From a virus, in IMG/VR virus record IMGVR_UViG_3300045988_042754, positions 1-29,957 of that record: a DNA stretch of 29,957 bases; one strand, 5' to 3'. Both the position numbers and the translations under genes were made by a program. The notes under the pieces are model-generated. The model searched no databases and was not told where the DNA came from. It saw only the letters and a list, made by a program, of their open reading frames with translations. Positions within the stretch are counted from its first letter, which is position 1, and every line of letters starts with the position of its first letter. Positions 1-29,957 of this stretch are shown one piece after another.

Positions 1-95
1 CACCCGGTCTAAAGACATACGGGAGTAGGGCTAAGTCAATGTGGGTAACTTGGGTGACCACCTACTCTGTCCAAAAATTTTTAAGAAAAAAAAAG
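1..95. repeat. Terminal direct repeat, copy 1 (identical to 29863-29957)
   Basis: CACCCGGTCTAAAGACATACGGG...TTTTTAAGAAAAAAAAAG was read at both window ends and matched base for base. Confidence 0.95.
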
Positions 96-149
96 AAAAA
101 AAAGAGTATATAAAAGATAAACCCCAAAGTAACCCACCCAAGTCACCCA
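43..149. promoter_or_regulatory. Right half of the TerL-portal intergenic array
   Basis: Contains inverted heptamers GGGTAAC (43-49) and GGGTGAC (52-58), A5T5 (74-83), A9 (86-94), A8 (96-103) and TATATAAAA (107-115). The dyad unit GTAACCCACCCAAGTCACCCA lies at 129-149. The region is non-coding and sits upstream of the portal gene. Confidence 0.6.
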
Positions 150-254
150 GCCCTTTTGTGACACTTAACATCTAACATCGCCTATCAGCTTGTGTCGGGC
201 GGTTGCTAAAATCGAGAGATGAACCATAAGCCACGAAGACCTTGGAGGTCGGCA

Positions 255-2486
255 ATGTCCATTCGAGAAAGTTTCCTACGTTGGCTCGGTGCCGGCGTAT
301 CCACAAGCAGGCTGTCAAGGGCGGATGCTCCCAGCCGTGAGATGACACCGTTGGGGTACGGGTGGAAAAGCATGAGCTTCAACGCCATCCCGTTCCATGA
401 CACGTTCGATAACCTGTTTCCGTACACGACGGCGATAGCCAACCGTTTCAGCTCGGTCGTGCCATACGCCATCGGCGCGGACGGTGAGCGTATGGATCCG
501 CAACCGGCGGCATTGCAGGCGCTCTACACTCCTAACAGCATGTTCAGCTACCGTGAGTTCGCGCACTTCATCGCCCAAAGCATCCTCACGCAACCGTATC
601 TGGACATTCTCGTATGGACCCGCTCGGGCAACACCATCGTGCCGGGCGGTGACATCAAGCCGGACAACATCGCCGGCTACACGTTCCTTCCACAAGGTTC
701 TCGTGAGTATTCCTCGAACCGTTCCACGTACACGGTGCAGGCGGACGTGGCGTTGCCGGACGGGGATGTGGAGACGCGCACGTTCACCCAGAACGAGATA
801 ATCAGCCTTGCATACAGCCGCCATCCGGTAGACCCGACTAGGACCGTGTCCCCCGGCATGACCGTATCCAAGTGGGCTAGCGTGGATGATTTCATCGCCG
901 ACTACGAGCGCGGATACTTCTGCAACGGGGCTGTGCCGGCCGGAATGCTGAGCATCGTGTCCAACGACCAGCAGGACTTCCAGCGCAACAAGCAGCGTAT
1001 CGAAGACAGCTTCAGGGGTGCGGACAACGCAAACGGCGTTCTGTACAACATGGTTCCGGTGGACCCGTCCACGAACAAGCCTTCGGACGTGTCGAAGATT
1101 TCGTGGACTCCGTTCCAGCAGGCGAACGACAGTCTTGATCTGGCTAGCCTCGACGATATCGTGAACCGTCGCATGGCGAACGCTCTGGCCGTGCCGGATA
1201 TCGTGCGCGGCATCGATTCGGGTCAGACGTATGCGAACGCGGAGCAGGCGGAACGCACGTTTGTGGACAACACGCTTCACCCGCTTCTTCTGTCGGTGTG
1301 GGACAAGTTCAAGTTCGAACTGGATCGTCTTACCGGTGGACTTGGATACGACATCACATTCGATCTGGACGTGCCGACCCGCACGGACGAAGAGAAGGCG
1401 AAGGCGGACACCGAGAACGTGAAGGCCACGACGTTCCTCGCTTTGGTTAACAATGGCGGCGACCCGGTTGCCGTGGCGAAGGCGCTTGGTTTGGATGATT
1501 CGTGGGGCCGTCTTGGCGTGACGATGAAGGATACGACGCCGGCGTTGAACATCAATCCCGGTTCGGCGGTGAACGCGCTCCCAAAAGACGATGGCCCGTC
1601 CGACGGTGACGAAAACGACCTTGCTGAGATTGGGAGTCTTCTCAGTACGTCCAAAACGGGGTTTGTACGCCTATCTGACGGGTTTTCATACCGTATCCGA
1701 CCTAGTGAGAGGGTTGCATACTATATGGCCCTTGGAGGGGCAAAGAAAGCCTTGAGGAAAATCATCTCCCAGGTGCGTTCCGATTCGTTTGCGTCCGGCG
1801 GGTACGAGGACCCGTACGGCGTCATCTCCACGGAACTGTCCGACGCCATGCTTGAGGCGCTTGTCCCGCAGGTGAAGGCGTATGCGGAGAAGACCGGAAA
1901 GCCGCTCATGGAGGCTGTCAAAGAGTATGCGGCCACCCATCCGGACGTGCAGGCCATACTCGACTCATACGGCGTTGACGTGTCGAAACTGTACGTGTGG
2001 GACGAACTGCCCGCCGACTACCATGCCGCATATCAGGATCGTGTCACCCATGTGGCCGACGATTTCACGGCGAACGGCCGCAACGCCATTCAGGAGCTGT
2101 TGGCCGAAGCCAACGCGAACGAGTGGACCGAGAACGACATCGAGAAGGCGTTGAACCGTTTCGTTGACGGAGACCGCGCGAAGCTCCTCGCCGTTAACGA
2201 ACTGGTGAACGCGCAACGCATAGGCTCCCTGTTTTCGGCTGAGGCGTTGTCCACGAACCTGAGCGTGAATATGGTGAAGGTGTGGAATACGACCGCCTCG
2301 GACCCGTGCCCCTTCTGCGCAGCGCAGAACGGCAAGGCGATTCCATTGGAGGAATCGTTCATGCCGGTTGGCGGCGTGCAGGTCATCGACGGCAAGATCT
2401 ACGCTAACGATTTCGTGGACATGCAGACGCCTTCGGGGCATCCGAGGTGCCGTTGCGTCGCAACGTTCAAGGTGGTGGATGAATGA
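255..2486 (+). CDS. Portal protein fused to a MuF/SPP1 gp7-like minor head protein domain
   Basis: The ORF spans 219-2486. GGAGG at 244-248 lies 6 nt before ATG 255, while ATG 219 has a poor SD. The N-terminal ~420 aa look portal-like. The C-terminal ~230 aa end in the MuF signature ...DPCPFCAAQNGK...PSGHPRCRC. Confidence 0.8.
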   Translation: MSIRESFLRWLGAGVSTSRLSRADAPSREMTPLGYGWKSMSFNAIPFHDTFDNLFPYTTAIANRFSSVVPYAIGADGERMDPQPAALQALYTPNSMFSYREFAHFIAQSILTQPYLDILVWTRSGNTIVPGGDIKPDNIAGYTFLPQGSREYSSNRSTYTVQADVALPDGDVETRTFTQNEIISLAYSRHPVDPTRTVSPGMTVSKWASVDDFIADYERGYFCNGAVPAGMLSIVSNDQQDFQRNKQRIEDSFRGADNANGVLYNMVPVDPSTNKPSDVSKISWTPFQQANDSLDLASLDDIVNRRMANALAVPDIVRGIDSGQTYANAEQAERTFVDNTLHPLLLSVWDKFKFELDRLTGGLGYDITFDLDVPTRTDEEKAKADTENVKATTFLALVNNGGDPVAVAKALGLDDSWGRLGVTMKDTTPALNINPGSAVNALPKDDGPSDGDENDLAEIGSLLSTSKTGFVRLSDGFSYRIRPSERVAYYMALGGAKKALRKIISQVRSDSFASGGYEDPYGVISTELSDAMLEALVPQVKAYAEKTGKPLMEAVKEYAATHPDVQAILDSYGVDVSKLYVWDELPADYHAAYQDRVTHVADDFTANGRNAIQELLAEANANEWTENDIEKALNRFVDGDRAKLLAVNELVNAQRIGSLFSAEALSTNLSVNMVKVWNTTASDPCPFCAAQNGKAIPLEESFMPVGGVQVIDGKIYANDFVDMQTPSGHPRCRCVATFKVVDE

Positions 2487-2668
2487 TGATGATTCCCATT
2501 CCATGCAAGCAATGCGGACGTTTCCTAGGAAAGCTGGAGACCGGTTCGCACGCGCAGTTCAAATGCCCGAACTGCAAGGCGCTGTGTGATTATGAAATCG
2601 TCGGTTTGGCTTGCTATCATGGGCGTGATAACGCGCATAAGGCCATTCAAGACCGCGCACGACAGTAA
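2483..2668 (+). CDS. Com-like CxxC...CxxC zinc-finger protein (61 aa)
   Basis: IPCKQCGRFLGKLETGSHAQFKCPNCK aligns by eye with phage Mu Com (IRCKNCNKLLFKADSFDHIEIRCPRCK). The ATGA overlap with the portal stop suggests translational coupling. Its stop lies 10 nt before the capsid gene start. Confidence 0.6.
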   Translation: MMMIPIPCKQCGRFLGKLETGSHAQFKCPNCKALCDYEIVGLACYHGRDNAHKAIQDRARQ

Positions 2669-2678
2669 AGGGGTTACT

Positions 2679-4505
2679 ATGGGCAGCTTGAACCTTGACG
2701 CCGGAAGCAGTGCGAAACTATCCGGTGAAAGGGAGCTGGTGTTCCTGGCTAATTCCGGCAAGCAGATGGACAACGGGTTGACCGTTGACCTGAGCACCCT
2801 CGAAGCGCCGCTCATCGACGGTTCGAAGAAGCTAGTATCGCAGCTCACGGATGACGATAAGCTGGCATTGCCGTTGCTTATCGACCATTCGTGGAGAATC
2901 GATCGGCAAGCCGGTACCATCACTAAGCTCACTGTGGACGAAGACGGTTTGGAGGCCGTAGCCAAGCTGGCTAACGTGGAGACCGGCGAACTTGTCTACC
3001 AGTTGGCGAAGGATGGGGCTCTCACCAACTCGTTCAGCATCAGTCTTGATTACTTTCACGATCCCGGCAAGGAAGGCATCATTTCGAATGCGCAGCTTGT
3101 CGAAATCAGCGTAGTATACAAGGGGGCCGACCAAAGGGCCGCGCTCCGAAGCGTCAACTCACATGAGGGAGACAATGCCATGACCATTATCAACGACAAG
3201 ATTTCCTCCAAGTTCGATCTCACCTCAGATCAGGCGGACGAACTGGAAGGCGTTATTTCCGATGCGGTGGAACAGGCCATCGCCAAGTACACCGAGAAGT
3301 CCAAGGATGATTCCACGGATGATACCAGCGGCACGGATGTTCCGCCCGCTTCCGATGACGCGGCTCCGGTCACGTCTTCCAACAGCAAGAAAGGAAACGG
3401 TATGAGCTTCAACCGTATCGTCCCGCCAGGCTCCCAGCCGGCCGGCAATGTCGCCACCTTCGGTCACGACCGTAAGACGTGGCTCGATTCCAAAGACGCA
3501 CTCGTGGCATTCGAGCGCGATCTCCTCGACACTGACAACCTTGGAGTGAAGGCGTTCAACGATCGTTGGGCGAAGACCGTCGCCTCCAAGATGGGCGAGA
3601 CCGCTTCGTTCGGCATCGGTCAGTCTGATGTTACCAAGCTGATTCCGACCGAAGCCATCTCCGTCATCGAGGATGCTTTGAACACTCGCGGGTCCGGCCT
3701 GTGGCCTCTGTTCAACAAGACCGGTCTTGACACGCTGACCATCGGCGCTAACAGCACCGACCTGAGCACCGATGCGGGCCGCGCCCACGGTTACGCTCCG
3801 TCCAAGTACGGCACCAACAAGACGGAAGAGACCATCACGCTTATCAAGCGTGCCCTGAACGCGGAATACACGTACAAGTACATTCGCCTGAACAAGGGTG
3901 ATGTGCGTAAGACCCAGCGTCCGGGCGCTCTGGTGAAGTACGTGCTGTCCGAGCTTCCGAACCGTATCATCCAGACCATCGAGAAGCAGGCCGTGCTTGG
4001 TTCCTTCGATGCGGACATGAGCCACTTCCATTCCATTCTCACCGACTCGAAGGATTCGTCTTCTGAGTGGGCTGGCAACAAGTTCGCTAAGACCCAGGAG
4101 CATGCGTCTGACGGCGTACTGCTGTACGACTTCGTTCGTGCCGCCGCCAAGGTGAAGGCTTCCGGCGCGAAGGTGCTTGTCACCAAGTCCGAGACAGTGG
4201 CTGAACTGCTGCTGTCCCTCGACGCCAACGGCCGTAGCCTTCTGCCGTTGGGTAACGCGGGTCTGGCTGGTGTGCTGGGTGTCTCCCAGATCATCACGCC
4301 GGAATGGTGGTATGACACGGATGATGCGACCGCTCTTGGCGTCATCTTCACGCCGTCCAACTACGATGTGGTCGGTGACACGTCCATCGAGGCGTTTACC
4401 AACTTCGCGCTTCAGACCAACACCAACGAATACTTGCAGGAGCTGTACGCAGGTGGCGGTCTCGCCAAGGAAAACAGCGCCGCCGTCATCGTGAAGAAGG
4501 GCTGA
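2679..4505 (+). CDS. HK97-type prohead protease (S78/U35-like) fused to the major capsid protein
   Basis: The start was moved from 2586 to ATG 2679, which follows SD AAAGGGG at 2667-2673. The N-terminus carries LPLLIDHSW...SFSISL...LVEISVVYKGADQRA protease motifs. An acidic, Ser/Thr-rich linker follows, and the C-terminal ~330 aa are HK97-fold capsid-like. Confidence 0.8.
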   Translation: MGSLNLDAGSSAKLSGERELVFLANSGKQMDNGLTVDLSTLEAPLIDGSKKLVSQLTDDDKLALPLLIDHSWRIDRQAGTITKLTVDEDGLEAVAKLANVETGELVYQLAKDGALTNSFSISLDYFHDPGKEGIISNAQLVEISVVYKGADQRAALRSVNSHEGDNAMTIINDKISSKFDLTSDQADELEGVISDAVEQAIAKYTEKSKDDSTDDTSGTDVPPASDDAAPVTSSNSKKGNGMSFNRIVPPGSQPAGNVATFGHDRKTWLDSKDALVAFERDLLDTDNLGVKAFNDRWAKTVASKMGETASFGIGQSDVTKLIPTEAISVIEDALNTRGSGLWPLFNKTGLDTLTIGANSTDLSTDAGRAHGYAPSKYGTNKTEETITLIKRALNAEYTYKYIRLNKGDVRKTQRPGALVKYVLSELPNRIIQTIEKQAVLGSFDADMSHFHSILTDSKDSSSEWAGNKFAKTQEHASDGVLLYDFVRAAAKVKASGAKVLVTKSETVAELLLSLDANGRSLLPLGNAGLAGVLGVSQIITPEWWYDTDDATALGVIFTPSNYDVVGDTSIEAFTNFALQTNTNEYLQELYAGGGLAKENSAAVIVKKG

Positions 4506-4513
4506 CGGTGATG

Positions 4514-4560
4514 GTTCAAAGGACGGATGGTTCACAACACTGTCCGTCCTTTGAACTTTG
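4514..4560 (+). terminator. 14-bp perfect stem-loop after the capsid gene
   Basis: GTTCAAAGGACGGA (4514-4527) pairs with TCCGTCCTTTGAAC (4543-4556), followed by TTTG. Confidence 0.55.
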
Positions 4561-4595
4561 AACCATTGGAATTGAACTTTTGAAAGGGGTTCAAC

Positions 4596-5084
4596 ATGAG
4601 TGAACCGAACAAAGCGACACTGCTTGCGCATCTGGTTAACGTGAAGCCTTCAGGCTCCGAGGGGAATATCGTCAAGGATATTGTTTTCCTCGATAAAAAC
4701 GGCAAACCGGTTGCCTTCGCCACGGCGGACAGTGCCCTCCAAGTGGACAAGACGAAGAAGAACGTGGTCATCAGCTTGGACAACAATGGCAGCACCGCGT
4801 ATCTTCCGGTCGGCAACACCGGCAAGGCTGTTCTCGCCGCCGCGAACGGTATCACGCCCGGCAACCTCGCCTCCTATGCTGCGACTACCAGCAAAGGCAA
4901 GACCGTCGCCGTGAAAACCGATGGATCAGGTTTCGATTTCACGGACGCCTATACGGACGCGAAGGCCGTCGCCGCTGTAAAAGCCAAGTCTCAGATTGCG
5001 GCGCTCACCGCCCTTGACACCGGCGCGGACCTTGCGACCACCGTGGCGAAGGTGAACGAGGTTATCACAGCGTTGAAGGCGTGA
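4596..5084 (+). CDS. Virion surface or head decoration-like protein (162 aa), function uncertain
   Basis: SD AAAGGGG lies upstream. The gene sits directly after the capsid gene and is bracketed by strong hairpins. The protein is Ala/Thr/Lys-rich with a C-terminal ...DLATTVAKVNEVITALKA helix motif. Confidence 0.4.
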   Translation: MSEPNKATLLAHLVNVKPSGSEGNIVKDIVFLDKNGKPVAFATADSALQVDKTKKNVVISLDNNGSTAYLPVGNTGKAVLAAANGITPGNLASYAATTSKGKTVAVKTDGSGFDFTDAYTDAKAVAAVKAKSQIAALTALDTGADLATTVAKVNEVITALKA

Positions 5085-5100
5085 TTCACAGGACCGTCTT

Positions 5101-5147
5101 GTGCCCGCTTCCTTGTATCATGGGAGGCGGGCACAATCGTTTTTTTT
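5101..5147 (+). terminator. Rho-independent terminator
   Basis: GTGCCCGCTTCC pairs with GGAGGCGGGCAC (12 bp including one G-U), followed by AATCG and T8 (5140-5147). Confidence 0.8.
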
Positions 5148-5160
5148 AGGGAGGTACCCG

Positions 5161-5817
5161 ATGGTTTTCACCAAGGATGACATGGATGCGTTTCAGCCGA
5201 AGTTCACCGGCCTGTTCGCCGTGTTCCTTCCGTCCGCGTTGAAGGCACTCGCCAAGTACACGTGTGATGCGTTCGAACCTGAATCGGAAGGCGTGAACGT
5301 GGTCGGCTATGTGGCGTATGACGGTCTTACCGTCCAACTACCCTACTGGTTCACGAACGTGAAAAAGGCCCGTATCGGCTCGAAGGACGTGGCCTATACG
5401 TTTACACCCGACCATGAGGTTTATGCCGAGGATGGGGCCGTTATGGGCCGTTTTGGACGTACTATCACCCTAGAGGGCAATCCGGTTGCGGTCGGCACGA
5501 TGGTGTACGTGGATGGCACGCATGGTTTCAAGGACTACCCGTATGCCGTGAAGGCGTTCATCGCCCGGCTTATCGTGGAGCTGTCGAAGGCGGACAACGG
5601 CGACAATCGTGTGAAAAGCAAGGCCATCGAGGATGTGAACGTCACGTACACGGACGGTTCCGCCGCGTTGACGCCATTCGGCCGCGCGTTGCAGGGATTC
5701 CAATCGTTGCTTGACGATTGGCGGCTGTGCGACGGGTGGAGCGTGCTAGGCATGATTGATACGCCGCGCCAGTGTCTGAAGCGTCCGTACTGGCTTGGGG
5801 AGGCTGAGTACCTGTGA
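5161..5817 (+). CDS. Head-tail adaptor/connector (gp6-like) protein
   Basis: The start was moved to ATG 5161 after SD GGGAGG. ORF-track start 5101 lies inside the terminator. The call rests on position after the capsid module. Confidence 0.45.
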   Translation: MVFTKDDMDAFQPKFTGLFAVFLPSALKALAKYTCDAFEPESEGVNVVGYVAYDGLTVQLPYWFTNVKKARIGSKDVAYTFTPDHEVYAEDGAVMGRFGRTITLEGNPVAVGTMVYVDGTHGFKDYPYAVKAFIARLIVELSKADNGDNRVKSKAIEDVNVTYTDGSAALTPFGRALQGFQSLLDDWRLCDGWSVLGMIDTPRQCLKRPYWLGEAEYL

Positions 5818-6179
5818 GTGAATGCGATCCGTTTGAGCTGTTTCCGGCGATGGCCCGCACGTGCGACTTGTCGAAACCGGCCGCGCCGGGGTTGAAAAGC
5901 GAGGTTGTGGCCGTGTTGAACGTCATGGTGAAGACCCAGACCGCTTCCGACGATTTCACCGACTACAACAGTCGGAATCTTCAACGCCGCTTCCATATCG
6001 AAACCGGTACGCTTCCGGTTGAGTACGTGTCCGACCCGGACATGCTGTTGGGTATGAATCTTGTGTTGAATGGGCACAGATATCGTATCAATCAGGTGAG
6101 CCGTGGTGATGATTTCGATCTGGGCGACCTTCCGTTCGTGTCCGTGATGGCTGTTCCGGCTGGAAAGAAGAGTGCGTGA
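5814..6179 (+). CDS. Head closure / head-tail joining protein
   Basis: GTGA overlap with the upstream stop. About 120 aa, in the connector position. Confidence 0.4.
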   Translation: MSECDPFELFPAMARTCDLSKPAAPGLKSEVVAVLNVMVKTQTASDDFTDYNSRNLQRRFHIETGTLPVEYVSDPDMLLGMNLVLNGHRYRINQVSRGDDFDLGDLPFVSVMAVPAGKKSA

Positions 6180-6502
6180 TGGGATACCGTTTCACCTATA
6201 ATCCGAGCTGGAAAAGCAAGGGCACCCAGATCATGCGGAAAGGTCTGGCACGCATGTTGTCGGACATTCACCAACAGGCGGTGCTGAACGCGCCGAAGAA
6301 GACCCGCGCCCTAGCCAACTCTGGAAGGTTCAAGATGGAGTCCGGTTTGAAGGGCAAGGTGACGTTCGGTGGCGGTGACGTTCCGTATGCTAAACGTCGT
6401 GAGTATGAGAACAAGCTTCACCCGTCCACCCGCTTCTATCTGAAGCGTGCCGGGCAGAGCGTGCAGTCCAAGGCGGACTCGTATTTCACGGACAAGATGT
6501 AG
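6179..6502 (+). CDS. HK97 gp10-like tail completion / neck protein
   Basis: ATG 6179 overlaps the upstream TGA. The pattern ...TRALANSGRF...VTFGGGDVPYAKRREYEN resembles the gp10 family. Confidence 0.45.
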   Translation: MGYRFTYNPSWKSKGTQIMRKGLARMLSDIHQQAVLNAPKKTRALANSGRFKMESGLKGKVTFGGGDVPYAKRREYENKLHPSTRFYLKRAGQSVQSKADSYFTDKM

Positions 6503-6511
6503 GAGGCTCGC

Positions 6512-6964
6512 ATGTTGGATTTGGCTTTCGCCCTCGCATTGGAGAACGCGGGGCTTGGCAAGTATGGTGACACGATCTGGTTCGGCACGTCGCCAGTGTT
6601 GTCGGATGGTTCCGTTTCGGCTGATACCGGTGTATGGGTGAACATGACGGCGGGCGCGGCCAACCATGCCGTGAAGACGGCGACCATCACCATAAGCACC
6701 CGCGCAGATGACGTGGTGTATCAGGGGCTTCTTGACGCTCATATCCACGACTGGTGCGACAACGTGCTTCCGTCCATGTGCGAATTGTCGTGTCATCCGA
6801 TTATCGAACTGTCGTACAGGCTGATCAGCGTGTCCGCGTCACAGGCGGAAACGTTGGAGGCGGTTGATTCGGAAGGACGGTGGGTGAAGACAATTACGCT
6901 TCAGGTGTCATACCAGTTGTCTGGCGAGCTGCCTTCATTGGAGGATTACGAGGCCATCGAGTAA
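6512..6964 (+). CDS. Tail terminator / neck protein
   Basis: Perfect SD AGGAGG. 150 aa, immediately upstream of the major tail protein gene. Confidence 0.4.
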   Translation: MLDLAFALALENAGLGKYGDTIWFGTSPVLSDGSVSADTGVWVNMTAGAANHAVKTATITISTRADDVVYQGLLDAHIHDWCDNVLPSMCELSCHPIIELSYRLISVSASQAETLEAVDSEGRWVKTITLQVSYQLSGELPSLEDYEAIE

Positions 6965-7035
6965 AGTAATTGGCAGACGGCACTTCGTTTGTGTCGTTCG
7001 CTTGCAAGTGCAAACAACCTACGTAGGAGGTCATT

Positions 7036-7875
7036 ATGACTCAATACAGACTGGTCGGCAAGAAAGAGGTGTATATCGGTTCCGAACGCATTCCGTCCGA
7101 GTGTATTGCGGATGAAATCGGTACCATCACCGTCACACCGTCCACGACCGAAATCAGTTCGCAGGCGGGTACGTTCAACGTGCCGAACGGCGCATATGAC
7201 GAACTGTCCGCCACCATCACGGTCATTATCCCGTCCGTCCGCTTCCTTGGCCGTATCTTCCCGAACCTGTGGAAGGCCGGCAAGTTCAAGTATGAGGGCC
7301 ATGAGAACGATGACGATTACACGCCTGGTCAGGTTTCCTTCGGCGCGAACGAGTGCCGTACCACCGACCCGGTAACTGTGGTAATCCATAATGCGTGCGA
7401 TACGGATTCCTCCCAGGATATTCGTATTCCGAACGCGCTTATCGCTAACGGCGGTGAGTTCGACGTGAACCTCACGGATCCGTTCGAGGTGGAGCTTCAG
7501 ATCAGCATGATTCCGGGTGATGTGCCCGCCGTTATCTTCGGTGAAGGCTCTCTGGACGAACCGACGCTCTACAATCCGAAAACTGGACAGTATGAGCCGA
7601 TTCCGGTTCACCCCACCGATTTCACGCTCACCCCCGCCAACGTGTCCGTCGCGACCGGCTCGACCGTTGACGTGACAATCGGCGTGGTCCCGGAGAACGC
7701 GACCGAGCGTACGCCGTCCGTCACGGTTGACCATTCCGACATTGCGGCCGTGTCCGTCACCACTGACGGCAAGGTGCGTGTCTCCGGCACTAAGGCCGGT
7801 ACAGCGACCGCCACCGTCACGGTCGGCACCATCAAGAAGACGCTGCCAATCACCGTGACCGCTGCGGGCAAGTAG
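7036..7875 (+). CDS. Major tail protein with C-terminal Big_2-type Ig-like domain
   Basis: SD AGGAGG. The C-terminus TLTPANVSVATGSTVDVTIGVVPENA...VSGTKAGTATATVTVG...ITVTA is a typical bacterial Ig-like (group 2) sequence. Confidence 0.75.
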   Translation: MTQYRLVGKKEVYIGSERIPSECIADEIGTITVTPSTTEISSQAGTFNVPNGAYDELSATITVIIPSVRFLGRIFPNLWKAGKFKYEGHENDDDYTPGQVSFGANECRTTDPVTVVIHNACDTDSSQDIRIPNALIANGGEFDVNLTDPFEVELQISMIPGDVPAVIFGEGSLDEPTLYNPKTGQYEPIPVHPTDFTLTPANVSVATGSTVDVTIGVVPENATERTPSVTVDHSDIAAVSVTTDGKVRVSGTKAGTATATVTVGTIKKTLPITVTAAGK

Positions 7876-7902
7876 TAGCGTCCTAAGCCACCGGTATAAT
7901 AT

Positions 7903-7940
7903 GAACCGTCCAATCGCCTTGGTTGGGCGGTTCACTCATA
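7903..7940 (+). terminator. Attenuator-type hairpin after the major tail protein gene
   Basis: GAACCGTCC (7903-7911) pairs with GGGCGGTTC (7925-7933) with one G-U, followed by ACTCATATTT. Confidence 0.4.
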
Positions 7941-7952
7941 TTTGGAGGCATC

Positions 7953-8387
7953 ATGGCTGAAGAACCCGAAACCACTGATTTCGAAGACTACGAGACCACG
8001 GATTTCGAAGACTACGAAACCACGGACGATGACGTTGTTCTCGAAGACATGCCGGTGTTCGACACGTCGAAGGCGTTGCGCCGCAAGCGGGTCGAAATCG
8101 ACGGCACCGTGTACACGATTCGTCCGGTAGGCACGAAGGATTACTACAATATCATCAAACAGCGCAACCGTATCCAGTACCTCAACGACAAGCTGGGATC
8201 CGACCCGAAGAGCCTCATTCAGGCGTCGAAGATGATGGATGACATGGTTGTCCCGCTCATCAGCCCGAACGATGATTTCAAGGCGTGGGCGCGGGCCACG
8301 AAGTCGAAGAGCGAATACGTGTACCGGCAGGTCATGGACCAATTGATCAAGCTCGCTATGCAGGGCGTCGAGGTGAAGAATGGCTGA
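7953..8387 (+). CDS. Tail assembly chaperone (gpG position)
   Basis: ATG 7953 follows SD GGAGG. The N-terminus is acidic. The gene lies between the major tail protein and the tape measure. Confidence 0.6.
   Translation: MAEEPETTDFEDYETTDFEDYETTDDDVVLEDMPVFDTSKALRRKRVEIDGTVYTIRPVGTKDYYNIIKQRNRIQYLNDKLGSDPKSLIQASKMMDDMVVPLISPNDDFKAWARATKSKSEYVYRQVMDQLIKLAMQGVEVKNG
7967..8026 (+). repeat. 24-bp tandem repeat, about 2.5 copies, encoding ETTDFEDY ETTDFEDY ETTDDD
   Basis: GAAACCACTGATTTCGAAGACTAC (7967-7990), GAGACCACGGATTTCGAAGACTAC (7991-8014), then a partial third unit. Confidence 0.9.
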
Positions 8388-8721
8388 TTGGGGTGAAATG
8401 ATTACCCCTGAAGAGCGGGAGCGTCTACAGCGTTTCCGCTCTTCTCATACGCGGGACAATCGGCGTGGCTACGATGACGTGGACTTGGAGTTGGCTGAGT
8501 TCGGCATCATGTATGGATGGGGTGCGGTCGAAGCGTACATGATGAACCGGATGACCCCGGACTTTTACCGGCGTATGCTTCATGCGGGCCGAAAAGTCAT
8601 GGAAGTGCAACGGGTAAAATCGTGTATGGACATGCGACAGTCGGTGAATGCGGCCGTTGCAGGTAAGAAAGCTGACAAGCGTTTTGAGAGCGATATGAAC
8701 AAGCGTTTGAGACGTGGATGA
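8380..8721 (+). CDS. Second tail chaperone-position protein (gpT position), independently initiated
   Basis: ATG 8380 follows GAGGTGAAG and overlaps the upstream ORF by 8 nt. This frame is closed by TGA at 8374-8376. Confidence 0.5.
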   Translation: MADWGEMITPEERERLQRFRSSHTRDNRRGYDDVDLELAEFGIMYGWGAVEAYMMNRMTPDFYRRMLHAGRKVMEVQRVKSCMDMRQSVNAAVAGKKADKRFESDMNKRLRRG

Positions 8722-8735
8722 TATAGGAGGCGGTT

Positions 8736-11231
8736 ATGGCGGATATCGGTAGCATCGAGCTTGACGCCAAGATCGATACGTCGCAGTACGAGGCCGGCGC
8801 GGCCACCGTCGAGAAGACGAACGAGCGTATCAAGTCAAGTACGAAAAGCGTCGGCGACTCGCAGGATACCGCCTCGAAAAAGAGTGATGGTTTTAGTAAG
8901 GCGTTCAGCGCCGGTTGGGGTGCCGTCGCCGGCATCGCCTCCAGTGTGACCGGCAAGGTCATTGATTCGGTCGGCGGTCTTGTCGGCGAGATGGTGGACG
9001 CTTCCGATTCCGCGAACAAGTTCAGCTCAACGTTGAAGTTCGCCGGCGTGGATGACAGCAAGATCAAGGCGTTGACGGACAGCACCCAAAAGTATGCTGA
9101 CCAAACCGTGTTCAACCTTGGTGATATCCGTAACGCTACCGCACAGTTGGCGGCGAACGGCGTGCCGAACTATGACAAGCTTGCAGAAGCGGCAGGTAAT
9201 CTTACGGCCGTCGCCGGTGGTGGCGCGAACGAGTTCAAGAGCGTGTCCATGGCGTTGACCCAGACGGCGGGTGCCGGAAAACTGACGACCGATAACTGGA
9301 ATCAGCTTTCAGATGCGATCCCGGGCGCTTCCGGCAAGCTCCAGGAGGCAATGCTGAAGAACGGCGCATATACGGGTGATTTCCGTGAAGCCATGGCTAA
9401 CGGTGAAATCACAGCGGACGAGTTCAATCAAGCGCTTCTCGATCTAGGTATGTCAGATACGGCGGTTGATGCTGCTAAGAGCACGCAGACATTCGAGGGT
9501 GCGTTGGGCAATCTTCAGGCCTCTGTCGTGAAGGCTGGATCCGCTTTCCTTGATGTTTTCAAACCGGCAGCGACTGGTGCTATGAGCGCTGTCGCGGACA
9601 GTATCACGAACGTGGTTTCGTTCTTCCAATCTAACGGTGCGCAGATTCAGGCGACGGCGTCCGAAATCGGTTCGTCGTTCATGTCAACGTTCACGGCGGC
9701 GTTCGACCCGACCTCGATTCAGTCGGCGTTAGATAACGCTTTCACACCGTTGAAGAATGCTTGGACGAGCATAGAGCCTATGCTGACCCCTATCTCGGCC
9801 AACGTGGGCACTTACATGGGTAACGTGATTCAAGGCTTCAGCAACGCTTTTGGAGGGCTTATCGATGGTGTTTCAAAGGTAATTGGAGCCGTGGCCCCTT
9901 ATATCGCTCAATTCATGGAGATATGGACAAGTCTTCAGGCGGCTGTGTCACCAATCATCACACAGTTGGGCACCATCGTCGGTGGATTGTTCGACAAGAT
10001 AGGCGGCATGATAGCCAACATCGTTAACACGGTCGGACCGCCGCTCATGCAGTTCATCAATCAGATCGTTGGCATCGTACAGGCCAACATGCCCACGATT
10101 CAAGCCATCATCGACCAAATCGGTGCGGCAATCAACCAATTGGTGCCGGTCATCCAGCAGATCATCACGACCGTGGTGGATACGCTCATGCCAGCCATCC
10201 AACCGTTGTTCGACGCAATCAGCAATTTCCTGAGCGACGTAATCCCGCCGTTGCTTGCCGGCGTTCAGGCGGTGATTCCCATTTTCGTGAATCTCGCGCA
10301 GACCATCATCAGCAACGTGAAGCCTGTCATTGATGGCATTACGAACGCCTTCAAGGGCGTTATCGAAGTGCTGACCGGTATCATCACGTTCATCACGGGC
10401 GTGTTCACCGGCAATTGGGGTAAGGCGTGGGATGGCATCAAGCAGATTTTCGGTGGCGTCTGGGATGCCATCAAGGGACTTGTGAGCGCGTACATCAACT
10501 CCGTGTTCGGTGTCATCTCCAACGTTGTGAACGGCATCAAAATCTTCTGGAACGGTGCGTGGAATGGTATTAAATCGTTCTTCGGCAACATCTGGAATGG
10601 TATGAAGAGCGCCGCGCAGAATGGCGTGGACGGCGTCATTGGGTTCGTGAAGGGACTGCCAGGCCGCGTACAGGGGTTCTTCTCTAACGCGGGTTCGTGG
10701 CTGTTGAATGCTGGTAAGGCGATTCTCGATGGTCTTCTGTCCGGTTTGAAGAACGCTTGGAACAACGTTACCTCGTTCGTCGGTGGTATCGGCGACTGGA
10801 TCAAGGAACACAAGGGTCCTATCAGCTACGATAGGAAGCTGCTGGTTCCGGCCGGTAACGCCATCATGGGTGGTTTGAACGAAGGATTGCAGGATAGTTT
10901 TGGCGACGTGAAGGACACGGTGTCGGATATCACCGGCCTGTTCGACCCGATCAATGACGTAGATGCGCAGGCGAACGTGAGTGCGGTCAACAGCATGGCA
11001 TCGAGCGTCACGCCAACACCTACGGTCAGCACGGCCACACGCTCCTACGATACGGGTACGAACGGTATTGGAAGTTCGGGTACGGTGGACATGGAGGCGT
11101 TGAGCCTTGTCATGGCGAACGCTTTGAGCGGCAAGAAGTGGGTGCTGACCACGACAGGCCGCGACCTCGCAATCGCAATGATCGATGACATTGACGAAGA
11201 GCTGGCCTTGAAGGCCGATAGGGAGGTTTGA
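8736..11231 (+). CDS. Tape measure protein (831 aa)
   Basis: SD AGGAGG. It is the largest tail-module ORF. It is Ala/Gly/Ile-rich and helical, with C-terminal W/G periodic motifs (GNWGKAWDGIKQIFGGVWDAIKG...FWNGAWNGIKSFFGNIWNGMK). Confidence 0.85.
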   Translation: MADIGSIELDAKIDTSQYEAGAATVEKTNERIKSSTKSVGDSQDTASKKSDGFSKAFSAGWGAVAGIASSVTGKVIDSVGGLVGEMVDASDSANKFSSTLKFAGVDDSKIKALTDSTQKYADQTVFNLGDIRNATAQLAANGVPNYDKLAEAAGNLTAVAGGGANEFKSVSMALTQTAGAGKLTTDNWNQLSDAIPGASGKLQEAMLKNGAYTGDFREAMANGEITADEFNQALLDLGMSDTAVDAAKSTQTFEGALGNLQASVVKAGSAFLDVFKPAATGAMSAVADSITNVVSFFQSNGAQIQATASEIGSSFMSTFTAAFDPTSIQSALDNAFTPLKNAWTSIEPMLTPISANVGTYMGNVIQGFSNAFGGLIDGVSKVIGAVAPYIAQFMEIWTSLQAAVSPIITQLGTIVGGLFDKIGGMIANIVNTVGPPLMQFINQIVGIVQANMPTIQAIIDQIGAAINQLVPVIQQIITTVVDTLMPAIQPLFDAISNFLSDVIPPLLAGVQAVIPIFVNLAQTIISNVKPVIDGITNAFKGVIEVLTGIITFITGVFTGNWGKAWDGIKQIFGGVWDAIKGLVSAYINSVFGVISNVVNGIKIFWNGAWNGIKSFFGNIWNGMKSAAQNGVDGVIGFVKGLPGRVQGFFSNAGSWLLNAGKAILDGLLSGLKNAWNNVTSFVGGIGDWIKEHKGPISYDRKLLVPAGNAIMGGLNEGLQDSFGDVKDTVSDITGLFDPINDVDAQANVSAVNSMASSVTPTPTVSTATRSYDTGTNGIGSSGTVDMEALSLVMANALSGKKWVLTTTGRDLAIAMIDDIDEELALKADREV

Positions 11232-11233
11232 TT

Positions 11234-12121
11234 ATGAAACGTGTATGCCCGCCCATTGCACGAACGCTCATGCCTGTGGAACGTGATTTCGTGCTGACCG
11301 TTGACGGCGATCCGATAGACGAACACGGTTTATGGTTGGAACGCTCCAGTCTTGAAATCGGGGAGGCGTCGCCCTCTCTGTCACATACGACCGCGCCTGG
11401 TTTCAACGGGTCGTATGACACGACGTTGAGGGATACGCTTGGACGCGCGTATCTCGGTTCCCGTACCATATCGTTCACATTGTTCACGGTAGGCGCGCTG
11501 GATGAAATCAGGGAGTCGAAACGTTATCTCGGAGGCTTGCACGGGCGTAGTCTGAAAGTCTCGTGGAGGGTGCAGAAAGGGTGGTTTCGGGGTACTCTCG
11601 CGGTCGGCGCATGGAAGGACGTGTGGGATGGTAGCGGTTTGACCATCGCTTCGGTGAAATGCTCGGTCTACTGTGATGACCCGTTCATGTATGCGGACAA
11701 CAAGGAATCGGTGGGTTTCCGTCTCACGGGTGGCGGTGGCGCGTCCGACTTGTATGCGAACTATAAGGTAGAGGTGCCGTTATTCTACGGTAACAGGGAG
11801 TTCTACCCGTCCAAATTGGATATCACCGTGGACACGGCGCAACGGGTCCGCATCTACTACATGGATGATGAAGGTCTTCCAGAGGAACAGGCGGTGGTGG
11901 AACTGAGCACGACTTCCGCAGCATACTACACGGGCGTCACGCTCTCGTTCGACATGCTTAACCATACGGTCAAAGGTTCCGGCGGTTTCCTCGCCCCGAC
12001 GTTGAACAGCGTGTTCTTCCCGCTTCGTCCGGGCGATACATCCCGACTGCTAATATCGGTTGAGGGACCGAAACCGAAGGCGACGTGCATCATGGAGTAC
12101 ACGCCGCGTTGGATGTTCTAG
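11234..12121 (+). CDS. Distal tail protein (Dit)
   Basis: ATG 11234 lies 7 nt after SD GGGAGG (11221-11226). It follows the tape measure directly and is about 295 aa. Confidence 0.6.
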   Translation: MKRVCPPIARTLMPVERDFVLTVDGDPIDEHGLWLERSSLEIGEASPSLSHTTAPGFNGSYDTTLRDTLGRAYLGSRTISFTLFTVGALDEIRESKRYLGGLHGRSLKVSWRVQKGWFRGTLAVGAWKDVWDGSGLTIASVKCSVYCDDPFMYADNKESVGFRLTGGGGASDLYANYKVEVPLFYGNREFYPSKLDITVDTAQRVRIYYMDDEGLPEEQAVVELSTTSAAYYTGVTLSFDMLNHTVKGSGGFLAPTLNSVFFPLRPGDTSRLLISVEGPKPKATCIMEYTPRWMF

Positions 12122-12132
12122 GGAGGCACGTC

Positions 12133-14385
12133 TTGACCCGTTTCGCAGTCTATGACCGTTTCGGCAATTACAAGCATGATCTGGTTAACGTCGTACAGTG
12201 CAAGCGCACACGCAAGACGGATGGGACGAACACGCTCTCCATCACGTGCCTGAACACGGTCGATAAGGATGACCGTATCGTGTTCAAAGACCCGGAAGGC
12301 AAGTACCGTGAGTATATCGTCACACAGCCTTCAGTCGAACGCGCTGGCACAATTCCGGTTTCCTCGTTCAACGCCGTCGATTCCATCAAGGAACTTGACC
12401 TGAAGTATGTGGATGACAAGCGTATCAATAACGGCACGTTCACCGAGGCGGTAACGAAGGCCATCGAGGGTACGCGCTGGGAGTTGGGTACCATCGCGTC
12501 CGGCACAGTGCAGACGAACTATTATCACGTGTCCGCGTTGAACGCCTTGCAGACGTTTCTGAAAGCGGCCGGCGTGGAGTTCGAGACCGAGGTGAAACCG
12601 TCCGTTGACATGACTCATATCGAGCATCGTCTTATCAATGTTGGTCGGCTTGGCAGTGATTCCGGCAAACGGTTCGAGTACGGTTCCGACCTTCAGTCCA
12701 TCAAACGTACTGTGAGCGCGGACAACGTGTACACGCGGCTTTACGGATACGGCAAAGGGCTTGCCACGACCGATGACGAAGGCAATGCGACCGGTGGTTA
12801 CGGTCGTAAAATCGACTTCGCGTCCGTCAACAACGGTAAGAAGTATGTTGAGGATGACACGGCGCTCCAACAGTGGGGTGTGGTCGGACCGGATGGCACG
12901 AAGGTTCACGCCGAAGGGACGGTGGAGTTCCCCGATTGTGAGGATCCGTCCGAACTGTTGGCGTTGACGAAAGCAGCACTCAAAGAGTCGGTCGTGCCGA
13001 AAGTCTCCTACACGGCGGACGTGGCCGCACTCCAATTGGCTAACTTCGACATCCAACAGCTTCATTTGGGTGACGGCGTGCAGATCGTGGATACCACGTT
13101 CAACCCGACTCTTCGACTCAGCGGCCGTGTGCTCGCCATCGAGGATGACCCGACCGGCGATATTACCAGCATGAAGATAACGCTTGGCAACATCGTCCAG
13201 TCGTACACGCAACGCAACAACGAGCTGAACAGCACGGTCAGTCAATTGTGGTCTTCCAGTGGTGCGGTGAACGATGTGGTGAACGCTAAGCCAGGCTACA
13301 TGCAGCAGGTCGTTGACGGGTTGAATCAGGTGTTGAACGCGACCGGTGGCTGGACGTACATGACGCCAGGCGAAGGCATCATCGTATACAACAAGCCCAT
13401 TGAGCAGAACCCCGACAAGGCGATTCAGCTTGGCGGCGGGTATTTCCGTATCGCCAACAGTAAGAAGGCGGATGGGTCGTGGGATTGGAAGACGTTCGGC
13501 ACGGGTGACGGGTTCCTCGCGGACCTTATCGTGGCCGGCAAGCTCCAGTCCGCCGATGGGAAGAGCTACTGGGATTTGTCGAACAACATGCTTCACATGC
13601 TTGGGTGGTTCCAGACCGTTTCGACGGACGGCCATTCGGAAGCGGCTTTCTACCCAAATTTCGATTGGACTTCCAGCACCGGTGATGCCGCCGATGGGTC
13701 CGGTATCCAGTTCTTCGACCGCAACCGGGAAAGTGTCGCCGACCATGGCGGCTACGTGTCCTATATCGGCTGGGACAAGGTGAACAACAAGCCCTTGCAT
13801 GCTATGCGGCTTGGAATAGACGTCTTCCAGAACAAGAGTGCCGGACTGGGGCTTGGTTCCGGTTCGCTTTCCTCACAGAACGGCACCCCGAACGTGGCTA
13901 CCATGTGGGTATCCGACAAGACGAAGAACCAGAACAGTTTCGGCATCGAGCTTAACTCCGACACGCAAAACGTGTACATAGGTGGCAAGCTTGGTTATTG
14001 GACGAACCTTGGTACATTCCAGTTCTTCTATTGGGAGGGCGTTTCTATAGCCGCCGCCAAGTTTATGGAGTTTGATGTCACGGCACAACCTGCGAAGAGC
14101 GGACGTTACAAGCCTTTGGCTACGCTCGATCATATCGCCTCGGATGGCAACCTGTTCTTTGATACTACGGTTTCCAATGCGAGTGCCGGTGGCTGGAAGG
14201 TGTGGGTGAACAGTGCGCCTAAGACTGTGCAGATAAGCCCGACTACTGCACAATGGAAGGCAGGCACTGTTGGAGGCGTTCCAAATGTCGTGTCTGACCT
14301 GAACGTCAAGTACGGTGATTTCGCCAGGATGTTCTCTGATGGCAACGTGAATTTCTGCCTCAATACGCTTGGCGTGCTTCTCTGA
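12133..14385 (+). CDS. Tail-associated lysin-like / tail tip protein (Tal, prophage tail endopeptidase-like N-terminus)
   Basis: A TTG start at 12133 lies 6 nt after GGGAGG (12121-12126), with GTG 12085 as an alternative. The N-terminus LTRFAVYDRFGNYKHDL... follows the typical Tal pattern. Confidence 0.65.
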   Translation: MTRFAVYDRFGNYKHDLVNVVQCKRTRKTDGTNTLSITCLNTVDKDDRIVFKDPEGKYREYIVTQPSVERAGTIPVSSFNAVDSIKELDLKYVDDKRINNGTFTEAVTKAIEGTRWELGTIASGTVQTNYYHVSALNALQTFLKAAGVEFETEVKPSVDMTHIEHRLINVGRLGSDSGKRFEYGSDLQSIKRTVSADNVYTRLYGYGKGLATTDDEGNATGGYGRKIDFASVNNGKKYVEDDTALQQWGVVGPDGTKVHAEGTVEFPDCEDPSELLALTKAALKESVVPKVSYTADVAALQLANFDIQQLHLGDGVQIVDTTFNPTLRLSGRVLAIEDDPTGDITSMKITLGNIVQSYTQRNNELNSTVSQLWSSSGAVNDVVNAKPGYMQQVVDGLNQVLNATGGWTYMTPGEGIIVYNKPIEQNPDKAIQLGGGYFRIANSKKADGSWDWKTFGTGDGFLADLIVAGKLQSADGKSYWDLSNNMLHMLGWFQTVSTDGHSEAAFYPNFDWTSSTGDAADGSGIQFFDRNRESVADHGGYVSYIGWDKVNNKPLHAMRLGIDVFQNKSAGLGLGSGSLSSQNGTPNVATMWVSDKTKNQNSFGIELNSDTQNVYIGGKLGYWTNLGTFQFFYWEGVSIAAAKFMEFDVTAQPAKSGRYKPLATLDHIASDGNLFFDTTVSNASAGGWKVWVNSAPKTVQISPTTAQWKAGTVGGVPNVVSDLNVKYGDFARMFSDGNVNFCLNTLGVLL

Positions 14386-14909
14386 TGAAAGGAACGGCTA
14401 TGAAGTATGAACAGAACCACGGTCAGGTGCTTGTCACGCTTGACTACGATCCGAACGAGAGGAATGCTTCAGGCGCGACCTGTGGAGGCAGGTTCGTTCT
14501 CACGTCCCCGGCCATTATCGCCTCCTATATGTTGCTTCTCGGATACACGGATGTGGAGGAATGCGTTAAGGCGATGCCGACCATCGTTGAGAATGCGCCG
14601 AACATATACGACGAAGCGACCGGTGATAACGTGTTCACGCCTCTCTATGAGGCTCTTGAAGACACCCTTACAGCGGATACGGATAAGTCTAGGTTTTCGT
14701 TGCTTGCGGCCGTGGAATACCCCGAAGAATCGCTTGTGGAGGCACAGAACAAGGCACGTGAACAGCTTGGACTTCCGAAGCTGCACACCGGCGGCTACAC
14801 GGCCCTCATGTCGGCGCGTTCGACGGAAGAACGGTCAAGCGTACCGGATTGGCTGACTGCTAGTATTGATGAAGAAAAAACGAAGTTCCTCGAAGGACTC
14901 AGGAGGTAG
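14385..14909 (+). CDS. Acidic tail/baseplate accessory protein, unknown function
   Basis: ATG 14385 overlaps the Tal stop. ATG 14400, 6 nt after AAAGGA, is an alternative start. Confidence 0.5.
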   Translation: MKGTAMKYEQNHGQVLVTLDYDPNERNASGATCGGRFVLTSPAIIASYMLLLGYTDVEECVKAMPTIVENAPNIYDEATGDNVFTPLYEALEDTLTADTDKSRFSLLAAVEYPEESLVEAQNKAREQLGLPKLHTGGYTALMSARSTEERSSVPDWLTASIDEEKTKFLEGLRR

Positions 14910-14914
14910 CTGGA

Positions 14915-17071
14915 ATGCCTACTTTTGACGATTACCGCAACATCGACATTGATATCGACGGCGCGAACGACTGGATCCCCGAAATCCGGCTGAGCGGCGG
15001 CGACGTGGAGGGCCGTACCATCACGGTTCGCCTGTTGAAGGATGGCAAGGTCATTGATGACCCGACCAAACACGGTTCGGTCACCTTAACCGCACGTCTA
15101 TTGTTCAACCCGAAGGTCGGTACCGCTTATCCTGGCGGCTACAAGACAATGAGCAAATTCGTGTCCGAAAGCACGACCGGTGAAGACACGTGGGGTTTCA
15201 AAGTCACCGTCCCGCGTGCCGCCTTCACGAACCTCACCAGATCGCATACCGCCATGGCTATCGAAGTGCAGAAGACCACCGGCACCGGCAGTTCTGCGAA
15301 GGATGAAATCGTGTGCTCGCGGACTTTCAACGCCATCGTTGACGAAAGCGTACTGAAAGCTGGTGACGGTACTGACCCGGATCCGTTGGAGGAATGGCAC
15401 AATCTCATCAATCATGGCGACGGTCAGATTCAGGATATGGTGGATCGCGGTAACGCCGCCATCGCCACGTTCAACACGAACGGGCAGCACGCCATCGACG
15501 GTGTGAACACGGTGAAGAACGACATGCAGTCCCTCGTTGACGGCGCGAACATCGCGGCCGGAACCGTGACCGAACGGAAACCGAACGAGGCTCCCACGTT
15601 CGAGTTGACTGGCGACAAGTGGAACAAGACCATGAATCTAGGTCTTCCGCGCGGCGCTTCCATCGCCTCCATTACGGCAAACACGCTTCAGGCTGGACAG
15701 CAGGCCACCGTCACTTCAAACAAGAACGCTGACGGTGATTACAATGTCGAGGTGGGCTTGCCTACCGGTCCGCAGGGCGTTGACGGTTTCCCTGTGTTCG
15801 TCTTCACCTCCGCCATCAGTTCAACGGTCAGCGACTATTCGATTGCGAAAACTTCAGGGAACATCTCGCCAAGGCCGGACACTGATACGAACTATGCGAA
15901 CAAAGCGTTCATCCTGGATGCGGATGGTAGCGTGTTTCTTGTCTTCCGTGATGACAATGAAGGACTGCATGTCAACGGTTCGCAAAGACTATTGAGTCTC
16001 AAAGGTCCGGCAGGCGACACTGGCGGTGTGGCTACCGCCGATAAGGTCGGTGTCGTGAAGCCTGGTTTTGGTCTTGAGGTGGACTCTGCCGGCACGCTCA
16101 GCGTCTCACACGTGGAACCACCGGTAGAGGGGGATTACGACGTGGCGAAAATTCACGGCAACGACTCCACCGGCGCTGGCGTGCTTATCGACCGCACCAA
16201 GGGGCTTGTTTCCTCGGATGCTGGCGTGGCCGTCAACCTGAGCGCCGACAACCCGGGCCTTGAGTTCGACGCGGCGGGCGGCTTGAAGGCGACAGCGCAG
16301 ACGATCGGTGACGGTTCTCATACAAGCAAGGGCATCTTGCAGGTGGGTGATGGGCTCAACGTTGACAACGGTGTAGTCTCGCTTGAAACGGCACAGGGAC
16401 TCACAGTGGATCAAGACGGAGGTAAAAACTCCGTCAGGGTGAAGCTGCCCTCCGGTAAGCGCGGTTTGATGTTCACTAGTAACAACGAACTTGAATTGCG
16501 GATGGTCGAGACTCCGTCCTCGTATTCTTCAGTTCCGCTTGCGAAAACCTACGACGGCGCTGTCGTCATGTTCGACAACACCAAAGGTTTGACGGCACAC
16601 GACAATCAGCTTGCCTTGGCTCCGGCGACTGTGTCCAATCTCGGTGGTGTAACCTATGATGACAAAACCATCCAAATGGTGGACGGTTCCAAACTGTTCG
16701 CGGCAATCGGTTGCGTGTCCAAAGTCAGTATCAATGGCACTTCGTATTCCAACATCGCACCGAAGCCGATCTGCGTTGATTCCGATGATTACGTTAATCA
16801 ATTTGGGATCTGGTTCGGTTTATATGTGAGAGAAGATGCAATCAGCTTCTATAAAATATCATTGGAGTTTCGCATGGTGAACGGTAAGCCTTTCAGATCA
16901 GAAGGTCTCACCAGGCTGGCCTCGTTCCTCAACGGCAAGGGCATTGTGGTCGAAGACCTTACCTCTACTTATATCTCAGACTCCATAGACAGCGGGGGGC
17001 AAATTAATCTGACCCTCCAGAGTAGCCTTACCGTCAAGCAAGGCCCGCACTGGTTCGAGGTGAATTACTGA
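14915..17071 (+). CDS. Tail fibre / receptor-binding protein with BppU-like N-terminus and repetitive shaft
   Basis: SD AGGAGG. The N-terminus NIDIDIDGAND...SGGDVEGRTITVRLLKDGKVIDD is BppU_N-like. A central series of GLxVDxxGxLxV-type repeats is present (GLEVDSAGTLSV, GLEFDAAGGLKA, GLNVDNGVVSL, GLTVDQDGG). Confidence 0.6.
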   Translation: MPTFDDYRNIDIDIDGANDWIPEIRLSGGDVEGRTITVRLLKDGKVIDDPTKHGSVTLTARLLFNPKVGTAYPGGYKTMSKFVSESTTGEDTWGFKVTVPRAAFTNLTRSHTAMAIEVQKTTGTGSSAKDEIVCSRTFNAIVDESVLKAGDGTDPDPLEEWHNLINHGDGQIQDMVDRGNAAIATFNTNGQHAIDGVNTVKNDMQSLVDGANIAAGTVTERKPNEAPTFELTGDKWNKTMNLGLPRGASIASITANTLQAGQQATVTSNKNADGDYNVEVGLPTGPQGVDGFPVFVFTSAISSTVSDYSIAKTSGNISPRPDTDTNYANKAFILDADGSVFLVFRDDNEGLHVNGSQRLLSLKGPAGDTGGVATADKVGVVKPGFGLEVDSAGTLSVSHVEPPVEGDYDVAKIHGNDSTGAGVLIDRTKGLVSSDAGVAVNLSADNPGLEFDAAGGLKATAQTIGDGSHTSKGILQVGDGLNVDNGVVSLETAQGLTVDQDGGKNSVRVKLPSGKRGLMFTSNNELELRMVETPSSYSSVPLAKTYDGAVVMFDNTKGLTAHDNQLALAPATVSNLGGVTYDDKTIQMVDGSKLFAAIGCVSKVSINGTSYSNIAPKPICVDSDDYVNQFGIWFGLYVREDAISFYKISLEFRMVNGKPFRSEGLTRLASFLNGKGIVVEDLTSTYISDSIDSGGQINLTLQSSLTVKQGPHWFEVNY

Positions 17072-17451
17072 TGCCTGAATGGTTCCAATGGTCGACGCTC
17101 CTACTCGGCGGGGGCGGTCTGGCGGGAATCGTCTCAGCCGTGGTCACATGGAGGCATAGCACGTCCGACCAATGGCGCGACATCGTGTCTGCGCAGACGG
17201 AACACCTTATCAAACCGTTGGAGGAGCGTATCAGCACGCTCGAACAACAGGTGGGTGAACTGGAAGGCTACCGGGATCACTACATGCTTGCGGTCGAATA
17301 CCTGCGCAAACTGTTTCACTGGTTGGCGCAGATCACGGATCGTATCGACACGTCGATTCTCGAAGAGAACCCGAAACCGCATTTACCGGACGATATCCGT
17401 GGCGAGTTCGGCGACCTGTGTGACAAACCGAACAGTAAGCCACGGTCTTAG
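17071..17451 (+). CDS. N-terminally membrane-anchored coiled-coil protein (possible lysis or holin accessory)
   Basis: The ATG overlaps the fibre gene TGA. One TM segment is present (WSTLLLGGGGLAGIVSAVVTW), followed by a heptad-like helix (ISTLEQQVGELEGYRDHY). Confidence 0.4.
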   Translation: MPEWFQWSTLLLGGGGLAGIVSAVVTWRHSTSDQWRDIVSAQTEHLIKPLEERISTLEQQVGELEGYRDHYMLAVEYLRKLFHWLAQITDRIDTSILEENPKPHLPDDIRGEFGDLCDKPNSKPRS

Positions 17452-17516
17452 GGTATCGGCCGGAAGTTTGCTAGGGTCATAGTTGGATTATCCATATACT
17501 GATTGGAGGTTCTACT

Positions 17517-18779
17517 ATGACCCGTTTTCGTAAACGTCTCATGGCGTTTCTAGCGGCGGTGCTGGCAATGTTCACGTTCACTCCCATGGCGTTCGCGGAC
17601 ATGCAGGGCATCGACGTGTCCAACTGGCAGTGCGGCATCGATATCGCCGGCACGCAGGCGGACTTTGTGGTGGTAGGCACCACATGGGGCACCGGACAGG
17701 TCAACAACAACTGCCTGGTCTCCGGCGTCAACACGGACGCCAACCGCATGATCGCCCAGGCGCAGGCATCCGGCAAGAAATTCGGCTTGTATCACTACGC
17801 GATGGGCGGCAACCCCGAGGCGGAAGCCCAATTCTTCTGGCGGAATACGTCGAACTATTGGCGTCACGGCATCGTGGCGCTCGACTGGGAGATGGACGAC
17901 AACCCCGCATGGGGCAACTGGGACTGGGTACGCCGCTTCTTGGCGGAATGCGAACGATTGAGCGGCGGTGTGCGCCCATTGCTGTACACCGGCCCTGTGG
18001 CTGGTACCATCCCGCAGGACATCCGCGACCGGTACGGTTTGTGGATCGCCCAGTACGCTAACATGAGCCCGACCGGCTACCAGGCCAATCCGTGGATGCT
18101 GGGCGCGTACGGTGAGGCCATGCGCCAGTACTCCGGCACTGGCGTGGTCAACACGTGGAGTCCCATTGACCTCGACCTGTTCCGTGGCGAGGCATGGCAG
18201 TGGGATTTGTACGCCAACCCTACCGGCGGATCCACGCCACCGGCCACACCGGCCCCATCAGCGCCCGTGCAGCCGAGCACTCCACAGCCCACTCCCAACA
18301 CGGGTGGCATCAGCCACACCATGCAGTGGGGTGAGACCATCTGGGGACTCGCCGTAGCCTACAATGCTTGGCCCCTGTCCGCATGGCATACGCCAAGCGG
18401 TGACATCAACCGCTACTACGTGGGTGATGTCGTCACCTACGGTGGCGGTTCTACTGCCACCCCCGCACCGTCCGTCGATTACAACGCGCTCGCCACCGCC
18501 GTTATTCGCGGCGACTATGGCAACGACCCGTATCGTCGGCAGCGTCTTGGCGGTAACTACGACAAGGTGATGGCGATTGTGAATGCGCGTCTGAGTGGTC
18601 AGGCCGCGCCGTCGTACACGGCGTCGAACGCGCCGAACTACGGGCGTTCCTATGTGGTTCGTGCCAATGACACGCTAAGCGGCATCGCCGCCCGGTATGG
18701 CATCAGCTACACGCTGATCCATGGGTACCGTTCCGGCAACCCCGCTCTGATCTATCCAGGTGAGGTTCTGTACTGGTAG
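17517..18779 (+). CDS. Endolysin: Sec-type signal peptide + GH25 muramidase + Pro-rich linker + LysM + CW_7 + LysM
   Basis: The N-terminus is MTRFRKRLMAFLAAVLAMFTFTPMAFA|DMQGIDVSNWQ, where GIDVSxWQ marks the start of GH25. The linker is PPATPAPSAPVQPSTPQPTP. The CW_7-like motif is LATAVIRGDYGNDPYRRQRLGGNYDKVMAIVNARL. The C-terminal LysM is YVVRANDTLSGIAARYGISY...IYPGEVLY. Confidence 0.85.
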   Translation: MTRFRKRLMAFLAAVLAMFTFTPMAFADMQGIDVSNWQCGIDIAGTQADFVVVGTTWGTGQVNNNCLVSGVNTDANRMIAQAQASGKKFGLYHYAMGGNPEAEAQFFWRNTSNYWRHGIVALDWEMDDNPAWGNWDWVRRFLAECERLSGGVRPLLYTGPVAGTIPQDIRDRYGLWIAQYANMSPTGYQANPWMLGAYGEAMRQYSGTGVVNTWSPIDLDLFRGEAWQWDLYANPTGGSTPPATPAPSAPVQPSTPQPTPNTGGISHTMQWGETIWGLAVAYNAWPLSAWHTPSGDINRYYVGDVVTYGGGSTATPAPSVDYNALATAVIRGDYGNDPYRRQRLGGNYDKVMAIVNARLSGQAAPSYTASNAPNYGRSYVVRANDTLSGIAARYGISYTLIHGYRSGNPALIYPGEVLYW

Positions 18780-18797
18780 CGTCGGCGTGTAGAATAT

Positions 18798-18838
18798 GAG
18801 GCGTATCCCGTAACAGGAGTACGCCTCTACTGTTTCTT
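18798..18838 (+). terminator. Hairpin followed by ACTGTTTCTT tail between endolysin and holin
   Basis: GAGGCGTA (18798-18805) pairs with TACGCCTC (18820-18827), followed by TACTGTTTCTT. Confidence 0.45.
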
Positions 18839-18849
18839 GGAAAGGAACC

Positions 18850-19140
18850 ATGATGGATATTACAGCCGCAACCACGCTGGCAGGTTCTCTGGTGGCTCTT
18901 GTCACCCCCGCGTTCGTGCAGGCGTTCAAGAAGTACATTCCGACCGAATACACGGGTCTTGTGTCCCTGGCCGTGTCCCTCGTGTTCGGTACCGTCGCCA
19001 TCGCCGCGACCGGTGGATTTTCCGGCAACGGCTGGGGTGTCGTGCTTGCCGCCGTCGTGGGCGTCTCCCAGACCGTGTACACGGTCGTGAATCAGGCGCT
19101 TGGCGGTCAGCTGTCTAAGGATGCTTTGGAAGGCAAATAG
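18850..19140 (+). CDS. Holin (96 aa, 2-3 TM segments, charged C-terminus)
   Basis: It lies adjacent to the endolysin gene. Hydrophobic segments LAGSLVALVTPAFV, LVSLAVSLVFGTVAIAA and WGVVLAAVVGV are present. Tandem ATGATG starts occur at 18850 and 18853. Confidence 0.65.
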   Translation: MMDITAATTLAGSLVALVTPAFVQAFKKYIPTEYTGLVSLAVSLVFGTVAIAATGGFSGNGWGVVLAAVVGVSQTVYTVVNQALGGQLSKDALEGK

Positions 19141-19157
19141 TCTTCCATCGGATATGA

Positions 19158-19197
19158 TGAAGCCCCGGTCGTGGTGATCGGGGCTTCACTTTTTTTC
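19158..19197. terminator. Strong stem-loop terminator separating the convergent plus and minus arms
   Basis: TGAAGCCCCG (19158-19167) pairs with CGGGGCTTCA (19179-19188), followed by CT and T7 on the plus strand. The minus-strand operon also ends here. Confidence 0.8.
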
Positions 19198-19204
19198 GGG
19201 GGCT

Positions 19205-19519
19205 TTAATACCGGTCGGCTTCATGCCGTAGGAACGCCGCTATTGCTGTTGCGGTGGCGTACCCTACTGCTTGTACCGCCTTACGCCGTTCGCCTCTTAG
19301 GATGACGGTTACGGCAAGAAACACTGGCAATGTGACGTAGGGGGCGGCGCACCAACCGCAATCGGCTAGCGCGTCCAAGTGTCCGACTGTCATGTGTTCC
19401 CGCCACCATGCGCGGGCGTTTTCGAAGACATGCGCCGGACCGTCCGACACCTGTATGACTGTGATGGCATATCCAGCGATAAGCCCGGCGACGATGCTGT
19501 TTCTTATCGTATGGTTCAT
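19205..19519 (-). CDS. Small multi-pass membrane protein with CxxC (DUF1360-like)
   Basis: ATGA overlap with the upstream gene. About 3 hydrophobic segments are present. The ALADCGWCAAPYV motif resembles the C-x-W-C motif I associate with DUF1360 proteins. Confidence 0.45.
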   Translation of the reverse strand: MNHTIRNSIVAGLIAGYAITVIQVSDGPAHVFENARAWWREHMTVGHLDALADCGWCAAPYVTLPVFLAVTVILRGERRKAVQAVGYATATAIAAFLRHEADRY

Positions 19520-19752
19520 AGCTGATTCATGTCCTTTACGGCGTGGCCGTCATATTCGGCGAACGGTGGTTGGAGCCTGTGCTGACGGGTGAGTTCGCCT
19601 CTCAAACTGGAGCCGGGCGGTACGATCATGGCGAACGTGCCGTGCTTCATGGCCCAATCGCGGCCGGAGTCCAGATACGCCTTGGAAGCAGGGTCACATG
19701 TCGGGCATTTGTCGAACACCAGTCGTAACGGTGGCTTGCGTGTCTTGCTCAA
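19516..19752 (-). CDS. Glutaredoxin/NrdH-like thioredoxin-fold protein (78 aa)
   Basis: The TTG start lies 8 nt after AAAGGA. LRLVFDKCPTCDPASKAYLD matches the beta1-CPxC-alpha1 pattern. The C-terminal QPPFAEYDGHAVKDMNQL parallels the glutaredoxin TVPQIFIxGxHIGGxDDL motif. Confidence 0.55.
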   Translation of the reverse strand: MSKTRKPPLRLVFDKCPTCDPASKAYLDSGRDWAMKHGTFAMIVPPGSSLRGELTRQHRLQPPFAEYDGHAVKDMNQL

Positions 19753-20240
19753 TGTTCGAATCCTTTCATGAAACGCTGGAAGTCGACATCGTCTTTGAAT
19801 AGCCGGTACCAGTCGATGCAGGCGTTGACTTTGCCCTCATGATCGCAGAACCGGTCGAGGATACCTGTTTCGGTTTCATGCTCGGTGAGGTACAGGCCGA
19901 TATCGATGAATACCAGATGGTCCACCTCGATGCCGCCATCCTTGTATCCGATGAGCGCCACGTTTTCGTCGTGGATCCATAGGTTGTCGGGGTGTAGGTA
20001 TGTTTCGTGTCCGGCGAGAGCGTAATAGGTGCGTCCGGTGCGGATGGCCTCGCTTGCCGGTGCGTCTCCGAAACATGCGCCGTGGAACACGTCGCCTTGG
20101 ATATAACCATGGTCGGTGATTCCATCGATGCTGCTGTACCGGTATGCTTCCGCCTTGGTCCAGTCTGTGTCGGCGTCGTATGGTGGCAGCACCTTAGTGT
20201 CGAGTGTGTAGGTGATGGTTTGGATGATGTCTGTGAACAT
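19749..20240 (-). CDS. Hypothetical protein (163 aa), accessory
   Basis: SD AAGGAG lies 6 nt before the ATG. It has its own upstream AAGGTGTTACACTGG element. I recognise no family. Confidence 0.6.
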   Translation of the reverse strand: MFTDIIQTITYTLDTKVLPPYDADTDWTKAEAYRYSSIDGITDHGYIQGDVFHGACFGDAPASEAIRTGRTYYALAGHETYLHPDNLWIHDENVALIGYKDGGIEVDHLVFIDIGLYLTEHETETGILDRFCDHEGKVNACIDWYRLFKDDVDFQRFMKGFEH

Positions 20241-20275
20241 GGGTTGCTCCTTGATGTTTATTGGGTTGGCACTTA

Positions 20276-20290
20276 CCAGTGTAACACCTT
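20276..20290 (-). promoter_or_regulatory. Extended -10-type promoter element AAGGTGTTACACTGG (copy 1)
   Basis: TGtTACACT fits TGn-TAnnnT. The element lies 36-50 nt upstream of start codon 20240. Confidence 0.5.
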
Positions 20291-20293
20291 GTG

Positions 20294-20322
20294 TGGATTT
20301 TTTCCGGCGTTTCTGCTATAAT
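20294..20322 (+). promoter_or_regulatory. Orphan plus-strand promoter: TGGATT-N17-TATAAT with TGc extended -10
   Basis: TGCTATAAT lies at 20314-20322. It sits back to back with the minus-strand element at 20276-20290. No plausible plus-strand CDS follows. Confidence 0.5.
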
Positions 20323-20327
20323 CGGTG

Positions 20328-20434
20328 AACGTGAGATTGCAGGCGGTCTCCTTACGCCTCCCTCGCGTTGGGTGATGAATGCTGAAGCCCGACCGGTTTT
20401 ATTGGGTTCCCCGGTCGGGCTTCACTGTTTCTTG
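20328..20434 (+). ncRNA. Candidate ~105-nt small RNA (promoter-to-terminator unit)
   Basis: The predicted transcription start is about 20328, after the TATAAT. An internal hairpin AGGCG/CGCCT displays the loop GTCTCCTTA, followed by CCTCCC. The unit ends in a 13-bp terminator hairpin followed by ACTGTTTCTT. Confidence 0.3.
20384..20434. terminator. 13-bp perfect stem-loop, with a T-rich tail on the plus strand only
   Basis: GAAGCCCGACCGG (20384-20396) pairs with CCGGTCGGGCTTC (20411-20423), followed by ACTGTTTCTTG. The same 11-mer tail follows the 18798 hairpin. The stem-loop lies 20 nt downstream of the minus-strand gene at 20444-20890. Confidence 0.65.
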
Positions 20435-20443
20435 ACGTGGATG

Positions 20444-20890
20444 CTAGATCTTCCAGTCGATGTTGTCTTCACCGACCTCATCGTTCCACTTGTCGTTATG
20501 GCTTCCGTCCGCATTGAAGTAAGAGGCGAGCTGTGCGGCGTCCATGGTCAGGCCGTCTCCCATGACAACGATGGGGCTTGACATGACTACACCGGTTTCG
20601 GCCTTGAACGTCCCGTATGGCATGTGTACGACCGTATGGTGTTCGCCGTCCGAACAAAGGTCCGGGGTGAACGGTTTCAACGGCGTGATTTCAATGCGGT
20701 AGGCGTCCCCGGCGTATGGTTTCGGGTCGGACAGCAGTACCGCGCCTGGAAGGATGACTTCGCCCTGGAGGCGTTCGCCGGCCACCTTGTACATGGTTTC
20801 CGCCTTCACATAGGTTTTCACTTCGTCGCTTCCAAGAAGGTACTGGGTTGGTCCGGCGACAGCGTACCAGATCCCGCTTGCGATGTGCAT
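20444..20890 (-). CDS. Hypothetical protein (148 aa), single gene insulated by hairpins
   Basis: The start was moved to ATG 20890 after AAAGGA. The ORF-track N-terminal extension runs through a hairpin and intergenic DNA. I recognise no family. Confidence 0.6.
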   Translation of the reverse strand: MHIASGIWYAVAGPTQYLLGSDEVKTYVKAETMYKVAGERLQGEVILPGAVLLSDPKPYAGDAYRIEITPLKPFTPDLCSDGEHHTVVHMPYGTFKAETGVVMSSPIVVMGDGLTMDAAQLASYFNADGSHNDKWNDEVGEDNIDWKI

Positions 20891-20957
20891 TGTGGGGTTC
20901 CTTTCTGTGGGTGGTGTCAACTTCCTGTTGACGGTTTCCAATATAGCGGGTAGGGGA

Positions 20958-20983
20958 AAGCCCCGACACCAAGTCCGGGGCTT
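20958..20983 (-). terminator. Stem-loop after the prim-pol gene
   Basis: AAGCCCCG (20958-20965) pairs with CGGGGCTT (20976-20983). No U-tract follows on the minus strand. Confidence 0.4.
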
Positions 20984-21004
20984 CGACACATTATCCACAC
21001 ATTT

Positions 21005-22000
21005 CTAGAACGAGCCGGTATGAACTGGCTTGAACCGGCGGCGCGGCTTCTCACGCCGGTACGTCACGCACGGATCCTCTCCGCCGCCCGCGCCGCCGAA
21101 CTTGTCCCACGCGGACTTCAGAATCCCGTCACGTTCGGACGCGGCCACCGACTCGCTTTTGCGTTCCGGCGAGACCATGGACACGAACCCGTCCCCCAGT
21201 CCGAGCGCCGTATCCCATGCGCCGTGATGGCCTTCCGACTCCATTCCGGCCAACACCATGGCGAGCTTGCAGAATCCGTCATGACGGCTGGACTTCCCAT
21301 AGGTCGGGTCGGCTATATACTTGTCCATCACCGTTTGTACGGCCTTGCAACGGCCGTTCCGGTCGGTATCCGACGATAGGAGCGGCATGGGCCCGGCCGG
21401 CGTTTCACGCGGCGGCACGGGCTTTGTCTTCATGCGCTCCAGCCACGCTTGCGGTAACGGTGCGATGTCGGCGCGTGTTGGAACGCGACCGAGGCGCGAA
21501 CCGTCCGCAGCATACCATTCGTAGCGTTCACCGGAAGGATGGACGGAAGGCCATGCGCACAGGTAACGGTGCGAGTGCTGTATCGTGTCAACGCCTCCTC
21601 CAACGGCGTCGAAGTGCAGTCCGGCAGGTACCCGGTACAGGCGATGCCGGTACGGATTGTCCTGGTTGCCGTGGCAACTGGTAACGGTCGGCGGAAGTGC
21701 CCCGAGTTCGCTTTCAAGAGCCTCGATGGTCTTAACGCCGTCTTCCTTGACCCGGTGTCCGTCCGGCGCGTCAAGGTCCAGGGCGATGATGTCTTCCGGC
21801 AGTACGACGGCCAAGTTGAAGCCCGCATTACCGCGCCACTTCATGTCGGATTCGAACCAGTGAAGCACGGTCTCACGGTCGGGGTCTTTGCCGTCGTAGC
21901 CGGTGTAGCCTTTGCGTGGCGGAAACTTGTCTTTAGGTGGTAGCGGTATGACCCTCCAGCCTTCGGCCATGTATTCGGGCGCGGCGCATGTGAACAGCAT
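21005..22000 (-). CDS. Bifunctional DNA primase/polymerase (AEP prim-pol family)
   Basis: The start was moved to ATG 22000, 6 nt after AAGGAG. The N-terminus carries EGWRVIPLPPKDKFPPRKGYTGYDG and NLAVVLPEDIIALDLDAPDGH (DxD), and a downstream SHRY motif follows. Confidence 0.7.
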   Translation of the reverse strand: MLFTCAAPEYMAEGWRVIPLPPKDKFPPRKGYTGYDGKDPDRETVLHWFESDMKWRGNAGFNLAVVLPEDIIALDLDAPDGHRVKEDGVKTIEALESELGALPPTVTSCHGNQDNPYRHRLYRVPAGLHFDAVGGGVDTIQHSHRYLCAWPSVHPSGERYEWYAADGSRLGRVPTRADIAPLPQAWLERMKTKPVPPRETPAGPMPLLSSDTDRNGRCKAVQTVMDKYIADPTYGKSSRHDGFCKLAMVLAGMESEGHHGAWDTALGLGDGFVSMVSPERKSESVAASERDGILKSAWDKFGGAGGGEDPCVTYRREKPRRRFKPVHTGSF

Positions 22001-22020
22001 TGTGATCTCCTTATGTGAAT

Positions 22021-22065
22021 GGGGTGTGGCCGGGTGATTGACCACACCCCTAGTGTAACACCTTA
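22021..22065 (-). promoter_or_regulatory. AAGGTGTTACACTAG element (copy 2) followed by a 9-bp leader hairpin
   Basis: On the minus strand the sequence reads TAAGGTGTTACACTA (22065-22051, where TAA is the helicase stop). GGGGTGTGG/CCACACCCC (22050-22021) follows, then the SD and the prim-pol ATG. Confidence 0.45.
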
Positions 22066-23670
22066 GATGTCCCAGGCGGACTGTGAGGCGGTCATGGCCT
22101 GCACAGTGTCCATGGCTGGTTCGGCAACGTCCACCGGTTCCGTGTAGACGATGCGACGGGTCGGACGGCCGTGGAGCTTGCGGCCGGTTTTCTCGATCTG
22201 GATGCCGTACAACAGCAGGGCGTCCATGTTGCGGGTGAGGGCGTCACCCAAGCCTTTCGGACTGTTCGGCAAGCTACCGCCATACTTGTCGATGTTGCCA
22301 AGTTGACGTTTCTTCATGGCGGTCAACAAGTCCCCCATGGTCCACGTGTCGTTTTCCGTGAACACGCCTTCCTGAGCCATGTCCACCATGATAAGCACGG
22401 CGGTGGAGGCATCGGCGTTGTCAAGCTGGCTTTCCTTGGTGCTGGCGACGTACTGGGTGAGCAGGTCTTCGCCGGTAAGCTTGTCGTAGGCGTACACCCA
22501 GTGGCTGAATGCGGCGACACGGGTGGACACGGACGGGTTGGGCACGGTCTTCTCGAACGTGAGCATGATCTGCACGTACCGCAACATGCCACCGAGGATG
22601 CCGGGAATGAGACCGTCCCGCCACGACTCCCAGTTCGCGTTGTACGGCGGCTTGTGTTCGGCGGTGATCTCGATGAACCGGCTGGCCAAATCGGCACCGA
22701 CGCCGCGCAACGTGATGGCGGTCAGAATCGTTGGTTTGAGCATCGTGACGCTTGCCATCTCCGTATCCGTGTACAGCTGCCTCTTGGCGAGCGTGCCGCC
22801 CGTGCTGAAGGCGGTGAGCAAATCGCTGTGTTCGACCACATTGCTGAGGTTGTCGAACGCGGCGAGATAGCCTTGCGCTGCCACGGAGGCAAGGTCATCG
22901 TCATCGCATTTCTCACGGAGGCGGACGCCACGGTTGCCACCCTTGACGGCGAGCGCGTTGTCCACGAGAAGGATATCAGTGTCCATTACTGACGACTTGC
23001 CGTATCCGGCCGGGCCGGACAGGTTCTTGATGGGGATTTTCTCGCTGGGATGAGCGTAGCAGTAGGCGTCCCACAGCCACGACATTTTGACCTGCGTTTC
23101 GTTGAAGCCGGGGAACAGCTTCACGTAATCCGCCATGCTCCGCTCCCAGTCCACATTGAGGTCGGGGCGGGGCATTGGCGCGGTGCGACGTGAGCGACGG
23201 AACACGACGCCTTGCGCAGGCCGTTCCAGTTCCTCGATGATATCGGGGGTGATATGCCACACCGTGCGGTCGTGTTCGCGCGGCTGGCCGCCATCCACCC
23301 AGATTTCGTCTCCAACTCGGGTCATGCGGTAGGGGATGGGGTGTACAGGCCAATCGCCGCTTCCGGCCTTGAAACCGGCGATGGCGGACTTGATAGCGTT
23401 CGGCGTGGGCAGGTATCCGGTTTCGGCGCGTCCGAGTTTGACTGCCTGTGAATACAGGAGCCCCTCAGCGTTATCGGTTACCGGGCTTGCAATCCAACGG
23501 TCCGTTGCGACCGCGAGCAATGCGCCCGTCGTATCGTCCACAAGCCCCGAAAACGTATCCTCGTACCAGTCGAGAAGCTGGCTGTCGGTGAGTTTTTTCG
23601 GCTTGCGTGACGTGTCATTGTCTTCCATGGCGGCATCTTTGGTGCCGGTGGTGGTGATTTCGGTGCTCAT
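22063..23670 (-). CDS. P-loop NTPase, SF3/D5-like replicative helicase (origin-binding helicase candidate)
   Basis: The start was moved to ATG 23670 after AAAGGA. Walker A is GPAGYGKSS and a Walker B-like motif is YLAAFDNLS. It is adjacent to the prim-pol gene. The ORF-track N-terminal extension is translated repeat DNA. Confidence 0.55.
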   Translation of the reverse strand: MSTEITTTGTKDAAMEDNDTSRKPKKLTDSQLLDWYEDTFSGLVDDTTGALLAVATDRWIASPVTDNAEGLLYSQAVKLGRAETGYLPTPNAIKSAIAGFKAGSGDWPVHPIPYRMTRVGDEIWVDGGQPREHDRTVWHITPDIIEELERPAQGVVFRRSRRTAPMPRPDLNVDWERSMADYVKLFPGFNETQVKMSWLWDAYCYAHPSEKIPIKNLSGPAGYGKSSVMDTDILLVDNALAVKGGNRGVRLREKCDDDDLASVAAQGYLAAFDNLSNVVEHSDLLTAFSTGGTLAKRQLYTDTEMASVTMLKPTILTAITLRGVGADLASRFIEITAEHKPPYNANWESWRDGLIPGILGGMLRYVQIMLTFEKTVPNPSVSTRVAAFSHWVYAYDKLTGEDLLTQYVASTKESQLDNADASTAVLIMVDMAQEGVFTENDTWTMGDLLTAMKKRQLGNIDKYGGSLPNSPKGLGDALTRNMDALLLYGIQIEKTGRKLHGRPTRRIVYTEPVDVAEPAMDTVQAMTASQSAWDI

Positions 23671-23688
23671 GTGAGTTCCTTTCTGGTT

Positions 23689-23965
23689 GGGTGACATGTC
23701 CCATGATAGCGGGGTGATGTCACCTTCGGGTGACTTCAAGTCACCCTTTACAATTCCATCACATAATCGGGTGACATGTGAAGTCACCCCGAACATCAAT
23801 GTTACCCACCAAGTCACCCAAGGTCAGACCTACGTATGTAAGGTGTTGGAGCATATCGGGTGACTTGGTTAACCATCCACTCTCTTCCATACGTTTTCAA
23901 GGAAAATTGGCAAGAAAAAATATATATATAGTAGGAACCACAATGTAACCCACCCAAGTTACCCA
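23689..23965. promoter_or_regulatory. Divergent intergenic array of GGGTGAC/GTCACCC heptamers and an AT-rich tract
   Basis: Heptamers lie at 23689, 23719, 23728, 23740, 23769, 23783, 23801, 23813, 23858, 23945 and 23958. GGGTGACTTcAAGTCACCC at 23728-23746 is a perfect palindrome. A6(TA)5 lies at 23915-23930. Dyad units lie at 23801-23819 and 23945-23965. Confidence 0.65.
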
Positions 23966-24011
23966 TTGCCTTATTTGGCGGCTTCGTGAAGGCGGTTTGC
24001 GTACGACGGTG

Positions 24012-24026
24012 AAGGTGTTACACTCG
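24012..24026 (+). promoter_or_regulatory. AAGGTGTTACACTCG element (copy 3)
   Basis: It lies 32 nt upstream of ATG 24058. Confidence 0.5.
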
Positions 24027-24057
24027 TAACCGTCAACCCAAGGAAAGAAAACCCACG

Positions 24058-24345
24058 ATGACACAGGACAAGAAAGCGTTCATGCGCACCATGCCGGACT
24101 ACCCACGCCGAAGCACGCTGCCGAACGGGTCCATCCAACTCAGGCAGCTTCTCGACCGGCGATGGGTGAAGGACGCGGATGGCGAAGGCATCAGGGACGT
24201 GGTGGAGAAAATCACCTACCCGACCACCGGCGCGCCAGTCCGCGAACGATACATGGAAACCCACTACATGTCCCACAGCAAGGACGGTGAGGGCTTCACC
24301 CCTGATTGGGTGTTGCAGGCCGTCCCCGACAATTGGAATCTGTGA
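24058..24345 (+). CDS. Hypothetical early protein (95 aa)
   Basis: SD AAGGAAAG. It is the first gene of the rightward early operon. The composition looks coding, unlike the antisense ORF 23971-24366. Confidence 0.6.
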   Translation: MTQDKKAFMRTMPDYPRRSTLPNGSIQLRQLLDRRWVKDADGEGIRDVVEKITYPTTGAPVRERYMETHYMSHSKDGEGFTPDWVLQAVPDNWNL

Positions 24346-24472
24346 TAACAGGATAGAGACCAACAAAAGACGCTCTTAGCACTTTTTGGCGACCAAGTAC
24401 TACACATTGTCCGGCTTCAACCGGAACACCCGTTAGAGGCCCCAAAGAATCGCCTACAGAGGCATGTATCCC

Positions 24473-24488
24473 GTCACCCGTACACTGG
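24473..24488 (+). promoter_or_regulatory. GTCACCC heptamer abutting a TACACTGG -10-like element upstream of whiB
   Basis: GTCACCCGTACACTGG ends 34 nt upstream of ATG 24523. Confidence 0.35.
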
Positions 24489-24522
24489 ATGGCGGGATAT
24501 TCTCGTATCTAGGAGGCAACCT

Positions 24523-24810
24523 ATGAGAACCGACTGGCAACACTCCGCCGCATGCCGTGACCTCGACCCAGATCTGTTCGTACCCGACTCGATGGACCTA
24601 GCCGGACTCGAAGTGGCGTTATCCACGTGCGAGACGTGCCCGGTGAAATCAGAATGCGCCCGGTTCGGCGAATGGGACGGCGTGGGTAGACCGGACAAGA
24701 AGCGTCGCACCCATGCTACCGGTGTATGGGGCGGCGTCTACTACTATCCGATGGGATTGGGCACGATGGACTTGAAACAATGCCGGAAACTGTTGAGAAA
24801 ACAGGGATAA
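24523..24810 (+). CDS. whiB: WhiB-family Fe-S transcription factor
   Basis: SD AGGAGG. The protein carries the four-Cys pattern AACRDLDPDLF...CETCPVKSEC and a GVWGG turn, followed by a basic tail. Confidence 0.8.
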   Translation: MRTDWQHSAACRDLDPDLFVPDSMDLAGLEVALSTCETCPVKSECARFGEWDGVGRPDKKRRTHATGVWGGVYYYPMGLGTMDLKQCRKLLRKQG

Positions 24811-24818
24811 GTCGTTAC

Positions 24819-24833
24819 AAGGTGTTACACTGG
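24819..24833 (+). promoter_or_regulatory. AAGGTGTTACACTGG element (copy 4, identical 15-mer to copy 1)
   Basis: It ends 23 nt upstream of GTG 24857. Confidence 0.5.
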
Positions 24834-24856
24834 AGTCAGCAAGGGAGGTGAACCAA

Positions 24857-25024
24857 GTGAAACTCGAAACCATCATGGCCGCGTTTCCAATGGGAGACCG
24901 CAACGTGTGCAGCGTATGCGGCAAGCCCCTACCGGACACCGCACAGCACCGCGACACGTGCTCCAACGCCTGCCGCGTATGGAAACACCGGCACCCCGGA
25001 CAGAAAAGGAAACCAAGGAAATAA
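24857..25024 (+). CDS. Small Zn-ribbon protein (55 aa), below the ORF-track cut-off
   Basis: GTG 24857 lies 8 nt after GGGAGG (24843-24848), with in-frame ATGs at 24875 and 24890 as alternative starts. I translated it as VKLETIMAAFPMGDRNVCSVCGKPLPDTAQHRDTCSNACRVWKHRHPGQKRKPRK. It has a CxxC...CxxxC pattern and a basic tail. Confidence 0.55.
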   Translation: MKLETIMAAFPMGDRNVCSVCGKPLPDTAQHRDTCSNACRVWKHRHPGQKRKPRK

Positions 25025-25064
25025 AACAAGAACACCCGTCAAGCATAGGAAAGGAACCCACATC

Positions 25065-25964
25065 ATGACACACACCAACCACGCGCTCCATCTGAACGCA
25101 TTTGCTGGAAACTGGACAATCGACCAGGACGGCACGCTCACCATCAAAGGACGGGATGACCGGTATCGCGGCGTCACGTTCCACCAACCCTACAACACGC
25201 TCGACTGGGAGCACAAGCAGGATGCCCGCGATCTGGACCGCGCCATCTGCATCATGGCCGAACCGGACGGTTACGTTGGATGTTACAGAATCGACCTTGA
25301 AGGCGATACCCTGTTCGCATGGTGCTACGACACCGACTCGCCAACCGGCATCCGCACCGTGACGATTATGCACGACGGCGTGAAAAGCGGTCAGGGACAG
25401 AACGTCTTCGCGGTCATCATTCCGAACCGTGTCGACCGTGAGAGTATCCACCTGACCGGCGACGATTCGCATGCGCCATTCCCCGGATCGCCTCTCCCCG
25501 CACTGTGCGAAATCGAATGGGAAGGATTGGATGACGGCGTGGACGTTTCCAATTGGCGGCCATGCTCTGAAGACGTTTCCGACTCAAGCAAAGTCACCTA
25601 CACGATGGCCCTTGACGCACTGCGGGCCGCACTGAACATCACGGCCGCGCACGCCCTCAGCATCGTGGACACCGCGTGCGAAAACGAGCCGACAGATCTC
25701 GGTGAATACTACACAGTCACAGGACACCGGTTCATTCAGCTACGACCGCACGAGTGGATCCCGGTACCATTCCCGGCCGAAGGTACGACATGGGATTGGG
25801 ATGACGTGAAGCTGGAGCTTGACGGGTTCCCGCTGATAGCATCCACGAACCCGCTGGCAGACTTGCCGTCCGACAAAATCAAAGCGTTGGAAGCCGGACT
25901 GGAGGCGTTGCGGACGCTGAGACTGTCCGGTGTTGACTGGCAGCGTCTCGCCGCCGAAGAGTAA
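25065..25964 (+). CDS. Hypothetical acidic protein (299 aa)
   Basis: SD AGGAAAGGA. The composition looks coding. I recognise no family. Confidence 0.6.
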   Translation: MTHTNHALHLNAFAGNWTIDQDGTLTIKGRDDRYRGVTFHQPYNTLDWEHKQDARDLDRAICIMAEPDGYVGCYRIDLEGDTLFAWCYDTDSPTGIRTVTIMHDGVKSGQGQNVFAVIIPNRVDRESIHLTGDDSHAPFPGSPLPALCEIEWEGLDDGVDVSNWRPCSEDVSDSSKVTYTMALDALRAALNITAAHALSIVDTACENEPTDLGEYYTVTGHRFIQLRPHEWIPVPFPAEGTTWDWDDVKLELDGFPLIASTNPLADLPSDKIKALEAGLEALRTLRLSGVDWQRLAAEE

Positions 25965-25973
25965 ACGTCCATG

Positions 25974-26008
25974 CCGTCCATTCTCCAAGTATCCTAGAGA
26001 ATGGACGG
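25974..26008 (+). terminator. 12-bp perfect stem-loop at an operon sub-boundary
   Basis: CCGTCCATTCTC (25974-25985) pairs with GAGAATGGACGG (25997-26008), followed by CTTATCTGATT. Confidence 0.5.
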
Positions 26009-26029
26009 CTTATCTGATTGGAGGAACGT

Positions 26030-26422
26030 ATGCCGGTCAAAAGCAAGCATCAGCAGAAATACAATGCCAATCCCACAGGCAAGGGCGGTTTTGGCGACAG
26101 GCCGTGGACGATCAACCGCACCGGTCGTTGGAACCCGGCCGACTCATACCCGGAACAGTTGCGCAGATATTTTCGCATGACCGCCGCACAGTTGGATGAA
26201 GAGTCCAGGAAAGACGGGTTGACCACGGCGCAGATGATGGCTCTGACCGCCATCAAGGATGCGATGATGCTGGAAGGCAAGGCGCGTATCGACGCCATCG
26301 AGAAACTGTCCGACCGTATCGACGGGCGGCCGTTGCAGGCGGTGGAACAGGCCGTATCGGTTGCAGCCCCGCCTCAGATCACGGTCGAGTTCCCGGATGA
26401 CAGTAGGGAGATTGAGAAATGA
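26030..26422 (+). CDS. DUF5681-like DNA-binding protein, putative small terminase subunit
   Basis: ATG 26030 follows GGAGGA. The N-terminal NPTGKGGFGDRPWTINRTGRWN and the C-terminal ...ARIDAIEKLSDRIDGRPLQ resemble motifs seen in small-terminase/DUF5681 proteins. This rests on recollection and was not searched. Confidence 0.35.
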   Translation: MPVKSKHQQKYNANPTGKGGFGDRPWTINRTGRWNPADSYPEQLRRYFRMTAAQLDEESRKDGLTTAQMMALTAIKDAMMLEGKARIDAIEKLSDRIDGRPLQAVEQAVSVAAPPQITVEFPDDSREIEK

Positions 26423-26667
26423 TTGACTTCGAAGCATTGAAAGCCCAGGTTGAGGATGACATGGCCCGCACGGATGCCGACTTCAGGTATCGTCGGTGGT
26501 GTGAGTCGAACGATATCGCGTGGGAGGAATTCACGTCGCTGATTATCGACCCGTCCTATTCGGTGTCCAGCCTGTTGCGCGTGTTGAAGGCGAACGGATT
26601 GGACACGACGGACGGGTCGTTGCGTAGTCTCAGGCGTCGTTTGGAAGGGGCCGTCCATGAGTCTTGA
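26419..26667 (+). CDS. Hypothetical small protein (82 aa), possible DNA-binding
   Basis: ATGA overlap with the upstream gene. It is helical and ends with a basic segment. Confidence 0.5.
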   Translation: MIDFEALKAQVEDDMARTDADFRYRRWCESNDIAWEEFTSLIIDPSYSVSSLLRVLKANGLDTTDGSLRSLRRRLEGAVHES

Positions 26668-27826
26668 GGATCTCCGGTCGCAGTTGAAGAATGATGCGAC
26701 CCGTGAGGCGAACAATCGTCTGAAGCCGGAATACCGGCCGCACGTGGAGATGGGCGCGACCAACGGAACCGCCGCGACTGGCCTCGTGTCCACGTCGCTT
26801 ATCGGGAACGATGATGACCTGTTGCGCTTGGCTGGATTGGATCCGGCCGAATGGTGTCTGGATGCCGGGTCGAAGAAAATCTGGTGTCATACCGACGATG
26901 ATGACAAGCGCAGCATCTACTTCGGTTTTCATAAGCGGAACAAGGATGATGCGGTGGCCGCTTGGCTGGCCGCGCCGTTCAAGGGCGTGGAGCCGGTGCA
27001 TGATGCTCCGTGCGAGGGTCTGCCGCTTATCGTCTGTCTGGCTGACATGCAGACCGGCAAAGCGGGTGAAGCGCACGGTGGGACGATGGAGCTTGTCGAA
27101 CGGTGCGAGAACATTCTTGGACAATTGAAGGCGTTGTGCGAGCGTGAGCGCCCGCGTGAAATCGTTGTGGCTGATCTCGGGGACATTTGCGAGGGCACGA
27201 ACAATCACACGTCCACGTCCCAGGCGAGCACGAACGATTTGCCGCAATCCGAACAATTGCGTGTGGCAGGGCGTATCCTTATGGAATACGTGACCACGCT
27301 CGCACCATTATGCGCTCATCTCACGTTGGCAGGCGTCCGCTCCAATCATGGCGAGGAACGTTTGGCGAATGGTCAGGTGAACGGTGTAGGCGATTGGGGT
27401 GTGGCTCTGATCAAGACCATCGGTGACGCCATCGAACTGTTGGATGGTGGTTTCAGGGAGCGTGTCACGGTGTTGACCGAACAGCCGTTGGCGCATGGTC
27501 TCGCTTTGGAGGTGGAGGGCGCTCATATCGCCATGCTTCACGGCCATTACGCGAAGAAGGTCACGAAGCTGGGAGATTGGGTGGCGCAACAGGCTGGCGG
27601 CATCCGTGACACGATCTATCGTGACGCCACGACCGTCATACACGGCCACTTCCACCATCTGACCGTGCAGGAAAGCCGTGGGCGCGTCATATACGGGTGT
27701 CCAGCCTTGGAATGCGGTTCTGACTGGTTGACCCGTTCGAACGGCGAGTACAGCAATCCAGGCGTCCTGACCTTGAGGGTGAAGGATGGCCGCACATGCG
27801 GCTTGCGGATATTCGAAAGGCAGTAG
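26657..27826 (+). CDS. Calcineurin-like metallophosphoesterase (Mre11/SbcD-like nuclease candidate)
   Basis: The ordered motifs are VVADLGDICEG (GDxxxxG), GVRSNHGE (GNHE-like), AMLHGH and VIHGHFHH (GHxH). Confidence 0.7.
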   Translation: MSLEDLRSQLKNDATREANNRLKPEYRPHVEMGATNGTAATGLVSTSLIGNDDDLLRLAGLDPAEWCLDAGSKKIWCHTDDDDKRSIYFGFHKRNKDDAVAAWLAAPFKGVEPVHDAPCEGLPLIVCLADMQTGKAGEAHGGTMELVERCENILGQLKALCERERPREIVVADLGDICEGTNNHTSTSQASTNDLPQSEQLRVAGRILMEYVTTLAPLCAHLTLAGVRSNHGEERLANGQVNGVGDWGVALIKTIGDAIELLDGGFRERVTVLTEQPLAHGLALEVEGAHIAMLHGHYAKKVTKLGDWVAQQAGGIRDTIYRDATTVIHGHFHHLTVQESRGRVIYGCPALECGSDWLTRSNGEYSNPGVLTLRVKDGRTCGLRIFERQ

Positions 27827-27830
27827 GACA

Positions 27831-27995
27831 ATGGGGCATCACATCGACCATGAACAGGTGTTCGGAGACACCATCGCCTACACGTGTTCATGCGGCAACA
27901 CGTATTACGGCTATTTCAACATGCTGGATCATGTGAAGGAAACGGAGCGCAGGAATGTCCAGAAACCGTACATCCGCGAAGCGTGCGGGGAGTAG
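27831..27995 (+). CDS. Hypothetical small protein (54 aa)
   Basis: ATG 27831 follows the upstream stop (TAG 27824-27826). It overlaps the next gene by 41 nt. Confidence 0.4.
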   Translation: MGHHIDHEQVFGDTIAYTCSCGNTYYGYFNMLDHVKETERRNVQKPYIREACGE

Positions 27996-28323
27996 TTTTG
28001 AACAGGCGACAGTGGATTACCTCAAAAAGGCCCTGAATCAGCCCGCTGTGGAACGTATACCTATGGGTGGCTCCAAGGATAGGGGCGACGTGGGAAACGT
28101 CCATACGAGGGCAGGTAGCCTTGTCGCCGTGGAATGCAAGAACGAGTCCACGCTACGCATACCGCAATACCTACGCGAAGCCAAAACGGAGGCCGGGCAT
28201 TACGGTGCCTTGTGCGGCGTGGCCGTGGTCAAACGTCGTGGTATCGGCATGACACCGGATCGAATGGGCGAACAACTCGTTTGCATGACGTTGGATGATC
28301 TGGTTCGGCTGTTGCTCGACTAG
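27955..28323 (+). CDS. PD-(D/E)xK nuclease, Holliday-junction resolvase-like
   Basis: The pattern is GSSFEQATVDYLKK...GGSKDRGDVGNV...LVAVECKNE, that is G-x-x-FE ... D ... ExK. Confidence 0.55.
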   Translation: MSRNRTSAKRAGSSFEQATVDYLKKALNQPAVERIPMGGSKDRGDVGNVHTRAGSLVAVECKNESTLRIPQYLREAKTEAGHYGALCGVAVVKRRGIGMTPDRMGEQLVCMTLDDLVRLLLD

Positions 28324-28337
28324 AATCGATGGTAGGA

Positions 28338-28383
28338 AAGCCCGCCTTCCAGCCTTGGCTTAAGGCCGCTGGACGGCGGGCTT
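28338..28383 (+). terminator. Long imperfect stem-loop between the nuclease gene and terL
   Basis: AAGCCCGCC (28338-28346) pairs with GGCGGGCTT (28375-28383). An inner TCCAGC/GCTGGA pairing is also present. Confidence 0.4.
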
Positions 28384-28404
28384 CAACATTCTCTGGAGGC
28401 CAAT

Positions 28405-29691
28405 ATGGAGAAGCGTCTGAAAGTGCCGAAACCGTTTCGTCCTTTGTTCTGGTATCTGCAAGGCGAGGAAACATCGCCGTACCGGTATTATGCGTTGAGC
28501 GGTGGTCGTTCGTCCGGCAAGTCCACGACGGCCGCGATAAGCATTCTGCTACGTTGCTCGATGACATGCACCCGTGTCCTATGCGCCCGTGAGTTCCAGA
28601 ACAGTATCACGGAATCCGTGCAACGGCTTCTCGTGGATCTTATCGACGGGTACGGGCTGGTCGGGTTCACCGTGACCCGTGACGAGATTCGGCATGATAA
28701 CGGTAGCGTAATCATGTTCAAGGGTTTGCACAACAACGAGCAGACCATCAAGAGCACTGAAGGCGTGGACGTTTGTTGGGTGGAGGAGGCGCAGACCATC
28801 ACGGAACCCTCATTGGAGACGCTTATACCGACCATCCGCAAGGAAGGGTCGTATCTTATCTTCACCTGGAACCCGCTGACCGAGGATGACCCTGTGATGC
28901 GCCGGTTCGTGTCCAGTCCAACGCCGGGCGACAAGGCGATGACCTACTACTGTCATACGACGTACAAGGACATGGAGGCTGTCGGCTTGTTGAACGACAC
29001 GATTCGTCTTCAGGTAGAGGCTGCGGAAGGCTCACCCGAGTTCGCACACACATGGCTTGGCCGTCCGTACAACACGACGAACAACCAGATCATAAGCCGT
29101 ACCGAGCTGGACGCCGCGTTGACGGACACGACGCCTTACAACGCCTCGCATGTGCTTGGCGTGGATATCGCCCGGTATGGCAACGATCGTACAGCGATGG
29201 CCGATTGTTGGGGGAATGTCGTGTGGCGTGTGGACTCGTGGCGTCATGCGTCGATACCGGAGACGGCGCGGCGCGTGAAGGCGTATGCGGTGGAGGTGAA
29301 CGCGACCGCCGTACATGTGGACGATACCGGTGTGGGTGGCGGAGTAACCGACCTGTTGCGCGAGTGGGGCGTGCCTGTGGTGGGTGTGAACTTCGCGCAG
29401 AAGGCCGTTGAACCGCGCAAGTATCCGAATGCGAACAGTGAGATGTGGTTCAATTTCGCCGGTTCGATTTCCAGACATGAATTGAACTTGAATGCGTCGA
29501 TGCCTCAGCTTGAGGATTTGTGTGCCGAACTGACGGGTCGTGGCTGGAAGCTGGATGCGCAGGGCAGGCGTGCGGTCGAGTCGAAGTCGGACTTCAAGGC
29601 CGTGGCCGGCGCGTCCCCCGATCTTGCGGACGCGGTGCTCTTATCCGCGTACAGACCTCCGAAGATGCCTTCATGGAACGTGGTGGTGTAA
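28405..29691 (+). CDS. terL: Terminase large subunit (Terminase_3 / PBSX-type)
   Basis: SD GGAGG. Walker A is LSGGRSSGKST and Walker B plus the catalytic Glu is VCWVEEAQ. The C-terminal nuclease half contains GVDIARYGNDRTA. Confidence 0.85.
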   Translation: MEKRLKVPKPFRPLFWYLQGEETSPYRYYALSGGRSSGKSTTAAISILLRCSMTCTRVLCAREFQNSITESVQRLLVDLIDGYGLVGFTVTRDEIRHDNGSVIMFKGLHNNEQTIKSTEGVDVCWVEEAQTITEPSLETLIPTIRKEGSYLIFTWNPLTEDDPVMRRFVSSPTPGDKAMTYYCHTTYKDMEAVGLLNDTIRLQVEAAEGSPEFAHTWLGRPYNTTNNQIISRTELDAALTDTTPYNASHVLGVDIARYGNDRTAMADCWGNVVWRVDSWRHASIPETARRVKAYAVEVNATAVHVDDTGVGGGVTDLLREWGVPVVGVNFAQKAVEPRKYPNANSEMWFNFAGSISRHELNLNASMPQLEDLCAELTGRGWKLDAQGRRAVESKSDFKAVAGASPDLADAVLLSAYRPPKMPSWNVVV

Positions 29692-29727
29692 CACCAAATG
29701 AACATTTTTTTTGTTCGTTTTGTGGTT

Positions 29728-29867
29728 AGGTGACTTTGGGTGACCTAAAAAAAACACCTCACCCAAGTTACCCAAATTACCCATTTTGACCCCGAATTTC
29801 AGGTAACGTTCAGGAAACATTAGGGGACTTGAAGCAAAGTCACCCAAAGTCACCCACCAAGTCACCC
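29728..29867. promoter_or_regulatory. Left half of the TerL-portal intergenic heptamer array
   Basis: AGGTGAC (29728) and GGGTGAC (29738) are in inverted orientation. CTCACCC, GTTACCC (29767) and ATTACCC (29776) follow. Three direct GTCACCC copies lie at 29839, 29849 and 29861, spaced 10 and 12 bp apart. T8 (29705-29712) and A8 (29747-29754) flank the array. Confidence 0.6.
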
Positions 29868-29957
29868 GGTCTAAAGACATACGGGAGTAGGGCTAAGTCA
29901 ATGTGGGTAACTTGGGTGACCACCTACTCTGTCCAAAAATTTTTAAGAAAAAAAAAG
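29863..29957. repeat. Terminal direct repeat, copy 2 (identical to 1-95)
   Basis: Exact 95-nt match to the window start. Confidence 0.95.

Follow-up and report, generated by a model that had tools for sequence, protein, structure and literature searches.

The stretch of DNA analyzed here (the window; 29,957 bp, 56.7% G+C) represents an entire phage genome in circularly permuted form. The phage is small and siphovirus-like and is known from metagenome contigs only. On the plus strand, genes run from ca. position 24058 onward through exonuclease, RusA, and terminase (28405–29691) genes; this block continues over the window ends with the portal gene (255–2486), followed by structural genes. Late plus-strand genes include those of a GH25/CW_7/LysM endolysin (17517–18779) and a holin (18853–19140). 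The minus strand between positions 23670 and 19205 carries six genes, the first of which codes for a 535-amino acid (aa) protein, followed by prim-pol (21005–22000) and by genes of 148-, 163-, 78-, and 104-aa proteins. An actinobacterial host is indicated by the presence of a WhiB gene (24523–24810) and by prim-pol homologues in Gordonia and Mycobacterium phages, to which the protein is only ~30% identical. The genes flanking the region of interest had no DNA or protein match among 50,697 phage records (cultured relatives), a host/prophage search comprising two genome scans returned no bacterial genome with the region, and the 148-, 163-, and 535-aa proteins had no match in Pfam, PHROG, or PDB. 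The phage shows no lysogeny genes.

The region of interest is a gap (20241–20443) bordered by the ATG of the 163-aa gene (20240) and by the 148-aa gene, whose stop codon is at 20444. Its length of 203 bp agrees with the initial annotation, which proposed that the gap contains a plus-strand small RNA (sRNA) gene.

The extended −10 element TGCTATAAT is indeed present on the plus strand at positions 20314–20322. It forms part of an extended −10 promoter island, TTCTGCTATAAT (20310–20322; TGn followed by TATAAT), without a conserved −35 element: the −35 sequence, TGGATT, is weak and matches at three of six positions. A simple σ70 scan did not list the plus-strand promoter. While TGNTATAAT occurs only once in the window, at least one copy was found in 21 of 100 shuffled sequences, and therefore the promoter match alone is not beyond chance. 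Since the distance between the −10 box and the start site is usually 6–8 nt, transcription would begin at an A near positions 20328–20329, in a variable discriminator/start-site zone (20323–20335). On the minus strand, the element AAGGTGTTACACTGG (20276–20290; an extended −10, TGT-TACACT) is the putative promoter of the 163-aa gene. Elements of this type are present in four copies in the window, each located upstream of a gene and oriented with it. The two promoters make up the back-to-back pair described previously, though the distance from TACACT to TATAAT is 33 bp and not ~34 bp.

The minimum-energy fold of the predicted RNA contains the stem AGGCG (20341–20345)/CGCCT (20355–20359) that had been pointed out earlier, with GUCUCCUUA (20346–20354) in the loop. 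In the complete stem-loop (SL1; 20334–20364), an outer stem, GAG(G)/CCUC, encloses the inner one (AGGCG/CGCCU in the RNA), and CUCCUU is part of the 9-nt loop. The RNA was also proposed to display a second anti-SD motif, CCUCCC. This part of the proposal did not hold, for CCUCCC is base-paired in both the predicted and the consensus structures; the single-stranded CU-rich motif characteristic of SD-blocking sRNAs would thus be provided by CUCCUU but not by CCUCCC. SL1 is followed by a single-stranded linker (20365–20382) with an invariant UUGGGUGAUGAAUGC, and the linker segment UUGGGUGAUG, like CUCCUU, is predicted to be single-stranded. A 5-bp linker helix, GCAUU/AAUGC, was considered and discarded: a 3-nt variable patch changes without compensation.

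The linker leads into a terminator hairpin (20383–20424) with a 14-nt loop, UUUUAUUGGGUUCC. The hairpin had been described as a 13-bp perfect structure at 20384–20423; its arms are in fact 14 nt long (20383–20396 and 20411–20424), and in most relatives the stem reaches 16 bp. A U-rich tail (20425–20434), which reads GUGUUUCUUG in relatives, completes the unit. A 14–16-bp stem followed by a conserved GUGUUUCUU on the plus strand has the appearance of an intrinsic terminator, while the tail on the minus-strand side of the hairpin, AGCAUUCAUC, is U-poor. A simple terminator scan missed the hairpin because its loop exceeds 8 nt. The 11-mer ACTGTTTCTTG at positions 20424–20434 had been regarded as a terminator signal shared with a hairpin located after the endolysin gene. 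The second copy does exist, albeit at 18829–18839 rather than at 18828–18838, and the window contains three matches with at most one mismatch, compared to 0.32 expected. The 11-mer is, however, specific to the window: in the other 17 relatives, the hairpin is followed by AGTGTTTC, and the length of the T-run in the holin-side copy varies. A role of ACTGTTTCTTG as a common terminator signal was rejected as a coincidence limited to the window.

Conservation of the Intergenic Region in Close Relatives

Eighteen distinct versions of the intergenic region were collected from IMG/VR, JGI/ENA metagenomes, and Logan assemblies. Identity of the 148-aa protein in these relatives goes down to 74%, and a gap of ~200 bp is present in all of them. 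Identity among the 18 relatives was 93–98% from TGCTATAAT through the tail of the hairpin, compared to 80–88% for flanking coding DNA. Mean pairwise identity was the highest in the hairpin (0.98), the extended −10 island (0.97), SL1 together with CCUCCC (0.96), and the linker (0.93); the corresponding values were 0.88 for the coding end of the 148-aa gene and 0.80 for the coding start of the 163-aa gene. The start-site zone was variable (0.77, versus 0.96–0.98 in the RNA body), as were the −35 zone between the two promoters (0.71) and the 12 nt after the stop codon (0.85, and 0.42 when compared to the two most distant relatives). In the comparison with relatives L021 and L022, segments of the RNA body and the −10 island were 0.86–1.00 identical, while flanking coding sequences were 0.71–0.77 identical. 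Even in these two relatives the GUGUUUC tail is kept, while identity falls to 42% over the next 12 nt, which lead up to the stop codon; conservation thus stops a few bases beyond the tail. The 163-aa promoter in L021 and L022 reads TTGACG-17-TACACT.

The conserved block starts with TTCTGnTATAAT, skips the discriminator, spans the predicted RNA together with its 14-nt hairpin loop, and ends at GUGUUUC. Variable patches are located in the −35 zone, at the n position of TGn, around the start site, and past the U-rich tail, which is where a predicted plus-strand gene would tolerate change. Within the −10 island, TATAAT is retained in all 18 relatives and TG in 17 of them, the n position is C, A, or T, and both flanks are variable. 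Retention of TATAAT and TG combined with a free n is the pattern that characterizes an extended −10 box acting on the plus strand; the free n is unlike what would be expected of an upstream element of the neighboring minus-strand promoter. Judging by sequence and conservation, the putative gene would therefore have a promoter of its own, as expected of an independent sRNA gene.

Conservation of the promoter and the terminator, for which a test had been suggested in the initial annotation, was thus seen in the relatives. The SL1 loop is less conserved: in the close clade, three of its nine positions vary, while the inner stem, unchanged across the 18 relatives, and 18 of 21 linker positions never change, the 3-nt patch being the only exception in the linker. 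The CUCCUU core is altered in two relatives, to CUCUUU, which would still wobble-pair, and to CUCAUU, which would not. None of the 30 predicted base pairs underwent a compensatory double change in the close clade, and support for the structure therefore rests on stems that were rewritten between lineages (see below). It is comparative rather than single-sequence evidence that lifts the predicted locus above chance.

No credible coding sequence had been noticed on the plus strand, and comparison of the relatives agrees with this, since no conserved ORF was found on either strand. A 96-aa plus-strand ORF (20291–20581) runs through the hairpin loop and was rejected because indels that change the loop length (by −1 to +2 nt among relatives) break the frame. 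Also rejected were a plus-strand micro-ORF (TTG/GTG...TGA, 13–16 codons), which has a stop at codon 2 in L007, a frameshift in L027, and no start in L006-type sequences; a minus-strand micro-ORF located after AAGGAG (CTG start), with frameshifts in six relatives and the start lost in two; and a 13-codon minus-strand ORF with an SD and an ATG in the distant lineage L043, which is not conserved elsewhere. Lack of an ORF together with above-neutral nucleotide conservation is the combination expected for an sRNA gene. Searches with Rfam release 15 at gathering thresholds revealed no match in the whole window. When the E-value was relaxed to ≤10, only sub-threshold hits were obtained in the 20200–20500 region: Hairpin ribozyme (25.1 bits, threshold 65), ctRNA_pGA1 (20.9, threshold 45), and sar (14.2, threshold 43); 6C RNA had no match in the region even at E ≤ 10. 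ARAGORN detected no tRNA or tmRNA. Since the region is not accounted for by an Rfam family, a tRNA, or a conserved ORF, we conclude that the locus represents a new family of predicted phage small RNAs.

A Similar Unit in Distant Lineages

In a more distant phage, L034, whose prim-pol is 67% identical and which lacks the 148-aa gene, the module is located directly after prim-pol. The predicted promoter, TTGCGC-17-TGCTACACT, has the same place and orientation as in the window but a different TANNNT hexamer. It is followed by a ~14-nt spacer and by a GGAGCC/GGCUCC stem, extended by GCGG/CCGC, with the loop UUCCUUCUCCUU, which still displays CUCCUU. Downstream of SL1 are CUGGGUGAUG, a 16-bp hairpin, and a U-rich tail; the linker retains GGGUGAUG, and changes in the hairpin relative to the window are compensated in both arms. 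The next gene has a divergent promoter, TTGAAA-17-TAGAAT, and the two −10 hexamers are 33 bp apart, as in the window.

A third lineage is formed by 16-kb phages (L043–L047 and L049), in which prim-pol has 51% identity to the L034 protein. Here, prim-pol is followed on the convergent strand by TTGACT-16-TATAAT, a CGUAGU/ACUACG stem, a single-stranded CUCCUUC located 3′ of the stem, and a hairpin. The SL1 stems of the three lineages (AGGCG/CGCCU, GGAGCC/GGCUCC, and CGUAGU/ACUACG) were rewritten and still pair, and the same is true for the terminator stems GAAGCCCGACCGG, AAGAAAGCCCCGACUU, and AGCCCUCAGC. The three RNAs are predicted to follow one plan, in which a linker connects the 5′ stem-loop with the terminator (z = −4.7, −7.1, and −5.9), and in each model CUCCUU is kept single-stranded despite the rewritten stems. 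The comparison of helices between lineages involves three lineages, so that positional homology is not provable. Two more distant prim-pol loci (L035 and L048) were plasmid- or island-like, had no comparable unit, and were set aside.

Given the pattern of conservation, a plus-strand promoter-to-terminator unit for a non-coding RNA, as proposed initially, is the best reading of the locus: the ~200-bp gap most likely holds a self-contained gene of a ~100-nt non-coding RNA. On sequence grounds, we consider it quite probable that a discrete plus-strand RNA is made. An ordinary bidirectional terminator that happens to lie beside a promoter region, with resemblances to a promoter and to an anti-SD sequence arising by chance, would be compatible with the non-significant occurrence of a lone TGNTATAAT and with the presence of an 8-mer SD match of the kind expected by chance. 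A terminator, however, has no need of an invariant 14-nt loop, of a 17-nt flank that never changes, or of another conserved stem-loop, and the recurrence in three lineages of a block under stronger conservation than coding DNA makes such an explanation very improbable.

In all three lineages, the unit and the operon upstream of it converge, and the hairpin is common to both. If the RNA is made, it might act in cis: convergent transcription from TGCTATAAT would interfere with prim-pol/148-aa read-through into the 163-aa unit, and the RNA could also pair with the read-through transcript, of which it is a perfect complement, and thereby expose it to double-strand-specific cleavage, in a manner resembling the action of lambda OOP on cII. 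The complementarities to leaders described below would then be incidental. The convergent arrangement with its common hairpin speaks for such a mechanism, read-through is made plausible by the lack of a U-tract on the minus-strand side, and perfect antisense pairing requires no special motif. Yet an action in cis leaves unexplained why CUCCUU, the linker with GGGUGAUG, and the stem-loop architecture are kept amid rewritten surroundings, and why the RNA body is more constrained than coding DNA; moreover, L043 has no downstream gene to shield from read-through. We judge this explanation distinctly unlikely. Unlike a cis-antisense RNA of the OOP/ctRNA type, which overlaps its target, the predicted RNA (20329–20434) overlaps no coding sequence and no leader; its overlap is limited to the 3′ untranslated region, or a possible read-through, of the 148-aa gene transcript.

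Complementarity to Leaders of Replication Genes

The 8-mer UCUCCUUA (20347–20354) from the SL1 loop had been noted as an exact complement of UAAGGAGA (22006–22013, minus strand), the SD region in the prim-pol leader, and this is correct; one SD match of 8 nt would, by itself, be expected to arise by chance. Two more matches, between the terminator loop and the 163-aa leader and between the linker and the 535-aa leader, had been overlooked. In the 163-aa leader, the candidate target AACCCAAUAAA (20257–20267, minus strand) is complementary to the terminator loop over 11 nt, which is reflected in a direct repeat (20257–20267 and 20398–20408), and the SD of the same gene, AAGGAG (20247–20252), has a 6-nt complement in the SL1 loop. 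The 11-nt match is the longest among 37 leaders and was equaled in 18 of 500 shuffles. In the 535-aa leader, the candidate target UCACCCAAC (23686–23694, minus strand) is a 9-nt complement of the linker, in which the matching sequence is UUGGGUGA and the complement is written UCACCCAA(C).

Three matches of at least 8 nt among six minus-strand leaders (in the window, 11, 9, and 8 nt) were obtained in 8 of 500 shuffles. In L034, the matches are CAUCACCCAG (10 nt, position −22 of the first-gene leader) and AAGGAGAAG (9 nt, position −15, at the prim-pol SD); they involve the same two genes and the same leader positions, and both were equaled in 1 of 500 shuffles. Exact matches thus appear to be enriched in the leaders of the replication operon, with p~0.016 for the window and ~0.002–0.03 for L034. 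The L043 leader match was not significant. Extensions of the prim-pol SD match are lineage-specific (AAGGAGAAG in L034, UAAGGAGA in the window), and the shared motif reads ...CCCAG in L034, in leader and RNA gene alike, and ...CCCAA at both places in the window.

The initial annotation treated AAGGAG as one of two SD types generally used by this phage. This turned out not to be the case: AAGGAG is found in two of the 37 leaders, most of which use GGAGG, and its three occurrences in the genome are the prim-pol SD, the 163-aa SD, and the complement of the SL1 loop. Prediction of targets by energy did not single out replication genes either, for leaders of late genes ranked alongside them. When duplex energies were calculated for restricted segments, replication leaders came second in each case, beside late-gene leaders, and the duplex of the linker with the 535-aa leader was unremarkable compared to coding-sequence controls (fraction 0.098). 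Unrestricted prediction yielded whole-length duplexes, which are meaningless. Some leader variants, for example, CACCCAGCC in L001 and L007, are uncompensated in the RNA. The anti-SD reading is therefore partly sustained: CUCCUU is kept and the prim-pol SD match recurs in L034, but CCUCCC is paired and target energies are ambiguous.

Complementarity to CUCCUU is a property of any AAGGAG-type SD, and the motif resembles the 16S rRNA tail. The RNA could thus be directed at the host, either by pairing with SDs of host mRNAs in the manner of 6C or RoxS, or by mimicking the 16S rRNA 3′ end and titrating a factor; the host-type promoter would be in line with this. Lineage-specific extensions that match the phage's own leaders, as well as the invariant linker, instead favor phage targets, and targeting of the host appears quite improbable.

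The minus strand of the RNA gene resembles an early-gene leader, with CAUCACCCAA, 4 nt, GAGGGAGG, and then UAAGGAGAC. ACCCAA is present at −22 to −26 in three leaders (0.18 expected), which belong to the 535-aa and 163-aa genes and to the first plus-strand gene (24058), and each of these three leaders follows a promoter-bearing gap. The k-mers common to the leaders and the RNA gene could reflect common descent, i.e., an old copy of a leader, rather than selection for pairing.

It is also conceivable that the minus strand or the DNA itself is functional, as a terminator combined with a leader-like intercistronic element (ACCCAA, GGGAGG, AAGGAG). Ribosomes or a translational regulator could bind to such an element or be decoyed by it, or a phage protein could recognize it as DNA; TATAAT would then belong to the 163-aa promoter as an upstream element. 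Both strands fold well, the minus strand at least as well as the plus strand (z = −5.0 and −3.6, respectively). Two wobble changes in the hairpin are informative; one (L006) fits the minus strand and the other (L028) the plus strand, so that G–U versus A–C changes occur once each way. The outer stem of L021, like the L006 change, fits the minus strand better, the motifs have the mRNA orientation seen in true leaders, and CATCACCC resembles GTCACCC sites clustered in the control region. Against this stand the free n in TGn and the replacement of TATAAT by TACACT, not by an A/T-rich upstream element, in L034; the conservation of the U-rich tail on the plus strand; the lack of a start codon or a conserved micro-ORF after the SD-like motifs (six frameshifts, two starts lost); and the presence of only a single, imperfect GTCACCC-like site. 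A function of the minus strand or the DNA has, in our estimate, a small but real chance of being correct.

Discussion

We infer from the sequence that an RNA is produced from the intergenic region, as well as its ends, its targets, and the direction of regulation. In the mechanism that we propose, the small-RNA gene would occupy positions 20310–20434 of the plus strand. Transcription would start near 20329 from TGCTATAAT, an extended −10 element of the host sigma-A type, and would end near 20430, at the 14–16-bp hairpin with its U-rich tail. The resulting ~100-nt RNA would consist of SL1 displaying CUCCUU, the linker with UUGGGUGAUGAAUGC, and the terminator with a conserved loop, and may function as a chaperone-independent, base-pairing anti-leader regulator of the minus-strand replication operon. 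Because the minus strand reads as a copy of a leader (ACCCAA, a spacer, and an SD), the plus-strand RNA can pair with three leaders: the linker would pair with the 535-aa leader, the SL1 loop with the prim-pol SD, and the terminator loop and the SL1 loop with the 163-aa leader and its SD. Pairing would block ribosome binding or trigger cleavage. The full statement, that an sRNA regulates leaders of the phage replication operon by pairing, is offered tentatively, its chances of being right falling a little short of even.

Since the RNA gene replicates with the genome, the RNA could be a dosage- or time-dependent brake on the expression of replication genes. In three lineages, including 16-kb genomes, the module closes the replication operon, and thus appears portable. 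A more far-reaching version is speculative, and we regard it as unlikely: a lytic actinophage would encode in trans a countertranscript-like RNA, a structured antisense copy of the leaders of its early genes, and this RNA, with a gene dosage that rises during genome replication, would shut down translation of the prim-pol module as a copy-number or timing brake.

Plasmid countertranscripts are small, constitutive stem-loop RNAs with intrinsic terminators, whose loops contact the rep leader and provide dosage-dependent feedback. The countertranscripts of Corynebacterium pGA1 (ctRNA, RF00236), R1 (CopA), and ColE1 (RNA I) are antisense to the rep leader and overlap it, while the gene described here lies 1.6–3.3 kb from the prim-pol and 535-aa leaders and is partly complementary to them. 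With an Rfam score for ctRNA_pGA1 of 20.9 bits, versus the gathering threshold of 45, the predicted RNA is not a member of that family.

The c4 RNA of phages P1 and P7 is also a short structured phage RNA, the loops of which pair in trans near a ribosome-binding site and block translation (PMC12197685). The c4 RNA gene also looks like an inverted copy of its target leader. However, c4 is processed from the transcript that also carries its target, and in the temperate phages of enterobacteria where it occurs it controls an antirepressor and, through it, immunity, whereas the RNA predicted here has its own putative promoter and terminator, is convergent to the replication operon, and has no sequence or Rfam similarity to c4. 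The lambda OOP RNA is a 77-nt phage RNA with its own promoter and a strong hairpin, is convergent with the 3′ end of an early gene, and adjoins replication genes (PMC12197685), all of which is reminiscent of the present locus. OOP differs in that it overlaps the coding end of cII and is a true cis-antisense RNA that acts with RNase III; the RNA predicted here stops ~10 nt before the 148-aa stop codon and overlaps the 3′ untranslated region only.

The 6C sRNA of high-GC Gram-positive bacteria and RNAs of the RoxS/RsaE type similarly use C/U-rich loops to pair with purine-rich ribosome-binding sites without a chaperone (PMC6486639), and targets of 6C include the replication gene dnaB (PMC6486639). 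6C is a host RNA with C-rich loops, while the present RNA is phage-encoded and CU-rich (CUCCUU).

An sRNA that throttles translation of replication or accessory genes had been considered unusual for an actinobacterial phage. The idea is less so, given that highly expressed intergenic non-coding RNAs are known from Rhodococcus phage WC1 (nc_1–3) and from mycobacteriophages D29 and Kampy (PMC10986025). Those RNAs were found by RNA-seq and no mechanism was proposed for them, while the RNA described here is predicted from sequence and its locus has no DNA similarity to any cultured phage. Because phage sRNAs, SD-occluding sRNAs, and actinophage non-coding RNAs are all known, the locus would represent a new family of a known kind rather than a new principle. 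Regulatory RNAs of actinobacterial phages are almost uncharted, with abundant intergenic transcripts to which no mechanism is assigned. The value of the present locus is that it is sharply delimited and conserved across three lineages, which makes it a compact, testable candidate with a predicted promoter, ends, and structure, three candidate target sites in replication genes of the phage itself, and natural variants from three lineages. If confirmed, it would mean that small lytic phages of high-GC Gram-positive bacteria time or limit expression of their replication genes through chaperone-independent pairing at ribosome-binding sites, and it would supply a new RNA family for annotation of metagenomic phage genomes.

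The gap was also considered as a replication origin with iterons and rejected as such: the region is not AT-rich and contains no iterons, and ACCCAAT is not enriched genome-wide. The AT-rich, repeat-dense stretch at 23690–23990, which contains dense GTCACCC/GGGTGAC repeats and a (TA)n run, appears from its sequence to be a better candidate for an origin or control region than the gap.

Putative Early Promoters and the prim-pol Leader

The 15-mer AAGGTGTTACACTGG is present in the window in four copies at no more than one mismatch, while 0.57 copies would be expected at no more than three mismatches. Two copies lie on the minus strand (20276-20290 and 22050-22064) and two on the plus strand (24012-24026 and 24819-24833), and each is followed by a gene in the same orientation. 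Within the 15-mer, TGT-TACACT constitutes an extended -10 element; in the two most distant of the close relatives, L021 and L022, TTGACG is additionally found 17 nt from it. The element probably represents the early promoter class of the phage, which is possibly dependent on the phage WhiB protein.

In the prim-pol leader, a conserved minus-strand hairpin, GGGGUGUGG...CCACACCCC with the loop UCAAUCACCCGG (22016-22046), is flanked by the promoter element on one side and the SD on the other. The sequence AUCACCC is common to the loop of this hairpin and the minus strand of the predicted small-RNA gene (20310-20434).

Repeats in the Control Region and the Terminase/Portal Gap

The window contains 20 copies of the heptamer GTCACCC/GGGTGAC, grouped in two clusters. 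The first (23689-23864) lies upstream of the 535-aa gene in the divergent control region, where several heptamers are arranged as inverted pairs, GGGTGAC-N5-GTCACCC; the second (29738-29920 and 52-148) is located in the non-coding ~520-bp gap between the terminase and portal genes. The motif is likewise carried by L034, a distant lineage. A DNA-binding protein of the phage probably recognizes these copies, which would then mark an operator, an origin, or a packaging region. Adjoining the repeats, between divergent early genes, is a (TA)n-bearing AT-rich run, aaaaaatatatatatagtagg (~23905-23935), a candidate DNA-unwinding element or origin.

Lysis Genes and the Structural Operon

The endolysin-holin spacer (18787-18852) contains, in order, a conserved -10-like TAGAAT; a conserved hairpin, GAGGCGTATCC/GGAGTACGCCTC, located 7 nt downstream; a T-run, whose length differs between relatives; and the holin SD. 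This arrangement could provide a holin-specific promoter and an attenuator-like leader controlling the timing of lysis. Past the holin gene, a strong hairpin between the holin stop and that of the 104-aa gene (19158-19188) marks the point where both transcription directions converge. It carries a T7 tail solely on the plus strand, and no U-tract is present where the minus-strand operon ends.

TATAAT hexamers number only three in the whole genome. One of them falls within 7890-7950, in the spacer that follows a gene whose end is at 7875 (GGTATAAT), and a short inverted repeat stands ahead of the next gene. This hexamer may serve the structural operon as an internal promoter or regulatory site.

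Analogous and Possibly Related Modules in Other Lineages

A convergent unit analogous to the predicted small-RNA gene follows prim-pol in the ~16-kb phage genomes L043-L047 and L049 (L043:8960-9130), which code for a capsid-protease fusion, HNH, prim-pol, and an SPP1-type holin. The opposite strand of the L043 unit contains a 13-codon ORF, MPNYDPHYTHIRL, with a well-formed SD-ATG. On L035 (1-7071), a plasmid- or ICE-like contig, a prim-pol gene whose product is 39% identical to that of the window adjoins Rep_1 and FtsK/SpoIIIE genes, a setting that hints at plasmid relatives of the phage replication module.

Follow-up and report, generated by a model that had tools for sequence, protein, structure and literature searches.

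The two large intergenic spacers of this phage genome each contain a dense cluster of a short asymmetric site, and a paralogous module of about 165 bp, in which pairs of sites point outward from an A/T-rich tract, recurs in both clusters. The sites are strongly enriched over shuffled sequence, they vary less than the spacers in which they are embedded, and the tracts between them are the least stable stretches of duplex in the genome. The gene next to the first cluster encodes a protein with the predicted fold of a self-loading initiator helicase. We give an even chance to the explanation that the two modules constitute an iteron-type replication origin bound by the C-terminus of this helicase, which would at the same time regulate the helicase promoter.

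The window, by which we mean the whole stretch of 29,957 bases that was analysed, is a circular phage contig. Bases 1-95 are repeated as bases 29863-29957, and this 95-bp terminal overlap implies a circular unit of 29,862 bp, with a GC content of about 57%. The genes form two divergent blocks. The rightward block (24058-29691 on the plus strand, continuing into 219-19140) carries in its early part the genes for a 95-aa protein, WhiB, several proteins of unknown function, RusA, and TerL, followed after TerL by portal-MuF, protease-MCP, tail genes, a GH25/CW_7/LysM lysin, and a holin. The leftward block (23670-19205, minus strand) encodes a 535-aa P-loop protein, hereafter the helicase, a Prim-Pol, and four proteins of unknown function. 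As an earlier note on this DNA had described, the first array is placed between the two divergent units, in a 387-bp spacer (23671-24057) delimited by the ATG of the leftward helicase gene at 23670 and the start of the rightward 95-aa gene at 24058. An actinobacterial host is indicated because WhiB is encoded, and the closest cultured phages are the Bifidobacterium asteroides phages BlindBasel1 and BlindUri1, with a TerL identity of 49%. About 17 near relatives came from IMG/VR, metagenome (at least one of them labelled human gut), and Logan assemblies. A megablast search with the helicase/early-operon region against 50,697 phage records returned no match. No integrase was detected in this 30-kb tailed phage, and no turning point was found in the cumulative GC skew along the genome. 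Rfam and tRNA scans of the window retrieved nothing, which makes an RNA gene unlikely.

The earlier note had counted at least 11 copies of the heptamer GT(C/T/A)ACCC in the helicase/early-operon spacer. The dense array is indeed there, but the number has to be corrected to 10 exact copies (23689, 23728, 23740, 23769, 23783, 23801, 23813, 23858, 23945, and 23958) together with four copies bearing one mismatch (23712, 23719, 23867, and 24032). In 5000 dinucleotide-preserving shuffles of the spacer itself, only 0.40 ± 0.63 exact copies were expected, with a maximum of 4, so that the density of the motif is far above background in the kind of enrichment test that the note had proposed. Over the whole window, GTCACCC occurs 20 times, compared with 6.4 ± 2.8 in shuffled sequence. 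Altogether, 19 of the 28 exact sites, in both orientations, fall inside the two large spacers, which account for 2.6% of the genome; the remaining nine are spread over 29,086 bp. An unbiased ranking of 7-mers in the two spacers brought up only overlapping pieces of AAGTCACCCAA and the A/T tract. When the sites were aligned, an A was found at position -2 in 22 of 24, and the recognition unit is therefore an asymmetric 9-10-mer rather than a heptamer, with the consensus nA(A/T)GT(C/T/A)ACCC or, more narrowly, nA(A/T)GTYACCC.

Searches for the motif elsewhere were of little yield. A scan of viral contigs for GTCACCC-N2-6-AGTYACCC gave mostly single chance matches. Arrays of a similar core in three contigs (L065, L075, and L027) were dismissed as coincidence, as these have no protein in common with the window, and a spot-checked triple-site match in another contig (L026) proved to be a coding repeat with a 12-bp period (TVTP-type). 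Neither a Bifidobacterium genome nor a prophage was among the matches when a genome collection was scanned for the triple site. The matches in that collection had the same lengths as the coding repeat in L026.

Cluster 1 begins with a GTCACCC heptamer (23689-23695, minus strand) situated between the putative -10 element of the helicase gene and its ribosome-binding site. Of 19 relatives, 17 have GTCACCC at this position and two have GTCACCT or GTTACCT. It is followed by a degenerate head-to-head pair, GGGTGAT abutting GTCACCT (23712-23725), and by the perfect 19-bp palindrome GGGTGACTTCAAGTCACCC (23728-23746), in which two sites meet head to head with a 9+1+9 layout (GGGTGACTTcAAGTCACCC). A second head-to-head pair, GGGTGACAT-gtg-AAGTCACCC, has a 9+3+9 layout (23769-23789), and the changes that it shows in relatives remain inside the degenerate consensus, for example GGGTAACTT in the more distant relative L222. 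Next comes the first module, M1 (approximately 165 bp, 23801-23965, plus strand). M1 is composed of a direct dyad, D1 (23801-23819), with two sites on the plus strand, an inverted dyad, D2 (23858-23873), with two sites on the minus strand, an A/T tract at approximately 23889-23935 that includes A6(TA)5 at 23915-23930, and another direct dyad, D3 (23945-23964), with two sites on the plus strand. The 9+9 palindrome, the GGGTGAC-N7-GTCACCC pair at 23769-23789, the two direct dyads, and the A6(TA)5 tract had all been pointed out in the earlier note, and each of them was recovered at the same place.

The array is not confined to the helicase/early control region. A second cluster, which the note did not mention, is located about 6 kb away between TerL and portal (29692-29862 and 1-218), in the only other large spacer, which extends from the TerL stop at 29691 to the portal start at 219. 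It contains nine exact sites, compared with 0.36 expected from shuffles, at a density equal to that of cluster 1, and the sites span 29728-29957 and 1-148. The left part of cluster 2 (29728-29785) has two minus-strand sites, at 29728 and 29738, and after these the plus-strand series CTCACCC-AA-GTTACCC-AA-ATTACCC. A segment of about 22 bp between the inverted sites is itself inverted in some relatives. The stretch 29839-29957 (plus strand) holds an extra site at 29839 and, after it, the first part of the second module, M2. M2 comprises the direct dyad D1 (29849-29867, plus strand), D2 with two minus-strand sites (43-58, equivalent to 29905-29920 in the terminal repeat), an A/T tract at approximately 62-125, and D3 with two plus-strand sites (129-148).

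M1 (23801-23965) aligns with M2 (29849-29862 and 1-149) across the circular junction. The common order of the two modules is a direct dyad GTYACCCACCAAGTCACCC, about 37 bp of unconserved spacer, an opposite-strand dyad GGGTRACTTGGKTRAC, a short conserved block, an A-rich/TATATA tract, and a direct dyad GTAACCCACCCAAGTYACCC. The identity between M1 and M2 reaches 38 of 43 at heptamer positions, as opposed to 69 of 122 elsewhere (p = 1.5e-4). The sites are spaced irregularly, at 9, 10, 12, and 13 bp. We also considered whether contig ends inside the modules could be physical genome ends; however, the repeated module is where they fall, and breaks in the assembly explain them best. When duplex stability was calculated with nearest-neighbour parameters over the whole genome, the lowest value was found at the M2 tract and the second lowest at the M1 tract (z of 5.3 and 4.5, respectively, at 40 bp), a ranking that holds at window sizes of 30, 40, and 60 bp. 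Each of the two A/T tracts has two sites per side, both pairs pointing outward. The M2 tract of L222 is devoid of the TATATA core, yet still purine- and A-rich.

Comparison with relatives, which the earlier note had proposed as a check, indicated that the heptamers are kept better than the spacers around them. Spacer 1 is 93-98% identical to the window in 16 relatives, the helicase gene of which is 86-94% identical. In the alignment of this spacer among the relatives, 8 of the 70 heptamer columns are variable, compared with 98 of 317 elsewhere (p = 6e-4). L222, with a helicase gene that is 83% identical at the nucleotide level, still has 10 sites in the first spacer and 9 in the second, and differs from the window at 9 of 133 heptamer positions against 159 of 643 other positions (p = 8e-7). 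Within the pair at 23712-23725, the left half is lost in L222 and the right half has become a perfect GTCACCC, and in D3 a 1-nt shift recreates the heptamer. This turnover together with the shift is what selection on the motif itself predicts. By these substitution counts, the sites are under stronger constraint than the spacers, both in about 17 relatives and between the paralogues.

A wider search with a TerL profile retrieved about 60 contigs of approximately 30 kb with TerL proteins 45-53% identical to that of the window. They have only TerL, portal, MCP, and a 134-aa protein (g134) in common with the window, and their replication genes differ. The 134-aa protein is probably TerS, because its gene is directly upstream of TerL in many of these contigs. 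TerL and portal are contiguous in these relatives, with a gap of at most about 70 bp, and cluster 2 is absent. From the direct junction of TerL and portal in such distant relatives it follows that cluster 2, about 390 bp in length, was inserted specifically in this lineage and is no packaging site; judged from this distribution, the cluster travels with the replication module rather than the packaging module. Two of the contigs, L176 and L179, possess different 22-bp tandem arrays of their own at the equivalent divergent spacer, adjoining a gene for an HTH_36/DnaD_N initiator-like protein. Between the two contigs, the DNA-binding N-terminus of this protein has diverged, in contrast to a nearly identical C-terminal half. 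A small HTH_17 gene, which flanks the array on its opposite side, has diverged as much as the DNA-binding domain of the initiator, and the synteny in L176 and L179 thus does not single out the initiator as the binder.

The helicase (22063-23670, minus strand), which we propose as the protein binding the sites, carries the Walker A motif GPAGYGKS. Its sequence had no match in Pfam, PHROG, or NCBIfam, and a profile of the helicase family detected nothing but P-loop matches among PDB sequences, so that its kinship to initiator helicases is visible only at the fold level. The single AF2 model, built from 15 sequences, had a pLDDT of 71.8, with 80-97 in the core. Foldseek matches of this model included Cch (5dgk, E = 1e-7), the NrS-1 helicase region, 6k9c, ASFV PrimPol, SaPI5 Pri-Rep (7ola), PriRep1-dsDNA (7pds), and poxvirus D5/E5; for 7ola, 7pds, 5dgk, 6k9c, and D5/E5, E ranged from 1e-7 to 1e-4. 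Among viral models, it matched COG3378, VirE, and SF3 phage primase-helicases, and the helicase of Microbacterium phage Zeta1847 with E = 4e-24. Sequence homologues outside the phage group were only proteins of 450-860 aa, including Zeta1847 gp37; one of these homologues is labelled primase/helicase, one resides in an integrase-AlpA island, and another is encoded after a DnaG-zinc-ribbon gene. According to the model, the 535-aa protein is predicted to fold like self-loading D5/SF3-type initiator helicases with an SF3/MCM-like AAA+ core. The gene for the primase-polymerase Prim-Pol (21005-22045, minus strand; PF09250, E = 2e-25) follows. Prim-Pol probably starts at M16, at about 22000, and the protein is called at 331 aa in relatives.

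Which part of the helicase, or which other protein, might read the sites? The earlier note had named the N-terminal domain of the helicase as a candidate. The N-terminus was poorly modelled, and a C-terminal region is a likelier candidate. Residues 445-509 were modelled with a pLDDT of 81-90 as three helices (helical segments at 445-458, 460-463, 471-480, and 482-487) and a beta-hairpin (490-509). The wing of this region is basic, and many of the residues in the region are invariant among relatives with an overall identity of 71-77%. We regard residues of approximately 445-509 in the AF2 model as a putative winged-helix-like domain and as the likeliest DNA-binding part of the helicase. The 95-aa product of the first early gene (gp95), another of the candidates named earlier, is unlikely to be the binder, since it is predicted to be all-beta without any match to a DNA-binding fold, and its predicted structure showed only weak NTF2/VirB8-like similarity. 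The 82-aa protein (g82) had no family match, and its detected homologues come only from this phage group. Inspection of g82 by eye raised the suspicion of a helix-turn-helix. Several small proteins specific to the phage group, including the 82-aa protein and a zinc-ribbon protein, are possible binders as well.

The sites nearest to the helicase gene may be linked to its expression. From conservation in relatives, we placed a putative -10 hexamer, TATCAT, at 23703-23708 on the minus strand. T1, A2, and T6 of this hexamer are shared by 18 of 19 genomes, and the positions in the middle vary (TATCAT, TAACAT, TATTAT, TATAGT, and TAGTAT). With the promoter at this position, the site at 23689 would cover approximately +1 to +8 of the helicase transcript, and the palindrome at 23728-23746 would be centred about 41 bp upstream of the start. 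The overlap of the sites with the putative promoter suggests that whatever protein binds the sites controls the helicase promoter. A general promoter grammar of the form GTCACCC-N1-3-TANNNT was abandoned because two candidate hexamers were not conserved in relatives, and it was retained for the helicase promoter only. Apart from the array, an extended -10-like element, GGTGTTACACT (TGnTAnnnT), lies upstream of the first rightward gene (24014-24024, plus strand). The genome contains this element four times without mismatch, each time in sense orientation and shortly before a gene; of the 15 relatives covering the copy at 24014, 11 have it unchanged and four have a single substitution. Downstream of the helicase gene, only a promoter-like element is present in the 17-nt gap. 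Upstream of the portal gene and 9 nt after D3 of M2, TGTGACACT (157-165, plus strand) is a one-base variant of the early-promoter-like TGTTACACT and may be a weak late promoter; the block of approximately 150-215 that holds it is largely conserved in L222.

Taken as a replication origin, the two modules would function as follows. The 535-aa helicase encoded beside the array would be a self-loading D5/SF3-type initiator, the C-terminal winged-helix-like domain of which would read the asymmetric site nA(A/T)GTYACCC. The outward pairs of sites flanking the A/T tract would allow two helicase rings to assemble on either side and to open the DNA that is easiest to melt, and the separate Prim-Pol would then prime synthesis. 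By binding to the head-to-head pairs between M1 and the helicase gene, which overlap the putative promoter, the helicase could set its own expression. M2, between TerL and portal, could be a second origin or a cis-acting helper like crr of P4. The earlier note had left the choice among an iteron origin, a multi-operator switch, or both. The origin part of that proposal is strengthened by the helicase fold, by the outward sites at the least stable DNA, and by the constraint on the sites, and the "both" part is compatible with the sites at the putative helicase promoter. The absence of cluster 2 from relatives with other replication genes, and the separate arrays that L176 and L179 have beside a different initiator-like gene, also speak for an origin.

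A close parallel in design is with the origins of SaPIs, which have 6-12 short iterons around an A/T-rich centre, with two or more of them per side in opposite orientation, and are recognized by Rep, a self-loading helicase with a C-terminal winged helix that reads the iterons (PMC9371898). Both M1 and M2 follow this iteron rule with D2 (minus), the A/T tract, and D3 (plus). Moreover, the helicase model matches the SaPI5 Pri-Rep and PriRep1 structures, a similarity predicted at the level of the fold, and a primase partner, separate or fused, is present in both systems. However, the window sites are 9-10 bp long, whereas SaPI iterons have 5-6 nt, the module exists in two copies about 6 kb apart, and extra head-to-head pairs overlap the putative helicase promoter. 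The window helicase has no detectable sequence similarity to Rep, the resemblance being confined to the fold, and the window is the genome of a tailed phage of 30 kb, in which no integrase was detected, rather than that of a satellite. A point contrary to an origin is that the array precedes the helicase start at 23670, whereas SaPI origins are immediately downstream of rep; the irregular spacing of the sites is another.

The second cluster finds a counterpart in P4, where short octamer iterons in both orientations occur in ori and again in crr, a few kilobases away. The second iteron cluster of the window is likewise about 6 kb from the first and shares the 165-bp module with it, and distant homologues of the window helicase, 780-860 aa in length, are primase-helicases of integrase-AlpA islands, which is a P4-like arrangement. 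In the P4 alpha protein, an SF3 helicase is joined to a C-terminal winged-helix DNA-binding domain (PMC2777425). In P4 alpha, the primase is a fused DnaG-type domain, whereas the window has a separate Prim-Pol gene (21005-22045). Furthermore, the iteron sequence differs, and the second module of the window interrupts the TerL-portal junction. In iteron origins of lambdoid phages and theta plasmids, such as lambda O/ori, the sites of the initiator lie beside an A/T-rich unwinding region. Initiators commonly autoregulate, and in lambdoid and theta-type systems the DNA-binding domain of the initiator and its sites are exchanged together between relatives. The window resembles these origins in its repeated sites next to an A/T-rich region, and the joint exchange resembles the situation in L176 and L179. 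Unlike in these origins, the candidate initiator of the window is a helicase-class protein rather than a loader-recruiting protein, and the sites are not regular tandem units of 18-22 bp and are found outside the initiator gene.

The main rival to the origin is a pure transcriptional switch, which we hold to be possible but doubtful and which does not exclude an origin. In a switch, the sites would be operators or activator sites for an early phage protein, conceivably the 82-aa protein, the 55-58-aa zinc-ribbon protein, or another small protein, and the A/T tracts would act as promoter or UP elements and not in unwinding. Such an early protein would silence the promoters of the helicase and early genes and activate the late operon from M2. 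The positions of the clusters accord with this, because both are upstream of rightward operons and cluster 1 is also upstream of the leftward operon, with a site at the putative helicase +1 and the palindrome upstream of it. D3 of M2 abuts the crippled TGTGACACT element ahead of the portal gene, and another site abuts a TACACT hexamer before WhiB (24473-24486). Helicase, WhiB, and portal are without the GGTGTTACACT element that precedes four other genes. The location of M2 where a late promoter would be expected and the loss of the TATATA core in L222 also fit a transcriptional role and count against an origin. Nevertheless, searches of the early genes with Pfam, PHROGs, and NCBIfam found no HTH, RHH, or Cro/CI-like protein, in agreement with the earlier note, which had recognized no repressor or Cro-like gene, and the predicted all-beta fold of gp95 matched no DNA-binding fold. 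Sites occur in both orientations in cluster 2 although nothing is transcribed leftward there, and the spacing of the palindromes varies (9+1+9 versus 9+3+9), unlike that of operators for dimeric repressors. In neither cluster was a promoter detected by scans with the sigma-70 consensus. L222 lacks an equivalent of the 24473 site upstream of WhiB, and the missing core of the M2 tract in the same genome is also unfavourable to a promoter element.

Two known switch designs differ from the arrangement in the window. Compared with a lambda-type repressor/Cro switch, we found no adjacent HTH regulator genes, no fixed palindrome geometry, and many direct repeats. Stoperators of cluster A mycobacteriophages are likewise numerous, short, and asymmetric, and are read by a single phage protein; unlike the window sites, which are mostly located in two spacers and in both orientations, stoperators are scattered genome-wide and oriented with transcription. 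Replication and transcription could also be coupled in a bipartite manner, with the initiator helicase loading at both modules, its binding at D3 of M2 activating the structural operon through TGTGACACT, and its binding at the head-to-head pairs throttling its own promoter. We consider this coupling unlikely. If it were true, the late genes would be licensed directly by the replication initiator and not by a dedicated late regulator, none of which is recognisable.

It is improbable that the motif is instead read by a DNA-binding protein of the actinobacterial host recruited to both regions. The OmpR-type response regulator MtrA reads GTCAC-like direct repeats, and response-regulator sites are direct repeats at about one helical turn, which the direct repeats 10-13 bp apart in the window resemble; in addition, no phage regulator is recognisable. 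However, the head-to-head pairs and the 9-bp spacings are ill-suited to tandem winged-helix regulators, the arrays travel with a phage-specific replication module, and no motif enrichment was found in BlindBasel1, the early region of which differs from that of the window, or in BlindUri1. TerS-type recognition sites are often repeat arrays in bent A-tract DNA. A packaging signal (pac or cos) recognized by TerS is very improbable despite this resemblance, the position of cluster 2 directly after TerL, and the presence of the TerS-like g134, since more than 50 relatives with TerL, portal, MCP, and a g134 homologue have no array between their contiguous TerL and portal genes, cluster 1, the denser of the two, is found 5.6 kb away in the replication/early control region, cleavage at two sites would split the genome into pieces of 6 kb and 24 kb, and the contig ends near the modules are accounted for by assembly at a repeat.

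The design of an iteron origin is already known, and what stands out here, in a previously uncharacterised phage group, is the duplication of the module and a helicase family that is invisible to profiles. To our knowledge, the replication origins of actinobacterial gut phages are essentially unmapped. If the modules are indeed origins, a recurrent phage group would gain a defined origin and a defined recognition site of 9-10 bp, together with a candidate initiator, the helicase family of which is recognised by no profile library. The duplication of the module would make it possible to ask in a natural setting whether a second cis element, as in crr of P4, generalises to such initiators. For Bifidobacterium-type hosts, a candidate minimal replicon would consist of M1 and the genes for the helicase and Prim-Pol.

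An 11-bp element, GGTGTTACACT, occurs exactly four times in the window, in each case in sense orientation and directly 5' of a gene. On the minus strand, the copies precede the 163-aa gene (20278-20288) and the Prim-Pol gene (22052-22062), and on the plus strand they precede the gene for the 95-aa first early protein (24014-24024) and the zinc-ribbon ORF (24821-24831). Its sequence fits the pattern of extended -10 promoters (TGnTAnnnT). There are also two variants: a palindromic version, GGTGTAACACC, overlaps the TerL stop codon (29685-29695), and a one-base variant, TGTGACACT, is located 5' of the portal gene (157-165). The long Prim-Pol ORF (21005-22045) begins with a GTG start, with which the promoter-like element would fall inside the gene. 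Because the relatives' Prim-Pol is called at 331 aa, the true start is probably M16, near 22000.

The sequence between heptamer sites was compared among the relatives L001, L005, L006, L007 and L016 against L003 and L017. A segment of ~22 bp between oppositely oriented heptamers (window ~29745-29766) is flipped in some relatives with respect to the window, which suggests recombination between the inverted sites. The number of heptamer sites is unchanged. In the first cluster, the block TTTACAATTCCATCACATA (23747-23765), situated between the two head-to-head pairs, is identical in the window and the more distant genome L222, yet free of heptamers.

The exact 95-bp terminal overlap (1-95 identical to 29863-29957) shows that the window was assembled as a circle of 29,862 bp, whose ends join inside the second heptamer cluster. 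The contigs of several relatives likewise end within the repeated ~165-bp module, and these breaks look like an assembly effect rather than physical genome ends.

At the corresponding divergent spacer, distant TerL-family relatives have 22-bp tandem arrays of their own (L179, 6720-6845; L176, 2340-2420), with an HTH_36/DnaD_N initiator-like gene on one side of the array and an HTH_17 gene on the other. The mosaic boundary between L176 and L179 falls within the initiator-like gene, just past its winged helix. Non-coding arrays with a core similar to the window's heptamers were also found by motif scan in the unrelated viral contigs L065 (5190-5300, nine copies of GGGGTGACRTAT), L075 (1-290, AAGTCACCC-like sites) and L027 (2560-2810, TGTAGTCACCC), with which the window has no detectable proteins in common.

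Among the structural genes, the portal gene (219-2486) is fused with a Mu-F-like domain, and the prohead protease (S78) and the major capsid protein form one fused gene (2586-4505). In the early region, the 95-aa protein (24058-24345) was found in the window's phage group only; its confident model (pLDDT 88) predicts a curved, all-beta sheet that resembles NTF2/VirB8-like folds only weakly. The zinc-ribbon ORF (24848-25024; 55-58 aa, with a basic tail) weakly matches YacG, an inhibitor of DNA gyrase (E = 0.005; the hit falls short of the curated cut-off). The 299-aa gene (window 25038-26012) is absent from the relative L008, which points to an indel in the early operon. The 134-aa protein (26018-26422) is the sole early-region protein that the window has in common with the wider TerL family (31-44% identity). 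Its gene lies ~2 kb upstream of TerL in the window's lineage and directly 5' of TerL in many relatives, and because of the latter position the protein is probably the small terminase.

Follow-up and report, generated by a model that had tools for sequence, protein, structure and literature searches.

Heptamer arrays at two non-coding loci of a metagenomic tailed phage: a candidate second origin-like module between the TerL and portal genes

What is the role of a short, densely repeated motif in the non-coding junction between the large terminase (TerL) and portal genes of a tailed phage? The window analysed here, the whole stretch of 29,957 nt under IMG/VR record IMGVR_UViG_3300045988_042754, represents a phage lineage that has been seen only in metagenomes and that appears to be actinobacterial, judged by its WhiB gene and its nearest isolates. 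Positions 29863-29957 repeat 1-95 exactly (95 nt, 100% identity), as the terminal overlap of a circular assembly, and add no sequence; the heptamers at 29905-29920 are therefore those at 43-58, and the unit genome is 29,862 bp after removal of the overlap. The initial annotation gave the TerL-portal gap, here locus A, a length of 389 bp. The gap is indeed non-coding, but its length becomes 425 bp because ATG 255, with GGAGG 6 nt upstream, is the more likely portal start; GGAGG-N6-ATG is kept in relatives, and 11 close relatives have GTG at position 219.

Heptamer arrays at two non-coding loci

The heptamer array is real, with counts far above chance. The window holds 20 matches to GTCACCC against 6.4 ± 2.8 expected from shuffled sequence, and 13 of the 19 unique copies lie inside two gaps that together make up 2.7% of the genome: locus A and the gap from which the helicase operon and a rightward operon diverge (locus B, 23671-24057). 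The same heptamer family had been proposed for both large non-coding regions, and it is indeed found there. An extended form, AWGTHACCC, occurs 18 times (17 unique) where 1.05 matches are expected across the window, and all 18 matches are confined to the two loci. Allowing at most one mismatch, locus A contains 11 heptamers, with two or three weaker ones besides, and locus B, 5.9 kb away, contains a comparable 13; both loci thus hold at least six short repeats clustered in non-coding DNA, as do origins of the SaPI (Staphylococcus aureus pathogenicity island) type. A literature search for the heptamer found nothing, no Rfam family was detected anywhere in the window, and a scan of viral contigs for three spaced GTCACCC copies gave, among the matches listed, mostly unrelated tandem coding repeats.

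Locus A begins after the TerL gene (28405-29691, plus strand; Pfam Terminase_3, E = 1.7e-32), the final gene of a rightward early/middle operon. Directly 3′ of the TerL stop lies a terminator-like hairpin, AAAUGAACA-U7-UGUUCGUUU (29696-29720, plus strand); the RNA fold of 29680-29735 reaches -15.2 kcal/mol (z = -2.5), and the stem is kept in a relative, L171, whose genes are 82-85% identical at the nucleotide level. The hairpin is followed by a minus-strand heptamer pair spaced 10 bp apart at 29728-29744 (AGGTGAC and GGGTGAC on the plus strand), which is conserved in 12 close genomes, and then by a 22-bp segment between inverted heptamers (29745-29766) that carries A8 and CTCACCC. This segment is invertible among relatives: the window, L008 and L143 have one orientation and nine other genomes its reverse complement. 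Four degenerate plus-strand copies at 29758-29792, spaced 9, 9 and 10 bp, comprise the CTCACCC (29758), GTTACCC (29767) and ATTACCC (29776) already described and a further TTGACCC at 29786; in L171 the heptamers of this stretch are retained, its sequence and curvature are not.

The remainder of the junction has a regular layout. Three perfect plus-strand copies of AAGTCACCC (29837-29867) open a module common to locus B, and their GTCACCC cores start at 29839, 29849 and 29861, which bears out the previously noted spacing of 10 and 12 bp; the triplet is conserved in 12 of 13 genomes compared, the exception being L144, where the third copy differs at one position. The inverted pair GGGTAACttGGGTGAC (43-58, minus strand; GGGTAAC and GGGTGAC), which like the pair at 29728-29744 had been recognised initially, forms the left flank of an AT-rich core (59-128; A5T5, A9, A8 and TATATAAAAG), a candidate DNA-unwinding element, and points away from it. 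On the right flank stands a direct pair, AAGTAACCCacccAAGTCACCC (127-148, plus strand), which faces the other way from the pair at 43-58 and is identical in L171. Beyond it, the conserved block TTTTGTGACACTTAACATCTAACATC (154-179, plus strand) holds an extended -10-like TGTGACACT and a tandem TAACATC; the block is identical in 12 close genomes and has one substitution in L171. The junction ends with an extended -10 promoter-like element, TGCTAAAAT (204-212, plus strand), and the ribosome-binding site GGAGG of a portal-MuF fusion gene (244-2486, plus strand; Pfam Phage_portal, 2.4e-19, and a weak Phage_Mu_F match). The A/T tracts listed initially are all present, namely T8 at 29705-29712, A8 at 29747-29754, A5T5 at 73-82, A9 at 86-94 and A8 at 96-103.

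Paralogous modules and their easily melted cores

From 29837 to 215, locus A is paralogous to positions 23799 to 24030 of locus B over ~250 nt with 76% identity. The two share one order of elements: two direct heptamers, then two inverted ones, the AT-rich core, a further direct pair and the extended -10. In the alignment, 43-58 corresponds to 23858-23873, 127-148 to 23943-23964, and TGCTAAAAT (204-212) to TGTTACACT (24016-24024). Both cores are flanked in the same way, by two copies of GGGTRAC, ~70 bp of AT-rich DNA and two copies of GTNACCC (in locus A, 43-58 on the minus strand, the core at 59-128, and 129-148 on the plus strand; 23858-23873, the AT core and 23945-23964 in locus B), so that in each locus at least two iterons border the AT core on either side and the two sides point in opposite directions, as at SaPI-type origins.

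The heptamers are selectively invariant across paralogues and orthologues. When loci A and B of the window are aligned with those of L171, 79% of heptamer columns are invariant versus 40% of other columns (Fisher p = 6e-6). Among 12 close, near-identical genomes conservation is no higher at heptamer columns than in the spacers, and the signal emerged only when the more distant L171 and the paralogue were compared. Locus B is 82% identical in L171, and ~91-96% identical in L132 and L133, where the helicase protein is 84% identical; in L132 the helicase gene has 77-89% nucleotide identity versus 91-96% for locus B, the gene diverging faster than the iterons.

The cores stand out by duplex stability. 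Of all 50-bp windows in the genome, the duplex is least stable at positions 72-122 of locus A (z = 5.6), followed by the paralogous 23884-23934 of locus B (z = 4.3). In L171 both AT cores again rank first and second (z = 5.0 and 4.8). There the locus A core has no TATATA; its composition is kept, its sequence is not, and since L171 has lost TATATA at this place we rejected that sequence as a specific -10 or TATA element of locus A. Genome-wide, predicted curvature is strongest near 29794 (z = -11; wedge-model calculation), because CCCAA/CCCATTTT units recur there every 9-10 bp, and it is not kept in L171. The description of the A/T tracts as phased is only partly borne out; the A9/A8/TATATA stretch is marked by low duplex stability and not by phasing. 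Detrended GC and AT skew gave no polarity switch or origin signal; AT skew tracks gene orientation.

The distribution of the arrays among relatives follows the early genes. L171 keeps both arrays and both unstable cores, and its 17 matches to AWGTHACCC divide into eight in locus A, eight in locus B and one elsewhere; the distal part of its locus A has turned over in sequence and still carries heptamers. In L010, whose TerL is 75% identical at the amino acid level, heptamers are kept at the TerL-portal junction. The arrays are absent from BlindUri1 and BlindBasel1, the nearest isolates, and from L011. BlindUri1 and L011 share TerS, TerL, portal and structural genes with the window and are without the helicase, the primase-polymerase, the early genes and the arrays. 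The arrays, on this sequence comparison, travel with the helicase/Prim-Pol early module and not with the terminase genes. A collection of representative genomes held no prophage or episomal copy, and a scan of metagenomes found further relatives only at 97-98% or at no more than 48%.

A candidate initiator and known two-locus systems

We consider that the heptamers (AWGTHACCC) are iterons for the phage's own replication initiator and that locus A is a second, paralogous origin-like module, a reading to which we assign a probability of about one half. A single protein for both loci, as suggested in the initial annotation, is the natural inference because the same heptamer family fills both, and it is strengthened by the ~250-nt paralogy at 76% identity. 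The most likely initiator and binder, from adjacency and predicted fold, is a 535-aa SF3/D5-like helicase (22063-23670, minus strand) encoded next to locus B. Its AF2 model (pLDDT 70, pTM 0.73) matches SCCmec Cch (5dgk, E = 4e-8), NrS-1 (6k9c), the SaPI5 primase-helicase PriRep5 (7ola) and MPXV E5 in Foldseek, and its Walker A motif reads GPAGYGKS. The C-terminus, with the conserved sequence SPKGLGDxLTRN...TGRKLHGRPTRR, looks like a winged helix in the model: residues 445-509 are predicted as helix-helix-helix-strand-strand (pLDDT 61-78) with a conserved basic wing sequence. Directly downstream of the helicase gene lies a Prim-Pol primase-polymerase gene (21005-22045, minus strand; Pfam Prim-Pol, E = 2.2e-25), so that locus B, like SaPI origins, adjoins an SF3-clade helicase and a primase; locus A is 5.9 kb away. 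Distant homologues of the helicase sit in P4-like islands with an integrase, AlpA and primase/helicase genes, and a quick repeat scan beside them gave no clear iteron arrays. The 535-aa helicase and the 95-aa, 299-aa, 130-aa and 82-aa proteins returned nothing in Pfam (E <= 5), PHROGs or PDB sequence searches. Against the helicase as initiator count the faster divergence of its gene relative to the iterons, the outcome of the repeat scan beside its distant homologues and the lack of similarity to P4 alpha outside Walker A; the flat GC skew and the conservation pattern among the 12 close genomes likewise speak against the origin reading.

In the mechanism that we propose, the heptamers would be short asymmetric binding sites to which the helicase binds through its winged-helix-like C-terminal domain. 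The melted AT core and the oppositely pointing iteron pairs would allow two helicase rings to be loaded outward from the bubble, and additional iterons would sit upstream of each origin-type core. From the iteron-flanked, easily melted core at each locus it would follow that the TerL-portal junction is a second origin-like module, which might be an additional origin or might act in cis with locus B, as crr does in P4 or oriR in SPP1. The duplication continues into the extended -10, and initiator binding would probably also influence the portal-to-lysis promoter. In iteron plasmids, autoregulated rep promoters carry inverted repeats, and the inverted heptamer pairs of locus B are similar, covering the DNA directly 5′ of the helicase start. 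The identity of the binder, origin activity and an effect on transcription are what we infer beyond the computed data on motif, paralogy, stability, conservation, fold and co-occurrence with the replication module.

SaPI origins have 6-12 short iterons and an AT-rich centre bordered on either side by two or more iterons, those of one side pointing opposite to those of the other (PMC9371898). Both phage loci resemble them in their short clustered iterons and in the AT core with opposed iteron pairs, and the resemblance extends to an SF3-clade helicase with a C-terminal winged helix (here from the model) accompanied by a primase, to PriRep5 (7ola) as one of the best structural matches of the phage helicase and, for locus B, to the position of the origin beside the rep gene. 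However, there is no detectable sequence homology with the phage system, whose iterons are 7-9 nt long versus 5-6 nt in SaPIs. The phage module lies upstream of the helicase gene, whereas the SaPI ori lies downstream, and the phage genome has two modules, which lie 5.9 kb apart, one of them beside the helicase gene and the other in the terL-portal gap. Furthermore, the SaPI is a satellite, and the system described here belongs to a complete tailed phage of a putative actinobacterial host.

Phages with two origins are already known. The satellite phage P4 (NC_001609) has ori and crr 4.7 kb apart, both bound by the alpha primase-helicase, with an 8-nt type 1 repeat in both orientations, 9-11 bp spacing and an AT-rich neighbour; the phage studied here likewise has two distant loci with one shared iteron in both orientations and a predicted initiator helicase from the same structural class, encoded beside one of the loci. 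Unlike P4, it has its primase and helicase in two genes; its locus A consists of one module with extra upstream iterons where crr is two 120-bp direct repeats, and its motif is GTCACCC instead of TGTTCACC. Nor is the helicase a sequence homologue of P4 alpha; we rejected that relationship (BLASTP E = 0.26; hhalign probability 14%), the similarity being confined to Walker A.

The Bacillus phage SPP1 carries oriL and oriR of the same organisation, direct repeats with an AT-rich unwinding element, both bound by gp38, and oriR occupies non-coding DNA among the late, packaging and head genes (PMC6316719). In the model proposed for SPP1, the initiator at oriR stalls the fork and brings about the theta-to-concatemer switch, together with a Holliday-junction resolvase and a 5′-3′ exonuclease (PMC6316719). 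The phage here similarly has two repeat and AT-rich regions of like organisation, one of them in the late region, and shortly before TerL it has genes for an exonuclease (26657-27826) and a RusA-type resolvase (27955-28323). SPP1 differs in relying on a DnaB-type helicase with a loader and a distinct origin-binding protein in place of an SF3/D5-like helicase with a Prim-Pol, and Pfam and PHROGs scans of the early genes found no domains of a gp38-type protein, a loader or a DnaB-type helicase. Moreover, gene 38 contains oriL whereas locus B lies between genes, and the SPP1 and phage loci have no sequence relationship.

Late promoter, packaging and alternative explanations

A late promoter at the junction, as suggested initially, is plausible given the conserved extended -10 and the terminator-like hairpin after TerL. 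The TGCTAAAAT element lies 43 nt upstream of the portal ATG 255, a pattern match from a scan of non-coding DNA that was run after consensus sigma-70 scans had found no promoter in either locus; the consensus scan of 1-400, 29500-29957 and 23500-24200 showed no -35 hexamer at 16-18 nt spacing. The site reads TGCTARAAT in all relatives compared (n = 12), so that a conserved TGnTAnnnT element precedes the first late gene. The best reading of this sequence places the candidate late promoter of the portal-to-lysis operon at the portal-side end of the locus A module.

This arrangement also suits a different explanation, that the heptamers are operators for a transcription regulator other than an initiator and that the duplicated module is purely a control region. 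Such a protein would co-regulate the rightward promoters TGTTACACT (24016) and TGCTAAAAT (204), and through the inverted pairs of locus B it would control the leftward helicase promoter; the AT-rich core would be an UP-like or bent upstream element. The geometry of the module, which points to and ends in promoter-like elements before operons, fits transcription control as well as it fits replication: the two modules are oriented alike, and ~55 nt beyond the end of each lies an extended -10 at the head of an operon. A terminator hairpin is found at the TerL-portal junction in wider relatives too, marking a transcription-unit boundary in the wider family, the TATATATATAG of locus B is identical in L171, and WhiB-like, small zinc-ribbon and 82-aa HTH-like proteins are encoded just downstream of locus B. 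However, Pfam and PHROGs scans found no protein with a recognised sequence-specific regulator domain, and the 82-aa protein is only 30% identical in L010, which retains the same heptamer. The 95-aa product of the first gene after locus B was set aside as a heptamer binder because its confident model has an NTF2/VirB8-like fold and not a DNA-binding one. Three other AAGGTGTTACACT promoter-like sites in the window have no heptamers nearby, L171 has kept low duplex stability at locus A while losing TATATA, and 11-14 monomer-type sites per locus in mixed orientations would be unusual for an operator. Stoperators of the mycobacteriophage L5 type are asymmetric repressor sites dispersed over the genome in one orientation relative to transcription, whereas the phage sites are confined to two gaps and take both orientations. 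On this evidence we regard control by a separate regulator as unlikely, though it is the most probable of the rival explanations.

The initiator reading could also be extended to a coupling device, in which the initiator at the junction would link the switch to concatemers with activation of the late promoter, making late transcription and packaging replication-dependent. Initiator occupancy or fork arrival would lead to concatemer synthesis via the adjacent exonuclease and RusA-type resolvase, along the lines of the SPP1 oriR model, and the same event would turn on the late promoter in a small actinophage without a recognisable late regulator. We consider this extension improbable.

Packaging was a further function proposed for the junction. 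In the form considered here, the array would be a pac or cosB-like recognition site, TerS would bind the phased heptamers on bent DNA, as at SPP1 pacL, and the copies at locus B would serve another role. A pac site is normally unique in its genome and lies in or beside terS. The TerS candidate here (26030-26422, plus strand), whose homologue is directly upstream of TerL in BlindUri1 and which is present in L011, lies 2 kb upstream of TerL and 3.3 kb from the array; its description as DUF5681-like was not confirmed, since it has no family match in Pfam even at E <= 5. Being neither unique nor at terS, with the motif as frequent at locus B 5.9 kb away, the array does not sit where pac sites usually do, nor does it co-occur with the terminase genes across relatives: BlindUri1 and L011 conserve the TerS candidate, TerL and portal and have no array at the junction. 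In SPP1, the small terminase gp1 binds pacL and pacR of a pacL/pacC/pacR site, where short repeats about one helical turn apart, bent DNA and overlapping promoters are found (PMC6316719), and the junction recalls this description in its 9-13 bp repeat spacing, the curvature near 29794, the promoter overlap and the adjoining terminase genes. That curvature is, however, not conserved in L171. The window and IMG/VR contig L004 both break inside the junction, but the internal repeat and homopolymers account for these two breaks, and 11 other related contigs end at ~18.1-19.0, 3.9-5.4, 23.6 and 25.2-26.9 kb; the ends of the 13 contigs are thus scattered and not fixed at the junction, which is weak evidence on packaging. 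A packaging role for the array is therefore very doubtful. Even less credible is that the control region of locus B was duplicated only recently, for instance by recombination, to give a largely neutral locus A whose heptamers have had too little time to decay. Such a duplication would account for the 76% identity over ~250 nt, the lack of extra conservation of heptamer columns among close relatives and the local instability seen in the 22-bp segment that flips between strains. However, the duplication predates the splits from L171 (82-85% nucleotide identity) and L010 (TerL 75%), both of which keep junction heptamers; in the comparison of paralogues and orthologues invariance is concentrated in the heptamer columns, and the turned-over distal part of locus A in L171 still carries heptamers.

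If the heptamers are iterons and locus A is a second origin-like module, this lineage gains a defined replication system that unites two origin-like modules, their 9-nt iteron and a candidate self-loading SF3 helicase-initiator; none of these parts resembles a characterised system in sequence. The combination of a SaPI/P4-type self-loading helicase with an iteron origin would then extend to complete tailed phages and to high-GC Gram-positive hosts. The lineage would also offer a natural case for the role of an origin-like site in a late region, which might fire, act as a partner of the first origin, stall replication forks or regulate the late genes, and both loci would be candidate minimal replicons for vector building. 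The two loci also explain the breaks that assemblies of these phages show there.

Genome layout and a heptamer family in two gaps

The 29,957-nt window is a circularly closed phage contig in which 29863-29957 repeat 1-95 exactly (repeat search); the unit genome is therefore 29,862 bp, and the junction region runs on at position 1. A rightward late operon (255 to ~19118) opens with a portal-MuF fusion (255-2486) and carries a protease-capsid fusion, tail genes, and a GH25/CW_7/LysM lysin; Prim-Pol (21005-22045) and a 535-aa protein (22063-23670) are among the products of a leftward arm (19205-23670); and a rightward early/middle operon (24058-29691) encodes a 95-aa protein, a WhiB-like factor, a zinc-ribbon ORF, a 299-aa protein, the TerS candidate (26030-26422), an 82-aa protein, an exonuclease, RusA, and TerL. 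An actinobacterial host is suggested by WhiB and by the closest cultured phages, BlindUri1 and BlindBasel1 of Bifidobacterium asteroides (TerL 49% identical). Both are honeybee phages, and the relatives with 97-98% identical TerL (L139-L144, L003-L008) include contigs titled human-gut metagenome. Representative genomes yielded no prophage copy.

All sequence elements listed in the initial annotation were recovered, exactly or within one or two bases; its observation is confirmed and sharpened, and its interpretation supported in part. GTCACCC matches the window 20 times, against 6.4 ± 2.8 in shuffles, and the flanks reveal a longer true unit, A[A/T]GT[C/T/A]ACCC, with 18 matches (17 unique) where 1.05 were expected. 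All copies of this 9-mer fall within two gaps: 7 unique ones between TerL and portal (locus A) and 10 in the divergent gap beside the 535-aa gene (locus B, 23671-24057). Neighbouring heptamers of the same orientation recur at intervals of 9-13 bp, roughly one turn of the helix.

The two loci are paralogues. The repeat search aligned 80 nt of them at 73% identity, and a longer alignment spans ~250 nt with 76% identity, beginning at the direct heptamer pair and ending with the extended −10, which in locus B is TGTTACACT (24016-24024). Both modules share one orientation, and a rightward operon follows each. By nearest-neighbour energies, the least stable 50-bp duplex of the genome is 72-122 (z = 5.6), followed by 23884-23934 (z = 4.3). 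Each of these AT-rich cores has two minus-strand heptamers on its left flank and two plus-strand heptamers on its right, so that the flanking pairs are opposed in direction. The likeness thus extends beyond the heptamer. A single factor probably recognizes both loci, as had been proposed.

Anatomy and conservation of the TerL-portal junction

Following TerL, locus A comprises a terminator-like hairpin (29696-29720), a distal variable heptamer block (29728-29792), three perfect AAGTCACCC copies (29837-29867), a 37-nt spacer, two inverted heptamers (43-58), a 70-bp AT-rich core (59-128), two direct heptamers (127-148), a strongly conserved block (154-179), an extended −10-like TGCTAAAAT (204-212), and GGAGG with the portal ATG at 255. 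With this −10-like element, the late promoter anticipated at the junction is probably present. The gap had been given as 389 bp, which holds for a portal start at ATG 219, where its longest ORF begins. Relatives have GTG in place of this ATG, and GGAGG-N6-ATG at 255 is present in all of them; the true start is therefore probably 255 and the gap more likely 425 bp. The phased A/T tracts are confirmed only in part: the strongest predicted curvature of the genome does lie at ~29794 (z = −11; wedge model with approximate parameters), but the bend is not kept in a relative.

Within the distal block, a 22-bp segment (29745-29766) with inverted heptamers at its borders shows a small inversion polymorphism among 12 near-identical genomes: one orientation is shared by the window, L008, and L143, and nine genomes otherwise 97-98% identical carry the reverse complement. 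No stretch of the junction is better conserved than the block at 154-179, TTTTGTGACACTTAACATCTAACATC, in which TGTGACACT precedes a tandem TAACATC; this block is unchanged in the 12 close genomes, differs once in the more distant relative L171, and is missing from locus B.

The junction is kept in the twelve near-identical genomes (TerL 97-98%; IMG/VR records and contigs labelled human-gut metagenomes), which are too close for footprinting. Both loci are retained in L171 (30.7-kb contig; nucleotide identity 85% in TerL, 82% in portal, 83% in helicase), where AWGTHACCC has 8 copies in each locus and a single further copy in 20 kb. In L171, too, the AT cores rank lowest and second lowest in duplex stability, despite a replaced TATATA in locus A; in that core, composition is conserved and the specific hexamer is not. 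Across four module copies, 79% of heptamer columns are invariant vs. 40% elsewhere (p = 6e-6; the copies compared are related to each other, and one of them served to define the heptamers). In L010, another relative (TerL 75% identical in amino acids), heptamers start right after the TerL stop, and TATATATA, three heptamers, and TGTTACAAT lie 5′ of the first rightward gene; this contig is broken at both loci, as expected from an internal repeat.

BlindUri1 and the relative L011 (TerL ~50%) have the TerS candidate, TerL, portal, and structural genes in common with the window and lack the helicase, Prim-Pol, 95-aa protein, WhiB, 82-aa protein, exonuclease, and RusA. Their TerL-portal gaps (135-173 nt, with a hairpin terminator) contain no heptamers, nor does the divergent region of BlindUri1. 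The arrays therefore accompany the replication/early genes rather than the packaging genes, which leaves the suggested terminase role without support. The TerL-portal junction is a transcription-unit boundary throughout the family.

A candidate initiator and rival readings

The 535-aa protein adjoining locus B gave no family match. It contains a Walker A motif, and its model (13 sequences; pLDDT 70, pTM 0.73) matches SF3/D5-class replicative helicases, with structural hits to SCCmec Cch (E = 4e-8), the NrS-1 C-terminal region, SaPI5 primase-helicase, monkeypox E5, and ASFV PrimPol. Its last structured segment (residues 445-509; helix-helix-helix-strand-strand) is winged-helix-like, with a basic hairpin kept in homologues at 78-96% identity, and distant homologues (25-30% identity) sit in P4-type integrase-AlpA-primase/helicase islands. 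Against the relative L132, the helicase gene (22063-23670) is the most diverged segment (77-89% nucleotide identity vs. 91-98% for flanking locus B and Prim-Pol) and is therefore mosaic or fast-evolving. Two further proteins were considered as heptamer binders. The 95-aa protein (24058-24345, no family), encoded first after locus B in the rightward operon, yielded a confident model (pLDDT 87.5), a helix and long curved antiparallel sheet weakly resembling NTF2/VirB8-like domains, with no DNA-binding match, and was set aside for this fold; the 82-aa protein has an HTH-like segment but is only 30% identical in L010, where the heptamer is unchanged.

SaPI Reps are SF3-clade self-loading helicases whose C-terminal winged helix binds 5-6-nt iterons, and SaPI origins carry 6-12 iterons around an AT-rich centre, with at least two per side in opposite directions (PMC9371898), a layout that modules A and B obey. 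In the P4 record, ori and crr, which lie 4.7 kb apart, are annotated with 8-nt type 1 repeats that occur in both orientations at a spacing of 9-11 bp. The window's helicase is not a sequence homologue of the P4 alpha protein. SPP1 has two origins of similar organization bound by one initiator; for its oriR, within the late region, a role has been proposed in stalling forks and, together with a resolvase and an exonuclease, in setting off concatemer synthesis (PMC6316719). Both enzyme types are also encoded in the window, just upstream of TerL. The arrangement proposed here works like these systems but is a sequence-level member of none; locus A is most likely a second iteron-plus-unwinding-element module of a known replicon type, in an uncharacterised actinophage lineage.

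We put at about 0.5 the probability that the heptamers are iterons and locus A the second such module of a self-loading-helicase replicon, with a late promoter at its portal-side end. The iterons would be bound by a replication initiator, most likely the 535-aa helicase, and each locus would form an origin-type core, an unwinding element between opposed iteron pairs. By analogy with iteron replicons, inverted pairs near the helicase start may autoregulate its promoter, and with locus A as a second origin-like module whose portal-side end is the putative late promoter, initiator occupancy could also affect late transcription.

A dedicated transcription regulator binding the heptamers would suit their geometry relative to the promoters; we consider it rather unlikely, since it has no candidate protein and leaves the conserved instability with an unconserved hexamer unexplained. 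That the junction array is a pac site is improbable given the co-occurrence pattern across relatives, a motif not unique in the genome, the distance from terS, and scattered contig ends. Neutral duplication would explain two similar loci but is very improbable, as locus A is retained in L171 and L010 and the heptamer columns are selectively invariant.

Promoter-like elements and minor features

A 13-nt element, AAGGTGTTACACT, containing the extended −10 of locus B, has four copies (24012-24024 and 24819-24831 on the plus strand, 22060-22048 and 20290-20278 on the minus strand), all non-coding, in sense orientation, and 35-50 nt 5′ of a gene start; they probably represent the early promoter family of the phage. 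In L010 the corresponding position is occupied by TGTTACAAT. A consensus extended −10, TGCTATAAT (20314-20322, plus strand), lies in a 203-nt gap of the leftward arm, antisense towards 20444-20998, and may drive an antisense transcript.

The small plus-strand ORF at 24848-25024 (58 aa, GTG start, ribosome-binding site AAGGGAGG) encodes a zinc-ribbon-like CxxC...CxxxC peptide with a basic tail and is kept in L010 (50%) and L132 (95%). The 299-aa gene (25065-25964) is an accessory or variable cassette, missing from L132 and only weakly similar in L010, and it contains or adjoins the breakpoints of several related contigs. The TerS candidate is immediately preceded by a perfect 12-bp inverted repeat, CCGTCCATTCTC-N11-GAGAATGGACGG (25965-26017), which could be a terminator or a better packaging-signal candidate. 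Plus-strand GC skew stays at ~+0.05 in each of the three arms, the leftward-transcribed one among them, whereas AT skew tracks gene orientation, a pattern compatible with, though not diagnostic of, one strand always leading (unidirectional or rolling-circle replication).
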